Assembly: GCA_963663475.2 (NCBI GenBank)
Contig: CAXXJV010000001.1
Location: 1,664,001 to 1,728,000 of the forward strand
Direction of reading: 5' to 3'
Source of the DNA: Candidatus Cloacimonadales bacterium
GTDB lineage: Bacteria; Cloacimonadota; Cloacimonadia; Cloacimonadales; JAFGVF01
DNA: 64,000 nucleotides
Position 1 is the first letter of the stretch. Each line of letters begins with the position of its first letter. The position numbers and the translations under genes were made by a program. Positions 1 to 64,000 of the stretch are shown one piece after another. Under the pieces are notes generated by a model. It was not told where the DNA came from. It did not search any database and saw nothing but the letters and a program-made list of their open reading frames with translations.

Positions 1-2
1 TT

Positions 3-1343
3 ATCTGTGGAATTGAGAATAATTCAATAATAGGATTAGAAGCAGCTAATTCTATTAGAAACAAATTAGAGGTGCAACTTTCAAAAAGTATTAAGCCATC
101 ATCTTTGATCTCAATTGATATTCAGAATATTGATGATAAATATCTTCTTATTGTTGAAGTTCCAGGAGGAAAAGATATCCCCTATTCTTTTAATAATAAT
201 ATCTATGTAAGAGAAAGATCATCAACCAAAAGAGCAGATATCGAAGTTATTACTGATATGGTTATGAGAAAACAAATTGAACCTGAAAGATGGGAACGAA
301 GATTCTCAACACTTGAAAATTTAGAAATTTTATCAAGAAAAGAGTTGTTTAAACTATTTAATTCCAATAAATTCGTTCGTGATATCGGCAAATCAGATAA
401 TATTTTAGATAATCTCCAAAAAGTATCATTAGCCAAGTACGGAAGACTTACAAATGCTGCAGATATTCTATTTAGCAAAAATCCAGGAGAAAGGCATCCT
501 CAAGCTAGAGTTAGAGCTGTTTGTTATACCAGAAAACAAGATAATGAGTATCAAGATTTTCAACAATTAGATGGACCTTTAACCGTTGTTTTGGAAAAAC
601 TAATTCTTTTTATTGAGAGAAATACTCCCACTAAAGCTCATTTTTCCAATAACAAGGCAATTCGAGATGATATTCCCTTATTACCACGTGACGCAATTAG
701 AGAAGGGTTAGTTAATGCCTTTGCTCATCGTGACTATGCAGATTTTACAGGAGGAATAAAAGTTGAGGTTGCTCCTGATAAAGTTGTTATCTGGAATTCA
801 GGTAGTTTCCCTGATGGAATAGATACAAAAAAATTAGAGAAAGGTAATATCTCAATTTTACGAAATCCTGATATTGCTCATATTTTATATATGCTTGGAT
901 ATATGGAAAAACTTGGTAGAGGAAGTATTTTAATTCGTAAATCATGCTCAAAGGCTGGATTACCAAAACCTGAATGGATTTCTGATAGTAAGACTGGAGT
1001 AACTCTTACTTTTTTCATCAGGCAAGATAGCGGGCAAGATAGCGGGCATGATAGCGGTCATGATAGCGGTCATGATAGCGGTCATGATATAGATGAAATA
1101 GTTAGTCTAATTACACAATATGTTCGGATTTTAATAATTAGTATTAATGGGGAGATGGCGAGACATGAACTTCAAGATAAAGTGAACATAAAGCACAGAG
1201 ATACTTTTTTTAAAAATTATCTCAAACCTGCACTCGAAAAAGGGCTAGTTGAAAGAACAATCCCTGATAAACCAAGAAGTAAAAATCAAAGATACAGATT
1301 GACAAAACTTGGCTTGAAATTACAAGAAAGGATAACTAAATGA
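3..1343 (+). CDS. Schlafen/AlbA_2 + HATPase_c_4 (RecG C-terminal-like) + winged-helix DNA-binding protein, 5'-truncated by the window edge
   Basis: Frame is open from position 3 (ICGIENN...) into the listed ORF; motifs REGLVNAFAHRDY, RNPDIA, EKLGRG and C-terminal TIPDKPRSKNQRYRLT; stop overlaps the hsdM ATG (ATGA). Confidence 0.85.
   Translation: MCGIENNSIIGLEAANSIRNKLEVQLSKSIKPSSLISIDIQNIDDKYLLIVEVPGGKDIPYSFNNNIYVRERSSTKRADIEVITDMVMRKQIEPERWERRFSTLENLEILSRKELFKLFNSNKFVRDIGKSDNILDNLQKVSLAKYGRLTNAADILFSKNPGERHPQARVRAVCYTRKQDNEYQDFQQLDGPLTVVLEKLILFIERNTPTKAHFSNNKAIRDDIPLLPRDAIREGLVNAFAHRDYADFTGGIKVEVAPDKVVIWNSGSFPDGIDTKKLEKGNISILRNPDIAHILYMLGYMEKLGRGSILIRKSCSKAGLPKPEWISDSKTGVTLTFFIRQDSGQDSGHDSGHDSGHDSGHDIDEIVSLITQYVRILIISINGEMARHELQDKVNIKHRDTFFKNYLKPALEKGLVERTIPDKPRSKNQRYRLTKLGLKLQERITK
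1023..1088 (+). repeat. In-frame 12-bp tandem repeat (about 5.5 copies) encoding (Q/H)DSG linker
   Basis: CAAGATAGCGGG x2, then CATGATAGCGGT x3 and a partial copy. Confidence 0.95.
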
Positions 1344-2818
1344 CCCAAAGAGATTTAGAAAAGTACCTCTGGGGAGCTGCAACCTCCCTCAGGGGTACCA
1401 TAGATGCAGGTGATTATAAACAATATATTTTCCCTCTCCTTTTCTTCAAGAGGCTTTGTGATATTTTCGATGAAGAACTTGAATCTGCTATGGAAGAGAG
1501 TGGTGGAGATCTAGAGTTTGCTGAATTTGCTGAGAATCACCGATTTCAAGTACCCAAAGGATCTCATTGGAATGATGTTAGAGAAGTTACAGTAAATGTA
1601 GGTACTGCTCTGCAGAATGCCATGCGTGAGATTGAAAAAGCAAATCCAGAAACACTCTATGGTATTTTTGGTGATGCATCTTGGTCAAACAAAAACCGTC
1701 TTTCAGATGAAACATTAATTAATCTAATTGAACACTTCTCCAAACATAAACTTAGCTCAAGCAATGTTCCTGATGATCAATTGGGAAATGCTTATGAATA
1801 CCTGATTAAAGAGTTTGCTGATGATAGTGGCCATACAGCTGCCGAATTTTATACTAATCGGACTGTGGTTAAGCTTATGACTATGATTATGGATCCTCAG
1901 CCTGGGGAATCTGTCTATGACCCAACTTGTGGTTCAGGTGGACTCTTACTTAATTGTGCTCTTCATCTAAAGGAAGAGGGAAAAGAGTATCGGACACTAA
2001 AGCTTTATGGACAAGAGATAAACCTGATAACCTCTGCTATAGCCAGAATGAATATGTTTATGCATGGGATTGAAGAGTTTTCTATTGTTCGTGGTGATAC
2101 TTTAGCAAGTCCAGCCTTTATTGAAAATGACCAACTAAAAAAGTTTAATGTGATTCTGGCAAATCCTCCCTACTCAATTAAAGCATGGGATAGAAAAAGT
2201 TTTGAGAATGACCCTTACGGTAGGAATATATGGGGAACTCCTCCTCAAGGCTGTGCTGATTATGCTTTTGAGCAACATATACATAAAAGCATGTGTAAAA
2301 AAAATGGAAGATGTGTTCAGTTGTGGCCTCATGGTATCCTTTTTCGTGACAATGAAAAGAAAATGAGAAAACAAATGATTGAAACTGACACAATTGAGTG
2401 TGTTATAGCTCTTGGAAAAAATCTCTTCTATAATTCTTCTATGGAGGCTGCACTTTTGATTCGGAGAATAAATAAAGATAAAAGAAAAAAGGGAAAAATT
2501 CTTTTTATTAATGCTTTTGAGGAAATAAAAGATGAAAAAACAATCTCTTACTTACTTGATGAACACATTGAAAAAATATTCAGAGCTTATAAAAAATATG
2601 AAAATATTGATGGTTTTGCCAAAATTGTAGATATCGAAACAATTATGAAAAATGATGGGGCTCTTCTTGTCACAAATTACGTAAAATCGTCTCGTATTAA
2701 AGAAAGTGTCCAGTTATCTGTAGAGGAGTCTTTTGCTAATTGGAAAATAAGCACTGAAAATTTGACAAAAAGTATTAATAAATTACTTAGTACATTGGAA
2801 AACAATTATGAAGTTTAA
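1340..2818 (+). CDS. hsdM: Type I restriction-modification methyltransferase subunit
   Basis: N-terminal LWGAATSLRG/YIFPLLFFKRL, EFYT, motif I YDPTCGSGG, motif IV NPPY. Confidence 0.95.
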   Translation: MTQRDLEKYLWGAATSLRGTIDAGDYKQYIFPLLFFKRLCDIFDEELESAMEESGGDLEFAEFAENHRFQVPKGSHWNDVREVTVNVGTALQNAMREIEKANPETLYGIFGDASWSNKNRLSDETLINLIEHFSKHKLSSSNVPDDQLGNAYEYLIKEFADDSGHTAAEFYTNRTVVKLMTMIMDPQPGESVYDPTCGSGGLLLNCALHLKEEGKEYRTLKLYGQEINLITSAIARMNMFMHGIEEFSIVRGDTLASPAFIENDQLKKFNVILANPPYSIKAWDRKSFENDPYGRNIWGTPPQGCADYAFEQHIHKSMCKKNGRCVQLWPHGILFRDNEKKMRKQMIETDTIECVIALGKNLFYNSSMEAALLIRRINKDKRKKGKILFINAFEEIKDEKTISYLLDEHIEKIFRAYKKYENIDGFAKIVDIETIMKNDGALLVTNYVKSSRIKESVQLSVEESFANWKISTENLTKSINKLLSTLENNYEV

Positions 2819-3989
2819 AATTGATAGAAGAGATTGGAAGAAAGTAAGCCTAAGTGATGTGGTCGTAAAGAAGGAAGAGAATAATAAAGACTATGCCAGA
2901 AATATGTTTGATCGATTTTTAAAGGTTGATCACATGGATGCAGAATCTCTTCATATTAAAAGATGGTCAAGCCAGAAAGCTGGTGATGAACTAAATCCAA
3001 CATTTTATAAAGTTTTTAGAAAAGGGCAAATACTTTATCCTACACGTAATCCTCATTTAAAAAGGGCAGTTTTAGCTACTTTTGATGGTATTTGTGGAGA
3101 GAAAACACTTACATTAGCACCGAATTATGATAAAATTATACCTGAATTTATACCTTTTTTGTTTCATAGTGAGAATTTCTATAAACATACAATCTCAGCG
3201 ATAATTGGCTCAACTAATCCGCATGTTAGATGGAGAGATGTTGCTAGTTTCCAGTTCCTCCTACCCCCAAAAGACCAACAAAAGAAAATAGCTGAATTGC
3301 TTTGGGCAATGGATGAGGTGATAGAGAAAGATAATGATATTTTGGAAAGTTCAAGAAAATCTTTACAAGTTTTCATAGAAGAATTTGTCCCAAGAAAGTG
3401 TGAAGATTATTGGAGACTAGGTGATATTATATCTACCAGAAAAGGAGTGACATATAAAAGTACTGACTATTCTAACAGTGGAAAAGGAATACCACTATTA
3501 AATCTGAAGTCAATAGAGCGAGGGGGTGGTTTTAATAAAAATGGTCTTAAATACTTCAAAGGTGAATATAATGAGTCTCATTTAGCTAAAAATGATGATT
3601 TAATAGTTGCTTGTACAGATCTTACAAGGGCTGGAAATGTGGTTGGATATCCATTACATCCCAGTGTTTACCAAAACAAGAAAATGCTGCTAACAATGGA
3701 TTTGATAGCAATTGAAATAAAAAATCATGAATTACTTAGAGATTATCTTTACTATGTTCTAAAATCTCAATGGATACATTGGAAGTTATTTGCTAATTCC
3801 CCAGGAACTACTGTTCTTCATCTTGATTTGAAAGGAATGTTGAATTTAAAAATTCCTAAATTTTCAACTGAAGTTCAGAATAATAGAGTAAAAAAACTCA
3901 AAAACATCGATAAAAATATCCTTATTATTGAAGATAAAATATACTCTTCAAAATCATTACAAAAATCACTAATCAACCAGATATTCTAA
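2808..3989 (+). CDS. hsdS: Type I R-M specificity subunit
   Basis: Two TRDs separated by conserved LPPKDQQKKIA helix; overlaps hsdM end. Confidence 0.93.
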   Translation: MKFKIDRRDWKKVSLSDVVVKKEENNKDYARNMFDRFLKVDHMDAESLHIKRWSSQKAGDELNPTFYKVFRKGQILYPTRNPHLKRAVLATFDGICGEKTLTLAPNYDKIIPEFIPFLFHSENFYKHTISAIIGSTNPHVRWRDVASFQFLLPPKDQQKKIAELLWAMDEVIEKDNDILESSRKSLQVFIEEFVPRKCEDYWRLGDIISTRKGVTYKSTDYSNSGKGIPLLNLKSIERGGGFNKNGLKYFKGEYNESHLAKNDDLIVACTDLTRAGNVVGYPLHPSVYQNKKMLLTMDLIAIEIKNHELLRDYLYYVLKSQWIHWKLFANSPGTTVLHLDLKGMLNLKIPKFSTEVQNNRVKKLKNIDKNILIIEDKIYSSKSLQKSLINQIF

Positions 3990-3991
3990 CT

Positions 3992-4954
3992 ATGAAAGAC
4001 TACTACTATCCTGACTCAAGATGGAAAAATTATAATATAACATCTAAGGAAGAATTCGTTAAACATTATGTTATAAAAGGAAAGTTTCATAAAGATGTTC
4101 CAAAAGATATTGTGGATGCTTACACTACAATTGAATATTTATTAGCACATTCATATTACTGGTGGCCAATGTATGACGAAGCTTTCCTTAAGGTTTTAAT
4201 GCTTTTAGAAACAGCTGTAAAAATCCGAGCTAAATCATTAGGGATTAGTCTAAAAATAACGAATAATAAGAGTAAAGAATTTAATAAAAAATTGTCTAAA
4301 CTAATAGATGAAGTCTGTATTATACTAGATTCAGATATTTTAAAATCTCAGTTACATAGAGCCAGAAAAATTAGAAATCCTAGCATTCATAAAGATTCAA
4401 ATAGTTATATGGGAGCAATGGGAGGACTAAAAGATAACCTCTATTTATTTGTAAATCTGATTAATTATCTATTTCTAACGAAAAAGCAAATAATAACAAG
4501 TGAAAGCCAACAAGACAAGATAAAAGAATTTTTAAATAAATTAGCCCAACCTCTGGCAATTCTTGAAATAGAGCAAAGCAGAATTCTTATTAAAGGATTT
4601 TCGATAGTTAATTATTTTAAATTCAATACTGAGTTATTGTTGATATCATGCATTCCAGTTATAAATGATTTATATGAAACCCTTAATAATGGTAGTCTTC
4701 CTGACCCAATACTTGTGGTATCTAAGAGTTTTCAGTTGGGGGATGGATCAATCAGCGGTAGAACTCTTGAAGGACAAAAATTTATGATAATCCAGACTTT
4801 AGATCAAAGAAACCTTGATAAATTAAAACTAGACCAAGATGACTATAAGAAATTAGATCATATATTAAAGAGTCACTATGATTATAATAACAGAGTTCAA
4901 CATGGTTGGGAGATACAACGAATTATATACGAGCAAGTTTGGGAGGGAAATTAA
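3992..4954 (+). CDS. Hypothetical protein with HEPN-like RxxxxH motif inside the R-M operon
   Basis: Helical N-terminal half with LLETAVK and RKIRNPSIH; 2-nt gaps to hsdS and hsdR. Confidence 0.6.
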   Translation: MKDYYYPDSRWKNYNITSKEEFVKHYVIKGKFHKDVPKDIVDAYTTIEYLLAHSYYWWPMYDEAFLKVLMLLETAVKIRAKSLGISLKITNNKSKEFNKKLSKLIDEVCIILDSDILKSQLHRARKIRNPSIHKDSNSYMGAMGGLKDNLYLFVNLINYLFLTKKQIITSESQQDKIKEFLNKLAQPLAILEIEQSRILIKGFSIVNYFKFNTELLLISCIPVINDLYETLNNGSLPDPILVVSKSFQLGDGSISGRTLEGQKFMIIQTLDQRNLDKLKLDQDDYKKLDHILKSHYDYNNRVQHGWEIQRIIYEQVWEGN

Positions 4955-4956
4955 TT

Positions 4957-7929
4957 ATGACATTCACAGAATTAAACAGTGTAGAACATTACATAATTCA
5001 TAAATTAAGTGGTAAAAACTTAAATAAGGCTGATAAACAAGCTTATGAAGGGGAAACACCATATAACACTAAATGGCAATACATATCTTCTGAAAACTTG
5101 AACAGAGGTATTAACGAAGTTCTTGTTGAAAGTGATTTGATAGAAGCTTTGGTTAGACTTAACCCCGAAATAAGTGCTAGACCAGAATTTGCTGATGAAG
5201 TAATTTATAAACTAAGAGCTATTTTAATTTCTGTTAATCAAGTTGGCTTAGTTAAAGCAAACGAAGAGTTTTTCAAATGGTTAACGAATGAAAAGACTAT
5301 GCCTTTTGGCAAGAACAGTCATCATGTACCTGTCAAATTAATAGATTTTGAGAATTTAGCTAACAATAAATATATCGTAACTAATCAGTTTAGAATCAGG
5401 CATAGAGAGACAAAAATCCCTGATGTTGTGTTTATGATAAATGGAATTCCGCTGGTAGTAGGAGAAGCTAAAACGCCAATTAGACCTTCCGTCAGCTGGC
5501 TTGATGGTGCTCATGAAATCCATGATATCTATGAAAATGCTGTCCCCGCTCTCTTTGTCCCTAATGTTTTATCTTTTGCTACCGAGGGAAAGGAGCTCTT
5601 TTATGGACCTGTTCGTTGCCCTTTAGAATTCTGGTCTCCCTGGAGAACTCAAGATAAAAGTCATGATTTAGCTAAGGCCTTAGGACTTGCCGAGATTGGA
5701 CTAGAGTTGTCAAATCTACTTAATCCCAGATGCTTATTAGATATTCTACAATACTTTTCTCTCTATTCAACAAATAAGAAAAAACAAAGGATGAAGATAA
5801 TTTGTCGTTATCAACAGTATGAGGGTGCTAATAGGATAGTAGAGCGAGTTAAAGAAGGTATTATAAAAAAGGGCTTAATCTGGCATTTCCAAGGATCAGG
5901 CAAATCACTGCTTATGGTCTTTGCTGCCCAGAAACTTCGTAAATCAGCTCAACTGAAAAGTCCAACAGTTATTGTCCTAGTAGACAGAACAGATCTCGAT
6001 ACCCAAATAACGGGCACTTTTAATGCTACCGACATTCCTAATGTGGAGACAACAGACAGTATTAGAAAACTTCAAACTCTTTTGGAAAGAGATACTCGTA
6101 AGATAATAATATCTATGATTCATAAATTTAAAGATGTAAAACCAAACATGAATACTCGTCAGAATATAATAGTTTTGGTTGATGAAGCTCATCGAACCCA
6201 AGAGGGTGATTTAGGTCGTCAAATGAGAGCTGCTTTGCCTAATGCTTTTCTCTTTGGACTTACTGGTACACCTGTAAATAAAGCTGATAAAAACACTTTT
6301 TGGGCTTTTGGTGCTGAGGAAGATGATGGTGGTTATATGTCCCGATATACCTTCCAAGATTCAATCAGGGATGGAGCAACCCTACCTTTGCATTTTGAAC
6401 CTCGTTTGATAGATGTTCATGTTGATAAAGAGTCTATAGATAAGGCTTTTGCAGAGTTCAAAGAGACCTCAGCCTTATCAGATGAAGAAGCTGATGAACT
6501 TAATAAGAAATCAGCTAAAATGTCAGTTTTTCTTAAAGCACCTGACCGAGTGGCAAGGATAATTAAAGATATTGCTAAACACTTTAAAGAAAAGGTTGAA
6601 CCTCATGGATTAAAAGCCATGATTGTTACCATAGATAGACATGCTTGTGTCCAGTATAAAGAGGAGTTGAACAAATATTTCCCTGATGAAGCAAGTTCTG
6701 TTGTTATCTCTACTTCAGCAAATGATGATTTAGATTTTAAACAAAAATGGGCAATAACCAAGAGTCAACAAGAAAACATTACTGATTCTTTTAATGATGT
6801 AAGTTCTCCGCTTAAGTTTCTTATTGTTACTTCTAAACTTCTTACTGGTTTTGATGCTCCTATCCTGCAAACAATGTATCTTGATAGAACCTTGAAAGAC
6901 CATACTCTCCTACAGGCTATTTGTCGAACCAACCGACTCTTTCCTCAAAAGAACTTTGGCCATATAGTTGATTATTTTGGTGTTTTTGATAATACTGCTA
7001 AAGCTCTACAGTTTGATGAAGCAAGTATTAAAAAAGTAATTAGCAATCTTTCAGTTCTTAAAGCTAAATTACCTGAAGCTATAAAGACTACACTCTCCCA
7101 TTTCGCTGGAGTAGATAGAAGTATTGATGGTTTTGAAGGTTTAGAAGCTGCCCAAAATGCTATTAATAATAATGAGAAAAAAGATGCCTTTGCTGAAGAT
7201 TATAAATATCTGAACAAACTTTGGGAGTCATTATCTCCAGATGAAATACTTAATTTCTATAATGATGATTATCGCTGGTTATCACAGGTCTATGAATCTG
7301 TTAAACCAGCATCTAATAATATTGGCAAACTTCTTTGGTTCTCCTTAGGAGCTCAGACAACTAAATTAATCCATGAAAATATTCATGTAGGTCATGTGCA
7401 CCAACTTGAAGAGTTTATTCTTGATGCTGATGTTGTTGAGGATATCTTTAATAATCCAGACCCTAAGAAAACCAAAGTATTAGAGAAAGAACTGATTAAA
7501 AGATTTAAGAAACATGCTGGTGATCCTAAATTTAAAAAACTTAGTGAACGCTTAGAGGAATTGCGAAACAAAGCGGAAAAAGGCTTAATTACTTCAATCG
7601 AGTTTGTTAAAGAACTATGTAAAATTGCTAAAGAGACAGTTCAAGCAGAAAAAGAGATGGCTGAGTTTATCCAGGAGAAAACTCCTAAGGCTGCTCTTAC
7701 CGAACTTTTCCTAGAGATTAAAACTGATCAAACTCCAGCGGTCGTAGAACGCATAGTTACTGATATAGATTCAATAGTTAGAGTTGTAAGATTCCCAGGT
7801 TGGCAAAACACTAGCTCTGGAGAGAGAGAAGTTCAAAAATCATTAAGAAAAGCACTTTTGAAGTACAAGTTACATAAAGATCAAGCTCTGTTTGAAAGAG
7901 CGTATGCTTATATTAGGGAGTATTATTAG
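4957..7929 (+). CDS. hsdR: Type I restriction endonuclease subunit R
   Basis: PD..EAK nuclease motif, WHFQGSGKS, DEAH, GLTGTP, LTGFDAP, QAICRTNR; start moved to ATG 4957 behind GGAGGG RBS. Confidence 0.95.
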   Translation: MTFTELNSVEHYIIHKLSGKNLNKADKQAYEGETPYNTKWQYISSENLNRGINEVLVESDLIEALVRLNPEISARPEFADEVIYKLRAILISVNQVGLVKANEEFFKWLTNEKTMPFGKNSHHVPVKLIDFENLANNKYIVTNQFRIRHRETKIPDVVFMINGIPLVVGEAKTPIRPSVSWLDGAHEIHDIYENAVPALFVPNVLSFATEGKELFYGPVRCPLEFWSPWRTQDKSHDLAKALGLAEIGLELSNLLNPRCLLDILQYFSLYSTNKKKQRMKIICRYQQYEGANRIVERVKEGIIKKGLIWHFQGSGKSLLMVFAAQKLRKSAQLKSPTVIVLVDRTDLDTQITGTFNATDIPNVETTDSIRKLQTLLERDTRKIIISMIHKFKDVKPNMNTRQNIIVLVDEAHRTQEGDLGRQMRAALPNAFLFGLTGTPVNKADKNTFWAFGAEEDDGGYMSRYTFQDSIRDGATLPLHFEPRLIDVHVDKESIDKAFAEFKETSALSDEEADELNKKSAKMSVFLKAPDRVARIIKDIAKHFKEKVEPHGLKAMIVTIDRHACVQYKEELNKYFPDEASSVVISTSANDDLDFKQKWAITKSQQENITDSFNDVSSPLKFLIVTSKLLTGFDAPILQTMYLDRTLKDHTLLQAICRTNRLFPQKNFGHIVDYFGVFDNTAKALQFDEASIKKVISNLSVLKAKLPEAIKTTLSHFAGVDRSIDGFEGLEAAQNAINNNEKKDAFAEDYKYLNKLWESLSPDEILNFYNDDYRWLSQVYESVKPASNNIGKLLWFSLGAQTTKLIHENIHVGHVHQLEEFILDADVVEDIFNNPDPKKTKVLEKELIKRFKKHAGDPKFKKLSERLEELRNKAEKGLITSIEFVKELCKIAKETVQAEKEMAEFIQEKTPKAALTELFLEIKTDQTPAVVERIVTDIDSIVRVVRFPGWQNTSSGEREVQKSLRKALLKYKLHKDQALFERAYAYIREYY

Positions 7930-7943
7930 AGAGTATTATTAGA
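7918..7943. repeat. 13-bp tandem duplication spanning the hsdR stop
   Basis: GAGTATTATTAGA twice in tandem. Confidence 0.85.
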
Positions 7944-8059
7944 GAGGTAATTATCGAGATATAAATTAATTTATTAGATGTAAAAATCTTTTCTATACTA
8001 AAGTGGAGAAGTGAATTATGCTAGGGATTTCTGGATTTTGAATAATTAAAGGAGGTGAA

Positions 8060-10234
8060 ATGATTAAAAATATTTCTATAAAAAAAATTGCATCATATAA
8101 AGAATTAGTTGAAATAAACCCAAAAAAAATTAATTATTTTTTTGGAAGTAATGGAACAGGTAAAACTGTCTTTGGTAATATAATATCAGACATATGCAAT
8201 TATCCAACTTGTGAGATAGAATGGGATCATTCTGCAATTCAAATACATATATATAACAAATCATTCGTTGATTCAAACTTCAGACAAAATGATGAGATAA
8301 AAGGTATATTTACATTGGGTAAGGATGCTTCAGAAGCACAAAAGTTCATAGAAGAAAAAAATAGTGAACTTAGTGATCTTAAGAAAAAAACAATTGGGTT
8401 AAAAAAAACTCAGATACAGAAAGAAAAGGAACTAAGTGAACGTAAAGTGACTTTTCAGGAAAAGGCATGGGAATACAAAAAAAAATATGAGAATAATTTT
8501 AGACCTGCTTTCAAGGGCTTCATGGGGAGTAAAACAGATTTCATGGAAAAGTGTTTGATAGAGAACTCAAGACAAACACCTGTAAACTTCTTACCTGAAG
8601 TTGATCTGTTTAAAAAGTGTAATCAAATTTTCAAAGAGAATTATGTAGAATATCCTCCAATTAGTTTTGATTTCGAATTACTAAAAGACAAAGAAAATTC
8701 TGAGATATTAAAGAAAAAGATTGTAGGTAAAGATGATATAGAACTATCCAAGCTTATTAAAAGATTAAACAATAGTGATTGGGTAAAAGAAGGTATTGAT
8801 TATTTAGGACAATCAGAGGGACTTTGTCCTTTCTGCCAACAATTGATAAATATTGATTTAAAAAGAGAAATAGAGTCTTTTTTTGATGATACTTACTCAA
8901 AAAGTATTGCTGAACTGAATACTTATGTAGAAAAATATATTACCTATGTAAGCAGTTTAATAGATAAACTTGAATCAGTAGCTAGTAAGGAACATGAGTT
9001 ATTCGATGTGAAGAACTTAAACACAAAGATACTTTTGTTAAAAGAACAGTTTAAAAATAACTGTAAAATTCTTGAATCGAAAAAGCGATCACCAAGTTCT
9101 TCAGTAAATATTGAGAGTTTAGTAGATACTTTCAATGATATATTACAAATTATTTCTGAATACAATGATATAATTAGAAATAATAATAATATTAAAGCAA
9201 ATTTAGACAAAGAAAAAGAGCAGTTATTATCAGAAATATGGCACTTTTTAACTAGAGAATTATCTATAGAAATCGCATCATTCTTAGATAGTAAAAAAGA
9301 CATCGAAAGTGCCCTTCAAAGTATATCAGAATCATTAAATGAAGGGGATAAGAGAGAAAGAAAACTAAATTATGAATTGGGAAAAAAAGAGTCTGAATTA
9401 ACTAGTGTAAAACACTCAGCAAATGAAATAAATAAAATATTGGCTTTGTTTGGTTTTACTAATTTTAAATTAGCTGAAGCAGATACTACTGGGTTTTATA
9501 AATTACTTCGAGAAGATGGTTCTGAAGCAAAAGAAACATTAAGTGAAGGAGAATATACCTTCTTGACATATTTATACTTTTATCATATGGTCTATGGTAG
9601 TGATTCCGAAACTGGCATTGGAAAAGATAAAGTAATTATAATTGATGATCCGATATCAAGTTTAGATAGTAGTGTTCTATTCATAGTCAGCAATCTTACT
9701 AAAAGACTTGTTCAAGATATCAGAGCTGGTCAGCATGGTTTTGAGCAAATTTTTATTTTATCACACAATGTGTACTTCTTCAAAGAGGTTACTTTTAAAT
9801 GTAAAGGAAATAATAAATTACGAGATGAAGCTTATTGGACGATAAGAAAGTTTTCAACTGGAACAAAAATAATTGAGCATGAAAGTAACCCGATTAAAAC
9901 GTCTTATGAATTATTATGGAGAGAGCTAGACAATACGGAGGATATTAATTCTGCAACGATTTTCAATACACTCAGGCGAATTCTTGAATATTACTTCAAC
10001 ATTTTAGGAGGTTTAGATTATGACGCAGCAATTAATAGTTTTGAGGGTGAGGAATTGATACTCTGCCAATCATTGCTATCATGGATCAACGATGGTTCTC
10101 ACTTTATTAATGATGACTTAGTGGTTGATTCAGAAATTGATAATATTACAAAATATCTGAACGTATTCCAACTTATATTTGAGAAAATGGGCCATATAAG
10201 TCATTATAACATGATGAAAGGAAGTGATAACTAG
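8060..10234 (+). CDS. rloC: RloC-like (AAA_13) Rad50/SMC-type ABC ATPase with C-terminal HEPN anticodon-nuclease-like domain
   Basis: Walker A GSNGTGKT, coiled coil with CPFC zinc hook, signature LSEGE, Walker B/D-loop IIIDDPISSLD, H-loop SHN, C-terminal LRRILEYYF...NDGSH; RBS AAGGAGGT. Confidence 0.8.
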   Translation: MIKNISIKKIASYKELVEINPKKINYFFGSNGTGKTVFGNIISDICNYPTCEIEWDHSAIQIHIYNKSFVDSNFRQNDEIKGIFTLGKDASEAQKFIEEKNSELSDLKKKTIGLKKTQIQKEKELSERKVTFQEKAWEYKKKYENNFRPAFKGFMGSKTDFMEKCLIENSRQTPVNFLPEVDLFKKCNQIFKENYVEYPPISFDFELLKDKENSEILKKKIVGKDDIELSKLIKRLNNSDWVKEGIDYLGQSEGLCPFCQQLINIDLKREIESFFDDTYSKSIAELNTYVEKYITYVSSLIDKLESVASKEHELFDVKNLNTKILLLKEQFKNNCKILESKKRSPSSSVNIESLVDTFNDILQIISEYNDIIRNNNNIKANLDKEKEQLLSEIWHFLTRELSIEIASFLDSKKDIESALQSISESLNEGDKRERKLNYELGKKESELTSVKHSANEINKILALFGFTNFKLAEADTTGFYKLLREDGSEAKETLSEGEYTFLTYLYFYHMVYGSDSETGIGKDKVIIIDDPISSLDSSVLFIVSNLTKRLVQDIRAGQHGFEQIFILSHNVYFFKEVTFKCKGNNKLRDEAYWTIRKFSTGTKIIEHESNPIKTSYELLWRELDNTEDINSATIFNTLRRILEYYFNILGGLDYDAAINSFEGEELILCQSLLSWINDGSHFINDDLVVDSEIDNITKYLNVFQLIFEKMGHISHYNMMKGSDN

Positions 10235-10265
10235 TAGTAAGCTATATTTAACAAAAGGAAGAATA

Positions 10266-11264
10266 ATGAACAATAATATTTATCATGAATGTTTATCAAA
10301 TACACAAGATCTTAATTTAAGAGATATTCAAGTAAAATTTCAAAGATATAATGACATCCCTAGTTTACTGACAATATATGAGTTAATATTTCCAATAAAT
10401 ACTGCTCTTGCTAGAATTAAAAGGAGCATAGATGAATTAAAGAATGATAATCTTCGGGAAAACGCTATAATGGGACTTTTTGTCTTAGGATATTCAAGCT
10501 TTGAAATCTTACTAGGTGATCTATTAAATAGAATTTTGTATTTTTATCCATGTAAGATTACTCAGTCAGATTGTAATAAACAGAATAAGAAAGGCTTAGA
10601 CTATCATGTTTCAAAAGAAATTTTACTTAGTGGGGAAGCTTTAAAAAATGCGATCGACAATAAAATTGAAACTATAAGATACAAAGACTTAGAAACTATT
10701 TTATCTGTGCTGCAAAATTATCTGAGAATTTCAGTTGTAATTGATAGCCATTACTATGACCATTTAATAGAAGTTAAAGAGACACGCAATCTACTTCTAC
10801 ATAATGCATTGATTGTTAATAATCTGTATTTGACTAAAGCTGAGAAATGCAAAAGAGCTGACAAAGTTGGTGAGATGTTAACGATTGATAAAATTTATTC
10901 TCTACAATCTTTAAATCTAATCTATAGAGTAATTGAAGAACTAAACAATCAGATTTTAATGAAATACGAAAAGTATACAATGCTGAATTTATTAGATAGG
11001 CTATGGAAATATACTTTTAAACCACATATAAAGATGAAGGACTATTTTTCATTAAACCAGGAAAATGACATTTACGATGGACCTTTAAAAGAGGGTTTTA
11101 TTCCATTAAGTAGTTCAGAGGAATTGCTTTTGGACATTTGGGTTGCACAACGATTCGGAAGAGGAATTAGAAAATTCTCTTTGTGTTTAATAGATGATAG
11201 AAACATTGATAAGATTAGCTTTTTAACTAATGTTTTTGGTGAGCTTAGATTCACTCGCTGGTAG
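10266..11264 (+). CDS. Hypothetical HEPN-like protein
   Basis: YSSFE helix and EVKETRNLLLHN (E..RxxxxH); likely ATG start at 10266. Confidence 0.65.
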   Translation: MNNNIYHECLSNTQDLNLRDIQVKFQRYNDIPSLLTIYELIFPINTALARIKRSIDELKNDNLRENAIMGLFVLGYSSFEILLGDLLNRILYFYPCKITQSDCNKQNKKGLDYHVSKEILLSGEALKNAIDNKIETIRYKDLETILSVLQNYLRISVVIDSHYYDHLIEVKETRNLLLHNALIVNNLYLTKAEKCKRADKVGEMLTIDKIYSLQSLNLIYRVIEELNNQILMKYEKYTMLNLLDRLWKYTFKPHIKMKDYFSLNQENDIYDGPLKEGFIPLSSSEELLLDIWVAQRFGRGIRKFSLCLIDDRNIDKISFLTNVFGELRFTRW

Positions 11265-11582
11265 TTAATTATAATAATAGAAGTTAAATTCATTACCTAA
11301 AAGTACAGAAGTGAACTCGGATATTTTATGATAAACTTTATCCAAATTCACATAAACATCATCAACCTGCTCTTGGGTTATTCCAATATATCTTAAGGTT
11401 ATTTCTTGTGAAGAATGGTTAAATATCCTCACTAGTAAAGATAAATCAACTCCATTGTTGAAGGCATGATAGCCAAAAGTTTTTCTTAAGGTATGAGTAC
11501 CAATTTTAATTCTAATACCAAGACTAAAGGCATAGTCATTCAAGAATTGCCAGACATATTGCCTTGTCGAGGACTGATGCAT
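11265..11582 (-). pseudogene. C-terminal fragment of a tyrosine recombinase/integrase
   Basis: HTLRKTFGYH and NHSSQEITLRYIG (H-x-x-R, H, Y) present; N-terminal part absent. Confidence 0.85.
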
Positions 11583-11618
11583 ATTAACAACACCATATCT
11601 ATGTGCTTGGTGATGAAG

Positions 11619-11645
11619 AAAAAAGCCTCACACAAGCGAGGCTTT
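11619..11645 (-). terminator. Probable intrinsic terminator downstream of the 1645-aa gene
   Basis: AAAGCCTC-ACACAAGC-GAGGCTTT hairpin with U-tract on minus strand. Confidence 0.6.
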
Positions 11646-11813
11646 AACCCAAATAATGCAGTAGACCTTTGCGAATAGCACTATCTTCTTTTGCAAAAGT
11701 AAGCTACATAATTTTCAGGAATATATATATTATATGCCTGAAAATTCTGTAACTTATTTTGCTAAAAGAATCTAGCACTCTTCATCAAAGTTCTACTGCA
11801 CCATTCGGCTTTA
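11645..11813. mobile_element. ERIC-like palindromic MITE, copy 1 (169 bp)
   Basis: TA...TA ends, imperfect terminal IR AACCCAAATAATGCAGTAGA / TCTACTGCACCATTCGGCTT, whole element folds back; homologous to 17805 and 30665 copies. Confidence 0.8.
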
Positions 11814-11859
11814 ATTTATGATTTTAGGAGATGCCTGCAAGATGCAAGCCTTCCCAGTA

Positions 11860-14800
11860 TTATTTCATCAAAATCATCTTCTTAGTTGAGCTAAATATGC
11901 CTTTTTTCATTCTATACAAATAAAGGCCTGTTGCAACCTGTTTATCATTATCATCTTTGCCATTCCAAACTAGCTTATGTTGTCCGACATCTCTGTATTC
12001 ATTCAAGAGAGTTTTTACCTTTTGCCCTTTAAGATTATAGATATCGATAGTAACATTTCCAGCTTCTTTAATAGTAAAAGTAATAGACGTTTCTGGATTG
12101 AAAGGATTTGGATAATTTTGGTTAAGAATGTCGAATTGTGGGATTGTTTCCACATCATCAAGATTATTAGTTTGAATATACACTGATAGATTATCAATCA
12201 TCAAAGCTGAAGCCTGGTCACTGGTGTTTCGGATGGCAAATCTAGTTCTTGGAGAGTAAGTATTAAAAGTATAAAGTCTCCAATCTGAAGGAGGATTAAG
12301 GCTTGACCAATTGACAACAGTAAAATCATCAATATCAACTTCATCTTCACTATCAGTGGATAGTACTTGGAATCTTGCAGATTCATCATCATTTGAATAA
12401 GTCTTAGCATAAAAATACAAGCTTAAATTATGGCCAGTATTCAATTGCGGAGTAATTAACCAATCGTTATTGACCCCTTCAAGGGATTTAAAAGAGATGA
12501 GAAATTTCTCTCCACTTTGAGGGGACATGTTAGTAATAGGCGGAGTAGTTGTAGAAGGGTTAAATACCATAAAAGAACCTGTTTCTCCAGCCTGAGGATA
12601 GAGGGTATTAGGAAATTGATAAGTATCACTTTCGTCTAAATCCCACTGAATCCAATTTGATAAGTCAGTAGTAAAATCAGGATAATCTTCAAAATCATCA
12701 TTAACTAACTGCATTCCAGGGTTATGATAAATAATTGAAACTGTTTCTGAGGGAGGTGAAAATCCTGGAGGATTATCGTAAACTCCGACCAAGTAATAAG
12801 TGTATTCACCATAATAGGTAACATATCTATCATAATAAACACTAGTACCGTAAGGAATTAGTTCTTCATTAATCTGATCACCATTTCGGAAGACATGATA
12901 CCCAAGTAAGTTGTCTACATTAGATGGTTCTTGCCAATATAAACGAATGAAGTTGAAGAAATATGAGGTTTCTAACTGAGTTGGAGGTTGATAATTATTG
13001 GCATTTGTAGAGGAGGCATATAAATTATAATTATAAATGAGGTTTCCAGTTTGTCTGTAAGCTTCTTTGTCAATAGCTTCTATCTTATCGGACTTGGACA
13101 TATCAATTTTGACAACTTTTAGATAGTAATTTCCACTTTCAGGAATAAGATATTCCAGTGATGAAGCGCAGATATTAGGTGAATCTTCGTCAATATAATT
13201 AGGATTACTGGAGTAGGGACCAAATAACTTCAATCTAAGATCTGTTAAGAGAATCCCTTCATTTTGACAGTAAACAGATAGAGTATCACCAATTACTAGG
13301 GAAGGGATTTTATACCAATCAACATCATCAGTTGGAAATATTTCAAAATTAAGTCCTTCAACAGGAAGGGTTAAAAGACTAGCAGATTGAACAGAATCAT
13401 TGTCATCTACTTGATTAGCATAGCCATGGAGCTCTACTGTCCTAACTATTCTTTGTGAATCATCTGTTACTTCAATTACCGCATTTTTTTCTCCTGAAGA
13501 AGTAGGATGAAAAGAGACCTCAAAACTAGCTGTTTGATTATATGAGAGCACTAAAGGATAAGTATTTAGGTCATTCATAATAACAAAATCATTAGCATTC
13601 TCTCCGCTTAAAATAGGAGATTCACTTATTATCACATCTTCAAGTCCAATAGATTTTATAGTGATAGTTTTCTCTAAAGAATATCCATGAGGAGGAGTAG
13701 GGAGAAAATTATTGTTCACTGGATATATCCTGAAAGAAGGCTGGTTAGGAATCTCATTAAATTCAAGTTTGATATTTGGATAAGCATTGCTAACCACACG
13801 AGCTGAAGGGGGATTAGCAAGATCAGGCGATTCGTTGTCACAGAAGTACGCAATTCCTCTAGAAAAAATAGAAGGAGTACAATAGAAATCAGCACTTGTA
13901 GAATGGCAAGTTTGATTACTTTCTTTTACTGCTACAAGAAGATTTTGAGTCTGATTATAATCAAAAGGTACATAAAGGTCAAAATCTATCCAGCCTTCTT
14001 GGTCAGTAGTTGTGATTGTTCCTTCATATACTACTTGCAGTTCTGATATTGGAAACCAATCTGAATTATCATTAAAACGAGTTTTATCAGTATGCCCCAT
14101 ATATATGACAAATTCTTCTGGTCCAAATTCAGAATCTCCATTATAATACCAGCTAATTTTACTAATTCTTTCATCTACATCGCCAATTTCTTGAGGATAA
14201 TATATGGCTTGTGAATAACTGTAAAAATAATTAGCGTCAAAAGGAAGACTATAATCACTACTAGTTCCAGTTCCGATAATTGAAATGTTTTCTGCTTGGG
14301 CTGGTAGAACATTGGCGATAGTATTAATTGTAATTGATGGGTTATTGACATCATTAGATGAAATGGTAAAATAATCAGAATAGGGTCCAGTTGCTGAGGG
14401 ATTAAGGGTAACTTCAATATTCTGACTTGCACCAAAAGGAATAGATATTTGTGAAGGTTCAAAGGAAAGATTTTCTGAGGGAGAGGAAATTTCTAGTTCT
14501 AAAGGTGTTTCTCCATTGTTGCCGATTACAATTTCACTTACCCCAGCTCTGTTTAAAAATGTATCACCAAAATCTAACAAGTCAGTGTTATAGGTGATGT
14601 GAGGGTCTGTATCGATTCTATCAAAAACAAAGTTATCAAGATCAATAATTACATTAGCAATACTATTATTGATCAATTTGAAGGCCATGGAAGTTTCTGG
14701 GTCTTCAGAATTATCAAAAGTATACTCATAAGTATCCCAAGTAAGAGTAAGATCAAATGTATCTAATGGTGTAAAAGTAACATCCTCATTATCACTTAGA

Positions 14801-16797
14801 ATACTACCTATTTGAAGTTGTGAGCTACTAGTAGATCCTTTGGCTTTAAAAGAAACACTAATCTGATGTGCGTTTTCAAGTAATGGAGTTATTGCTATAA
14901 TATCCCAGGGATAATTAGCAGAATTTCTCATTCTTAAAGAGTTGAGACTCTCATATCCTGCTTGAGAGGTAACGTGGACAAAATCAGGGGAATTTTCCTG
15001 TTCAATATAACTAGACCAGCCTTGAGGTAGGGATCCAATCTCTACAGATTCAAAATCTTCAAAATAAGGGAGATCGTTGATTTGTGGGTCAGTTACTACT
15101 GCATTAATTGGTACTATTACTTCGCTTCTGTCTTGAAACCTAAAGACAAGACTAGCATTATGAATACCTTCAATTTCAGGATTAAAAGTCAGATGATAGG
15201 GGAGTAACTGATCAGTAATTGTAAGAGGATAATCGTACTCATCAAGTAGAGAAAATCCTGAGTCTTGATATAATTCTACACTATTTAAGATTAGCTGTCC
15301 AGTACCATAATTTTCCAAGATGAAAGATTTTTCATGGGTATTATTTATTGTAGTTTCAGCTATTTCCCAAGATTCAGGTCTTACTCGCGGAATTGGATAT
15401 ATTGGAGCTTCATCAATCATTATATCATGTATGTAAGCTGAATTATATGGAAAACTCGGAGGGATTTTAAATACAAAATATAAGTTGTCATTGTTATCAG
15501 TTTCAAGATTTACATAATGTTCTTCAATTGCATAATAGTCATTGGATAGGGAAAAAGTTTGAATCTCCTCATAAGTAGTCATATCGTTGGGATTACTACA
15601 TACTCCAACACTTAACTGACCTAAATAACTATAAGAAGTAGTTTTAAATCTTAATCTTTTTGTTGAAATATTGGAAATTGAAGGACTAATAGCATAATCA
15701 GCATTGTCCTCACTTTCATTGTTATACTTCAAGCAATGTAAATCAAAAGATAAAGGATGAAAGGAAACACAAATTAAATTTCCGTTTTCATTGGGATTCG
15801 TAATCACAGTCCAATGTTCAGGAACTTCATAAAAGTCACAATCAGAAAAAGTTTCATGATAAGGGAAATCACTGATAATAGGATTGATAGATGTAGCAGT
15901 AAAAGGTATAATAGTTTCGTTATTTTGGGAGTCATTGATAATTAAGTTAGATTCATGCTCTCCAGTGGTTGAAGGGTGGAATATTATCTGAACTTCACTA
16001 CCATGAATGTCCAAACTAATTGGGTAATTATTATTATCGATTAAGATAAAATCTGTGTTTTGATCAAGGTTAATACTATTTATGTTAAGTGAACCATATC
16101 CTATCTTTCTTAAAGTACAAGTAACAGGTGCTGAATATGCGCCCAAAATAACATTATTCCAGTTATAATCTTCTAATGTATAAGATAAATATGGTTCTTC
16201 ACTTAACTCTGTCATTGTTAATTTGATGTTAGGTAGCCAGTGAGATCTATAACCTGATGGAGGATTTGTAAAGGAGAGCCCCTCTAAAGTATCGTAGTAT
16301 CTGATGCTTGACAATGGTGATACTTCTGTACATAAAAAGCCTACATCTTCAGGATAATTATTGCTACTGTTTGTTTGAAAAGCGATGACTAAATTGTCAG
16401 TATTGTTATAATGAAAGGGATAATCAAGGATAATATCCACCCAGCCTTCAGTGGAAGGAATGGATAAAGAGTCATCATAGACTAAAAATAAACTATCGAT
16501 TGGTACCCAGCCATCAATATCAGAGAATCCAGTTAAAGCTGTATGTCCTAGATAAATCTGGACACTTTCTTTGGTCCAGGCACTAATCCCAGAATAATAG
16601 TATGATAATGTGGTAATTAAATGATTTTCCAGGTTAATCTGTTCCTGGATATAAATAGATTGGGTGAGAGAACACCAATTCTGGTCTATTGGTAAATGTT
16701 GTTCTGTGTTTACTCCATCTCCGATTAGAACTTCGATAGAGTTTATATGTGTAACCCCTAACAGCCCAATGATAATCAATAAAATAAATCTACGCAT
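11860..16797 (-). CDS. Large secreted multidomain surface protein (duplicated N-terminal module, Ig-like/ASH domains, cleaved-adhesin-like domain, FN3, FlgD/T9SS-like CTD)
   Basis: Signal peptide MRRFILLIII...; repeated IG.G......LP....SQ.IY module; W..WDLD/DWLITPQL adhesin-like domain; C-terminal NYPNPFNPETSI...KKMILMK; RBS AAGGAGGAG. Confidence 0.85.
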   Translation of the reverse strand: MRRFILLIIIGLLGVTHINSIEVLIGDGVNTEQHLPIDQNWCSLTQSIYIQEQINLENHLITTLSYYYSGISAWTKESVQIYLGHTALTGFSDIDGWVPIDSLFLVYDDSLSIPSTEGWVDIILDYPFHYNNTDNLVIAFQTNSSNNYPEDVGFLCTEVSPLSSIRYYDTLEGLSFTNPPSGYRSHWLPNIKLTMTELSEEPYLSYTLEDYNWNNVILGAYSAPVTCTLRKIGYGSLNINSINLDQNTDFILIDNNNYPISLDIHGSEVQIIFHPSTTGEHESNLIINDSQNNETIIPFTATSINPIISDFPYHETFSDCDFYEVPEHWTVITNPNENGNLICVSFHPLSFDLHCLKYNNESEDNADYAISPSISNISTKRLRFKTTSYSYLGQLSVGVCSNPNDMTTYEEIQTFSLSNDYYAIEEHYVNLETDNNDNLYFVFKIPPSFPYNSAYIHDIMIDEAPIYPIPRVRPESWEIAETTINNTHEKSFILENYGTGQLILNSVELYQDSGFSLLDEYDYPLTITDQLLPYHLTFNPEIEGIHNASLVFRFQDRSEVIVPINAVVTDPQINDLPYFEDFESVEIGSLPQGWSSYIEQENSPDFVHVTSQAGYESLNSLRMRNSANYPWDIIAITPLLENAHQISVSFKAKGSTSSSQLQIGSILSDNEDVTFTPLDTFDLTLTWDTYEYTFDNSEDPETSMAFKLINNSIANVIIDLDNFVFDRIDTDPHITYNTDLLDFGDTFLNRAGVSEIVIGNNGETPLELEISSPSENLSFEPSQISIPFGASQNIEVTLNPSATGPYSDYFTISSNDVNNPSITINTIANVLPAQAENISIIGTGTSSDYSLPFDANYFYSYSQAIYYPQEIGDVDERISKISWYYNGDSEFGPEEFVIYMGHTDKTRFNDNSDWFPISELQVVYEGTITTTDQEGWIDFDLYVPFDYNQTQNLLVAVKESNQTCHSTSADFYCTPSIFSRGIAYFCDNESPDLANPPSARVVSNAYPNIKLEFNEIPNQPSFRIYPVNNNFLPTPPHGYSLEKTITIKSIGLEDVIISESPILSGENANDFVIMNDLNTYPLVLSYNQTASFEVSFHPTSSGEKNAVIEVTDDSQRIVRTVELHGYANQVDDNDSVQSASLLTLPVEGLNFEIFPTDDVDWYKIPSLVIGDTLSVYCQNEGILLTDLRLKLFGPYSSNPNYIDEDSPNICASSLEYLIPESGNYYLKVVKIDMSKSDKIEAIDKEAYRQTGNLIYNYNLYASSTNANNYQPPTQLETSYFFNFIRLYWQEPSNVDNLLGYHVFRNGDQINEELIPYGTSVYYDRYVTYYGEYTYYLVGVYDNPPGFSPPSETVSIIYHNPGMQLVNDDFEDYPDFTTDLSNWIQWDLDESDTYQFPNTLYPQAGETGSFMVFNPSTTTPPITNMSPQSGEKFLISFKSLEGVNNDWLITPQLNTGHNLSLYFYAKTYSNDDESARFQVLSTDSEDEVDIDDFTVVNWSSLNPPSDWRLYTFNTYSPRTRFAIRNTSDQASALMIDNLSVYIQTNNLDDVETIPQFDILNQNYPNPFNPETSITFTIKEAGNVTIDIYNLKGQKVKTLLNEYRDVGQHKLVWNGKDDNDKQVATGLYLYRMKKGIFSSTKKMILMK

Positions 16798-17023
16798 ATC
16801 TCCTCCTTAAATAATTGAGATTGGCTTTCTTTGTGTAAAAAGTAGTATAATGTGGGTAATTGATTCTTATTGTCTTTAATAATTGTCTCTTCTTTCGATT
16901 TAAAGAGTCTGTAGGTTTATTAAAATTGTGTACATATAAGACTCTTAATGCTTTAGCAAATATAGGAAAAGCCATAAGTAGTTTTAACATGGAAATTAAG
17001 CTAGTACACAATGTTTTATTCAT
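16790..17023 (-). CDS. Small leader protein, C-terminus similar to ORF 27688-27888
   Basis: KANLNYLRRRY versus KAELNYLRKKF; stop overlaps the start of the 1645-aa gene; GAGGT upstream. Start uncertain. Confidence 0.5.
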   Translation of the reverse strand: MNKTLCTSLISMLKLLMAFPIFAKALRVLYVHNFNKPTDSLNRKKRQLLKTIRINYPHYTTFYTKKANLNYLRRRYA

Positions 17024-17498
17024 CTTACCTCTAATCTTATTTATAAAAATTACAAGTCTACAAGTTCTATAAAAGTAACCTACATAAATAAAATAAAGTA
17101 TAGCAAAAGTTTGTCAAGTTTTTTTTACTTATTTTTTTGGGGTATACCACTATTTATTTGTATGATAAATTGATTCTTAGTTGTAACTTATCATGATATT
17201 CCCATTTATATGGTATAACTTGTGAATTCTTGTGTTAAGAAAATGTATTTGACTTTTCGCTTTAGCTAATAATGGATATTTTCATGATTTATTTCTTACC
17301 TACAAACTCTGGGAATAGATATATCATCTCATCAATGGACTCAATAACTTCATAGATGATACCTAAGCAATCTGTGAAAAAGTATTTATTTCATTAAATC
17401 CAATATATGATATAGATAGCATTTACCCCTTGCCAATAAAATTATTGATCTACAAGTAGATTGAATTCATTTTTTATACTAACTAGAAATCAATTTTT

Positions 17499-17729
17499 GG
17501 ACAGCTAAGTTTTTATCTTGAAGTTTTAGATCGAGATGTAAAAAAAGAACATGAAAACTCAAGCATTGGTATCTTGCTTTGTCGTGATAAATATGAAGAA
17601 GTAGTAGAATATGCTCTTTCACGTAATTTATCTCCCACTATGGTTGCTCAATATGAGTTGCAATTACCAAATAAAAAACTGATACAGGCTAAACTACAAG
17701 AATTAAATGATGATGGATACTGGCAATAA
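17499..17729 (+). pseudogene. YhcG/DUF1016 PD-(D/E)XK nuclease C-terminal fragment
   Basis: Translates GQLSFYLEVLDRDVKKEHENSSIGILLCRDKYEEVVEYAL...YELQLP; no start. Confidence 0.8.
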
Positions 17730-18245
17730 ACATATCCTAACTTCTTGCGAGAATAGAGGGCTTAAAAGACCTGAAATTACTGAAAATAATGATTTCTTTG
17801 AAGTTAAACCCAATAATGCAGTAGACCTTTGTGAACAGCACTATATTCTTCTGCAAAAGTAACTTCCATAATTTCTCCGAATATATAAAATATATGCGTC
17901 AAAATTCTGTAAGCTATTTTGCTAGAATAATCTGCACTCTTCACTAAAGCTCTACTACACTATCTGGGTTAAATTATTTCGACCTGAAGCAGAATTTACA
18001 GATAATAATAACAAATCATTAATTCTACACGGACGATTACGAACGATTACGGTCGATTAGAAATAGAAAAACAAGAGATATTACTTTATCTATTAGATAA
18101 TAAAACCATAACTCGTAAGCAAGTTATTGATGTTTTCGATTTTAAAACTACAAAAGCAACAAATTTTTTAGCTGAGATGACAGAAGAGAAACTCTTAGTT
18201 AGGAAAGCTAGTGGTAGAAGCACCTATTATGCTTTTAACAAATAG
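17716..18245 (+). pseudogene. 3' fragment of a RecG-C-like/wHTH regulator, interrupted by a MITE and frameshifted
   Basis: CENRGLKRPEITENNDFFEVK | LFRPE rejoins in frame after removing the MITE; later frame gives ILLYLLDNKTITRKQV...RKASGRSTYY winged helix. Confidence 0.65.
17805..17971. mobile_element. ERIC-like palindromic MITE, copy 2 (167 bp), inserted at TA in a coding relic
   Basis: GAAGT-TA-[element]-TA-AATTATTT; deleting element plus one TA restores GAA GTT AAA TTA TTT. Confidence 0.85.
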
Positions 18246-18343
18246 GTTAATCATTATTTATAATTGTATCATAGAAGTTAGATATATGAAGCGTAATTAT
18301 TAGAAAAAACTTGAGAAGTTTATTAGAAATTACTAATTAAGAA

Positions 18344-18685
18344 CTAAACTTCAGCTATCAGATTAATATTATCTAGTAATTCTGGTATATGGATTGTAGC
18401 TGTTAACCAGATTCTTTCTACTAATATCTCTCCATATTCGTGAGCAATAATGTTCCTCAAGGCAATGATTTTTCTCCAAGGTACTTGTGGATTATTTGTT
18501 ATAAAGTCATCTGAAAGATGGTTAGCAGCTTCTCCGATAACTAAAATCTGTCTTTCAACAGCAAATCTTATCAACTTATTTGCTTCAAATTCTGCAAGAT
18601 CAATATCTCTTACAAAATTCAAAATATCCTTACATGCTTCTGTTATATCCCATAAATAAGATTTATCTTTTTCACTAATTAGCAT
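18344..18685 (-). CDS. hepT: HepT-like (DUF86) HEPN ribonuclease toxin
   Basis: IGEAA, PWRKIIALRNIIAHEY (RxxxxHxY). Confidence 0.9.
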   Translation of the reverse strand: MLISEKDKSYLWDITEACKDILNFVRDIDLAEFEANKLIRFAVERQILVIGEAANHLSDDFITNNPQVPWRKIIALRNIIAHEYGEILVERIWLTATIHIPELLDNINLIAEV

Positions 18686-18983
18686 AAATTCTTCTCGCAG
18701 TAGATAATATTTCTTTTCTTCTGTATGGATTCTTTATCCCATCTTTTTCAATTAAATCAACTTTTTTGTTAAAATAATGCTCTAACTTTTCTCGTAAGTC
18801 CATGATATCAAAGAGTGAATAGTTAGAATTTTTCTTGAAGGAAATCAGGATATCAATATCACTTTCATTAGTGAAATCCTCTCTTAATATTGATCCAAAA
18901 AGATATAATTCTTCAACAGCATAGCCTTTAAGTATTTCATACAAATCTGCTTCATTGATATTTATCTTTGGTAACTGCATCAT
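18675..18983 (-). CDS. mntA: MntA minimal nucleotidyltransferase antitoxin
   Basis: LFGSILREDFTNESDID (GS-X10-DXD), KVDL; overlaps hepT. Confidence 0.9.
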   Translation of the reverse strand: MMQLPKININEADLYEILKGYAVEELYLFGSILREDFTNESDIDILISFKKNSNYSLFDIMDLREKLEHYFNKKVDLIEKDGIKNPYRRKEILSTARRIYAN

Positions 18984-19325
18984 GTCTCCTTAAAGATATT
19001 AGTTTGAAAATTCACTGTATAGCTTAAATCATCGACTATACCCTATAAATCTACAATATCTTAACTATGATTCTATGTCAAATTATAAATGAAATAGCCT
19101 AATTTTAAAAGGTAAGATAAATAATATATTAGTCTTCCAAAAGAGAAAAAAAAGATATTGAGTTAATATCATCCTATACAGTTAACTTTTACAAAATAAT
19201 TACTGGATGACCCTCCCCTGAAAAGAAATATACTCCACTATTTTACCTGTCATGCAACCGTCATGCAAGCAATATCATGCTATGATATTAACATATATTG
19301 CAGTAACTTATAATCCTCATAACTA

Positions 19326-19370
19326 CTCCTAAGCAAAAGCTCACCCGTTCTAATCGGCTCGGAAGTACCA
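19326..19370 (+). mobile_element. Degenerate tRNA-Arg(CCT) 3' half, probable att site of a tRNA-integrated island
   Basis: CTCCTAA anticodon loop, T-arm-like ACCCG-TTCTAAT-CGGCT, terminal ACCA; no 5' half of a tRNA. Confidence 0.65.
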
Positions 19371-19462
19371 TTTTAAACTAAGAATGAAAAATGAAAAGTT
19401 TTATGACATTAGAAGAATCAAAACTTACAATTAAAAATGACAAGTTAAAAGTGAAAAATTAG

Positions 19463-19748
19463 CTAGGAAAGCGGACATCCCTGTCAGCGACCAGCAGGAA
19501 GTATGGAGTGGAAGTATCCTTACTTCCACCACACAAATCTGACAGCAGGGATGCTGTCAGTCCATAACTGGTATAAAGTGACAGCTCTTTTGCCAATTTG
19601 TGACAGCAAGGTTGCCACTTTGAAAAAGCCTTTCAAAAAAGTGACAGCAAGGTTGCCACTTCGAAAAAGCGACCTAATACCCACTTATAACAACAAAAAA
19701 CTAAGCTTTTTTTATCATTCTAAAAGTGACAGCAACATTGCCACTTTG
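19463..19748. repeat. Cluster of REP-like short palindromes
   Basis: GGAAAGCGGACATCCCTGTCAGC and GACAGCAGGGATGCTGTC hairpins, plus four copies of AAAGTGACAGCAAGGTTGCCACTTTG-like at 19575, 19598, 19638, 19723. Confidence 0.8.
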
Positions 19749-19938
19749 CAAAAGCGCTTTTATTATCTTATATTGGATCTTCAAAACTGAAGTATCAACT
19801 CTTTTAAAACAGTTACCACCTTTAGAAATTACTGCTCCCAGCTATCAAGAATAGCACTTCTTAATTTTCTTGACAATGTTCTTTTAACTATTAAAAGTGA
19901 AACAATATAAATTTTAAAGTAATAAAAAGGAAAAACTA

Positions 19939-20409
19939 ATGAATTTTAGAATAATCTATTTACCATCATTTAAGGCAATATCATCAGGACTTGATAAGAA
20001 CTTTGATTTCTCTGAAGAAGGGAAATTAGGACAATTTGATAAATTTTTCTCAGAACTTGAAGTTACTCCTAGAGACAATTTCATGCCTCGCGATTTTCTC
20101 TTTTATGATACAAAAAATCAAGGATTTGTTTGGTGGTGGGCTTTAATCGAAGGACAAGATACTGCTTCTTATGAAGTAGTTGATTTCGATGGTGGTTATT
20201 ATCTAACCTATCACTATCAAGATGGGGATGATAAAGAAAATGAAATATTATATAGTGAAGCTTTAAAGTATATAAATGAATCAGATTTACTTGAACTAGA
20301 TATTAGAGAAAATCATTATCCAATGGGACATGTTATTACTCCTCCTGAAATATCTGAAAAACTTGCTTTTACTCAAATGGAAACATATATTCCTGTTAAG
20401 GTTAAGTAG
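19939..20409 (+). CDS. GyrI-like / effector-binding domain protein
   Basis: IIYLPSFKAISSG start, YEVVDFDGGYY, ETYIPVK end typical of GyrI-like fold; RBS AAAGGA. Confidence 0.65.
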   Translation: MNFRIIYLPSFKAISSGLDKNFDFSEEGKLGQFDKFFSELEVTPRDNFMPRDFLFYDTKNQGFVWWWALIEGQDTASYEVVDFDGGYYLTYHYQDGDDKENEILYSEALKYINESDLLELDIRENHYPMGHVITPPEISEKLAFTQMETYIPVKVK

Positions 20410-20466
20410 GGGAGGGGATATCTTATATTATAGTCAATTTGATAAAATATATAAAAGGAGCAAATC

Positions 20467-21220
20467 ATCAAAACTGCCGATATTCCAGTTGTAAAAATTC
20501 TCAGAAAATACTATTAAAAAAAAAGGTTTCTATGTTTATTTATTGCAAGATCCAAGAAATTCAAAAATTTTCTACATTGGTAAAGGACAAGGAACCAGAG
20601 TTTTTAAGCATGTTAGAGGAGCAATAGATAATCCAGTAGATGCTGACAAAATTAAGTTAATAAAGGAAATTAAGCAAGAATCTTCTGTTAGACATTATAT
20701 TATAAGGCATGGTTTAGAAAATGCAGAACTTGCCTTTGAGATTGAATCTACATTAATAGATTTATTTACTAACAAAAACTTCGTAGATTTAGCTAACATT
20801 ACTAATATTTTAGCTGGTCATAATGCTGAAGCAAGAGGAATAAAAACTGTAGAAGAAATTGAAGCTTTATATTCAGCTGAGCCGATAGAAATAAAAGATA
20901 TCAAACACAATATCTTGATAATAAACATAAACAAGAATTATTCTACTAGTGAAAATATTTATGAAGCTACAAGAAAATACTGGAAATTAGATATAAGAAA
21001 TGCTGAAAAAGTAGATTATGTCTTAGCAGAATATAGAGGTATTATTAGAGCAATATTTAAGCCACTCAAATGGTTAAGATATGAGAAACAGAAAAGAGTC
21101 TATTTTGAAGGAGAAAAGATTGCTGATGAATACATAAACACCTTATATCTTAATAAAAGTTTAGATTTCAAAACTAAAGGAACCCAGAATCCGCTTAGGT
21201 ATGTTTGGGTAAGAAAATAG
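20467..21220 (+). CDS. LEM-3-like GIY-YIG nuclease-domain protein with disrupted 5' end
   Basis: FYVYLLQDPRNSKIFYIGKG..RVFKH, EIESTLI, NILAGH; the YVY half-motif lies upstream of the listed TTG start and is preceded by an in-frame TAA. Confidence 0.7.
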
Positions 21221-21281
21221 GTGTTAATTCTGGATAAATATAAAGTATAATTTTAATCTAATGACATAGAGGGATTTAACA

Positions 21282-21605
21282 ATGATTAACAATAATGAAA
21301 TACTTATATACAAAAGTAATGATGGAAGCTCTGATATCTCAGTGAGATTAGAGAATGAAACTGTTTGGTTAACCATAGACCAAATGGCAGAACTCTTTGA
21401 TAAAAGTCGTTCCACTATCAACGAGCACATTCTAAATATCTATAAAGAAGAAGAACTATTAAAAGAAGATACAATAAGAAAAATCGGAAAATCCGATTTT
21501 TCGACTAAACCAATAATTCCTATAACTAAAATGTCATTACCGTAGCAGGTTATAGAGTTGAATCTGTTAGAGAGAGTCGCTTTAGTCAATGGGCAACTAA
21601 AGAAC
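21282..21605 (+). pseudogene. RhuM-family DNA-binding protein N-terminal fragment
   Basis: ETVWLTIDQMAELFDKSRSTINEHILNIYKEEEL, then frameshift to VITVAGYRVESVRESRFSQWAT and truncation. Confidence 0.8.
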
Positions 21606-21694
21606 ATGTGAGTATATAGTTAAATAGATTTAACATAAATGTTATTTCTTTGAACTGAATTCTTTTTTTGCAAGTATTAATCAAGAATAGACAT

Positions 21695-21743
21695 TGGTTC
21701 TAAATGAAGGCGGTTTTTTGTATTTTGCCTTCAAAAAGAACCA
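21695..21743. promoter_or_regulatory. Inverted repeat upstream of AbiEi-like gene, candidate operator
   Basis: TGGTTCT..ATGAAGGC ... GCCTTCA..AGAACCA, ending 13 bp before the ATG. Confidence 0.55.
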
Positions 21744-21756
21744 GTAAGGATTAACT

Positions 21757-22332
21757 ATGAATTTACAAGACTTTTTCTATAAGCATAATGGCTATACCAG
21801 AATGAAGGATTTGAAAGAGAATGGATTTCACACCAGAGTTATTGCAAAAGCTCTGAATGATAACATTATTGAAAAAGTTAAACCAGGATTATATAAGCTA
21901 GTAGATTATGAGTGGGATGAGAACAGTAGCTTTGTTGATATTACTAAAGTAAGCTTCAAGGCAGTAATCTGTCTAAATTCTGCTCTTCATTACTACAATC
22001 TCTCGACAATAAACCCTAATCTTGTACATGTTGCTGTCCCAAATAATACAGCAAGATTTTCTCTTGATTACTATCCAGTAAAGCTGTTCTATTTCTCTGA
22101 TACAATATATCCACTAGAAATAATAGAAGTTAAAGAGGCTAATGGTTCTTTCAAGATTTACTCAATAGAGAAAACAATCTGTGATGCTTTTAGATATCGT
22201 AAAAGAATAGGAGAAGATCTTGCTCTTGAAGCTCTGAAAAATTATGTATGTAGTAGAAAATCAGATTTAAATAGGCTATATAAAGTAGCTAAAGAATGTA
22301 AGATGAGTGAAGTTATTAATCACTTCTTTTGA
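21757..22332 (+). CDS. Type IV TA AbiEi-family antitoxin (no toxin partner downstream)
   Basis: N-terminal wHTH IEKVKPGLY, ICLNSALHYYNL, YSIEKTICDAFRYR. Confidence 0.85.
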   Translation: MNLQDFFYKHNGYTRMKDLKENGFHTRVIAKALNDNIIEKVKPGLYKLVDYEWDENSSFVDITKVSFKAVICLNSALHYYNLSTINPNLVHVAVPNNTARFSLDYYPVKLFYFSDTIYPLEIIEVKEANGSFKIYSIEKTICDAFRYRKRIGEDLALEALKNYVCSRKSDLNRLYKVAKECKMSEVINHFF

Positions 22333-22440
22333 CTCTCTCCCCACCACTTACTACAGGCTGTGGATTTTTACTTATTAAATACTCCTTAATAGACTGTATT
22401 TCACTTTATAATATTTAAATTATTAAGAGGATTATCTATT

Positions 22441-23112
22441 CTACAAATATTTTACATCAATAAACAGGTCTATCATGTACTTTGATAATTTATGCCTATT
22501 GATACCCAAAAAGCATTTCATGACTTTTATAGCAGCTTCCCACTCACACTGGAAAGTTGGTCCATCAACTGTTTGGTCATTTATGAAGTATACATTAACC
22601 AGATATGCTGGTACTTTGTTAATTTCTCTTAAGAAATATAAATGAGCTAATCTATTAGTATATTGGTAAAAACGACTGCTCCAATCTATTGTATTATCAA
22701 TTTTTAAAAATTTCTTAGTTTCGTTTAATGAAGTAGTTATTAAGTCTAAAGATTTTGCACTTGTAGCTTTTGTTCCAGACGAAACCATTTCAGGAATATT
22801 TGCTTTTGCTTCAATCAAGAAGACTTCTCCAGTTTTTGCTTTTCCTAACGCGTCCCACTGCGGTCCTCTTACAGGCCAAAATTTATTAAGAGTTGTAGTT
22901 AGGGTTAGACCAAGCAAAGAAACAAAATCATCATCGCGATATTCAGCATAATTATCAGTGTATAAAGGTGATACCCAATTAATATTTAAAGGTTCTTTTT
23001 TTGATAATTCTTTGCAAATTAGTTTATTTAAGAGGTATGAATTATTATTTACAAGAGTCTGTATGTCTTTTAGACTTCCATTACTATTTCCATTTTGTTC
23101 TGTTCGGCTCAT
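22441..23112 (-). CDS. Hypothetical PD-(D/E)XK nuclease-like protein
   Basis: PQWDALG...LIEAKA and downstream YQ..NR motif; RBS AAGGAG. Confidence 0.6.
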   Translation of the reverse strand: MSRTEQNGNSNGSLKDIQTLVNNNSYLLNKLICKELSKKEPLNINWVSPLYTDNYAEYRDDDFVSLLGLTLTTTLNKFWPVRGPQWDALGKAKTGEVFLIEAKANIPEMVSSGTKATSAKSLDLITTSLNETKKFLKIDNTIDWSSRFYQYTNRLAHLYFLREINKVPAYLVNVYFINDQTVDGPTFQCEWEAAIKVMKCFLGINRHKLSKYMIDLFIDVKYL

Positions 23113-23317
23113 TTTAACTCCTTATATTTACATTACTTATTTGATAAAGGTTATCTACGTATCTGTGATTTTAAAATACAATACTCTAATCTAACATTAC
23201 TACTAGCTTTGAACTAACATTAATAAACTTACATTCATTGTAAAATCCTGTCAAACTAAATCATAAATAAATAACAAATAAGCTCTTATTCACCCAAATA
23301 CCGCCACTTCTTTTGCC

Positions 23318-23438
23318 ATGCAACCGTAATCCAGGCAAAACAATATAACGATAATTCATTATTTAACAATATCATAAATAGAATTATGATTAATCCTAAG
23401 CAAAAGCTCAAACCCACTTATAACAACAGAAACTAAGC
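23318..23438 (+). repeat. Second, shortened copy of the att region
   Basis: CATGCAACCGT, TCCTAAGCAAAAGCTCA (identical to 19327-19343) and ACCCACTTATAACAACA.AAACTAAGCT (matches ~19679-19708). Confidence 0.7.
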
Positions 23439-23816
23439 TCTTCGTTTTATCCCACCTCCTAATACTCTTCAGGAAATAAGATAGTGCCAATATATCTATC
23501 TCCATAGTTGTCTATTCAGGCTGTTGATAAACCCATTAATTCTTGAATTGACTCAGACACTAAACTACATCTAGGTAGTTTAGAAATCTTATTAAAGTCG
23601 CTATATCTTTGTACAAACTCTTCACTGCAGTTTATTTAAGTACTATTTTTATTTAAAGAAGTATCTGCAATCTTGCCTAAAATTCTTCTCCATTCTTTTG
23701 GTTTAAATTCTAATTGATTATCTAGATTTAACTAAGTGATCATAATAATATAATTATTAGTTGCGACTAACAAAAACCTATTTATATTATTTCTACTAAA
23801 CATAAGGAGTAGAAAA

Positions 23817-25037
23817 ATGAAACATAGATTTGTAATAATTTTCTTTTTAGCTCTAGCTAGCACGCTTATAGGTCAGGACTTTTCTTTTGAAGATTTGATT
23901 GGAGATTGGGAAGGAGAAATTACCAGTGAAACAACCTATCAATGGAATTCTCCTACTAATATAAGTATTTATGCAGATGGTTTTTATACTGAATCTACTG
24001 GCATTTTAATGCCTTCAATATATCCGAATACTCAAGAAGTTACTTATGATGCTACTACAAATAGAGTGCATTTTAAATATCTTTATCTTGTTTATGCAGG
24101 ACAACACACTTATCAACATCACTACTTTGAACTCATTTCCTATAATGGAAATGATATCGAAATGCACTATAATTTTTGGGATGATACTCAAGCCCATCCT
24201 GAAGTAATGACTATTACTCTTTCCAGAGTGAATGTTGAAGAATATGGAAGTCTGTCAGGCTCAGTATATGATAATTATTCTTTAAGCCCACTTTCATATG
24301 TTAACATTGAAATTGGTCAATATACAACTACAACCGATATGTATGGTTCTTATAATATAGAACTACCAGTTGGCACATATCAGATTTCTCTCAATCATCC
24401 AGGTTATCAAGAAATTATACTAAATGATATCATGGTATATCCTAATGAAAATAATCCTATTAATATTGGACTAGATAATCTTATAATTCCTCCTTCCTCA
24501 TTAACTTATCAGCTCGATGAGAATAACATTGTTTTGAATTGGTCCCTTCCTCAAGCTTATAATCTAACAGGATATAACATATACATGAATGATCAAATTA
24601 TTGATACAGTAATGGAAAATACTTATTCGTCAAGTATAGCTAATGGTGAATTTTCCTTCTATGTAACAGCTTTATATGGTCAAGTTGAATCAGAAGCTTC
24701 CAACATAATCAATGTTACAGTTCAGCAGGTAACTAGTAATTCTAATCAAGTGTCCGAACTATCAGAGTTAACTCTAAATAATTATCCAAATCCTTTCAAT
24801 CCTTCAACATCAATTAGTTTTAATTTGCCTGAGAACTCACGAGTAAACTTAGCAATATATGACCTTAAGGGAAGAAAAGTAACTGAATTAATTAATCAAG
24901 AATTGCTTAAGGGACAGCATTCTTATAAATGGAATGGTAGGGATAGTAAAAATAGATCTTTAGCTAGCGGAATATATTTCTATACTTTACGTACTAATAA
25001 TGCTAGTTTAACAAAAAAGATGATAATGCAAAAATAA
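23817..25037 (+). CDS. Secreted protein with carboxypeptidase-regulatory-like, FN3 and FlgD/T9SS-like CTD
   Basis: Signal peptide; GSLSGSVYD...TTDMYGSY..LPVGTY; WSLP..GYNIY; NYPNPFNPSTSI...KKMIMQK. Confidence 0.85.
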   Translation: MKHRFVIIFFLALASTLIGQDFSFEDLIGDWEGEITSETTYQWNSPTNISIYADGFYTESTGILMPSIYPNTQEVTYDATTNRVHFKYLYLVYAGQHTYQHHYFELISYNGNDIEMHYNFWDDTQAHPEVMTITLSRVNVEEYGSLSGSVYDNYSLSPLSYVNIEIGQYTTTTDMYGSYNIELPVGTYQISLNHPGYQEIILNDIMVYPNENNPINIGLDNLIIPPSSLTYQLDENNIVLNWSLPQAYNLTGYNIYMNDQIIDTVMENTYSSSIANGEFSFYVTALYGQVESEASNIINVTVQQVTSNSNQVSELSELTLNNYPNPFNPSTSISFNLPENSRVNLAIYDLKGRKVTELINQELLKGQHSYKWNGRDSKNRSLASGIYFYTLRTNNASLTKKMIMQK

Positions 25038-25049
25038 TCTAAAAATACT

Positions 25050-25085
25050 AATAAAGCTCTAACCAGCAATGATTAGAGCTTTATT
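25050..25085. terminator. Bidirectional terminator between convergent genes
   Basis: AATAAAGCTCTAA-N10-TTAGAGCTTTATT. Confidence 0.7.
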
Positions 25086-25090
25086 CCAAA

Positions 25091-27406
25091 CTAAAAATTC
25101 CCATCCTCTTTTTCTCTCATTTTTTTCAACTTTCTACTCAAAGAATAAGGGGTAATACCTAATAATTCAGCTGCTTTTTTTTGGAGATTATTGGATAATC
25201 TGAGAGCTTTATCTATAATATAAGCTTCGCATTCAGCTAAATTCAAGGATGGTAAATCTGGGTGATTATCACAAATATTGCATGTAGTCCGAGGTAGGCT
25301 GATGCTATCAACATCAATTACTGAACTTTTTGAAAGAAGCAGAGCTCTCTGCAAGATATTCTTCAATTCTCTAATATTACCTGGATAGTCATATGCAACA
25401 AGTAAGTCCAAAGCTTCCTTAGTAATAATTGGGGTTGATAGTCCTTGATTTATAGAAAGAGTATTCAAATAATAATCTATCAATAATGGTATGTCATCTT
25501 GTCTTTCACGTAGAGGGGGGAGCTGAATTTCCATAACATTTATTCTATTTAAAAGGTCAAAACGAAAATTATTAGCCAATGCCATGGCCGAAAGATCCTT
25601 GTTTGTAGCAGATATTAGACGGAAATCAACCTTTATATCTTTAGTAGAACCGATTCTATTAATAACTTTTTCTTCAATTACACGGAGAAACTTTGATTGC
25701 ATTTTCAGAGGCATATCACCAATTTCATCTAAGAAAAGACTACCTGTGTGGGCAGCTTCAAAATAACCAATTTGCTTATTTGCTGAACCAGTAAATGATC
25801 CTTTCTCACTACCAAAGAAAGCGCTTTCTATCAGAGAAGTTGCAAAAGCTGCACTGTTAACCGAGATAAAAGGATTTTCCTTTTTCTTACTAGCATAGTG
25901 AATCAGCCTAGCGATAGCTTCTTTACCAGTACCAGTCTCGCCAATAATTAAAACAGGGAGCTTATCACTATTAGCCACCATCATGGCCTGATAGATTACA
26001 TTTTGCATCTGAGCATTAGATCCAATAAGAGGGCTTTTCAGAAGTTTCTGCAATTCCTGAGATATTAGTGAAGTATTGGCATATGAGTTATAGCTGTTTA
26101 AAGTTTTCTGAGGCTTTTCATAGTCTTCTTTAATTGCCTTAATTTCAGCTTTATATTCTTCATTTTTTAGTTTCATCTTGATCTCATTTGCTAGTTTATA
26201 GTGCTTATAAGATTCCTTTATATTACCTTGAATCTCCAAAATTTCACTCAATAAACTATGATTTTTAGCAAGTTCATTCTGAAGGTTAAGTTCTTCAGCA
26301 AGTGCTTGAGCTTCCTTAAGTACAGGTAATGATTTAGAATATTTTTTCAAGCCCATATTACTAATTGCTATACCCTGCAAAATGACCAATTTATGTCTTT
26401 TATCATCTGTATCAGAATTGCAGTTAAGAGCAGAATTATATAGCTTTAAGGCGGAAGTAAACTGCTGTTGTTTTATCTTTAAATTAGCTAAATTTATCAT
26501 GATACTTGCTTTATCATTATAGTATTCTAGTGAATTGGCACAAGCTAAAGCCTCTTTCAAAAGCTTTTCTGCTTTATCATTATTATGGAGAACTCTATAG
26601 CAATTAGCTGAATTTATTGCCATAGTAATATAGGTATCAGGATCAGATTCTCTTAACTTACTAGATAGAAAAGGCTCAAAATAAGTCAGAGCTTCCTCAT
26701 GATTGCCGATTGATCCATAAGCTATACCTAAATTGTTACAAATAGAAAGATAATTATCACTAGATTGGTCTTCAATCCTCTTTTTAGCTTCTAGGAAGAA
26801 GTGGATAGCTTGTTTTAGCTTGCCCCACATAGCAGATATTCTACCCAAGCCAGTATAAGCTAAGGATAATACTTCTTCATTATTGATTTTTAAACCATAC
26901 TGCATGCCCAATTGATAATAATTAAAAGCTTGATCTAATTGTCCGTTACTCTCATAAATGAATCCTACATTTGAGTAACGACCTGTAAAATTATTAATAT
27001 TTCCAATCTCTTCAAGAATATCTATGCTTGCCTTTCCTTGAGTAATTGCTGAGTCTAAATCATTAAACATCCATAAGATGTAACTAAGATCAGCACAAAT
27101 TTCAGCTCTCTTAATATCTTTATTGAGATAAGAAGAATATTTTAGATAACCCTGGTAGATTTCCTGAAAGTTTTGCCCTTGTGCATAATATCTTATTGCA
27201 TGAAAAATTTGCAGATAGCTTTCTGTTAAAAGATTGCTAACTTGCTTTGGTAAAAGTGGGTCAAAATCTAAATACTGGTCAACTAGTTCTATTATTCTTT
27301 CATAATGATCGAGATAATTCATGTCTTTGTTTTCAACACAAACTTTCAGCTCATGCAGATTAGCTTCTAAACTTTGCAATCTACTTGTGTTTTTTTTTGT
27401 GGCCAT
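25091..27406 (-). CDS. TPR-repeat sigma54-dependent transcriptional activator (bEBP) with Fis HTH
   Basis: Multiple TPRs (YSNVGFIY, YTGLGRI, NNLGIAY, INLANL); GETGTGKE, GSFTGS, LFLDEI, YPGNIREL, AAELLGI; start ATG 27406 behind GGAGG. Confidence 0.92.
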   Translation of the reverse strand: MATKKNTSRLQSLEANLHELKVCVENKDMNYLDHYERIIELVDQYLDFDPLLPKQVSNLLTESYLQIFHAIRYYAQGQNFQEIYQGYLKYSSYLNKDIKRAEICADLSYILWMFNDLDSAITQGKASIDILEEIGNINNFTGRYSNVGFIYESNGQLDQAFNYYQLGMQYGLKINNEEVLSLAYTGLGRISAMWGKLKQAIHFFLEAKKRIEDQSSDNYLSICNNLGIAYGSIGNHEEALTYFEPFLSSKLRESDPDTYITMAINSANCYRVLHNNDKAEKLLKEALACANSLEYYNDKASIMINLANLKIKQQQFTSALKLYNSALNCNSDTDDKRHKLVILQGIAISNMGLKKYSKSLPVLKEAQALAEELNLQNELAKNHSLLSEILEIQGNIKESYKHYKLANEIKMKLKNEEYKAEIKAIKEDYEKPQKTLNSYNSYANTSLISQELQKLLKSPLIGSNAQMQNVIYQAMMVANSDKLPVLIIGETGTGKEAIARLIHYASKKKENPFISVNSAAFATSLIESAFFGSEKGSFTGSANKQIGYFEAAHTGSLFLDEIGDMPLKMQSKFLRVIEEKVINRIGSTKDIKVDFRLISATNKDLSAMALANNFRFDLLNRINVMEIQLPPLRERQDDIPLLIDYYLNTLSINQGLSTPIITKEALDLLVAYDYPGNIRELKNILQRALLLSKSSVIDVDSISLPRTTCNICDNHPDLPSLNLAECEAYIIDKALRLSNNLQKKAAELLGITPYSLSRKLKKMREKEDGNF

Positions 27407-27424
27407 AAGACCTCCTAGCGATAA

Positions 27425-27460
27425 TGCAATTAATTGCAGTAATAATTGCATAAGTGCAAT
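27425..27460. promoter_or_regulatory. Paired palindromes, candidate upstream activator sequences
   Basis: TGCAATTAATTGCA (27425-27438) and ATTGCATAAGTGCAAT (27445-27460), 110-145 bp upstream of the sigma54 site; next to minus-strand TTGACA (27465-27470). Confidence 0.6.
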
Positions 27461-27567
27461 AGAATGTCAAGTCAAATACTAATAATTCTTATGCTTATAA
27501 AAGTACTTTCTTAGTAAGATATTAATTATCAAGGCATTAGGAATGATACTTATAAGCTTATTATTTT

Positions 27568-27583
27568 TGGAATCATAAATGCA
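27568..27583 (+). promoter_or_regulatory. sigma54 -24/-12 promoter
   Basis: T-GG-AATCATAAAT-GC-A (GG-N10-GC), divergent from a bEBP gene. Confidence 0.7.
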
Positions 27584-27594
27584 GTTAATGTTAT

Positions 27595-27675
27595 TAACTC
27601 AAGATAATGCAGTAGATCTAAGCGAATAGCAGAATCTAACATCTTCAGCAAAGTTCTGCTGCCTCATTCGATTTA
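27595..27675. mobile_element. Internally deleted ERIC-like MITE (81 bp)
   Basis: TAACTCAAGATAATGCAGTAGA...AAAGTTCTGCTGCCTCATTCGATTTA keeps both ends of the ~167-bp element; abuts RBS AAGGAG. Confidence 0.7.
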
Positions 27676-27687
27676 AGGAGTGTATAT

Positions 27688-27888
27688 ATGAAAGAAAATG
27701 ATAATTGCACTGTAAGTGAATTACAGGAGAAATGGTTAGATGATACTAACTGTTTAATTGGATTTACTGTTACTTATAGTAATGGAAGAATAGAAAATCA
27801 GATGAGAAACTGCAACAAAGAAACTTATCTAAGAGAAAAAGCAGAACTTAATTATTTAAGAAAGAAATTTTTAACAGAAAAAAACTAA
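27688..27888 (+). CDS. Small (66 aa) protein, first gene of putative sigma54 operon
   Basis: RBS AAGGAG, 13 bp before the secreted-protein gene; positional counterpart of 34393-34596. Confidence 0.7.
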   Translation: MKENDNCTVSELQEKWLDDTNCLIGFTVTYSNGRIENQMRNCNKETYLREKAELNYLRKKFLTEKN

Positions 27889-27901
27889 ATGGAGAAAAAA
27901 G

Positions 27902-30544
27902 ATGAAAATTACCTTATTGATGATGTTATTTTTACTTACAGTTGTTTCCCTCTTGGGAGTTAATAGTGCTTTATATTTTGATGGACAAGATGATTATTTA
28001 CAAGTAAATTCAATTAGCACTAGCTTATTTCAACAGAATTCATATACAATTGAATGTTGGTTTAGAGGAGATGATATTACCACTTCTACTGGTAATCAAA
28101 TCTTATGGGGAATTAATGGCCCTGTTACCAATCCAAATACTAATATCTTGATGATAGCAGTTCACGGAAATGTTATCAAAATTTATGATGGGAACAATGT
28201 TAATTCTTATACTGGAACTTTGGTTATTCAACCTTCTGTATGGTATCATATTGCACTTGTGAAGTTTACTGATGATAGTTTCTCTTTATATCTCAATGGA
28301 CTTGAAGAGTTATCTGGTTCCCTAGACACTCCGATTGCTAGCAATAGTACTTTTTCCTTAGGCCAAGAATGGGATGCTAATCCTAGTGATTTCTTTCAAG
28401 GACAAATTGATGAATTTAGAGTATGGAGTAAGGTACTAGACCAAAATGAATTAAGACGAAAATCCTACCTTGAGCTAGATGAAGAAGAAACAGATTTAAT
28501 AGCATATTACAACTTTAATAATTCACTTACTGATCAATCTGGAAATTCACACAATGGAACATTTATCGGAGGATCTAATCAATTTCTTCCATCTTCAGCA
28601 ATATTAGGGGCTCAATCTTGTTTAGCTTTTCACGGTAATACTGGTGATACACGAGTAAATTGTGGAAATATAATTGATCCAAGTACTTTATCTTCTTTCA
28701 CAGTAGAATGTTGGGTAGAACCAGAAATTTCTAGTACAAATCATCACAGAAGATTGATAACCCAAGGTCCTTTAACATGGTTAGGTATAAATTCTAACAG
28801 AAATGTATATACAAATTTTCCTGATAATAGCTCGATTATGATAAGTGCAACTGAACTAACTTATGGCATTTGGAATCATCTTGCTTTAGTTTGGGATGGA
28901 GCAAATATTTCTTTATATATTAATGGTATTAAAGATGAGATAACTCAGTCGGCAAACTCACTTAGTTCTAATAATGCAGATGTTTACTTAGGTTATGAAG
29001 TAGATTGTCCTGAAAATCACTACTGGGGCTTAATGGATGAATTAAGGATTTGGAGCATAGGTAAGTCAGAAAGTCAAATTAGAGAAAACATGTGTAGAAA
29101 TATTTCTGGTAGTGAAGCTAACTTACTTGCTTATTATAACTTTAACAATACTTCTGGTTTAGTTGTGCAAGATTTATCTGGCAATTCACATGATGGTGCT
29201 ATGACAGGAAACTATTCTTGGTTGCCTTCTTCAGCTTTTAATATGTGGTTAGATTCTAGTGATAATATTTGGACAGAAGAATCTAATTGGTCAGATGGTA
29301 TTCCAGACGAGAATGCTAATGTTGGAATTTATAATTGGATTGATGAACTTGAATTACCAAATCCACAAAGCTATAATAATTTCTATATTGGAAATGGCGT
29401 TACTATTTCCCTAGTATCTTCGATAGATATTACAAGTTCATTAATAATTGAGGGAAATTTAAACTTAAATACCAATACTATTAATCTCCACGAAAATGCC
29501 GAATTAATTGATGAAAACGGAATCTTATCTGCTAATAGTGGAACTATAGAAACTACTATGGAACTTAATAATGTTAATCATGAAATAGCTGGGTTGGGTA
29601 TTACAATTTCAGAATCAAGCAATCTAGGTAATACTAGAGTAATTAGAGGACATAGAGCTTTAGGAAGTCAAGCAATTAAAAGATATTATCAAATTACATC
29701 TCAAAATCAACCAACTAATGCAAGTCTTGTTTTTAGTTATTTAGATTCAGAACTAAACGGACATGAAGAAAGTCAGCTTAAATTATTTAAGTCAGAAGAT
29801 GGAGTTAATTGGATAGAACAAAACTCTTCAATTGATACAGAAAATAATACTTTAACTTTAACAGGCATAACTAGTTTTTCTTATTGGACAGCTGCACCAA
29901 CAGGTTCAGATCAAACACTACCAGTAACTTTATCATCATTTACAGCAGTTTATGAAGAAGAACAAGCAATAATTAAATGGATTACTCAATCTGAAAACAA
30001 TAACCTTGGTTGGAATATCTATAGGGGTGAGACAAGTGATCAAACTCAAGCTCTTAGACTTAATAATATGTATATTCCTGCTTCTGGCTCTACTACTGAA
30101 CCAACAAATTATACTTATCAAGATGATTTCCCTGTAACCGATGGGAATGAATACTTCTACTGGCTAGAAGCAATAAGTTTAAATAATGAATCAACTTATC
30201 ACGGTCCTATTAATTTAATTATCTCCCAAGAAGAATTTGAAGAATCTTCTCCAGAAATACCTCATAAATATGGACTTCTACCTAATTATCCAAATCCTTT
30301 TAATCCAAGTACTACCATAGAATTTGCTATGAAGAAAGAAGGAAACTATAAGCTGACTGTTTATGATATCAAAGGTAGAAAAGTTAAGGATATTTTCTCT
30401 GATTACATCCAAGCAGATAAATTATATAGACTTGTTTGGGATGGCAAAGATTACCAAGGTAAAAACGCTGCATCAGGAATTTACTTTTATCGCTTGTCTG
30501 GGAATGGTCTAGTTATAAATCGGAAAATGATATTAGTGAAGTAG
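27902..30544 (+). CDS. Secreted protein with two LamG/ConA-like domains and FlgD/T9SS-like CTD
   Basis: Signal peptide; two TIECW...WYHIALV...GQIDEFRVW repeats; LPVTLSSFTA domain; NYPNPFNP...KMILVK. Confidence 0.9.
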   Translation: MKITLLMMLFLLTVVSLLGVNSALYFDGQDDYLQVNSISTSLFQQNSYTIECWFRGDDITTSTGNQILWGINGPVTNPNTNILMIAVHGNVIKIYDGNNVNSYTGTLVIQPSVWYHIALVKFTDDSFSLYLNGLEELSGSLDTPIASNSTFSLGQEWDANPSDFFQGQIDEFRVWSKVLDQNELRRKSYLELDEEETDLIAYYNFNNSLTDQSGNSHNGTFIGGSNQFLPSSAILGAQSCLAFHGNTGDTRVNCGNIIDPSTLSSFTVECWVEPEISSTNHHRRLITQGPLTWLGINSNRNVYTNFPDNSSIMISATELTYGIWNHLALVWDGANISLYINGIKDEITQSANSLSSNNADVYLGYEVDCPENHYWGLMDELRIWSIGKSESQIRENMCRNISGSEANLLAYYNFNNTSGLVVQDLSGNSHDGAMTGNYSWLPSSAFNMWLDSSDNIWTEESNWSDGIPDENANVGIYNWIDELELPNPQSYNNFYIGNGVTISLVSSIDITSSLIIEGNLNLNTNTINLHENAELIDENGILSANSGTIETTMELNNVNHEIAGLGITISESSNLGNTRVIRGHRALGSQAIKRYYQITSQNQPTNASLVFSYLDSELNGHEESQLKLFKSEDGVNWIEQNSSIDTENNTLTLTGITSFSYWTAAPTGSDQTLPVTLSSFTAVYEEEQAIIKWITQSENNNLGWNIYRGETSDQTQALRLNNMYIPASGSTTEPTNYTYQDDFPVTDGNEYFYWLEAISLNNESTYHGPINLIISQEEFEESSPEIPHKYGLLPNYPNPFNPSTTIEFAMKKEGNYKLTVYDIKGRKVKDIFSDYIQADKLYRLVWDGKDYQGKNAASGIYFYRLSGNGLVINRKMILVK

Positions 30545-30577
30545 GTTACACTCTTTCTCATCCTACTTGTAGAAAGC

Positions 30578-30601
30578 AATCCCCCTCATCTGAGGGGGAT
30601 T
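30578..30601 (+). terminator. Hairpin, probable terminator
   Basis: AATCCCCCTCA-TC-TGAGGGGGATT. Confidence 0.6.
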
Positions 30602-30664
30602 AGATTTTGGGCAATAAAAGTAACTTAATTTTTAGCTAATTCCAGTCTGGTGGCAGAAAACTAT

Positions 30665-30829
30665 TAAAACCGAATAATTTAGTAGTTCTATGTGAAAAGC
30701 ACTGTATTATTCTGCAAAAGTAACTTTCATAATTCTTCCGAATATATTATATGCGTTAAAATTCAGTAAGCTATTTTGCTAGAATAATCTGTAATCTTCA
30801 CTAAAAAACCTACTGAAACATTCTGGATA
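30665..30829. mobile_element. ERIC-like palindromic MITE, copy 3 (165 bp)
   Basis: Shares TGCAAAAGTAAC...AATATATTATATGC...GCTATTTTGCTAGAATAATCTG core and TA ends with copies 1 and 2. Confidence 0.8.
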
Positions 30830-30899
30830 AATAACATATTCTTTGGTTGACAGCAAATATTAGTGAGATTTTTTTTGATAAAAAACTTATGGAGATGTA

Positions 30900-31892
30900 A
30901 TGTCTGTTCCTTTAATAAATGTTTGGCGTGGTACTATAGTAGAGAGTATCCATAGGGGAGACCTAGTAGTTGTTGATGCTGATGATAAGATTATCTATTC
31001 TCTGGGAAATCCTCAAAAGATAACATATTTCCGATCTTCTGCAAAAGCAATTCAAGCACTTAATGTTGTAAAATCAGGTGCTTATGATAAATATAAGTTA
31101 ACAGAAAGGGAATTATCTCTTATCTGTTCTTCTCATTATGCAGAAGAATTTCATCTTCAAACTGTTCAGTCCATTTTAGATAAAATTGGACTACACAAAA
31201 ATAATATTCTAGGTGGTATTGTAGCTTCTCTGAATCCCGAAATAGCTCTAAGACAAGCTGCTTCTGGCCATATAATTGATGAGAGATATAGTGATTGTTC
31301 AGGAAAACAAGCTGGTATGTTGGCTGTATGTCAAACAAAAGGCTACAGTCTTAATAACTATCTGGATCCAAATCATCCATGTCAACAAGAGATATTAGAA
31401 GATATCTCAACTTTCTGTCAAATAGCTAAAGAAGAAATTATCATAGGTATAGATGGTTGTTCTGCTCCTGTACATGCTCTTCCCCTAATTAACATGGCCA
31501 TAGGCTTTAGAAATCTAAGTAATCCTGAAAAATTAGCTTGTGAAGACAAAGCAGCTGCAAACTTAGTTTATAAGAGTATGGTTACTTATCCAGAAATGAT
31601 ATCAGGAACTGCTGGTTTTTGTAGTCAGCTAATAAAATACTCAAATGGAAAGTTGATAGGTAAGGTTGGAGCTGAGGGGGTTTATACTATTGGTATTAAA
31701 GAAAGAAATATTGGCATTGCCTTGAAAATAGAATCAGGTTCTATGACAGTTATCCCTCCTGTTATAATGAGAACTTTAAGAGAATTAGATATTCTTAGTA
31801 AACAAGAATTAGATGATTTACAAAAGTATATGGAAATGGATTCACTCAATGATAATGGCAGACTTGTAGGTAAGATTGTCACAGCTTATTGA
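30900..31892 (+). CDS. L-asparaginase II (Rhizobium-type, class 3)
   Basis: ESIHRG, RSSAK, SSH, DCSGK, DGCSAP, KVGAEG motifs. Confidence 0.9.
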   Translation: MSVPLINVWRGTIVESIHRGDLVVVDADDKIIYSLGNPQKITYFRSSAKAIQALNVVKSGAYDKYKLTERELSLICSSHYAEEFHLQTVQSILDKIGLHKNNILGGIVASLNPEIALRQAASGHIIDERYSDCSGKQAGMLAVCQTKGYSLNNYLDPNHPCQQEILEDISTFCQIAKEEIIIGIDGCSAPVHALPLINMAIGFRNLSNPEKLACEDKAAANLVYKSMVTYPEMISGTAGFCSQLIKYSNGKLIGKVGAEGVYTIGIKERNIGIALKIESGSMTVIPPVIMRTLRELDILSKQELDDLQKYMEMDSLNDNGRLVGKIVTAY

Positions 31893-31907
31893 AGAAAAGT
31901 ACAAGTT

Positions 31908-34160
31908 TTATCGACAATAATCATATAATTTATACTTAGCAATTTTTCTAGCTATAGAATTAGCAGTTAATCCCAGTAACTTAGCTGCTTGTAATTGGAC
32001 TCCATTAGTTTGGATAAGAGCATCTTTAACAGTATCTTTGATAACTTGATCTAGGTTAAGAGTATCTTTTTGATATTGCTTGCAATTATTTTGCAGATTC
32101 AAATAATTATCTAAGACAAGTTGCAAATCTTCATTATTAGCTAGGGAAATTGCTATTCTTTGAGTTATATTTTTTAACTCGCGAATATTGCCTGGGAAAG
32201 AATAAGTCATTAAAATCTCTAAGTGCTTAGGAGTAAGAGTCTGAACTGGTATATTAAGCTTCTGACAATAATCAGCTAAGAAATAATTTGCTAAATCTTT
32301 AATATCGCTTTTCCTATCTCTTAGGGCAGGGAGTTTTATTTCATAGTTACATAACCTGTAAAACAAATCAATCCGAAACTTATTCTCCTTGGTAAGTTGC
32401 AAGAGATCTTTATTAGTTGCAGAGATTATTCTAAAGTCTGATTTGACAGCTTGAGTAGATCCCAAAGGGTAAAATTCTTTATCTTCTAGAACTTTTAAAA
32501 GTTTTGTTTGTATATCTAAAGAAATCTCAGATATTTCATCTAAGAAAAGGCTACCTTTATCGACAATGTTGAGAATACCCAGTTTGTCTTTATCAGCCCC
32601 TGTAAAAGCTCCTTTCTTATAACCAAAAAGCTCACTCTCAATAAGTGTAGGACTAATAGCTGACAGATTGAACTCACAGAAATTTTGCTTACTTCTATTA
32701 CTCTTATAGTGAATATATTTAGCAAGTAATTCTTTTCCTGTTCCTGTTTCACCTGTAATTAATACATTACTAAAAGTAGCATTAGCTACATTTTGTGACT
32801 CTTTCTTTATTCTCTTAATCTCTGTCGATCTACCAATTATTGATTTCTCAATTTTTTCTGAAATTGCTTCGGATGATAAGACTTTTTTTATTGCCTCTTC
32901 TTGATTAATTTCTTCATAAGAATGGAGTAAATTGTGATAATAATCCATTTCTAAGATGTTTTTATGAAGCTCTAGCTCTTTAGCTACCTTACGATACTTA
33001 CTTAAGTAAGCTAGAATTTTTTCTCCCTCATTAAGTTTAGAATAGTATTCTATCATGAAGAAGAGGTATTCTTTGTAAAAGTCTCTTTTCTCAGAAATTA
33101 CCTCTTGCATTAAATCTTCAATCTTCTTAATATCGATTTTTTCTACTTGATTAGATGATAGATAATAAGAGTAGAGGAAAAGAAGTGGTATTCTCGCTCG
33201 TGAATCTGCTTTGAGCTGGGTGAAATAAGCTTGGGCATAATCAGTTTTTTCATTCATTACTGCTATTAAAAAGCTTTCAGAAATAATCCGCTCAAGTACC
33301 TTCTCATCCTGACTGATAGATTTAATTTCATCTAAAATTGCTATAGCTTGTGTAAAGAGTTTTGATTGACTTAGCATTCTAGCTTTCATGAATTTAAGGT
33401 GAGTTTTATCAAGAGGAGAGTCTGCACATAAAGCTATTTCCAAATGCTTAAGGGCTAAATCCATCATAGATTTTGAAGCATATGCAATACTTAGAGTGTG
33501 ATTAGCTCGGTAGTAGAGTACTTTTTCTTTGCGAATATGTTCATCACTTATAATCTTTTTAAAATAATAAATTGCCTCATAGAAATTACCTGTTCTAAAC
33601 TTATAATGTCCTAAGGCTAAAAAATAATATGCTTTTGCATATTCTGAATTATCTATTGCTATATAATCAGTAAAACGTTTATAGATTTGTTCTGCTTTAT
33701 CCAGTTTGTTATTGCTAGAATAATGAATTAATAACTGACTATAGGCTGATGCTGTGATTTTAATCGGCATATAGGTATCAATTAAAGACAAAATTCTTTC
33801 AATTAAGGAGTCGGTTTGCTCACTAAAATAATAAACTGATTGTACCATATAAGCTAGAGTAATTTCCACAATCTTACCACTTTTGGTAAGAGCTATACCT
33901 ACATTAACAATTGTATCTAAAAGCCTGTCTGAAGGGGGAATTGTAGTAATTAAAGCTTCTGTCAAACATGCTTCCATGAAGTAGTACTGAGAGTCTTTGT
34001 TTGGCTGATAATTATGCTCTAATATAGTAAAGAAACTATCATATATTTGATAGCAAATCTCAACAATTTTTTCTCGAGATTGTCCATTCTTGCTAGCAAT
34101 TAATAAATTCTCATATAACTTATACAACTTATAACTTAACTCAGTTTTTCTAATTTTCAT
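31908..34160 (-). CDS. sigma54-dependent activator (bEBP) with N-terminal TPR-like helical region and Fis HTH
   Basis: LALGHYKFRTGNFYEAIYYF TPR; GETGTGKE, ESELFG, GAFTGA, LFLDEI, FPGNIREL, AAKLLGL. Confidence 0.92.
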   Translation of the reverse strand: MKIRKTELSYKLYKLYENLLIASKNGQSREKIVEICYQIYDSFFTILEHNYQPNKDSQYYFMEACLTEALITTIPPSDRLLDTIVNVGIALTKSGKIVEITLAYMVQSVYYFSEQTDSLIERILSLIDTYMPIKITASAYSQLLIHYSSNNKLDKAEQIYKRFTDYIAIDNSEYAKAYYFLALGHYKFRTGNFYEAIYYFKKIISDEHIRKEKVLYYRANHTLSIAYASKSMMDLALKHLEIALCADSPLDKTHLKFMKARMLSQSKLFTQAIAILDEIKSISQDEKVLERIISESFLIAVMNEKTDYAQAYFTQLKADSRARIPLLFLYSYYLSSNQVEKIDIKKIEDLMQEVISEKRDFYKEYLFFMIEYYSKLNEGEKILAYLSKYRKVAKELELHKNILEMDYYHNLLHSYEEINQEEAIKKVLSSEAISEKIEKSIIGRSTEIKRIKKESQNVANATFSNVLITGETGTGKELLAKYIHYKSNRSKQNFCEFNLSAISPTLIESELFGYKKGAFTGADKDKLGILNIVDKGSLFLDEISEISLDIQTKLLKVLEDKEFYPLGSTQAVKSDFRIISATNKDLLQLTKENKFRIDLFYRLCNYEIKLPALRDRKSDIKDLANYFLADYCQKLNIPVQTLTPKHLEILMTYSFPGNIRELKNITQRIAISLANNEDLQLVLDNYLNLQNNCKQYQKDTLNLDQVIKDTVKDALIQTNGVQLQAAKLLGLTANSIARKIAKYKLYDYCR

Positions 34161-34241
34161 GTAAACTCCCCAAAGAATTATATAGCAAAAATAGATTTAC
34201 TTATTGGAGATAATAAGTCAAGCTATTTATTTTTTTCTTTT

Positions 34242-34278
34242 TACCGAAAACGGGAAATAGCCTATGGCGATTTCGGGA
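34242..34278. promoter_or_regulatory. Paired GC-rich dyads, candidate UAS
   Basis: TACCGAAAACGGGA and TGGCGATTTCGGGA, 23 bp apart, 90-125 bp upstream of the sigma54 site in an AT-rich spacer. Confidence 0.55.
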
Positions 34279-34364
34279 TATAGGTATGCTAGCTTAATAT
34301 GATTATTCCAATTATAATAAATTAAACTACTGTAAAATAGTTACTTATATCATTAGCTTATTTT

Positions 34365-34380
34365 GGGAATATTATCTGCT
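34365..34380 (+). promoter_or_regulatory. sigma54 -24/-12 promoter
   Basis: G-GG-AATATTATCT-GC-T (GG-N10-GC), preceded by AGCTTA and a T-tract as at 27568. Confidence 0.65.
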
Positions 34381-34392
34381 TATTAAATATTT

Positions 34393-34596
34393 ATGAAAAA
34401 GAATAAAAATAATTTGCTACTTATTAAAGAGAGTTTGCTACAAGCTCAAAAAGTTGGGAATCCAACCTTCAATGGAAAGAAATGGGCTATAACTATTCTT
34501 AACATCAAGGGTGAGATTAATAACTTTACTTTTAACCAAGATGACTATTGGCAAGTCAAGCAACTTATTCAAAATTATAATAAACAAAGGAGATAG
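34393..34596 (+). CDS. Small (67 aa) protein, first gene of putative sigma54 operon
   Basis: ATG 13 nt after the -12 GC with no RBS; stop 1 nt before ATG 34598. Confidence 0.6.
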   Translation: MKKNKNNLLLIKESLLQAQKVGNPTFNGKKWAITILNIKGEINNFTFNQDDYWQVKQLIQNYNKQRR

Positions 34597-34597
34597 T

Positions 34598-37069
34598 ATG
34601 TTTAAAAAGAGTCTTTTAATTTTTTGCTTATTAACAAGTATAAGCTTTCTAATCGCAAGCACATATTACGTGTCAAAAACTGGTGATAATAGCAATGGCT
34701 TAACTTGGTCAACAGCTTATAATGAGGTGCAAACAGCCATAAATTCTGCTTCTAGCGGTGACCAAGTCTGGGTAGCAAAAGGAAAATATTTTCCTACAGA
34801 CTACAATCCAAAGGGTGTTGGCACAGCTGTTTTGAACAGAACCAAGACCTTTGTGATTAAGAATGGTATTGATGTTTATGGAGGCTTTGCTGGCAATGAA
34901 ACACAAATTGATCAAAGAGTCAACTACTGGATTGGACAGGCTAATGAGACTATTCTTTCAGGAGATTTAAATAATGATGATGATTATTCTCAATGGGAAA
35001 GCTATAATCAAAACCTAATTAAGAATACTGAAAACTCCTATAATGTGATTTATTATTATAATGTATATACCCAGACTATTGTAGATGGTTTCACTATTTC
35101 TGGAGGTAATGCTGATACGAAAGTTTCTGGTAAACCTTATCATGATGGAGGTGGAGCACATTTAACTTCTTCCCAAGCTTATTTGAAAAACTGCAGAATT
35201 ATCTATAATCAAGCAGTCAATGCTGCAGGTGCAATTACTTTTTCTGGTGGAGAGCTCTGGGATTGTGTAATCTCACGTAATAGAACTGTAGCCCAAAATA
35301 CTGATGCTGGAGATGCTGGAGGTGTTAAGTTACATAATGGTGGTAAATTAATAAATTCAATAATAACTGATAATTATTCAGTTGAAAGCTCTGCTAGAGG
35401 TGGTGGTGTATGTTGTTCTTGGAGATCTCCAGGTCATGCAATAATCAACTGTGTTATCGCAAATAATAAAACAGCTGGAACTGGTGGTGGAATTGGTAAC
35501 TATGGAACTTATTCCTCTTATACAAAAGCTTATAATACAATCATCTGGGGCAATACAAGGAACGGCATTTCTAGTCAAATTGGTGGCACAGGAACTTCTT
35601 TATATTATTGTGGTGTCCAAGGTGGTTATTCTGGAACAGGAAACTATAATTTAAGTTCTGATAATGATGCTGTAACTGGTCCAAATTTTTATAACTCAGA
35701 TGCTGGTGATTGGCGTTTAAGAATTACTTCACCCTTACTTAATATTGGCTCAAATGCTTATACAAGTAGTCCAGTAAGCATATCAACTGATATTCTCGGA
35801 AATCCTCGTATAATTGAATCAATTGTAGATATGGGGCCATATGAGCATTTTTATCAAGTAGCTCTTCAACCTGATGCAAATGGTATCATATATGTAAAGA
35901 GCTCGGCTGCAGGTTCTGCTGATGGATCTTCTTGGGAGAATGCTACATCTTCACTACAAGGAGCTTTGGATTCTGATGCTGAACAAGTTTGGATTTCAGA
36001 AGGGACTTATTATCCTACGCAAAATATCCCTGGTATGGAATCTGATCTACGAGCTCAAGCTTTTATACTTGAGTCTGATAAACAGATATATGGAGGTTTT
36101 CCTGCTGAAGCTAATTCAATAGATAATTCTACCTTAGATTCACGTAATAGTGATGAATATCTAGTCTATTTAACAGGAGACATAGGACAACCTGGTATCA
36201 ATGATGATAATTCTTATCATGTGCTGTACTCGCAAAATATATCATCATTTACTATCTTAGATGGATTTTTCATTAGTGGAGGAAACGCAGATGGTCTTAG
36301 TCCTCATGATCAAGGTGGAGCAATTTATTTAGTAGATTCTTCTCCAACAATAAATGATGTTAATTTAGAAAACAATCAATCAGAATCTGCTAGTGAACCT
36401 ATATTATTAGAAGGTGCTTCTAATCCAATAGTTACTGATAGTCCAGGTATGGATGATACTTTGCCTGTAGAACTAACTTCTTTCACTGCAGTACTTACCA
36501 ATGCAAATCACTCTAAAATAATGTGGCATACAGCTTCAGAATCTAATTTAATTGGTTATAATATATACAGAAGTGAGCTAGATAATATTAGTACAGCAAT
36601 TAGAATTAATCCTCAATATATAGAGGCTAATAATAGTCCAACCGGATCTGAATATTCTTATACAGATCAGGAAATTGAAATGAATATAAGTTATTATTAT
36701 TGGTTAGAATCTACAGAAGTTAGCGGTTATATCGAATACTTCGGGCCAATATCTCTTAAGATAGGGGAGGGAGAAGATATTATTGATCCTGTAATTACTC
36801 TTACAAATCTTAAAGAAAACTATCCTAACCCATTCAATCCTCAAACTAAATTTGAATTTTATGTTAAAGAAGGTGAAAGTGCTAGCTTTAAAATATTCAA
36901 TCTAAAGGGACAAGTAATCCAGTCGCTTGATAATATCACAAGTGGTAAGGGTGAATATACTTGGGATGGTAGAGATAAATCTGGAAAGCATGTTGCATCT
37001 GGAATTTATTTCTATAGCTTGAAAAGTCAGTCATATAGCTCTGTTAAGAAAATGGTTTTAAGCAAATAG
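34598..37069 (+). CDS. Secreted pectin-lyase-like beta-helix protein (choice-of-anchor-Q-like) with FlgD/T9SS-like CTD
   Basis: Start MFKKSLL behind AAGGAG; two YV......G.SW..A...VW...G.Y.P modules, GGG repeats, DILGNPRI...VDMGPYE, LPVELTSFTA, NYPNPFNP...KMVLSK. Confidence 0.88.
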   Translation: MFKKSLLIFCLLTSISFLIASTYYVSKTGDNSNGLTWSTAYNEVQTAINSASSGDQVWVAKGKYFPTDYNPKGVGTAVLNRTKTFVIKNGIDVYGGFAGNETQIDQRVNYWIGQANETILSGDLNNDDDYSQWESYNQNLIKNTENSYNVIYYYNVYTQTIVDGFTISGGNADTKVSGKPYHDGGGAHLTSSQAYLKNCRIIYNQAVNAAGAITFSGGELWDCVISRNRTVAQNTDAGDAGGVKLHNGGKLINSIITDNYSVESSARGGGVCCSWRSPGHAIINCVIANNKTAGTGGGIGNYGTYSSYTKAYNTIIWGNTRNGISSQIGGTGTSLYYCGVQGGYSGTGNYNLSSDNDAVTGPNFYNSDAGDWRLRITSPLLNIGSNAYTSSPVSISTDILGNPRIIESIVDMGPYEHFYQVALQPDANGIIYVKSSAAGSADGSSWENATSSLQGALDSDAEQVWISEGTYYPTQNIPGMESDLRAQAFILESDKQIYGGFPAEANSIDNSTLDSRNSDEYLVYLTGDIGQPGINDDNSYHVLYSQNISSFTILDGFFISGGNADGLSPHDQGGAIYLVDSSPTINDVNLENNQSESASEPILLEGASNPIVTDSPGMDDTLPVELTSFTAVLTNANHSKIMWHTASESNLIGYNIYRSELDNISTAIRINPQYIEANNSPTGSEYSYTDQEIEMNISYYYWLESTEVSGYIEYFGPISLKIGEGEDIIDPVITLTNLKENYPNPFNPQTKFEFYVKEGESASFKIFNLKGQVIQSLDNITSGKGEYTWDGRDKSGKHVASGIYFYSLKSQSYSSVKKMVLSK

Positions 37070-37165
37070 TATGGCTCTTGTTCAAGTCTGCTGGTAAATG
37101 AGAGACTTTCATTATAGCATATTGCTTAAATAATAGAAAGTTACAAGTAAGATTATATGAAGAGT

Positions 37166-37245
37166 GACGGGAGTTGCTCATGGAGTAGCGACTTCCGACT
37201 CTCTTCACCCGAAGTCCCTTGCCTAGGGCTGAGGAACTCTGGTCT
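37166..37245. repeat. Dispersed repeat, reverse complement of 57853-57935
   Basis: GTAGCGACTTCCGACT...CCGAAGTCCC..GCCTAGGGCTGAGGAAC matches the inverse of the element after the TraB gene. Confidence 0.85.
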
Positions 37246-37282
37246 CCAACAAAAAGCAGGCTCAAGTTCAAGTTTGGTGAAC

Positions 37283-38059
37283 ATTCCCCTTTCAGCTCGT
37301 CAGAGCGGTATGAGAGGGGTGCCATAAGGTGGGGAGAGTAACATTCCCCTGTCGATTCTTTACACGAATTAACGCGAATTAGAACGAATTTCACGAATAA
37401 GAAAAGCTCTTTAACACAGAGTTCATAGAGGTAAAGAGGAGTTTTACAGAGTTTTAATAAGGAAGAATAAGCCACCTAAAACACCGATAATAATAAGTGA
37501 TTTACCACAAAGGCACGAAGACACAAAAGGAAAAGAAGATTCTAACTGGGAATGCGGTACTAACTGGGAATGCGGGCATCCCTGCCCGCGGTTATGCAGA
37601 TTACAAGTGGTTACGGGAATGGGTCGCGGGATTGTCTCTTAATTCCCCTTTCAGCTCGTAAGAGCGGTATGAGAGGGGTGCCGTAAGGCGGGGAGAGTAA
37701 ACATTCCCCTGTCGATTCTTTACACGAATTAACGCGAATTAGAACGAATTTCACGAATAAGAAAAGCTCTTTAACACAGAGTTCATAGAGGTAAAGAGGA
37801 GTTTCACAGAGTTTTAATAAGGAAGAATAAGCCACCGAAAACACCGATAATAATAAGTGATTTACCACAAAGGCACGAAGACACAAAAAGGAAAAGAAGA
37901 TTCTAACTGGGAATGCGGTACTAACTGGGAATGCGGGCATCCCTGCCCGCGGTTATGCAGATTACAAGTGGTTACGGGAATGGGTCGCGGGATTGTCTCT
38001 TAATTCCCCTTTCAGCTCGTAAGAGCGGTATGAGAGGGGTGCCGTAAGGCGGGGAGAGT
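37283..38059. repeat. ~360-bp tandem duplication (about 2.2 copies) built of REP-like modules
   Basis: Units start at 37283, 37642 and 38003 and are nearly identical. Confidence 0.95.
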
Positions 38060-38448
38060 CTTAAATTGGCCTCTTGTCATTGCATTCAGGACTTCCCATT
38101 AAAAAACCTTCAATGTATTCAATACAACCATCCAATTGTTTATAAATTTGATAATATGAAAATCTAATAATTTTCATTCCTAAACTTTCTAAATATCTTT
38201 CTCGTTTTTCATCATATTCTTCTTTATAATCATGGTCTCTACCATCTATTTCAACTATTAATTTAAATTTAGCACAGTAAAAATCGACAATGTAATTTCC
38301 TATTGGTTTTTGCCGATGGAAGTGTGAGATTTTTCTTTAAATCTTTTGCATATTTTGTTAGTTTTTTGCTGTATTTTATTGTCATGTTGTTACTCTCCCC
38401 GCCTTACGGCACCCCTCTCACACCGCTCTTACGAGCTGAAAGGGGAAT
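38003..38448. mobile_element. DUF559 nuclease cassette bounded by 57-bp inverted repeats
   Basis: 38003-38059 and 38392-38448 are reverse complements with one mismatch; extra partial copy at 38451-38480. Confidence 0.7.
38061..38385 (-). pseudogene. DUF559 (Vsr-like PD-(D/E)XK) endonuclease with internal deletion/frameshift
   Basis: MTIKYSKKLTKYAKDLKKNLTLP then frame change to FHRQKPIGNYIVDFYCAKFKLIVEIDGRDH...YDEKRERYLESLGMKIIRF; 325 nt; absent from ORF track. Confidence 0.85.
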
Positions 38449-38520
38449 ATTACTCTCCCCGCCTAACGGCACCCCTCTCATTATTTGGGATTATAATAAG
38501 TCTATGGTATATATGATGTT

Positions 38521-38626
38521 ATTTAACCCTTTCAGGGTTAGGCTTTGTTTTTCATCACCAGTACCCAGGGTTGCATTCCCTTCAGGAATTTACCCTGGGC
38601 TAAACTATTTATCCCCTTTTGGGGAT
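38521..38626. repeat. Multi-hairpin REP-like element
   Basis: AACCCTTTCAGGGTT, CCCAGGGT...ACCCTGGG and ATCCCCTTTTGGGGAT stems. Confidence 0.65.
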
Positions 38627-38728
38627 TCAAGACTTATCCCCTCAGGATACATAAAAAAGGTGTCCACTATATTGGTACTTGACAAAAAATACTCAAGTAA
38701 ATCAGAATGTTTCATTGAAATTGTGGTT

Positions 38729-38756
38729 TAACCTCAATAATGCATTATTTGGATTA
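38729..38756. mobile_element. Minimal 28-bp remnant of the ERIC-like MITE
   Basis: TAACCTCAATAATGCATTATTTGGATTA equals the two element ends fused at TGCA. Confidence 0.5.
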
Positions 38757-38877
38757 AAATGTACTACTGAGGAAGTCTAGTCTACTTTGGAGAGAACCGA
38801 TTTTTCTGGTGAATCTCTATTATTTCCAAAAGTTCAATTACATAAATCGGGGTTATAGAAACATGCATTTAACTTAT

Positions 38878-38962
38878 ATTCATCCTTGTAGCTTCCTTTA
38901 CACTCTTTCGATGAAAAGCGGACTTTCATCGAAAGAGTGTAAAGGAAGCTACAAGGATGAAT
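38878..38962. repeat. Perfect 39-bp-arm hairpin abutting the pyk stop
   Basis: ATTCATCCTTGTAGCTTCCTTTACACTCTTTCGATGAAA-AGCGGAC-exact inverse; homologous to 57963-58021. Confidence 0.95.
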
Positions 38963-39957
38963 CAGTCCAATTTATTAGCATCAATAATTTTTTTCATCCA
39001 TTGAATAGCTTGAATAGGGTATTTACCAATAGCAGTTTCGTCTGAAAGGGTAACTCCAGAGGCACCATCAAAAATTGCATTAGCAACATCAGAAATTTCT
39101 GCTCTAGTTGGATATGGTTTAGTTACCATGGACTCCATCATTTGAGTAGCAACAAAGAAAGGCTTGTTCAAATCTCGGCATTTTCTGCTTATCTGTTTTT
39201 GGAGAGTGGGTAAAAGGGGAATAGAGACTTCTATTCCTAGGTCGCCTCGGGCAATATAGAGGTAGTCAGAACAATTGATAATACTTTCCATATTGGCTAG
39301 TGATTTAGCAGTTTCAAACTTAGATAAAATAAGGGCCTTATGTTCTATTTGCAAAGACTCATAGTAGTTTGAAAATTCGTAAATATCTTGAGCTGATCCA
39401 ACAAAGGAGAGGGCAAAGAAGTCTGGTTTTTCTTGGCCTGTTTCTTTAATAATTTCTTTGTCTTGCTCTGATAAAAATTCATAATGGAGTGATTTACCTG
39501 GAATAGAGAAATGGCAGTTTGGTCTTAGGATATTGCTATTATCTACAGTAATAGTAATATAGTCGTTTGTAACATCAGAAACTAAACCAGTAAAATCACC
39601 ATCTTGAAGGTAAAATCTATCACCTTTTGCGATAAGTTTATGGTTAATTTTGCTAGAAAAGAAGTAATCTTCCTTTTGCGGTGTAAAGAAAATATTAGTT
39701 GATTCATTTGCTGATAGGTTATGAAATCTTCTAAGATTGGCTATTCTCACTTCAGGACCAGGTATATCAATCATTATTTTAACTTCTTTAGCTAGCTCTT
39801 TGGCTATTCTTCTGATAGTTCTAGAACATTTAATAGCATTACTTATTCTTGTGTGAGACATATTAATACGAAAAATACTTGAACCACTTTCTAGCATATC
39901 TTTAATTAAGGAATTATTAATACTTGTAGAGTTAATTGTTGTAATAATATCTATCAT
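38962..39957 (-). CDS. pyk: Pyruvate kinase, short form lacking the C-terminal domain
   Basis: RINMSH, GPEVR, ARGDLG, ATQMMESM, PTRAEISDVANA, ETAIGKYP. Confidence 0.9.
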   Translation of the reverse strand: MIDIITTINSTSINNSLIKDMLESGSSIFRINMSHTRISNAIKCSRTIRRIAKELAKEVKIMIDIPGPEVRIANLRRFHNLSANESTNIFFTPQKEDYFFSSKINHKLIAKGDRFYLQDGDFTGLVSDVTNDYITITVDNSNILRPNCHFSIPGKSLHYEFLSEQDKEIIKETGQEKPDFFALSFVGSAQDIYEFSNYYESLQIEHKALILSKFETAKSLANMESIINCSDYLYIARGDLGIEVSIPLLPTLQKQISRKCRDLNKPFFVATQMMESMVTKPYPTRAEISDVANAIFDGASGVTLSDETAIGKYPIQAIQWMKKIIDANKLD

Positions 39958-39963
39958 AAATTA

Positions 39964-40581
39964 TTAAAATCTCTTTATATTTTTTTTAGGTTTAAGGGGA
40001 AATTCTTCTAACCATAGCTGAGTTTTTGCTTTTAACAAACTTAACAGGCCATCATTATTAATTACATAGTCAGATTGAGCTTCTTTTTGCTTATTAGGAT
40101 ACTGACTGGAAATTTTCTTAAGGGCTTGGTCTTTACTAATATTATTCCTTTTCATAAGTCTATCTAATTGCATTTCAGGACTAGCTGAAACAGTGACGAT
40201 GTAATCAAAGTAAGCTTCAAGCTTAGCTTCAAAGAGGAGTGGGACTTCAAAGAAGATATACTTCTCTTGGCAGTCTTCAATTCTCTGTTTCATCAGCGAA
40301 AATATTTGAGGATGGCTTACAGAATTCAGATAGGCAAGCTTATCTTTATCTTTAAAAACTAAGCGACTTAGCTTATCTCTATCAATATGACCTCTGTCAT
40401 CTAGGATCTCCGGACCAAATTTATCCCTAAGCTGGGTAATGACTGTCTTTTCCTCTAAAGCTTCATGACCTAGTTTGTCAGTTGAATGAACTTCATAACC
40501 TAGCTCAAGTAAGATTTTTACAAGTTCAGATTTCCCAGATGCTATTGATCCTGTTATTCCAATTATGATAGGTCTCTTCAT
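39964..40581 (-). CDS. coaE: Dephospho-CoA kinase
   Basis: IGITGSIASGKS, IDR, EVPLLFE. Confidence 0.95.
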   Translation of the reverse strand: MKRPIIIGITGSIASGKSELVKILLELGYEVHSTDKLGHEALEEKTVITQLRDKFGPEILDDRGHIDRDKLSRLVFKDKDKLAYLNSVSHPQIFSLMKQRIEDCQEKYIFFEVPLLFEAKLEAYFDYIVTVSASPEMQLDRLMKRNNISKDQALKKISSQYPNKQKEAQSDYVINNDGLLSLLKAKTQLWLEEFPLKPKKNIKRF

Positions 40582-40583
40582 CC

Positions 40584-41795
40584 TTAAATCTCGAATTTAG
40601 ACTGATCTATAGCTGATAATACTTTCAAAACCTGAGCATTATCTTTAACATTATGAACTCTGATAATATCGATCTTTTTATTGAAGGCAAGGGCTGTAGT
40701 TGCCATTGTACCACCTTCTCTCTCAAGTGGTTTACTAGGATCTATCATGTTAATAAAGGACTTCCTAGAAGTTCCTAGTAGAACTTTACAAGCAAGAATA
40801 TGAAACTCATCAATTCTTTTTAGAATTGCTAAATTGTGTTCTAATCTTTTACCAAATCCTATTCCTGGATCAATTATAATTCTATCCAAAGCTATACCAT
40901 TAGCTTGAAGATATGAAATTCTTTCCTCAAAAAAAGCTAGCAAATCATTGATAACATTATCATAGCTTGGATTATCTTGCATATTTTCAGGATTTCCCTG
41001 CATGTGCATGATGCATACTTGGCTCTCAGGATAGTCTTGTAATACTTTTAACATCTTCTTGTCAGACTGTAAAGCACTTATGTCATTAATAATATTTGCC
41101 CCAGCCTTGAGAGCTTGACGTGCAACTTCAGACTTGTAAGTATCTACTGAAATTGTAACTTGGGATTCTTTTCTAATGGCACTTATGACTGGAATAACTC
41201 TTGCTAATTCATCTTGCAGGGAGACTCTTGGAGAACCTGGACGGGTTGACTCTCCTCCTATATCAATAATAGAGGCCCCTTCTTTAATCATATCCTTAGC
41301 CCTCTCAAGGGCTTTAGTCAAATCAAAATACTCATTACCATCTGAAAAAGAATCTGGTGTAACATTCAAAATTCCCATAATCTGTGGTATAAAATCTCTT
41401 CCTTTATCTTGCAGGCTCCAATAAAGTAATTGATTACGGAAGACAGATAACTCTTGTCTTATCTCAGGAAGCCCCATTGTAGTATAATGTCTCATTCTAG
41501 TTATTAAAGCAAGTAGCTTGTTTGCCCCTCCCATAAAGAGAAGATTTGTTTTCTTCTTCTCTCCTTCAACAATACCCTTACTCATAGCAATATCAGCCCC
41601 GATGATGAGTGCTTCTTGCTTAAGAATATTAGCTGCTCCTGTTTCTACATTATATAAGATAAGAGAACGACCTAGAGCTTTAGGAGCCATTACCTCTACA
41701 CCCTGAGAAGATACACCTATTTGCTTAAGAATACTTCTTGCATCTTCTAGGTTAGTTATACTGATTATTCTATTTTTCATTAATTTATCCTTCAT
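40584..41795 (-). CDS. folP: Dihydropteroate synthase with N-terminal extension
   Basis: MGILNVTPDSFSDG, DIGGESTRPG, DPGIGFGK, SRKS, RVH. Confidence 0.95.
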   Translation of the reverse strand: MKDKLMKNRIISITNLEDARSILKQIGVSSQGVEVMAPKALGRSLILYNVETGAANILKQEALIIGADIAMSKGIVEGEKKKTNLLFMGGANKLLALITRMRHYTTMGLPEIRQELSVFRNQLLYWSLQDKGRDFIPQIMGILNVTPDSFSDGNEYFDLTKALERAKDMIKEGASIIDIGGESTRPGSPRVSLQDELARVIPVISAIRKESQVTISVDTYKSEVARQALKAGANIINDISALQSDKKMLKVLQDYPESQVCIMHMQGNPENMQDNPSYDNVINDLLAFFEERISYLQANGIALDRIIIDPGIGFGKRLEHNLAILKRIDEFHILACKVLLGTSRKSFINMIDPSKPLEREGGTMATTALAFNKKIDIIRVHNVKDNAQVLKVLSAIDQSKFEI

Positions 41796-41849
41796 AATCT
41801 TGTTTGATTTTATTCTAATTATCTAGGGAGACTTGTAGGTCTGAAAAAG

Positions 41850-42656
41850 CTATTCTTGATTAATATCCACTAACTTGTTTCTGTAATTCAATACGTAGAT
41901 ACCTGAAGTCATTCCTCTTAATTTACCTTCTTGGTCAGCATCCTGTAAAATATCAATTACCCAGACAGCTAACTCACTATTACCTTCAAGATTTTGCATG
42001 CTTCCCTTGATTCGGCCATCTCTAATTTCAAAAAATATCTTACACATTTGCGATACTTTTTTGCTAGGATCAAACTCCTTACCAGCAAAAAGAGATCTAA
42101 TTAATGAATCATCTCCACCATAATTTGTTTCCTCAAAAAAGTCACTTGTACCTGTGAAAGAAATAAAAATTGTATCTTGTTTCGTTTTACTAAACTTCTT
42201 TGTATCTATTTTGATAGGTTCTTTATCACCTAGAGATTCATGAATATCATGCACATCATAGTCTATAATATGAGAATTAGGAGCAATAATATCCCTTTCT
42301 CTTTGAGCATAAGTCGAAGCAGTATGAGTTCTATCCTGAAATCTGTCTTGATCATCTTCTTCAAATAGATTAAAGGTGTAGTCTTCATCAGCATCTGATT
42401 CCTCTTCTCCTTGAATTGTTGGCTTGATGAATTGATCAATAGGTATTGAAGAAGCTTCTTTCTTTTCTATTTGGCCTGTATCAACTTGCTTAATAGCTTC
42501 CTTAACCAATTCTTCCTTTTCTTCCACTTTTTCTACCTCTATTGCTAATTCTTTCACTTCAGGCGCTTTATATTCAGGTATATCTAGACTGTAAAAGAAA
42601 AGTAACCCATGCAGTAAAATAGAAATGATAAAGGGAATCAAGTAATTATTTTTCAT
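41850..42656 (-). CDS. TonB/TolA-like membrane-anchored protein
   Basis: N-terminal TM with SxxxH (SILLHG); directly after exbB-exbD. Confidence 0.55.
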   Translation of the reverse strand: MKNNYLIPFIISILLHGLLFFYSLDIPEYKAPEVKELAIEVEKVEEKEELVKEAIKQVDTGQIEKKEASSIPIDQFIKPTIQGEEESDADEDYTFNLFEEDDQDRFQDRTHTASTYAQRERDIIAPNSHIIDYDVHDIHESLGDKEPIKIDTKKFSKTKQDTIFISFTGTSDFFEETNYGGDDSLIRSLFAGKEFDPSKKVSQMCKIFFEIRDGRIKGSMQNLEGNSELAVWVIDILQDADQEGKLRGMTSGIYVLNYRNKLVDINQE

Positions 42657-42657
42657 A

Positions 42658-43071
42658 TTAATCTATACTATATCTTGTTGGGTAAGAGATTCTTTTAGCT
42701 CCTACCTCGGTTACAATATCATGAACTGCTACTATATTTTTCCATTGGACATCCTCATCTACCCAGATCTCAACCTTAGAGTCTGCATCTTGAATCAATC
42801 TTCTTCTTAACTCATCAGCAAAGTCAGTTTCATTATAAACTTTATTTTTATTATCTAAACAAAGTTCATTATCCTTTGTAATTATTACTTTTATTATATT
42901 ACCTGAAGGAAGCTTACTTGTACTTACAGATTGGGGAAGATTGACACCAATAGAGTTTATATTGACAAAGTTGGATGATAATAGAAGAAATATAATTAAT
43001 AGAAAGACAACGTCTGTCATGGATATCAAAACTGTTGAGGTTATCTTCTTCTTCTTAACATCAATCTTCAT
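42658..43071 (-). CDS. exbD: Biopolymer transporter ExbD/TolR
   Basis: MTDVVFLLIIFLL TM with conserved Asp; VNLP. Confidence 0.92.
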   Translation of the reverse strand: MKIDVKKKKITSTVLISMTDVVFLLIIFLLLSSNFVNINSIGVNLPQSVSTSKLPSGNIIKVIITKDNELCLDNKNKVYNETDFADELRRRLIQDADSKVEIWVDEDVQWKNIVAVHDIVTEVGAKRISYPTRYSID

Positions 43072-43073
43072 GC

Positions 43074-43679
43074 TTAATCCCTGTTCTCTTCTCTAAATTT
43101 GAGAATCAAATGATGACCAGTTTCTTCAATCTTTCCAGCTATATTCTCTATGGAAGCAACAAAATAATTATTAAAAATTAAAGCTATAATACCCACAACT
43201 AATCCACCAATTGTTGTTAACATAGCTTCCCAAATACCGTTAGCTAACATACTGATATCTACTCCACCCTTTGAGATACCTATGTTCATGAAGACCTTTA
43301 CCATACCAGATGCAGTTCCTAAGAAACCTATCAAAGGGGCAATTGCTGAAAGAGTTGCTAAAACTCCTATGTGCTTTTCAAGTTGTTTAATCTCAACTTT
43401 GGCCTTGTTTTCCATCTCTTCATTAGCATCTTTCTCACCATAAACAAGATAGTCAACACCACGTTTCAAGGTGTTGGTTAGGGGAGATTCAATTGCTGAT
43501 GATTTAACAAACTCTCTAATATCTGCAAGCTTTGTTAAACTTTCTAATTCACTAGCAAATTCATCATCTTCTTTCTTAGCCTTGTAAATGACTATAAATC
43601 TTTCTATGATTACTGCTATTGTTATTATTGAAGCTAATAACAATACGTACATCAAAATACCACCTCTGGCAATAAACAT
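43074..43679 (-). CDS. exbB: MotA/TolQ/ExbB proton channel protein
   Basis: APLIGFLGT, GIWEAMLTTIGGL. Confidence 0.92.
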   Translation of the reverse strand: MFIARGGILMYVLLLASIITIAVIIERFIVIYKAKKEDDEFASELESLTKLADIREFVKSSAIESPLTNTLKRGVDYLVYGEKDANEEMENKAKVEIKQLEKHIGVLATLSAIAPLIGFLGTASGMVKVFMNIGISKGGVDISMLANGIWEAMLTTIGGLVVGIIALIFNNYFVASIENIAGKIEETGHHLILKFREENRD

Positions 43680-43857
43680 TAAATTCCTCCGATTTTATAT
43701 TATCCTTTTTACATAGTTATTAATTTCAAGAACTTCTTTATAACTTAAGCAAATCACTAGAAAACTCTCAGATATGAGGGAAGTCCTAGCATTATTTAAG
43801 GGAGAATGTTAATCATTATAGCAATACAAACCCTCTCCCTTAAAAAAATAAATTACT

Positions 43858-44940
43858 CTAGATTTGCTTTAAATTACCATCAACATCTTGAGCTTTTTTA
43901 AAGAATTCTTCTTCTAATTTCTCCATTTCTGCAAGAGCTGAATTTAACATTCTTACCCTCTCACTATAAGAAATAAATGCAGATTTAAAGCCATTAATAA
44001 TTATATTTTTAACATCTTTATAAGTGATGTTTAATGTGTCAATAACAAACATAAACTCATCTGTAACACTGGTTGAAGAAACTGTTCTATTATCAGTATT
44101 TAAGGTAACTCTTAGTCCATAATCTAAATAAAAACCAAAAGGATGTACATCAAGAGATGGTACAGCCTTGGTATGATAATTACTTTTAAAACAAATCTCT
44201 AAAGGAATTCTGTGATCATTAACATAGTTTAATAAGTCTCCATCTTCAATTAAACGGGTACCATGGCCTATTCTATGAGTACCACAATAATGAAGTGCTT
44301 GATGAATACTATCAGGTCCATATGCTTCCCCAGCATGGATAGTAATATTTAAATTGTTGCTTAAAGCTAATCTAAAAGCTTCTTCATGATCCTTTGCTGG
44401 ATAGTTATACTCAGCTCCTGCTAAATCAAAACCGATTACCCCCTTGTTCTTGTAAGCTACTGCTAACTCAGCTAAACGTAAGGAAGTGGCAGGATTAATG
44501 TTTCTTATACCACAGATTATTACAGCTGTCTTGATGTTATATTTTAATTCAGCTTTGTGCAAGCCCCTTAAAACAGCATCCGAAATCTCTGTTAGCTTTA
44601 ATCCTTCATTAGTATGAAGAATTGGTGAGTAACGAACCTCTATATAACGAACATTCTCCTTAGCTGAATCTTCAGCCAACTCAAAAGCAGCCCTCTCTAA
44701 TCCCTCTTCATTTTGCAAAACTAAATTGGTTATATGAAAGCCTTGAAGATATTCTTCTAAAGACTTGCAGTCATCCCCACATGAAATCATGGATAAAAGT
44801 TTCTTTCTATCTGTAGTTGGTAATTTTATATTATTCTTCTTGGCTAAATCTAATATTGTGTCCACCCGCACAGAACCATCCAAATGAACATGAAGATCTG
44901 TCTTAGGTAACTTCTCTATAAATTCTCTAGTTAACTTCAT
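43858..44940 (-). CDS. add: Adenosine deaminase
   Basis: LPKTDLHVHLDGS, DLAGAE, HAGE, RIGHG, NTDN. Confidence 0.93.
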   Translation of the reverse strand: MKLTREFIEKLPKTDLHVHLDGSVRVDTILDLAKKNNIKLPTTDRKKLLSMISCGDDCKSLEEYLQGFHITNLVLQNEEGLERAAFELAEDSAKENVRYIEVRYSPILHTNEGLKLTEISDAVLRGLHKAELKYNIKTAVIICGIRNINPATSLRLAELAVAYKNKGVIGFDLAGAEYNYPAKDHEEAFRLALSNNLNITIHAGEAYGPDSIHQALHYCGTHRIGHGTRLIEDGDLLNYVNDHRIPLEICFKSNYHTKAVPSLDVHPFGFYLDYGLRVTLNTDNRTVSSTSVTDEFMFVIDTLNITYKDVKNIIINGFKSAFISYSERVRMLNSALAEMEKLEEEFFKKAQDVDGNLKQI

Positions 44941-45105
44941 TTTTCCTCCTAAAGTTATTTAATATGTTATTATAATTGCTTAAGATATTTCTGTCAAAGA
45001 AAAAAATGATTATATTTTCTAAAAGCTTAATTATTCCCTAAACTCAATAAAAAAAAAAGCTAGACAAATGTTTCTAGCTATAAGATTTGTAACTGAGGAG
45101 GAAGT

Positions 45106-45351
45106 ATGAAAGATAATAATGATAGATCCTACTTACTGCTTAGGATTAGTAGCTTTATGCTAAAAATCCTCTCCCTTTTTGGCCTTTACTTTGGCCTTAT
45201 GTGGGCTTTTACTTACTCAGGTAGGTCTGCTGGAGTTAGACTGCTTATTTTTCTAACAGGCTTGAGTATGGCCTTAATCCTCTTTACCTGCGGTGAATTG
45301 ATTAAGGTTATCATAAGAGATATTTTACTGCCAAGACAAAAAAATAAATAA
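45106..45351 (+). CDS. Small two-TM membrane protein
   Basis: RBS GAGGAGG; two hydrophobic segments. Confidence 0.7.
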   Translation: MKDNNDRSYLLLRISSFMLKILSLFGLYFGLMWAFTYSGRSAGVRLLIFLTGLSMALILFTCGELIKVIIRDILLPRQKNK

Positions 45352-45409
45352 AATAATAAAAAAAACTTGACGAAATAAGAACATTTAAAATAATTACTTA
45401 AATATAAAA

Positions 45410-45533
45410 GATGTGAAAACATCTACCTAACGATTCTGCCCAGTAGATATTGTCTAGGTCCCATATAGAATAATACTTATATAGTATAGATATAATAATG
45501 GATTAGGGCGGATTTTATATCCGCCCTTTTTTT
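45410..45533 (+). promoter_or_regulatory. infC-rpmI-rplT leader with intrinsic terminator (L20-leader-like attenuator)
   Basis: TTGACG at 45367, then leader ending in AGGGCGGAT-TTTAT-ATCCGCCCT-TTTTTT just upstream of the infC RBS. Confidence 0.55.
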
Positions 45534-45568
45534 GTTAAACCGAAAACCTAAAAAAATGGAGGTTTCTT

Positions 45569-46186
45569 ATAATAAGGATAAGAAAAGGACGCGCCAAAAC
45601 TAAAGAAGTTGTGCCAAAAGAGAATATTAATGAACAGATTACTGCAAGAGAAGTAAGATTGATCGATTCTGAAGGTAAACAAGTAGGCGTGGTAAGTATT
45701 GTTAGAGCAAGAGAAATTGCTGAACAGGCTGGACTTGATTTAGTGGAGATTTCTCCTTCTGCAAAACCACCTGTGTGCAAGATTATGGATTTTAGTAAGT
45801 ACTATTATCAAAAAGAGCGTAAGGCTCGTGAAGCAAGAAAAAACAGACAGGAAGTTCAGGTTAAAGAAGTAAAATTTGGACCGAACACCGAAGAACATGA
45901 TTATAAGTTCAAGAAAAAGAATGCTATCAAATTCTTGCTTCAACATGATAAAGTGAAGTTTACTGTTCGCTTTAAAGGTCGCCAAATGGCTCATAAAGAA
46001 TTAGGCGAAGATTTGTTAAAAAAGTTAATTGAAGAGCTTAAGCCCATTGTTGATATTGATCAACCTATTCGCTCAGAAAGTAGAGTTATGTCAATGACTC
46101 TTTCACCTAAAAAAGATATTGAAAAATTAATCGATTTATTAGATCAAACTGATGATATCGAAGAAAATGTAGAAGAACAAGAATAA
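45569..46186 (+). CDS. infC: Translation initiation factor IF-3, probable ATA start
   Basis: INEQI..EVRLID, PPVCKIMD, VRFKGRQ; GGAGG at 45558-45562 precedes in-frame ATA ATA. Confidence 0.93.
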   Translation: MIRIRKGRAKTKEVVPKENINEQITAREVRLIDSEGKQVGVVSIVRAREIAEQAGLDLVEISPSAKPPVCKIMDFSKYYYQKERKAREARKNRQEVQVKEVKFGPNTEEHDYKFKKKNAIKFLLQHDKVKFTVRFKGRQMAHKELGEDLLKKLIEELKPIVDIDQPIRSESRVMSMTLSPKKDIEKLIDLLDQTDDIEENVEEQE

Positions 46187-46204
46187 TATAAAATTGGAGG
46201 AATA

Positions 46205-46405
46205 ATGCCAAAAATTAGAACCCACAGAGCTGCTGCTAAGCGATTTAAAGTTACCGGAAGTGGTAAAATTAAAAGACATCACGCAAAGTCTGCTCACATT
46301 AAAACTAAGAAAAGCCCTAAATTGAAAAGACATTTAAGAGATTCTGAAATTGTCAGATCATGTGATGAACCAAGAGTAAAGAAAATGCTTTGCGGCATGA
46401 TGTAA
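46205..46405 (+). CDS. rpmI: 50S ribosomal protein L35
   Basis: [21 protein letters not shown]. Confidence 0.97.
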
Positions 46406-46423
46406 AAAAAAGGAGTTTAAAAA

Positions 46424-46783
46424 ATGGCAAGATCAAAAAATTTAGTTGCTTCCAGAGCAAGAAAAAAAGGAAAACTTAAATTAGCTAGAGGATATAGAGG
46501 TGCAAGACATAGATTATATAGAATCGCTGCACAAACTGTTGAGAAAGGTTGGGGATACGCTTATAGAGATAGAAAGCAAAAGAAAAGAACTTTCCGTAGA
46601 TTATGGATTACAAGAATCAATGCTGCTTGCCGTAATGAAGGTATCACTTATAGCAAATTTATTAACGCTCTCCATAAAGCAGACATTAATGTTAACCGTA
46701 AAGTTTTAGCTAACTTAGCTTGGCATGATCAAGAAGCTTTTGCTCAATTAGTGGATATCGCAAAAAAACATATGGAAGCTTAA
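46424..46783 (+). CDS. rplT: 50S ribosomal protein L20
   Basis: YAYRDRKQKKRTFRRLWITRINAA, NRKVLA. Confidence 0.97.
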   Translation: MARSKNLVASRARKKGKLKLARGYRGARHRLYRIAAQTVEKGWGYAYRDRKQKKRTFRRLWITRINAACRNEGITYSKFINALHKADINVNRKVLANLAWHDQEAFAQLVDIAKKHMEA

Positions 46784-47806
46784 ATGAAAGAAAAGCTTAA
46801 GCAGATAATAGCCAAGGCTGAATCAGAATTAAATTCAATAACTTCTAAACCTGAATTATTGAATGCAAAATCTAGAATAATTGGAAAAAAGAGCCAACTA
46901 AACTCTTTGATGAAAAATATTAAAGATATTGCTCCTGAAGACCGCCGAGAATTTGGCCAATTAGTTAATGAAGCAAAGAATTATCTGCAAAATTTAATCG
47001 ATAAAAGAACTGAAATTATCGATGAACTAATATATAAAGAACAAATTGCCTCTTCCCGCATTGATCTAACAATGCCGGGAAGAAGGATTGTTCAAGGTGG
47101 ACTACATCCTCTCACAAAAATTTGGAGAGAAGTGGAGGACACCTTTCTTAGTATGGGTTTTGAAATTGCAGATGGCTTTGATGTAGAAGATGAATTTCAT
47201 AATTTTGATGCCTTAAATACCCCTAAAGACCATCCATCCCGAAATTTAGCAGATACCTTCTATGTAGAAGATAATATTTTACTTAGAACTCAAACATCAA
47301 CTGTTCAAATCAGAACAATGGAAAACTATCAACCTCCTATTAGAATTATTGCTCCAGGACGTTGCTATCGTAACGATAAAATGGATGCGTCACATTCTCC
47401 TGTATTCCATCAAGTAGAAGCTTTAGTGGTTGATGAAAACATCTCTTTCGCTGATTTAAAAGATACACTCAATATCTTTGTTCAAAAGATGTTTGGTCCT
47501 AATACTAAATCAAGAATTAGACCGCATTTCTTCCCCTTCACTGAACCAAGTGCTGAAATTGATATCTCCTGCGTTAACTGCGGAGGAAGTGGCTGTAGAA
47601 TCTGTAAGAATAGTGGTTGGCTAGAAATGGGTGGGGCTGGTATGGTCGATCCAGCAGTACTTGAAACAGTTGGAATTGACCCAGAAAAATACACAGGCTA
47701 TGCTTTCGGATTAGGTATTGATAGAATTACTATGCTCAAATATAATATACCAGATTTGAGAATACTCTTTGAGAATGATTTAAGATTTTTAAAACAATAT
47801 AGATAG
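46784..47806 (+). CDS. pheS: Phenylalanine-tRNA ligase alpha subunit
   Basis: NFDALN, LLRTQTS, FPFTEPS, FGLGIDR. Confidence 0.97.
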   Translation: MKEKLKQIIAKAESELNSITSKPELLNAKSRIIGKKSQLNSLMKNIKDIAPEDRREFGQLVNEAKNYLQNLIDKRTEIIDELIYKEQIASSRIDLTMPGRRIVQGGLHPLTKIWREVEDTFLSMGFEIADGFDVEDEFHNFDALNTPKDHPSRNLADTFYVEDNILLRTQTSTVQIRTMENYQPPIRIIAPGRCYRNDKMDASHSPVFHQVEALVVDENISFADLKDTLNIFVQKMFGPNTKSRIRPHFFPFTEPSAEIDISCVNCGGSGCRICKNSGWLEMGGAGMVDPAVLETVGIDPEKYTGYAFGLGIDRITMLKYNIPDLRILFENDLRFLKQYR

Positions 47807-47818
47807 GGTTTAGGGATT

Positions 47819-50230
47819 ATGAAAATTAGTTATAAATGGTTAAAAGATTATGTAGATTTGGACGTAGACCCTAAAACTTTAGAAGACCACCTTACATTTG
47901 CTGGTATCGAAGTAGAAGAAATTGAACATATAGGTCAAGATTTACAGCAATTTAAAGTTGCTCAAGTCTTATCAGCTGAAAAATTAGAAGGCTCAGATCA
48001 TCTACAAGTTTGCCAGGTTGATGATGGTAGTGAAGAAACCCTTCAAGTAGTTTGTGGGGCTCCTAATTGTAGAAGTGGTTTAAAAGTAGCCTTTGCTCCA
48101 ATTGGCTCAGTCATAGGTGGGGAATTCAAAATTAAAAAAGCTAAACTTAAAGGTGTAGCTTCTTTTGGTATGATTTGCTCGGCTAAAGAATTAGGAATTT
48201 CTGAAGACCATGAAGGCATTATGGAACTTGCTTCTGATGCAATTATTGGACAGGACTTAGCTAGTTATTTAGATTTTAATGATATAGTTTATGATGTTGA
48301 AATTACTCCTAATCGCCCAGATTTACTAGGAATGATAGGGGTTGCACGTGATGTATCTGCCCTTTATCACAAAAAACTTAAGCTACCTCAAACTAAAGAA
48401 TGGCAAAGTGTCAATGATATTAAAGATTCTCTTAAGCTAGGCATAAGTAATCCAGAAAAATGTTCTCGCTATATAGCGACTGTGATTAAAAATGTTTCTA
48501 TTAAAGAATCTCCTGATTGGCTAAAGAAAAGACTAATAGCAGTTGGACTCAGACCAATCAATAATATTGTAGATATTACTAACTTTATCTTGATGGAAAC
48601 TGGTCATCCTATTCATGCCTTTGACTACGATAAAATTGCAGGGCAAGAAATTATTGTCCGCGATGCTTTAGAAAATGAAAGTTTCCCAGCCCTTAACGGA
48701 GATAAATTAACACTATCGACAGATGATTTAGTTATTGCTGATGCAGAAAAGGCTATTGGACTAGCTGGAGTAATGGGGGGAGCAAATTCAGAAATTACTG
48801 AAAATACCAAAAATATAGTTATTGAGTCTGCTTGCTTTAATTATGCTACTATCAGAAGAACTTCTCAAAGGCATAAACTCTTCTCAGACTCTTCCTATAG
48901 ATTCGAAAGAGGATTATCTCCTGAAACACCTGTTTTTGCCAGAGATAGAGCTGTTGACCTTATCTTAGACTTAGCTGGCGGTAACCTGCAAAAAGGATCC
49001 TTAGACATCTATCAAAATCCAGATTCTGCTAAGATAATCGTTAAACTAAGACCAGCGAGAGTTACTAAAGTTCTAGGAAGTCAAATTCCTGTAACGGAGA
49101 TTAAATCTTATCTAAAGGCCTTAGGTTTAGAGCTTTTACAGGAAAATGACCAGTGCTTAGAATATAAGATTCCTCATTTTAGAGGAGATCTTTCCAGAGA
49201 AATTGATTTAATTGAGGAGATAGTAAGACTGCATGGATATAACAATATTCCTGCAAAAACTAAACCACAAGGTATCATGAACCTACAGCACTTTAAGTTA
49301 GAAAGAAAAATTAAAGACTTAATGGTTACTGCAGGCTTATACGAAGTGATTAATCTAAGTCTTTTTGATCCAGAAAATCTTAACAAACTTAGACTTGCTC
49401 AAGATGATTATAGAAGAAATTTTGTTGAACTCAAAAACCCTCAGAGTAATGTACTTAAAGCAATGCGAACTACATTAATAACAAACCTCTTAAACTGTGC
49501 CGAATATAACATCAATAGAGGCAATAAAGATGTCCGTATTTTTGAGCTTAATAAAATTATTCTGAATAATTATGACAAGACTACAGAAGAAAGAAAACAC
49601 CTAACAGTCCTTCTTTCTGGAAACCGTTTTGATGGTTATTGGAAGGATAATCAAAGTAAATGTGATTTCTATGACCTTAAAGGTATTGCAGAAGACTTGC
49701 TAGCAGAAACTAACCTTACTGCTACTTTTATACCATCCAAGGAAAGCTACTATACCGAAAATCATGCTCTCGATATCATGATTGGGAAAAATAAAGTAGC
49801 ATCTTTAGGACAAATAGATCCTAAAATCGCTAAAAGCTTTGATATTAATACTGTTGATTTAAAGCAAGATGTTTATATTTTTGATATCAATTTATCAGAA
49901 GTGTATCAGTTAATGGACTTTTCAGACAGAGAATTTTCAGAAATAAATAGATTCCCTAATGTGATTAGAGACCTATCTTTCCATGTAGATTCTCAAGTGC
50001 CTGTTGCTGACATTATTTCATCAATAGAACTTGTAAATAAATCAGTTGTGCAAAATGTGTCTTTAATTGATCAATATAAAGGTAAGAATATTCCTAGCGG
50101 AAAAAGAAGTTTAACTTTTAGTATAACTCTAAATTCTGCAAATAAAACATTGACAGATAAATTTGTCGAACAATTAATGAAAAAAGTAATTCAAAACTTA
50201 GAGAAAAAATTTAATATTGAAATGAGGTAA
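47819..50230 (+). CDS. pheT: Phenylalanine-tRNA ligase beta subunit
   Basis: VCGAPN, TPNRPD, VDITN, RFERG, DLIEEI, C-terminal FDX-ACB. Confidence 0.97.
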   Translation: MKISYKWLKDYVDLDVDPKTLEDHLTFAGIEVEEIEHIGQDLQQFKVAQVLSAEKLEGSDHLQVCQVDDGSEETLQVVCGAPNCRSGLKVAFAPIGSVIGGEFKIKKAKLKGVASFGMICSAKELGISEDHEGIMELASDAIIGQDLASYLDFNDIVYDVEITPNRPDLLGMIGVARDVSALYHKKLKLPQTKEWQSVNDIKDSLKLGISNPEKCSRYIATVIKNVSIKESPDWLKKRLIAVGLRPINNIVDITNFILMETGHPIHAFDYDKIAGQEIIVRDALENESFPALNGDKLTLSTDDLVIADAEKAIGLAGVMGGANSEITENTKNIVIESACFNYATIRRTSQRHKLFSDSSYRFERGLSPETPVFARDRAVDLILDLAGGNLQKGSLDIYQNPDSAKIIVKLRPARVTKVLGSQIPVTEIKSYLKALGLELLQENDQCLEYKIPHFRGDLSREIDLIEEIVRLHGYNNIPAKTKPQGIMNLQHFKLERKIKDLMVTAGLYEVINLSLFDPENLNKLRLAQDDYRRNFVELKNPQSNVLKAMRTTLITNLLNCAEYNINRGNKDVRIFELNKIILNNYDKTTEERKHLTVLLSGNRFDGYWKDNQSKCDFYDLKGIAEDLLAETNLTATFIPSKESYYTENHALDIMIGKNKVASLGQIDPKIAKSFDINTVDLKQDVYIFDINLSEVYQLMDFSDREFSEINRFPNVIRDLSFHVDSQVPVADIISSIELVNKSVVQNVSLIDQYKGKNIPSGKRSLTFSITLNSANKTLTDKFVEQLMKKVIQNLEKKFNIEMR

Positions 50231-50235
50231 GTAAA

Positions 50236-50616
50236 ATGAATCAAGTGAATATGAATAATATAAATCAGAAAATTCAGAAGCTAATTGAAAAATATAGAGC
50301 TCTTGAAGCTGAAAATAATAATAATTTAGAAACTATTTCTAAATTAGAGCAAGTTGTAGAAGAACAATCAAACAATATTGCAAATCTTAATGAAACATTA
50401 GAAAATAAAGAACTACAAATAATGACTCATGAAGATACTATCAATGAACTTAATAAGTCAATTGAAGATTTAAGACAAACAAGAGCTAACCTAGAAACTA
50501 AAGTTAGTGAACTTCAATCTGCTCTAGATAATATCGGTAATACAGCAAACGAAATCGATTCAAAACTTTCTGATATGTTCCCTGATATAGATCTTTCAGA
50601 TATTGATAATCTATAA
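50236..50616 (+). CDS. Coiled-coil protein, ZapB-like by position
   Basis: Heptad-rich; lies between pheT and zapA. Confidence 0.6.
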   Translation: MNQVNMNNINQKIQKLIEKYRALEAENNNNLETISKLEQVVEEQSNNIANLNETLENKELQIMTHEDTINELNKSIEDLRQTRANLETKVSELQSALDNIGNTANEIDSKLSDMFPDIDLSDIDNL

Positions 50617-50631
50617 TTTTAAGAATACTAT

Positions 50632-50892
50632 ATGAAAGAAATTCAATTTGAATTATTAGGTAAACATTTCAGTGTCAAAACAGATGACCCTGATAAACTA
50701 GAAAGAACAATATTAGATTTAAAAAAATTCCTTAGAGAAATGTCTTTGGAGTATAAAAGCCTAGATCTAAATAAATTCTTGCTCTACTGTATGCTGAAAA
50801 TGACTGATCAGATGATCACTATTCAAGATCAATTGTCTCAGTTTAATAATCAGATTGATACTATTGATATTGACTCCTTTTTGGATGAATAA
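50632..50892 (+). CDS. zapA: Cell division protein ZapA-like
   Basis: IQFELLGKHFSV beta start plus helical tail; pheT-zapA-ssrS-rny synteny. Confidence 0.7.
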   Translation: MKEIQFELLGKHFSVKTDDPDKLERTILDLKKFLREMSLEYKSLDLNKFLLYCMLKMTDQMITIQDQLSQFNNQIDTIDIDSFLDE

Positions 50893-50898
50893 TATTTT

Positions 50899-51070
50899 AC
50901 TTCTGCAATATTAGTGATCTTTCATTGAAGAAGAACTAACATTAAATAGGGAATCGAGCCATTGGTGGCACTCAAGCCGTCTTTGTTACGGATCAGTAAA
51001 GCTGATAAGGTAGATGCCCACCTTGAACGGAGTTCTAGGTTTTCAATAATGGACACGGTATTGCGGAAAT
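50899..51070 (+). ncRNA. ssrS: 6S RNA
   Basis: ~170 nt; closing stem TTCTGCAATA / TATTGCGGAA, internal GAACT/AGTTC and GGTGG/CCACC pairings; canonical position between zapA and rny. Confidence 0.8.
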
Positions 51071-51127
51071 TTTTTTAACAAAAGTTAGATCCTTTACTAA
51101 AGGATAGAATATAGATAAAGAGAGGAT

Positions 51128-52690
51128 ATGATGGAATTAATATATATTGCCATTGGGATAATTATCGGTGTTTTAGCTATGGGGATTGTTTATATAGTCC
51201 TTAGAAAAAAAGCTTTTAGCCTTATTAGTAATCAAAAATTAATTGCTGAGCAAATTATTGAAGAAGCTAAGGATAAAGCTAAAACCCTCAAGAAAGAGAA
51301 AATTCTTGAAGGAAAAGAAGAATGGTATCAACAGAAAAAAGTTCTTGAAGATGAGATTAAAGACCGCCAAAAAGAACTTAGAAAACTTGAAAAAGCATCA
51401 AACGACCGCTTAGCTTCTCTAGACCGCAGACTTGAGTCTTTAGAAAAAAAGGAAGCTAATCTTACTCAACTTGAAAAAAAGAATCACAAATTTGAAGACA
51501 TTTTAAACAAAAGAGCTGATGAAATTGACAATTTAATAAGTGACCAACAAAAGAAACTTGAAGAAATTGCAGGTATGACTCATGAAGAAGCTCTTAATCA
51601 ACTTAAAGCAGAACTCATAAGTACAGCTAAAAAGCATACAGCTGGAGAAATTAGACAGATGGTAGAGCAGTTAAAAGCTGATTCAACTGCAAAATCTGCT
51701 GAAATTTTAGCAACTGCAATCCAAAGAATGGCTGTTGATTATGTGTCTGAATCTACTGTATCAGTTGTTTCCTTACCTTCTGATGAAATGAAAGGAAGAA
51801 TTATTGGTCGTGAAGGTCGTAACATCCGTTCTTTCGAAAAAGCATCTGGTGTTGATTTAATCATTGATGATACTCCAGAAGCAGTTGTTCTTTCTTGTTT
51901 TGATCCAATAAGAAGAGAAATAGCTAGACTATCTTTAGAAAAACTTATCTCAGATGGTAGAATACATCCAGGTAGAATTGAAGAAGTAATTGAAAAAACT
52001 GGAAAAGAAATGGATGATCATCTAGTGAAAGTGGGTGAAAAAGCATTCTTAGAAGCTAATATTCATAACATATCACCAAATATTATTAAGATACTTGGTA
52101 GATTAAAATACAGAACAAGTTATGGCCAAAATGTATTACAACATTCAATTGAAACTGCTTGGATTTGTGGTATTATGGCTGCAGAGTTAGGCTTGAATCA
52201 AGAAATGGCACGTAGAGCAGGTCTCCTCCATGATATTGGCAAGGCTATTGATCATGAATTTGATGGTTCTCATGCTGTTATTGGTGCTAATATTGCTCGT
52301 AAAAATGGTGAATGTAAAACTGTTATCAATGCTATTGAAGCTCACCATGAAGATGTATCACCAGATACAGTTTATGCTGCTTTAGTACAAGCATCTGATG
52401 CGATTTCTGGTGCTAGACCAGGTGCCAGAAGAGAAATGTTAGAATCATATATGCAAAGATTATCAAAACTAGAAGAAATTGCTGGTTCTATAGAAGGTGT
52501 AAATAAGTCTTATGCTATTCAGGCTGGTAGGGAATTAAGAATTATTGTTGAACCTACTAACGTAAACGATGAAAGTGCTGCTTTTATAGCCCAAGATATA
52601 GCAAGTAAGATCGAGAAAGAAGTTCAATATCCAGGTACTATTAAAGTTACTGTAATAAGAGAAACAAGACAAATTTCTGTAGCTAAATAG
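51128..52690 (+). CDS. rny: Ribonuclease Y
   Basis: N-terminal TM, coiled coil, KH MKGRIIGREGRNIR, HD LLHDIGK. Confidence 0.97.
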   Translation: MMELIYIAIGIIIGVLAMGIVYIVLRKKAFSLISNQKLIAEQIIEEAKDKAKTLKKEKILEGKEEWYQQKKVLEDEIKDRQKELRKLEKASNDRLASLDRRLESLEKKEANLTQLEKKNHKFEDILNKRADEIDNLISDQQKKLEEIAGMTHEEALNQLKAELISTAKKHTAGEIRQMVEQLKADSTAKSAEILATAIQRMAVDYVSESTVSVVSLPSDEMKGRIIGREGRNIRSFEKASGVDLIIDDTPEAVVLSCFDPIRREIARLSLEKLISDGRIHPGRIEEVIEKTGKEMDDHLVKVGEKAFLEANIHNISPNIIKILGRLKYRTSYGQNVLQHSIETAWICGIMAAELGLNQEMARRAGLLHDIGKAIDHEFDGSHAVIGANIARKNGECKTVINAIEAHHEDVSPDTVYAALVQASDAISGARPGARREMLESYMQRLSKLEEIAGSIEGVNKSYAIQAGRELRIIVEPTNVNDESAAFIAQDIASKIEKEVQYPGTIKVTVIRETRQISVAK

Positions 52691-52692
52691 TC

Positions 52693-53484
52693 ATGCGAAT
52701 TTTATTTCTTGGTGATATTTATGGAAAACCAGGCAGGGAAGTTTTAAAAAGAAATTTAAAACACCTTAAGAAAGAGTTTTCTGTTGATATTTGTATTGCA
52801 AATTTCGAAAATCTTGCAGATGGAAGAGGTATTAGTGAGAAATGTGCTAGGTCCACTTTCTCTTATGGTGTTGATTTTGCCACTGGTGGCAACCATTTAT
52901 GGGATAAAGCTGATTCCTTAACTTACCTTGCTCAAGAGAAAAGAATTTGCAAACCAATGAACTATCCTAAACCTGAAATTGGAATGGAGTATATCCAAAC
53001 TAAAATTAACAATAAAGATATATTAATATTGAATTTAGCAGGACAAAGCTTTATGCCTCCTGCTAATTCTCCTTTTGAAACAATTGATAACTTTCTCAGC
53101 AATTATTCCAGACAAGACTATCTAATCTTTGTAGATTTTCATGCTGAAGCAACTGCTGAAAAAAGAGCTCTAGCCTGGTATTTAGATGGTAGAGTTTCTG
53201 CCCTAGTGGGAACCCATACTCATATTCAGACTGCTGATGAGCAAATCCTACCCCAAGGAACTGCATATTTAACAGATGCTGGTATGACTGGTGGGCATGA
53301 GTCTGTTATTGGCGTACAAAAAGATATCATACTATCTAATATTAAAGATGGAATTCATAAACCTTATAAAGTCTCTCAAAGAGGTTTAGAAATTAATGGG
53401 GTCTTGATTGATATTGATGATGACTATAATACAAGTAAAGAAATAATTAGAATTAGGAGATGCTTTGATGGAGAAAAATCTTAA
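52693..53484 (+). CDS. ymdB: YmdB/TIGR00282 metallophosphoesterase
   Basis: LGDIYG, GNH, DFHAEATAEK, GTHTH, DAGMTG. Confidence 0.93.
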   Translation: MRILFLGDIYGKPGREVLKRNLKHLKKEFSVDICIANFENLADGRGISEKCARSTFSYGVDFATGGNHLWDKADSLTYLAQEKRICKPMNYPKPEIGMEYIQTKINNKDILILNLAGQSFMPPANSPFETIDNFLSNYSRQDYLIFVDFHAEATAEKRALAWYLDGRVSALVGTHTHIQTADEQILPQGTAYLTDAGMTGGHESVIGVQKDIILSNIKDGIHKPYKVSQRGLEINGVLIDIDDDYNTSKEIIRIRRCFDGEKS

Positions 53485-54331
53485 AGCTAAGCCGTTAATT
53501 AAAGATAAATACAAAGAACTTCAAACAGAAATTAATAACCTTTCAGATGCATTAATCATGAAAGTTATTAGAATTGGACAAGATCCTGCATCAGCTTTTT
53601 ATGTTCAGAATATCTTGAACAGAGGTAAGAAAATAGGAGCTGAAGTTCATCTTGTTACTTTAGAAGAAGGTATAGAGCAAGACCAATTGATCCAGTTAAT
53701 TGAAGATTATAATAATGATGCTTCAGTTGCTGGGATTATGTTGCAAAAACCTTTACCTAAAGATTTTGATGAAGCTAAAATTAATTCTTTAATTAAGCCC
53801 GAGAAGGATGTTGATGGCTTTCATCCAGAGAATTTAGGTAAGCTCTTACTTGAACAAGATGGACTTTTTCCCTGCACTGCTACTGCTTGTTTGACTATGC
53901 TAGACTATTATGATATTGAGACATCTGGCAAGAATGTAGTAGTTTTGGGTAGGTCTGCTATTGTGGGAAAACCACTGGCTAATATGTTACTTAGAAAAGA
54001 TAAGACAGGTAATGCAACTGTTACTGTTTGCCATAGCCGAACACAAAACCTACAAGAAGTAACAAAGAAAGCTGATATTCTTATTGCTGCTATAGGCAAG
54101 GCTAACTTTGTTACCAGAGATTTTGTGAAGGAAGATTGTATTGTAATAGATGTAGGTATTAACGAAGTTATAGATGCTGATGGAAATGCTTCCTATGTAG
54201 GTGATGTAGCTTATGATGATGTCTTTAACCAGGTCTCTGCAATAAGCCCAGTGCCTGGAGGAGTAGGATCAGTAACTACCTATGAATTGTTCAAAAATTT
54301 ATTAAAAGCAAAAAAAATGCAGAAAAAATAA
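53468..54331 (+). CDS. folD: Bifunctional methylene-THF dehydrogenase/cyclohydrolase
   Basis: KDVDG, GRSAIVGKP, ATVTVCHS, VPGGVG. Confidence 0.95.
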   Translation: MEKNLKAKPLIKDKYKELQTEINNLSDALIMKVIRIGQDPASAFYVQNILNRGKKIGAEVHLVTLEEGIEQDQLIQLIEDYNNDASVAGIMLQKPLPKDFDEAKINSLIKPEKDVDGFHPENLGKLLLEQDGLFPCTATACLTMLDYYDIETSGKNVVVLGRSAIVGKPLANMLLRKDKTGNATVTVCHSRTQNLQEVTKKADILIAAIGKANFVTRDFVKEDCIVIDVGINEVIDADGNASYVGDVAYDDVFNQVSAISPVPGGVGSVTTYELFKNLLKAKKMQKK

Positions 54332-54405
54332 ATAAATATATTGACTAAATAAAACAAACTTGAAAAATTAACTTTAAAATTATAATAATTAATGACCTTG
54401 GGAGG

Positions 54406-56805
54406 ATGTTAATGCGTAAAGCTTTAAAAATGAGTCTGCTTTTAGGGACTATTTTAGTTCTTTTAGCTCTCACTGCATGTGGAGTTGATGGTGATTATAA
54501 TAGCAATAAGAAACCAATGATAAGTATTACTTCTTGGGAAGGAGTTGAAGAAGCAGCAGCTCTTGATACTTTAGAAAGTTTAGTTTTCCAACAAAAAGTT
54601 TATTGGAATGCTAATGATGATGACGGAACAATTGCTGGTATAGCATATAGAATTTTAGATGAAAACGGTAATCCAATACCTACACCTGGTAACTCAGTTA
54701 TTGATGAAACAGGTGAATTAGAATCTGTTGTTGATGAAAACGGTAACCAACTCTTAGGTTGGGTAATTCACTATAAACCAGGTGCTAACGAAAATATCCC
54801 TCTAGAAAGTAATCTTGCAAAGAAAACTATCTGGTCTCAATTGCAGTATGCTACTGTAAATTTCCCTGCAAACGAAGATGGTCAGCCTGCTGATGTTGTA
54901 TCTAGTATTGAAGTTGTTTGTTTAGACAACATGGGTGCTATCAGTAATGTAGCAAGAAAAAACTTCAAAACAACCTCATCTGTTCCAACTTGTATTCTCT
55001 CTACTTCAAGGGGTAATCCTGATGGTAAACAAGTGGGTACAGGCTTATTTATAACTTTCTCTATGTCAACAACACCTGGTGATCCTTTTGGCGTTCCTGG
55101 TGCTGATTACTTTGAATATAAAGTTGGTAAGTACGTTTATGATGAAGATGCTGATTCTCTTGATGTTCCTGAATTGATTGAAGAAACAGAATGGTTTACC
55201 ACTGACTCTAATCAAATTCTTTTAACTAAAGATACTAACCCTTCATTAACTGCTGATTTTGATGGTACAGACCCTGATGCTGAACAACTCACTTTCACAA
55301 GAGTAACAGCTCATGCTTATAATTTCGCTGGTGTTAAATCAAACGAATCTGAAATTGAATTTGCTGTTAAAGAAGGATTCCATCCTAAAACTTTAATTTA
55401 CTCTCAAAAAGTGTATGGCTTAGGTGATTATCACTATAAAGATTATACTGATCCAAGTGATTTAGAAACCTATCCTTATATCTTAAAAGATGGTCCTATT
55501 CCAGTTATCTATGCTAATAAATTCTTTGTTGATAACGAAGGAAGATATTCAGCTGTTAACTCAACTAACTTCAAAGTATTTGCGAAATGGGGTTATGCTG
55601 GTCAATATGGTGTACCTCCAACATCAAGTTCAGGTTCTCCATTTTTCTCAAACAACCCATACGATACTGAGTTAGGTCGCGTTCTTAATGAAGCTGATAA
55701 TAAAGACTATTATTCAGAAATCGTTGCTTTTGATATTCGTTTCGATGATCAACCATATGATTTTTACGCCTTATCCCAAGATCCAGACAATATAGTTACT
55801 CACGATGATGGAACTCAATGGTTACGAGTACCAAAAAATAGTGTATGGTCAATTTCTAATGGTTTAGAACTAGGTAACCTAGCAAATGGTATGCACAAAT
55901 TAGAAATCGCTGCTGTTGATTTACAGTATGAATATGACCCTACTCCTGCAGTATTTGAATTCTACTTAGCAGAATATGTTCCTAAAGAAAATAGAGAAAG
56001 AACTCTTGTCCTAGATGCATCAGAATTTACCGAATCTACACTCGATTATATTACAGCTTATACAGACTCTGTATATACTCGTGTTCTTGGTGATTATCCA
56101 AATATTGATTTCTGGGAAAGATTACCTTTACAACAGAATTCAGGTCTTTCAGCTCAAGAATATGGTATTGCTTACACTGATTTATTAAACTATAAAAATA
56201 TTATTTATAGAGAAGAATCAAACTCAAATACTGAAAAACTTGTTTATGACCATGATGCCTTAAAATTATATCTTAACAATGGTGGTAATTTAATTATATC
56301 TGCTGCTAAGAATATCAAAGGTATTAATAACTCTTTTGTTAACCAAGGTAAAAACATTTTCAGAAACTTCTTTGGTATTAGATATGATGGAAATGCTATT
56401 GTTGCTCTTGAAAACACAGTAACAACACCATATATCATTGGTGCTAATCCTACTGATGATGCTTCAATCTTTGGAAATTTACCAACTCTTGATCTGCATG
56501 TTGCTCCTTATAGTTATACTCTAAATCTCTTTGGTGCCTTACTTGACTTATCATATTTCGCAGAAGATTATGCTAACCTAGAAGACACTCAAACAAAGAT
56601 TATTTATAGATCAAAAGCTAAACCTGTTCAAGTTGGAGTTCCTTACACTCCTCAAACTGAAGAAGTATTCAACCAATTTAATGGCTTACCTTTAGCAATT
56701 GGTAAAATCACTCCTCAAAACAAATGTATGGTTACTTCTTTCCCTATCTCATTTATGGAAGAAGCTGATATAGAAGAATTATTCCAAGAAATCTTGAATG
56801 ATTAA
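54406..56805 (+). CDS. Large acidic lipoprotein of unknown function
   Basis: Lipobox LTAC; Ig-like segments (GMHKLEIAAVD...DPTPA); C-terminal YLNNGGNLII alpha/beta domain. Confidence 0.75.
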   Translation: MLMRKALKMSLLLGTILVLLALTACGVDGDYNSNKKPMISITSWEGVEEAAALDTLESLVFQQKVYWNANDDDGTIAGIAYRILDENGNPIPTPGNSVIDETGELESVVDENGNQLLGWVIHYKPGANENIPLESNLAKKTIWSQLQYATVNFPANEDGQPADVVSSIEVVCLDNMGAISNVARKNFKTTSSVPTCILSTSRGNPDGKQVGTGLFITFSMSTTPGDPFGVPGADYFEYKVGKYVYDEDADSLDVPELIEETEWFTTDSNQILLTKDTNPSLTADFDGTDPDAEQLTFTRVTAHAYNFAGVKSNESEIEFAVKEGFHPKTLIYSQKVYGLGDYHYKDYTDPSDLETYPYILKDGPIPVIYANKFFVDNEGRYSAVNSTNFKVFAKWGYAGQYGVPPTSSSGSPFFSNNPYDTELGRVLNEADNKDYYSEIVAFDIRFDDQPYDFYALSQDPDNIVTHDDGTQWLRVPKNSVWSISNGLELGNLANGMHKLEIAAVDLQYEYDPTPAVFEFYLAEYVPKENRERTLVLDASEFTESTLDYITAYTDSVYTRVLGDYPNIDFWERLPLQQNSGLSAQEYGIAYTDLLNYKNIIYREESNSNTEKLVYDHDALKLYLNNGGNLIISAAKNIKGINNSFVNQGKNIFRNFFGIRYDGNAIVALENTVTTPYIIGANPTDDASIFGNLPTLDLHVAPYSYTLNLFGALLDLSYFAEDYANLEDTQTKIIYRSKAKPVQVGVPYTPQTEEVFNQFNGLPLAIGKITPQNKCMVTSFPISFMEEADIEELFQEILND

Positions 56806-56835
56806 TTCAATAGTAATAAATAAAAACTAATAGAT

Positions 56836-56871
56836 AATAATGGCAACTGATCAGTTGCCATTATTTTTTTT
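56836..56871 (+). terminator. Intrinsic terminator
   Basis: AATAATGGCAACTGATCAGTTGCCATTATT palindrome followed by T-tract. Confidence 0.8.
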
Positions 56872-56884
56872 AAGGAGATCTTAT

Positions 56885-57784
56885 ATGAAAAACAAAATTT
56901 GGAGATTTTTAATTGTTATCACTTTATTCTCAACAATCTTAGCTTGTTCTAGTAATAAACACGACCCTCTGCAAGGTGGGGAAATGATGTTCTGGAAAGT
57001 TTCAGATGAAGATTCAGCAGTTTACTTACTAGGCTCAATCCACTTTGGAAAAGCTGAGTTTTATCCTATGCCTGACCTTATTAATGAAGCTTATGATAAG
57101 AGTGATATTTTAGGGGTTGAAGTAAATTTATTAGCAGTTGATCAACTTGCTCTCCAAGAAGTTATGATGCAGAATATGTATTATCAAGATGGAAGTAAAC
57201 TTCTTGATCATATAAGCCCTGAAACTGCTGAACTTCTTGCTGAATATCTTGAAAGCAAGGGAATGAATTTAGAAATGTTTGCTGGAATGAAAGCAGGAGC
57301 CTTGATACTTACTATTTCAGGTATGGAAGCTCAAATGGCTGGTCTGAATCCTCAATATGGTATTGATATGCATTATCTAATTAAAGCCCAAGAAGAAGGT
57401 AAGGATATTATAGAACTTGAATCTATTAAGAGTCAAATGGAAATGATGTTTGGTCAAGAGGAATTAGCTGAAGGGATGTTGTATAAAACTCTCAAAGATG
57501 CAGCAGATTACCAGCAAATGCTAGATTCTCTAGCTACCATCTGGCAAGCAGGAGACGCTTTGGCCATGAAGGAATTAATGACTGGCTGGGATACTCCTGA
57601 AGAAAAACTTTACCTAGATAAACTCTTTGGTCAAAGAGATATTGAGATGACAGAAAAGATTGAAGAAATGCTTTTAAATAACAAAAAAGCTTTTATAATA
57701 TTAGGTGCTGGCCACTTTGTTAATCAAGAGGGGATTATTAATAGGTTAGCTGATAGGAATAAATATCAGATAATAAAATACTAG
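56885..57784 (+). CDS. TraB/GumN family lipoprotein
   Basis: Lipobox ILAC; YLLGSIH, GID, LESIKSQ, GAGHF; ATG 56885 behind AAGGAG. Confidence 0.9.
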   Translation: MKNKIWRFLIVITLFSTILACSSNKHDPLQGGEMMFWKVSDEDSAVYLLGSIHFGKAEFYPMPDLINEAYDKSDILGVEVNLLAVDQLALQEVMMQNMYYQDGSKLLDHISPETAELLAEYLESKGMNLEMFAGMKAGALILTISGMEAQMAGLNPQYGIDMHYLIKAQEEGKDIIELESIKSQMEMMFGQEELAEGMLYKTLKDAADYQQMLDSLATIWQAGDALAMKELMTGWDTPEEKLYLDKLFGQRDIEMTEKIEEMLLNNKKAFIILGAGHFVNQEGIINRLADRNKYQIIKY

Positions 57785-57935
57785 ACTGGACTTCCTCAGC
57801 CCTAGGCTAGTGGCTTCGGACCTAGAAGTCTCAACTTCGTCAGCAAAATACTAGACTGTAGTTCCTCAGCCCTAGGCTAGGGACTTCGGACCTAGTAAAT
57901 AGTCGGAAGTCGCTACTTCGTAAGCAAGTCCCGTC
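57775..57935. repeat. 70-bp-period duplicated element, inverse of 37166-37245
   Basis: AAAATACTAGACTG...TTCCTCAGCCCTAGGCTAG...CTTCGGACCTAG at 57775 and 57845. Confidence 0.85.
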
Positions 57936-57962
57936 TGGACCCATCCTGATAGCTTCCTTAGA

Positions 57963-58021
57963 CCTTCCTTTACAGTCTTTCGATGAAACACGGACTTTCA
58001 TCGAAAGACTGTAAAGGAAGG
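57963..58021. repeat. Perfect 26-bp-arm hairpin, same family as 38878-38962
   Basis: CCTTCCTTTACAGTCTTTCGATGAAA-CACGGAC-exact inverse. Confidence 0.9.
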
Positions 58022-58145
58022 ATCATGAAAGGATAGGGTAAAATTACATTTGAAAAACAAATTCTTATTGACATGATTAAGGCAATACTTTTCATAACCT
58101 AAATAAGTTTGATTTCTTTAAGAAGAAAGGGAGTTCAATAAAACA

Positions 58146-59384
58146 ATGAATTTAGCAGTAGATTTACATTCTCATTCAGGATATGCTGGTGGTGTAGGAA
58201 CAATAACTTTAGAAGATGTCTCCACCACTATGAAGAAGAAAGGTATAGATGTTTTTGGTACTGGTGATATCCTACTGCCACAGAGATTTACACAACTAGA
58301 GAAGTCTCTTATTGATAATGGTAACGGCTTATTTAAATTAAGCAAAGATGATAGTTCTTTATTTCTATTACAAACAGAAGTTATCTTTACTGTTAAACTG
58401 CAAGGTTACAAAAATAAAATAATTGCCCATCATATTATTCTCTTTCCTGATTTTAAATCTGTGAAACTATGTGCAAAATTAATGGATAAGTGGGGACAAA
58501 AAAATACTATTGGAAGACCTTTCATTGTTTCTGAAAATAGGCAAGAGATGATTGGAAGAATGGAAGAAATAATTGCTATTCACCCTGAAATTGAGATTAT
58601 TCCTGCCCATATTATGACACCTGATGGGGTAATGGGCTGTAAGAATATGCTTCAAGATATTGAAGAGTTTTATGGTTCTTTTTTGCCCAATATCCATGCA
58701 GTTGAAACAGGTTTAAGTGCAGACCCTGAGCTTCTCCAACAAATTCCTAAAATCTCAGACCTAACATTCATCTCTAATAGTGACTGTCATAGTGCTGCTT
58801 ATAACCGAATTGGTAGAGAATTCACTATTCTTTCACTTGACCATATTTCCTATTCTGAAATTATCAGAGCTATAAGAGAAAATAAGCTGGTTTTAACAGC
58901 TGAATTTAATCCTGCTGAAGGACGATATTATAAGACAGGCCATGCTAGTAAGAGGCATACTAATAAAGAAGAATTTATTATTGAACCCTTGGGAGCTAAA
59001 GACCTTATCTGTCCAATTTGTAATAAAAAAATGACCCTTGGTGTTTATGATAGAGTTAAACAATTAAGAGATCCGAATATTATTCCACGAAAAAGAAAAT
59101 ATATCCACTTAATTCCCTTAGTTGAAGTCATAGCAAATTCCTTGCAACTTAAGAGTCTAACATCAAATAAAGTAATTAAAATTTATGAAGAAATTATTAG
59201 ACACTTTTGCACTGAAATTAGATTATGGTTAACAGATAGAAATGAAATAGTTCAAGGCCTAGCAAGTAAGATACCAGACCAAACAATAGCTGCAATAATA
59301 GCTGTCAAAGAAGGTAAATTTGACTTTTCACCAGCTGGCTTTGATGGTGAATATGGTAAATTAATAATAAATAAAAATAACTAA
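58146..59384 (+). CDS. PHP-domain endonuclease Q family protein
   Basis: DLHSHS, GTGD, PAH, ETGLSAD, NSDCHS, IGRE, CPIC, GFDGEYG. Confidence 0.85.
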   Translation: MNLAVDLHSHSGYAGGVGTITLEDVSTTMKKKGIDVFGTGDILLPQRFTQLEKSLIDNGNGLFKLSKDDSSLFLLQTEVIFTVKLQGYKNKIIAHHIILFPDFKSVKLCAKLMDKWGQKNTIGRPFIVSENRQEMIGRMEEIIAIHPEIEIIPAHIMTPDGVMGCKNMLQDIEEFYGSFLPNIHAVETGLSADPELLQQIPKISDLTFISNSDCHSAAYNRIGREFTILSLDHISYSEIIRAIRENKLVLTAEFNPAEGRYYKTGHASKRHTNKEEFIIEPLGAKDLICPICNKKMTLGVYDRVKQLRDPNIIPRKRKYIHLIPLVEVIANSLQLKSLTSNKVIKIYEEIIRHFCTEIRLWLTDRNEIVQGLASKIPDQTIAAIIAVKEGKFDFSPAGFDGEYGKLIINKNN

Positions 59385-59413
59385 TTAATAGAATTGTACT
59401 TATGGAGGTACAC

Positions 59414-60658
59414 ATGGAAATCCGAGAATTTATACCTAAAAGATTTGAAAATTTAGCTCAACAATTAAATGATAATGAAGCAGTGATTCTCTTTAGTAAT
59501 GATCCTGCTCATGGTGTTAACCGTTTTGAACAAGATAAAAACTTTCTCTATTTTACAGGCCTTGAGATTCCTAATGCTAGATTATTAGCTACGAAAACAG
59601 GCGGCAAATTAAACACAAGCCTCTTTATCGAAAGAAACATTCCAGAAAGAATTGTTTGGGATGGAGCAAAAATGTATCCTAAGGAAGCATGGGAGATTTC
59701 TACCATCAAAAATATTCAGTTTACTGACCAATTTGATGCTAATATAAGTAATAGTCTTGCCTTCTCAAACATTAAAAAAGTCTATCTTAACTTTAATGTT
59801 GGTAATGTAAATAATCCTCTTGATAATAGACTTCATTTTGCTAATGAACTAAAAAGGACCAATCCTCAAATAACAGTAGAAAACTTCATTGATATCGTTA
59901 GACCTCTCAGAGAAATCAAAGATGAATTTGAACTTGAACAAATGCAAAAAGCAATAGATATTACTGGTGAAGGTCTAGATGTAATCTTTAATTTTGCTGA
60001 AGCAGGTATGTTTGAATTTGAATTAGAAGCCATGCTTTACAATGAAATGCTTTCCAATGGCTTCAGATTCTGGGGCTTTACTCCTATTATCGCTAATGGT
60101 AAGAATGCTGCTACCCTTCACTATATTGATAATGATACTGAAATCGCTGAAGATGCTATGGTTCTCTGTGATGTAGGTGCTTCTTGTTATGGCTATTCTG
60201 CTGATATTACTAGAACTTTCCCTATTGGCGAGAAATTTACCCCAAGAGCTAAAGAAGTTTATCAAGCAGTCTTAGATATCCAAAAAGAAATTATCTCAAT
60301 GATAAAACCTGGTGTTACTATGATTCAATTAAATGAAAAAACTAATGAACTTATTACCAAAGCCTGCCATAAATTGGGCTTAATCAAAGAAGATAATGAA
60401 TTCAGAAAATACTATATGCACTCTATTGGTCATCATCTTGGACTTGATACTCATGATGTAGGTACTAGAACATCTACTCTTAAAGCGGGTATGGTTATTA
60501 CTGTTGAACCAGGTCTTTATATAGCAGATGAATCCATCGGTGTTAGAATTGAAGATGATATTTTGGTAACTGAAGACGGACATAAAGTCTTATCTGAATC
60601 TATACCAAAAGAAGTTGAAGAATTAGAAACTATAAGAAAGGCTGCTCTTAATCGATGA
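59414..60658 (+). CDS. pepP: Xaa-Pro aminopeptidase
   Basis: DVG..Y.ADITRT, HSIGHHLGLDTHD, TVEPG, VRIEDD; ATG 59414 behind GGAGGT. Confidence 0.93.
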   Translation: MEIREFIPKRFENLAQQLNDNEAVILFSNDPAHGVNRFEQDKNFLYFTGLEIPNARLLATKTGGKLNTSLFIERNIPERIVWDGAKMYPKEAWEISTIKNIQFTDQFDANISNSLAFSNIKKVYLNFNVGNVNNPLDNRLHFANELKRTNPQITVENFIDIVRPLREIKDEFELEQMQKAIDITGEGLDVIFNFAEAGMFEFELEAMLYNEMLSNGFRFWGFTPIIANGKNAATLHYIDNDTEIAEDAMVLCDVGASCYGYSADITRTFPIGEKFTPRAKEVYQAVLDIQKEIISMIKPGVTMIQLNEKTNELITKACHKLGLIKEDNEFRKYYMHSIGHHLGLDTHDVGTRTSTLKAGMVITVEPGLYIADESIGVRIEDDILVTEDGHKVLSESIPKEVEELETIRKAALNR

Positions 60659-61140
60659 TCAGAAAAAAAATAGCTATTTACCCTGGTACCTTTGACCCTA
60701 TTACCTTGGGTCATATTAATATTGTTCAAAAAGCTTCTGAAATGTTTGACGAAGTTGTAATGGCAATTGCCAAGGATAACTATAAAGAAACTTTTTTCTC
60801 CTTAGAAGAAAGAACAAGACTTTGCCAAGAAGCTTTAAAAGATATTCCCAACGCCAGGGCTGAATCTTTTGAAGGCTTGGTAGTTGATTTTGCCAAAAAA
60901 CTTGGTACAAATATTATGATTAGAGGCTTAAGAGCTGTATCAGATTTTGAATATGAACTGCAATTAGCCTTGATGAATAAAAAACTAAGCAATGAAATAG
61001 AAACAATCTTTCTAGTTCCTCGCTTTGATTATTTATATTTATCCTCAAGTATGGTTAGAAATATTGCTTCGGTTGGGGGAGATGTGGAAACACTTGTTCC
61101 TCCTTGCGTGGCAGAAGTTTTAAGAAAAAAGGTTAAATAA
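60655..61140 (+). CDS. coaD: Phosphopantetheine adenylyltransferase
   Basis: YPGTFDPITLGH, RGLRAVSDFEYE, SSSMV. Confidence 0.97.
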   Translation: MIRKKIAIYPGTFDPITLGHINIVQKASEMFDEVVMAIAKDNYKETFFSLEERTRLCQEALKDIPNARAESFEGLVVDFAKKLGTNIMIRGLRAVSDFEYELQLALMNKKLSNEIETIFLVPRFDYLYLSSSMVRNIASVGGDVETLVPPCVAEVLRKKVK

Positions 61141-62486
61141 TGAGTCAGACAAGTGACAGAATACTACCTTATGATGTAAATGCTGAAGCTGCAGTGTTAA
61201 GTGCTATGATGCTAGATAATGTTGCAGCTTCAACTGCTATCTCTGAATTAGAAGATAAATACTTCTACCGAACTGCCCATAAGCTGATTTTTCAGACTAT
61301 GAAAGATCTCTATCGAGACAGCATAGAAATTGATTTGGTTACACTTTCAGCAAGACTTCAACCTAATAATATGATTGAAAAAGTTGGTGGCTCAGATTAC
61401 TTAAATAAAATATCTGACTTTGTCTTATCAACTGCTAACCTCTCATATCACCTTAAGTTAGTTAAAGAAAAAGCTCTTTTAAGAGAACTAATTGTTACTT
61501 CTAATAATATTATCGAAAAGTGCTATACTGCTGAAGAAGATGTTGAAGAAATCGTCGATAATGCTGAACAAATGATTTATAATGTTACTAACAAAAGATC
61601 AGGTTCCTATTTCAAAGATATAGCTTCTATTATGGGGGAAACACTTGAGAATATCAATGAAGTAGCCACCTCTCATACTTCTGTTATAGGTGTCTCCACT
61701 GGCTTTACTGATCTAGATAGAAAAACTGGTGGCTTTAAGTCTGGTCAGTTAATTATCCTAGCTGCTCGACCAGCAATGGGTAAAACAGCTTTAGCCCTTA
61801 ATATCGCCTTTAATGCAATTACTCATCATAATAAAAAAGTAGCTATTTTTACAATGGAGATGGAAGGCGATGAGTTGCTTAAAAGAATGCTATCAGCTGC
61901 CTCAGAAGTACCAATGGATGCTATTCTAAAAGGTTTCGGTATGACTGATGACAAGATGCTCAGAATTACCAACTATGGCATGATGTTATCAGAAAAGAAA
62001 CTCTATATAGATGATACTGGTACCAACTCTCCTTTAGATATTAGAGCTAAACTACGTAGACTTAAAGCTGAGGCTAAAGGTCTTGATTTAGTTCTAATAG
62101 ATTACCTTCAACTTATGTCTTCACAAAGATTTAAAGATAATAGACAACAAGAAATTGCTGAAATTTCTCGTTCTTTGAAAATTCTTGCTAAAGAACTTGA
62201 AGTACCTGTTATAGCCCTTTCTCAGCTAAATCGTGGCCTTGAATCTCGTACAGATAAAAGACCTCAACTATCTGACTTAAGAGAATCTGGAGCTATTGAA
62301 CAGGATGCTGATATGGTTATGTTTATTTATCGAGATGAGTATTATAATGAAGATTCAGCTGAAAAGGGAATTGCCGAAGTTATTATTGGCAAAAATAGAC
62401 ATGGTGCTGTTGGAACCTCAAAACTTCTCTTCATCCCACATTTAACTGCTTTTAGAAACTTAGAACGTAATCCTACAGAAGTATAA
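61140..62486 (+). CDS. dnaB: Replicative DNA helicase
   Basis: AARPAMGKT, IDYLQL, SQLNR, LSDLRESGAIEQDAD, KNRHG. Confidence 0.98.
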   Translation: MSQTSDRILPYDVNAEAAVLSAMMLDNVAASTAISELEDKYFYRTAHKLIFQTMKDLYRDSIEIDLVTLSARLQPNNMIEKVGGSDYLNKISDFVLSTANLSYHLKLVKEKALLRELIVTSNNIIEKCYTAEEDVEEIVDNAEQMIYNVTNKRSGSYFKDIASIMGETLENINEVATSHTSVIGVSTGFTDLDRKTGGFKSGQLIILAARPAMGKTALALNIAFNAITHHNKKVAIFTMEMEGDELLKRMLSAASEVPMDAILKGFGMTDDKMLRITNYGMMLSEKKLYIDDTGTNSPLDIRAKLRRLKAEAKGLDLVLIDYLQLMSSQRFKDNRQQEIAEISRSLKILAKELEVPVIALSQLNRGLESRTDKRPQLSDLRESGAIEQDADMVMFIYRDEYYNEDSAEKGIAEVIIGKNRHGAVGTSKLLFIPHLTAFRNLERNPTEV

Positions 62487-62487
62487 T

Positions 62488-63228
62488 ATGAATCCTCTTG
62501 CTAAACTTGGTTCTTTTATAATATTTAATGGTAAGATTGCTAAAGAACTTCCTTTTTTATTTAAAAGAAGATACTATTTCTTAAGGATTTGTAAGAAAAT
62601 AGGATTAGATTCACTTTGGTTAATTATTATAACTTCTATCTTTACAGGCTTTGTTACTGCCTTGCAAGCTATCTATCAAACTAAAGGGAGAATACCTCTT
62701 TCTTATCTGGGAGTCCTAGTAGAGAAGTCTGTTGTTATTGAATTAGCTCCAGTTCTCACCGCCTTAGTTTTAACTGGTAAAATAGGAGCTGCTTTAGCTG
62801 CAGAAATTGGAACAATGAAGGTAACAGAACAAGTTGACGCTTTAGAATCAATGGCTGTTTCGCCCTACAACTTCATCTATATGCCTAGAGTCATGGCAGG
62901 AGCTATTATGGTTCCTATCCTTACCATATTTTCCATGTTGGTAGGAATTATGTCAGGCTATGTTTTCTCAGTGATGAAGTATAAAATATCCTTCTATACC
63001 TTCTTTTCTAATATGCAGAACTATTTTTCTATGAGTGATATATATGGTGGTTTGATTAAAGCTCTAGCTTTTGGTATAACTATTACAGCAATTGCTTGTT
63101 ATGAAGGTGATAAAACTGGAAATGGCTCTGAAGGTGTGGGTATTTCAACTACAAATACAGTTGTCTATTCTTCAATCATGATCCTAGTCTTAGACTTCTT
63201 CGTAGCTTGGATTCTCTTTGGATTATAA
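62488..63228 (+). CDS. mlaE: MlaE-family ABC transporter permease
   Basis: ELAPVLTA, AEIGTMKVTEQVDAL, PR, GVG. Confidence 0.93.
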   Translation: MNPLAKLGSFIIFNGKIAKELPFLFKRRYYFLRICKKIGLDSLWLIIITSIFTGFVTALQAIYQTKGRIPLSYLGVLVEKSVVIELAPVLTALVLTGKIGAALAAEIGTMKVTEQVDALESMAVSPYNFIYMPRVMAGAIMVPILTIFSMLVGIMSGYVFSVMKYKISFYTFFSNMQNYFSMSDIYGGLIKALAFGITITAIACYEGDKTGNGSEGVGISTTNTVVYSSIMILVLDFFVAWILFGL

Positions 63229-63232
63229 ATAT

Positions 63233-64000
63233 ATGAAAAAACTCTTATTACTCCTACTTTTAATTGTATCTCTTTGCCTGGCTTGCCAGAAAAGCAAAGA
63301 AGAAAATAAACTTACTCAAGAAGTAGATCTTATCAAAGAAGTTGTTGCTGATAGCCTCTATGTTCTAGCTACTGATGACTTCTTTAACTTATCTCTAACT
63401 GATTCTCTTTCCCAAAGATTTATGGATGAAAGCCAAACTAAGCTAATCTGGGAAAATGGGGGAGATAAAAAGGAAATTATTGATAGATTAGCTGAAAGTA
63501 ATTTCCAAAACTATCCTGATTTAATTTTAGGACTATCCAATGTATTCCTCACTGAACTTGATTCTTTGGATATCTTTCTAGAACTTCCAGATATTTTCTT
63601 TTCCAATGTTAGATCAAATAATAATTTCGATAAACAAAGACGATTTCTGCCTTATCAGTATTCTTATCTTGCTCTTATAAAAAAAACTAGTGATAAAAGC
63701 TCACTACCTACTAGCTTTGGTGTCATGCAAAAAGAAGAATATTTTGATAAAATTATTATTTCTGATGCCATTTCTACTGAAATAGGTAGAGCTTTATTTA
63801 ATAATATTGAAGGTATTTTTAAGTTTCATGGTTATGCAGCCTGTTGGAATAGAATCAAAGGAGCACTATATAGAATAACTGATACTGAAGAAGAAGCTTT
63901 TGACTTATTCTGGGATAATGATGATAAGTATATCTTCCAAGTTGTTACAAAAGTTATTGAAGGCTATGAAGCAGGATATAGTCCTACCATGGCTTTTACC
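63233..64000 (+). CDS. ABC substrate-binding lipoprotein (ThiB/TbpA-like, divergent), 3'-truncated
   Basis: MKKLLLLLLLIVSLCLAC lipobox; PDLILGLSN, RFLPYQYSYLA, IIISD...G; frame open to window end. Confidence 0.6.
   Translation, partial: MKKLLLLLLLIVSLCLACQKSKEENKLTQEVDLIKEVVADSLYVLATDDFFNLSLTDSLSQRFMDESQTKLIWENGGDKKEIIDRLAESNFQNYPDLILGLSNVFLTELDSLDIFLELPDIFFSNVRSNNNFDKQRRFLPYQYSYLALIKKTSDKSSLPTSFGVMQKEEYFDKIIISDAISTEIGRALFNNIEGIFKFHGYAACWNRIKGALYRITDTEEEAFDLFWDNDDKYIFQVVTKVIEGYEAGYSPTMAFT

Follow-up and report, generated by a model that had tools for sequence, protein, structure and literature searches.

Sigma-54 activators, or enhancer-binding proteins (bEBPs), are classed by their sensor domain. 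In the phage shock system of Escherichia coli, the gene of the activator PspF is divergent from a sigma-54 operon, and the enhancers in the shared spacer overlap the activator promoter. PspF has no N-terminal sensor domain, and PspA, a coiled-coil protein of about 220 aa that is the product of the first gene of the PspF-activated operon, feeds back on it. RRNPP regulators (Rap, Rgg, NprR, PlcR, PrgX) combine a TPR sensor and an N-terminal XRE-type HTH with an adjacent peptide gene, and MalT-type STAND regulators carry TPR-like sensor repeats together with a STAND NTPase and work with sigma-70.

Sigma-54 promoters have also been linked to proteins with sorting signals. For PEP-CTERM/EpsH, a class of proteins with C-terminal sorting signals is described whose genes have sigma-54 promoters and, upstream of these, a conserved activator site, together with a PrsK-PrsR-PrsT set in which one receiver-type activator, PrsR, and a kinase serve many genes, the TPR protein being a separate lipoprotein (PMC1569441). 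In Flavobacterium, the T9SS surface-adhesin operon remFG-sprCDBF has a -24/-12 promoter upstream and small genes first; three PF00158 proteins are counted genome-wide, and no dedicated TPR activator beside the operon is named there (PMC9723704). Full-text literature searches found no account of a cassette made of TPR activator, small protein and CTD cargo, and none of TPR sensors as a class that has its own small-protein partner.

The window studied here, which is the whole stretch of 64,000 nt that was analysed, holds two such cassettes at 25091-30544 and 31908-37069, both within 12 kb. By their sequence they are self-contained sigma-54 switches, and their kind recurs throughout Cloacimonadota; we see in the cassette a form of the activator/sigma-54 circuit that is new and spread over the phylum.

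Architecture of the two cassettes

Both cassettes are built from the same parts: a sigma-54 activator of TPR type, dyads peculiar to the module, a promoter of the form GG-N10-GC, an ORF of 66 or 67 aa and a T9SS CTD cargo (Table 1). Every element of the duplicated architecture that the initial annotation had proposed was found in both modules at or near the place given for it, and its proposal of a dedicated activator, UAS and sigma-54 promoter for a small protein and a secreted CTD protein was upheld. In each operon a small, cytoplasmic-looking folded protein from a hitherto undescribed family comes first and a large T9SS cargo second, with a gap of 1 to 14 nt. We consider it very probable that the module is real and that the small protein belongs to it as an integral component.

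Table 1. Features of the two cassettes, with positions in the window
Feature	Position	Strand	Description
Activator 1 ORF	25091-27451	-	Pfam; with the conserved start at 27406, 25091..27406, 771 aa
Activator 1 domains		-	TPR (about residues 1-440), sigma-54 AAA+ domain with GSFTGS loop, Fis-type HTH
Module 1 UAS	27425..27459	.	Two TGCA-type dyads: TGCAATTAATTGCA 27425-27438, TTGCATAAGTGCAA 27446-27459
Candidate -35 box of activator 1 promoter	27466..27471	-	GTCAAG, reads cTTGACa on the - strand
Module 1 sigma-54-type promoter	27568..27584	+	TGGAATCATAAATGCAG; GG 27569-70, GC 27581-82
Interspersed repeat, short copy in module 1 5' leader	27594..27673	+	Bounds approximate
Small protein type 1 (P0001)	27688..27888	+	66 aa; GFTVTY-x-NG-x-I-x-N motif
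Cargo 1	27902..30544	+	880 aa; putative signal peptide, two Laminin_G_3, LPVTLSSFTA pre-CTD domain, T9SS type A CTD
Activator 2	31908..34160	-	750 aa; helical TPR-like N-terminal region, AAA+ with GAFTGA loop, HTH_8
GTCAAG box, module 2	34217..34222	-	Kept in 7/7 orthologous spacers
Module 2 UAS	34244..34280	.	CCGAAAACGGGAAA 34244-34257, CGATTTCGGGATA 34268-34280; starts 24 bp apart
Module 2 sigma-54-type promoter	34365..34381	+	GGGAATATTATCTGCTT; GG 34366-67, GC 34378-79
Small protein type 2 (P0002)	34393..34596	+	67 aa; predicted helix, three strands, helix
Cargo 2	34598..37069	+	823 aa; putative signal peptide, LPVELTSFTA pre-CTD domain, T9SS type A CTD

Both activators have the marks of bEBPs, that is, PF00158 with a GAFTGA-type loop, a C-terminal Fis-type HTH and sites upstream of the promoter. 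Sigma54_activat (PF00158) scored 207 bits in activator 1 and 205 bits in activator 2 (cut-off 20.2), and HTH_8 scored 36.6 and 27.6 bits, respectively (cut-off 22); the recognition helices of the two are unlike in sequence, in agreement with the difference first noted between the HTHs. The regulatory region had been described as TPR or helical, which holds for both proteins: TPR_12 reached 87 bits in activator 1 (cut-off 30.1), and the N-terminal region of activator 2, where TPR_12 scored 18.6 bits and thus under the cut-off, is helical and aligns with activator 1 from about residue 140. The start first read for activator 1 has been superseded, the most likely one being that at 27406 (MATKKNT...), which is common to orthologues and leaves both module 1 dyads in the spacer. 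The same genome encodes RpoN (PF04552, 171.7 bits, open frame of 487 aa), six TPR activators and a protein of 1420 aa with AAA_16, TPR, Sigma54_activat and HTH_8 domains. A 56-aa ORF before the giant cargo beside this 1420-aa activator, with neither a profile match nor a GG-N10-GC site, is not a member of the small-protein family.

Paired dyads upstream of a GG-N10-GC site were found as initially annotated, with site centres about 94-139 bp upstream of GG in both modules, and they differ in type as claimed (TGCA-type in module 1 versus CGAAAACG-type in module 2). The dyads of module 1 are kept in G000, G002, G003, G004 and G009, and similar TTGCA/TGCAA dyads are also present in divergent loci of other genera; the module 2 UAS is kept in seven genomes. 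By sequence, both promoters have the features of sigma-54 promoters, with GG and GC doublets 10 nt apart in a TGGCAC-N5-TTGC-like arrangement conserved among relatives. The promoter of module 1 is kept as TTTTGGAATC-N4-TTGCAGT in five genomes, and TGGAAT-N6-TGC with its spacing to the ATG is kept in all seven orthologues of module 2. In orthologous spacers (five genomes for module 1, seven for module 2) these dyads and GG-N10-GC sites persist although the flanking DNA has diverged, which makes the predicted promoters and dyads phylogenetic footprints and more than chance.

The cTTGACa box of module 1 is conserved in the orthologous spacers and in divergent loci of other genera. It is probably the -35 box of activator 1's own promoter, which would put the dyads over the spacer, -10 box and start site of that promoter; its counterpart in module 2 is a possible -35 box of the activator 2 promoter. 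An RNA-like element in the module 1 leader proved to be a copy of an interspersed repeat with 193 copies genome-wide that is missing from the orthologous spacers, and a riboswitch was thereby ruled out; 6S RNA was the sole Rfam match over the window. In module 2 the small-ORF ATG follows 13 nt past the promoter GC, so that the leader would be absent or about 2 nt long.

The small proteins

The ORF of 66-67 aa annotated in each module was confirmed, and both are real genes, because their frames are open in relatives within the genus (72-79% identity for type 1, 45-93% for type 2), differences are in excess at third codon positions (62 versus 43 and 32; 468 versus 267 and 185), AlphaFold2 predicts confident models (pLDDT 89 and 87) and profile matches are numerous. 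The type 1 profile found 96 cluster representatives at E<=1e-3 in 1.84 billion proteins, nearly all of them 50-124 aa long; within Cloacimonadota it matched in 67 of 232 genomes, and 31 of 66 genera contained a match. A word-indexed homologue search with P0001 gave three proteins only, and the profile search reached further. Three positions, G25, F26 and N37, are invariant in the family.

The small ORF might instead be mainly an upstream reading frame that, translated from a leader that is very short or missing, loads ribosomes for the cargo, with a peptide that has no regulatory role. Consistent with such a frame, the close spacing of the type 2 ATG to the -12 GC recurs in 7/7 orthologues, cargo starts abut or nearly abut the small-ORF stop codon (the ATG begins 14 nt past it in module 1 and 1 nt past it in module 2), and a Shine-Dalgarno-like GGAG lies inside or just after the small ORF, in module 1 8 nt before the cargo ATG. 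However, conservation at the protein level across the phylum with invariant residues, the confident fold and substitutions mostly at third codon positions all argue against it, and many of this genome's sigma-54-type promoters have a CTD gene as their immediate target, with no frame of this sort in between. We regard this explanation as very unlikely.

The fold predicted for P0001 consists of four strands followed by a C-terminal helix. Both small proteins have charged, non-hydrophobic N-termini, in which no signal peptide was apparent on reading, and C-terminal helices and tails rich in Lys and Arg. Homology between the two types is no more than suggestive: BLAST and phmmer gave no match among the two or three small proteins of the source genome, and hhalign of type 1 against type 2 gave a probability of 4% with a narrow alignment and of 43% (E 2.5e-4) with a broad one.

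Structural neighbours raise the question of whether the small protein is a nucleic-acid binder, either a beta-sheet-plus-helix protein like AP2 on DNA or SRP9/14- or eL38-like on RNA, which would act on mRNA or at the promoter (e.g., by bending DNA or shaping its architecture so that the enhancer can loop). With VIA, the best neighbours of the type 1 model include 6sy0_A, a DNA-binding domain of AP2 type (Z 6.1 and rmsd 3.1 over 57 aligned residues), and SRP9/14 and eL38 come out best for the type 2 model (Z 6.1-6.9), although all these Z scores are below 8, a range that is common among unrelated small folds. The basic C-terminal helices and tails are in line with binding to nucleic acid. On the other hand, the two types give different neighbours, neither protein matches a Pfam or NCBIfam family, and Foldseek, run with the type 1 model, returned nothing at E<=0.001 (best E-value 0.039); neither fold search gave a confident neighbour. 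We hold this role to be very unlikely. The top ESM Atlas matches (0.78 and 0.77) are leads only.

Cargo proteins and distribution across the phylum

Both cargos contain the LPVxLxSFTA motif and the NYPNPFNP CTD that had been described for them, and a hydrophobic N-terminus in line with the signal peptide noted there; they are T9SS type A cargos by their C-terminal sorting domain and that N-terminus. The TIGR04183 sorting domain scored 33.5 bits in cargo 1 and 36.8 bits in cargo 2 (cut-off 23). The GTG at 34511, at first taken as the start of cargo 2, has given way to the ATG at 34598. No Pfam match was obtained for the passenger region of cargo 2 except a weak choice-of-anchor Q. The genome encodes T9SS machinery (SprA 487 bits summed, cut-off 200; PorU 571.6 bits, cut-off 420), the PorV model scoring 139.6 bits, under its cut-off of 250. 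About 118 CTD ORFs were counted in the source genome, 14 of which have the LPV motif 119-124 aa before PNPF.

We surveyed 60 sampled small-ORF loci, 55 of them with enough flank, in the direction from small protein to activator. Conserved synteny elsewhere, the lack of which had been named beforehand as refuting the module, was found across genus, family, order and class, with a TPR activator directly upstream (within 1.5 kb) in 38 of the 55 evaluable loci. All 38 activators pass the TPR_12 cut-off, their domain listings contain no receiver, GAF or PAS domain, and three exceed the RNPP_C cut-off of 26.5 bits (30.6, 29.0 and 29.2 bits). In 40/60 loci a GG-N9-TGC site is present between -110 and -20, compared with 1101/12000 random windows (9%), and the unconstrained positions around these sites spell TGGCAC, giving the consensus TGGCAC...TGC. 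The next gene on the same strand encodes a PNPF-CTD protein in 29/60 loci and a protein with a CTD-like end in 2 more; a CTD cargo thus follows the small ORF in at least 31/60 loci, while six loci run off the end and several others have cargos with signal peptides.

Two generalizations of the initial annotation stood only in part. The divergent layout is present in both modules of the window and in nine surveyed loci, but 29 of the 38 activators are co-directional with the small ORF, and divergent orientation is a clade trait. Likewise, both modules are dedicated units, yet one activator per surface protein is not a general rule: the source genome has six TPR activators, whereas 65 TGG-N9-TGC sites were found in front of ORFs and 20 of them belong to CTD genes, in most cases with no small ORF, and 17/55 surveyed small ORFs have no activator next to them. 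Two of these activators, L009 and L010, drive or flank CTD genes without a small ORF and nest, in the activator tree, inside clades that do have one, which indicates that the switch as such can do without the small protein. This was a quick tree with a midpoint root, from which rows without a Walker A pattern match (the 1420-aa activator and the receiver-type L004 and L006) were left out; the type 2 activators form a long-branch clade beside the receiver-type outgroups, a position that may reflect long-branch attraction.

The association with exported proteins also allows a reading in which the small protein serves the cargo, as a cytoplasmic escort, holdase, targeting factor or translation-coupling partner, and the activator is merely the regulator of the operon. 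Its clients would be large exported proteins with an LPVxLSSFxA pre-CTD domain and a T9SS CTD. The cargo gene does come 1-14 nt after the small ORF in both modules, small proteins precede large exported proteins and the CTD proteins next in line in the survey fit this service, as does the finding that all three small-ORF cargos of the source genome are among the 14/118 LPV-type CTD ORFs, that the LPV motif also occurs in 18/29 survey cargos and that 17/55 small ORFs have no adjacent long activator. Against it, the passenger domains are unrelated between loci, with similarity only in the last 230 aa or so, and 11 of the 14 LPV-type CTD genes of the source genome have no small ORF of the family, only one of these 11 having a sigma-54-like site. 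Moreover, the G004 copy of module 1 keeps activator and small ORF and has no cargo gene, in 11/60 loci no large gene follows within 600 nt, and Sec export by an N-terminal signal would leave a short window for a partner of the CTD. Service to the cargo is in our judgement unlikely.

Proposed circuit and comparison with known systems

The explanation that we favour, with a probability of roughly one half, is a self-contained switch with an autoregulating activator and a small-protein feedback loop. The activator would bind its own dyads and, from about 95-140 bp upstream, remodel the sigma-54 holoenzyme at the operon promoter; as the dyads overlap the probable sigma-70-type promoter of the activator (TTGACA box), it would also repress itself. 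Input would come in through the TPR region, which would keep the ATPase either off or on. The small protein, produced only when the operon fires, would bind its cognate activator and close a feedback loop like that of PspA on PspF. Such a loop could be of either sign; if it were positive, each surface protein would be under a latching ON/OFF decision.

When whole activator 1 was co-folded with P0001, the score was 0.44, the best of three controls reaching 0.00. The tool grades this as 'weak support', a level at which most passes are false unless the pairing was a likely one from the outset. In the benchmark the mark was reached by 116/157 solved complexes and 2/215 mismatched pairs, with 18/157 solved complexes and both passing mismatches at 0.60 or under. 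The contacts of the three runs agreed to at least 100%, partner pLDDT was at least 76, and the output gave no interface, so that the TPR domain is not singled out. That this co-fold lies above all controls also speaks against service to the cargo. Small proteins co-diverge with their adjacent activators (rho 0.34, with 0/2000 permutations as high), which simple co-inheritance of neighbouring genes would explain, and the mirror-tree by part does not discriminate between the TPR (rho 0.34) and the AAA+/HTH region (rho 0.32). For the suggestion that the small protein is a TPR ligand, the whole-activator co-fold gives weak support, and co-divergence cannot separate TPR from ATPase. A feedback role is plausible, and direct action of the small protein on the activator is a tentative proposal to which we give slightly less than even odds. 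We consider it rather doubtful that the proteins of about 66 aa are new phylum-wide co-regulators docking on the TPR sensor of their own activator, with cassettes as autonomous self-latching or self-limiting switches that choose the T9SS proteins displayed. If docking on TPR is true, surface-repertoire control would emerge from sigma-54 logic with the first protein ligand of a TPR-type enhancer-binding protein, and a Cloacimonadota cell could choose which large T9SS surface proteins to display independently, cassette by cassette.

The cassette would explain the control of many large surface proteins in Cloacimonadota, an uncultured and biotechnologically important phylum of anaerobic digesters. 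The bEBP field gains a defined, testable small-protein family whose fold is predicted with confidence and which counts 96 cluster representatives. An activator, about 230 bp of spacer and a 200-bp gene make a set compact enough for rebuilding in a laboratory host that is rpoN+, which makes the feedback hypothesis directly testable, and orthogonal pairs, one with TGCA-type and one with CGAAAACG-type sites, might find use as tight switches in synthetic circuits.

Among known systems, the cassettes resemble PspF/PspA in the divergent activator, in the enhancer sites in a shared spacer over the probable activator promoter and in the small-protein feedback suggested here. In contrast to PspF, their activators have about 430 aa of TPR; in contrast to PspA, the small proteins are 66-aa beta-sheet-plus-helix domains without a Pfam match, and the output is secreted T9SS cargo rather than a membrane-stress response. 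Membership in the Psp system was ruled out, as the small proteins have no PspA/IM30 match and the activators have TPR, and the likeness is one of circuit layout only. With RRNPP regulators they share a TPR sensor in a transcription regulator, an adjoining small gene and, in three of the 38 surveyed activators, RNPP_C over its cut-off, whereas their output runs through a sigma-54 AAA+ ATPase joined to a Fis-type HTH instead of an N-terminal XRE-type HTH. The peptide analogy drawn in the initial annotation fails because the small proteins are predicted whole folded domains without signal peptide, and an RRNPP quorum-sensing pair was likewise ruled out, the adjacent genes encoding compact domains with charged N-termini and not exported pro-peptides.

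Like MalT, the activators show TPR_MalT-like repeats in their Pfam listings, mostly below cut-off, and the 1420-aa protein of the same genome, with its AAA_16 domain, is a further likeness to MalT-type STAND regulators; unlike MalT, the cassette activators have no STAND NTPase and act via sigma-54. The cassettes and the PEP-CTERM/EpsH system both place a class of sorting-signal proteins under sigma-54 promoters and include TPR in the regulatory set, but in the cassettes the TPR is fused to the activator, several activators occur per genome, the sorting signal is a T9SS CTD and a small protein precedes the cargo (PMC1569441). Like remFG-sprCDBF of Flavobacterium, the cassettes are T9SS surface-protein operons with a -24/-12 promoter and a small gene at the head, and they differ in having a TPR activator beside the operon, which the source on remFG-sprCDBF does not name (PMC9723704).

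The two modules in the window

Between 25091 and 37069, one arrangement is present twice in the window (G000:C1:1664001-1728000), which belongs to a 3.3-Mb genome of 2 contigs with approximately 32% G+C (G000). Each copy comprises a sigma-54 activator, a small ORF (P0001 or P0002, representing small-protein types 1 and 2) and a cargo gene, whose secreted product ends in a T9SS C-terminal sorting domain (CTD) with the motif PNPF. The N-terminal region of activator 2 is alignable to that of activator 1. Direct reading of the sequence identified LPVTLSSFTA/LPVELTSFTA, NYPNPFNP and hydrophobic N-termini in the cargos, and unlike recognition helices in the two activators. The double architecture proposed in the initial annotation is thus borne out by domain matches, motifs, N-termini and recognition helices; most of its coordinates hold, except that 27406 is the most likely start of activator 1 and that cargo 2 starts with the ATG at 34598.

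Coordinates of features in the window and of related loci (positions without a prefix are window positions)
Feature	Position	Strand	Size	Description
CTD protein	23817-25037	+	406 aa	CarboxypepD_reg + Por_Secre_tail; convergent with activator 1
Activator 1	25091-27406	-		TPR_12 87 bits (cut-off 30.1), Sigma54_activat 207 bits, AAA_lid_14, HTH_8
Short repeat copy	~27594-27673			in module 1 leader; missing from orthologous loci
P0001	27688-27888	+	66 aa	module 1 small ORF
Cargo 1	27902-30544		880 aa	two Laminin_G_3 + T9SS type A sorting domain, TIGR04183 33.5 bits (cut-off 23)
Pre-CTD domains	29900-30300; 36400-36800		~120 aa	begin with LPVxLSSFxA
Asparaginase II gene	30900-31892			between the copies
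Activator 2	31908-34160	-	750 aa	Sigma54_activat 205 bits, HTH_8; TPR_12 only 18.6 bits (cut-off 30.1)
TGC-to-ATG interval	34379-34393			module 2
P0002	34393-34596		67 aa	module 2 small ORF
Cargo 2	34598-37069		823 aa	same kind of CTD, TIGR04183 36.8 bits
G+C-rich stretch	37044-38800			after cargo 2; without convincing ORFs
6S RNA	50897-51073	+		RF00013 56.5 bits (gathering score 46.4); sole Rfam match in window
Third small-protein member	G000:C1:1084078-1084287			another TPR activator before, 449-aa CTD protein after; co-directional
L135	G000:C1:117235-121497		1420 aa	STAND-like AAA_16 NTPase + TPR repeats + sigma-54 AAA+ + HTH_8
L004, L006	G000:C1:478578-482265, 496823-501500			receiver-type sigma-54 activators; adjoin CTD genes too
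L033	G004:C1:1640500-1660499, at 3774-6481			module 1 activator + small ORF in a sister species

Conservation across Cloacimonadota

A 37-sequence profile found matches in 67 of 232 Cloacimonadota genomes and 31 of 66 genera, with at most six per genome. The survey covered 60 of approximately 125 matches, all from outside the window's genus and none starting less than ~5.6 kb from a contig start. The upstream flank amounted to 3 kb or more at 55 of the 60 loci, and a long activator lies within 1.5 kb upstream of the small ORF at 38 of these (29 co-directional, 9 divergent); the remaining 17 have none within that distance, including one with a long activator 1.6 kb off and one with a shorter activator. 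All 38 adjacent activators combine TPR_12 over cut-off with Sigma54_activat, and receiver, GAF and PAS domains are absent from their domain listings. The next same-strand gene encodes a PNPF-CTD protein at 29 of 60 loci. At 14 loci it is complete and lacks PNPF; two of these have a C-terminus that resembles a CTD but lacks the exact motif, and the others encode mostly exported proteins with a different C-terminal domain, or are small frames. The gene extends beyond the fetched stretch at six loci, and a large gene is absent within 600 nt at 11. At 40 of 60 loci, GG-N9-TGC lies 20-110 nt ahead of the small protein's conserved portion, as against 1101 of 12000 random windows from the same loci. 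Positions left free by this search give TGGCAC: of the 40 sites, 37 carry T at -1, 33 carry C at +2 and 28 carry C at +4. In a quick tree of the activators, orientation follows the branching: divergent loci make up the module 1 clade and a few more, and the remainder are co-directional. These synteny counts and this distribution of orientation show the cassette to be conserved as a unit within the phylum, with the window's divergent layout as one clade's version. The proposed synteny of activator, small ORF and CTD gene is therefore kept across the phylum, and the divergent architecture only in part of it.

Spacers between activator and small ORF were aligned for module 1 from G000, G002, G003, G004 and G009, and for module 2 from G000, G001, G002, G003, G004, G006 and G008. 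The five module 1 spacers share three blocks with scrambled DNA between them, namely the dyads ATGCAATTAATTGCA and ATTGCATAAAYGCAAT, a GTCAAG box, and the promoter TTTTGGAATC-N4-TTGCAGT. The seven module 2 spacers share GTCAAG, CGAAAACGGGAAA-N10-CGATTTCGGGATA and TGGAAT-N6-TGC. Both the dyads and the GG-N10-GC sites of the initial annotation are thereby confirmed as conserved blocks. The TGC-to-ATG distance of module 2 is fixed at 13-15 nt in all seven genomes (L033 and L038-L042 in the relatives), without a Shine-Dalgarno sequence, and the type 2 small-ORF mRNA would be leaderless or nearly so. In module 1 of relatives, the promoter is followed by approximately 10 nt and then by AGGAG and ATG; in the window, an ~80-nt insertion separates promoter and ribosome-binding site and represents a short copy of an interspersed repeat. 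This repeat resembles a MITE and occurs 193 times in G000 when up to 8 mismatches to a 34-nt core are allowed, as either long (~200 nt) or short hairpins. GTCAAG, which adjoins TTGCA/TGCAA-type dyads also in divergent loci of other genera, reads cTTGACa on the activator strand and is probably the -35 element of the promoter from which the activator itself is transcribed. The dyads would cover the spacer and start site of that promoter, which implies that the activator might repress its own transcription.

The P0001 frame is open at 72-79% identity in three of six genomes of the genus and at 50% in another genus of the family, and the P0002 frame at 45-93% in five of six genomes of the genus. 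Differences between orthologues peak at third codon positions (62 vs 43 and 32 in module 1; 468 vs 267 and 185 in module 2). AlphaFold2 models, each from a small alignment, predict four strands and a C-terminal helix for type 1 (pLDDT 89) and a helix, three strands and a helix for type 2 (pLDDT 87). A profile of 11 type 1 sequences, searched against 1.84 billion proteins, yielded 96 cluster representatives (E<=1e-3), of which 16 reach E<=1e-10, nearly all stand-alone proteins of 50-124 aa with the common pattern VS-x-I ... GFT[VI]-x-Y-x-[DN]G-x-[IF]-x-N. The 66-67-aa ORFs are supported as genes by the open frames, third-position excess, confident models and profile matches, and it is very unlikely that the small ORF is a mere coupling frame. 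Type 2 is almost entirely limited to the window's family (7 of 11 other family genomes; 10 of 232 in the phylum). Type 2 may be a diverged type 1: comparison of the two types by hhalign gave a probability of 4% with a narrow alignment and 43% (E 2.5e-4) with a broad one, the same hairpin-plus-helix stretch being aligned in both runs. Neither type matched Pfam or NCBIfam, and the small proteins constitute an undescribed family. No confident structural neighbour was found for type 1 (best Foldseek E-value 0.039; best VIA match an AP2 domain, Z 6.1) or, by VIA, for type 2 (best SRP9/14 or eL38, Z 6.9), all structural matches being under the tool's caution line. That the small protein binds nucleic acid likewise seems improbable.

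Sigma-54 promoters and cargo proteins

G000 encodes rpoN, together with SprA (T9SS translocon) and PorU (sortase), each over cut-off (the PorV model is below it), and ten true sigma-54 activator frames, six of them TPR-type. Among 2566 ORFs with a length of 100 aa or more, approximately 118 have PNPF near the C-terminus. There are 65 TGG-N9-TGC sites that fall outside long ORFs and have an ORF 16-450 nt downstream; for 20 of them this is a CTD gene, as against the 118/2566 share of CTD genes among ORFs, which suggests that sigma-54 is a general route to CTD-protein expression in G000. Most of these 20 lie 40-100 nt from the start codon without an intervening small ORF. The idea of one activator per surface protein is limited by sigma-54-type promoters outnumbering TPR activators, and by the TPR activators L009 and L010, which lack a small ORF though nested in clades having one (quick tree). 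This last observation shows that the small protein is dispensable for the switch as such.

L135, one of the six TPR-type activators, is divergent from a giant 5716-aa CTD protein; the 56-aa ORF before the latter gene is no member of the small-protein family and lacks a GG-N10-GC site. TGGAACTAGTCTTGCA is located 30 nt upstream of the 558-aa ORF next after L006, and G+C-rich repeat blocks of REP (repetitive extragenic palindrome) type (e.g. ...gcctactgcgagcaaggatgctcgcgttccc... units) are located in the spacers after activators L008 and L010.

Comparing 49 downstream proteins with one another by BLAST, after trimming 100 aa from each C-terminus, linked 37, the likeness being limited to ~100-130 aa right before the CTD and the passenger parts being unrelated. 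The shared stretch starts with LPVxLSSFxA and has no match in Pfam. In G000, only 14 of 118 CTD ORFs carry this motif at a distance of 119-124 aa ahead of PNPF. The three small-ORF cargos all belong to this group; the remaining 11 genes lack a small ORF of this family, and all but one lack a sigma-54-like site. The strict LPV motif is present in 18 of 29 surveyed cargos behind small ORFs vs 6 of 20 other CTD frames at the same loci. This association could mean that the entire cassette descends from one ancestor, or that the small protein is functionally connected with the C-terminal module. A cargo-side role of the small protein, which we consider rather unlikely, draws its main support from it.

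Role of the small protein and known systems

With these parts conserved in this order, in a genome with sigma-54 and T9SS, we infer from the established behaviour of enhancer-binding proteins that the activator HTH would bind the repeats and that the activator would assemble and use ATP to open the sigma-54 promoter ~95-140 bp away, presumably gated by its N-terminal TPR region. Whole activator 1 (47-sequence alignment) co-folded with P0001 (37-sequence alignment) at scores of 0.44, 0.44 and 0.40 vs 0.00 in all three controls, with no interface given; contact agreement among the runs was at least 100% and partner pLDDT at least 76. The tool's own grade for this result is weak support. Of 157 solved complexes, 116 reach the mark used, as do 2 of 215 mismatched pairs; with scores of 0.60 or less, only 18 of the 157 do so, along with both passing mismatches. 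Because genomic linkage was strong beforehand, we read the co-fold as raising the likelihood of binding modestly, without singling out a domain. Small protein and activator co-diverge (rho 0.34; 0 of 2000 permutations as high). The TPR region (0.34) gives no stronger signal than the AAA+/HTH part (0.32), and the co-divergence could be accounted for by linkage on its own. L033 keeps activator and small ORF without the cargo gene, which argues that the pair can stand alone; unrelated convergent genes follow the small ORF, an intact module 2 lies 7 kb off, and G004 either lost the module 1 cargo or never had one. We favour, at a probability of roughly 0.45, the small protein as a PspA-like feedback partner of the activator. 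The mechanism suggested in the initial annotation, a TPR ligand or feedback regulator, is plausible and testable: the co-fold contrast hints at it, and the TPR region is not separable from AAA+/HTH as the target.

The initial annotation did not recognize a described system, and we found no matching description: the full-text literature searched yielded no TPR-type enhancer-binding protein with a small-protein partner (the activator-architecture survey of Studholme and Dixon, 2003, lay outside this search) and no paper on sigma-54 control in Cloacimonadota. The observation is confirmed as a conserved phylum-wide cassette and a new form of activator/sigma-54 circuit. PspF/PspA, as generally known, is nearest in circuit layout; however, the small protein here is no member of the PspA family, and the activator carries a sensor domain. 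The suggested analogy with RRNPP peptide regulators does not hold, since the small proteins are predicted to be folded and not exported. According to PMC1569441, the PEP-CTERM system places proteins sharing a C-terminal sorting signal under sigma-54 control and is a precedent in this respect, although its TPR protein is a separate lipoprotein. Similar to the cassette, the Flavobacterium remFG-sprCDBF adhesin operon stands behind a sigma-54 promoter, as stated in PMC9723704.
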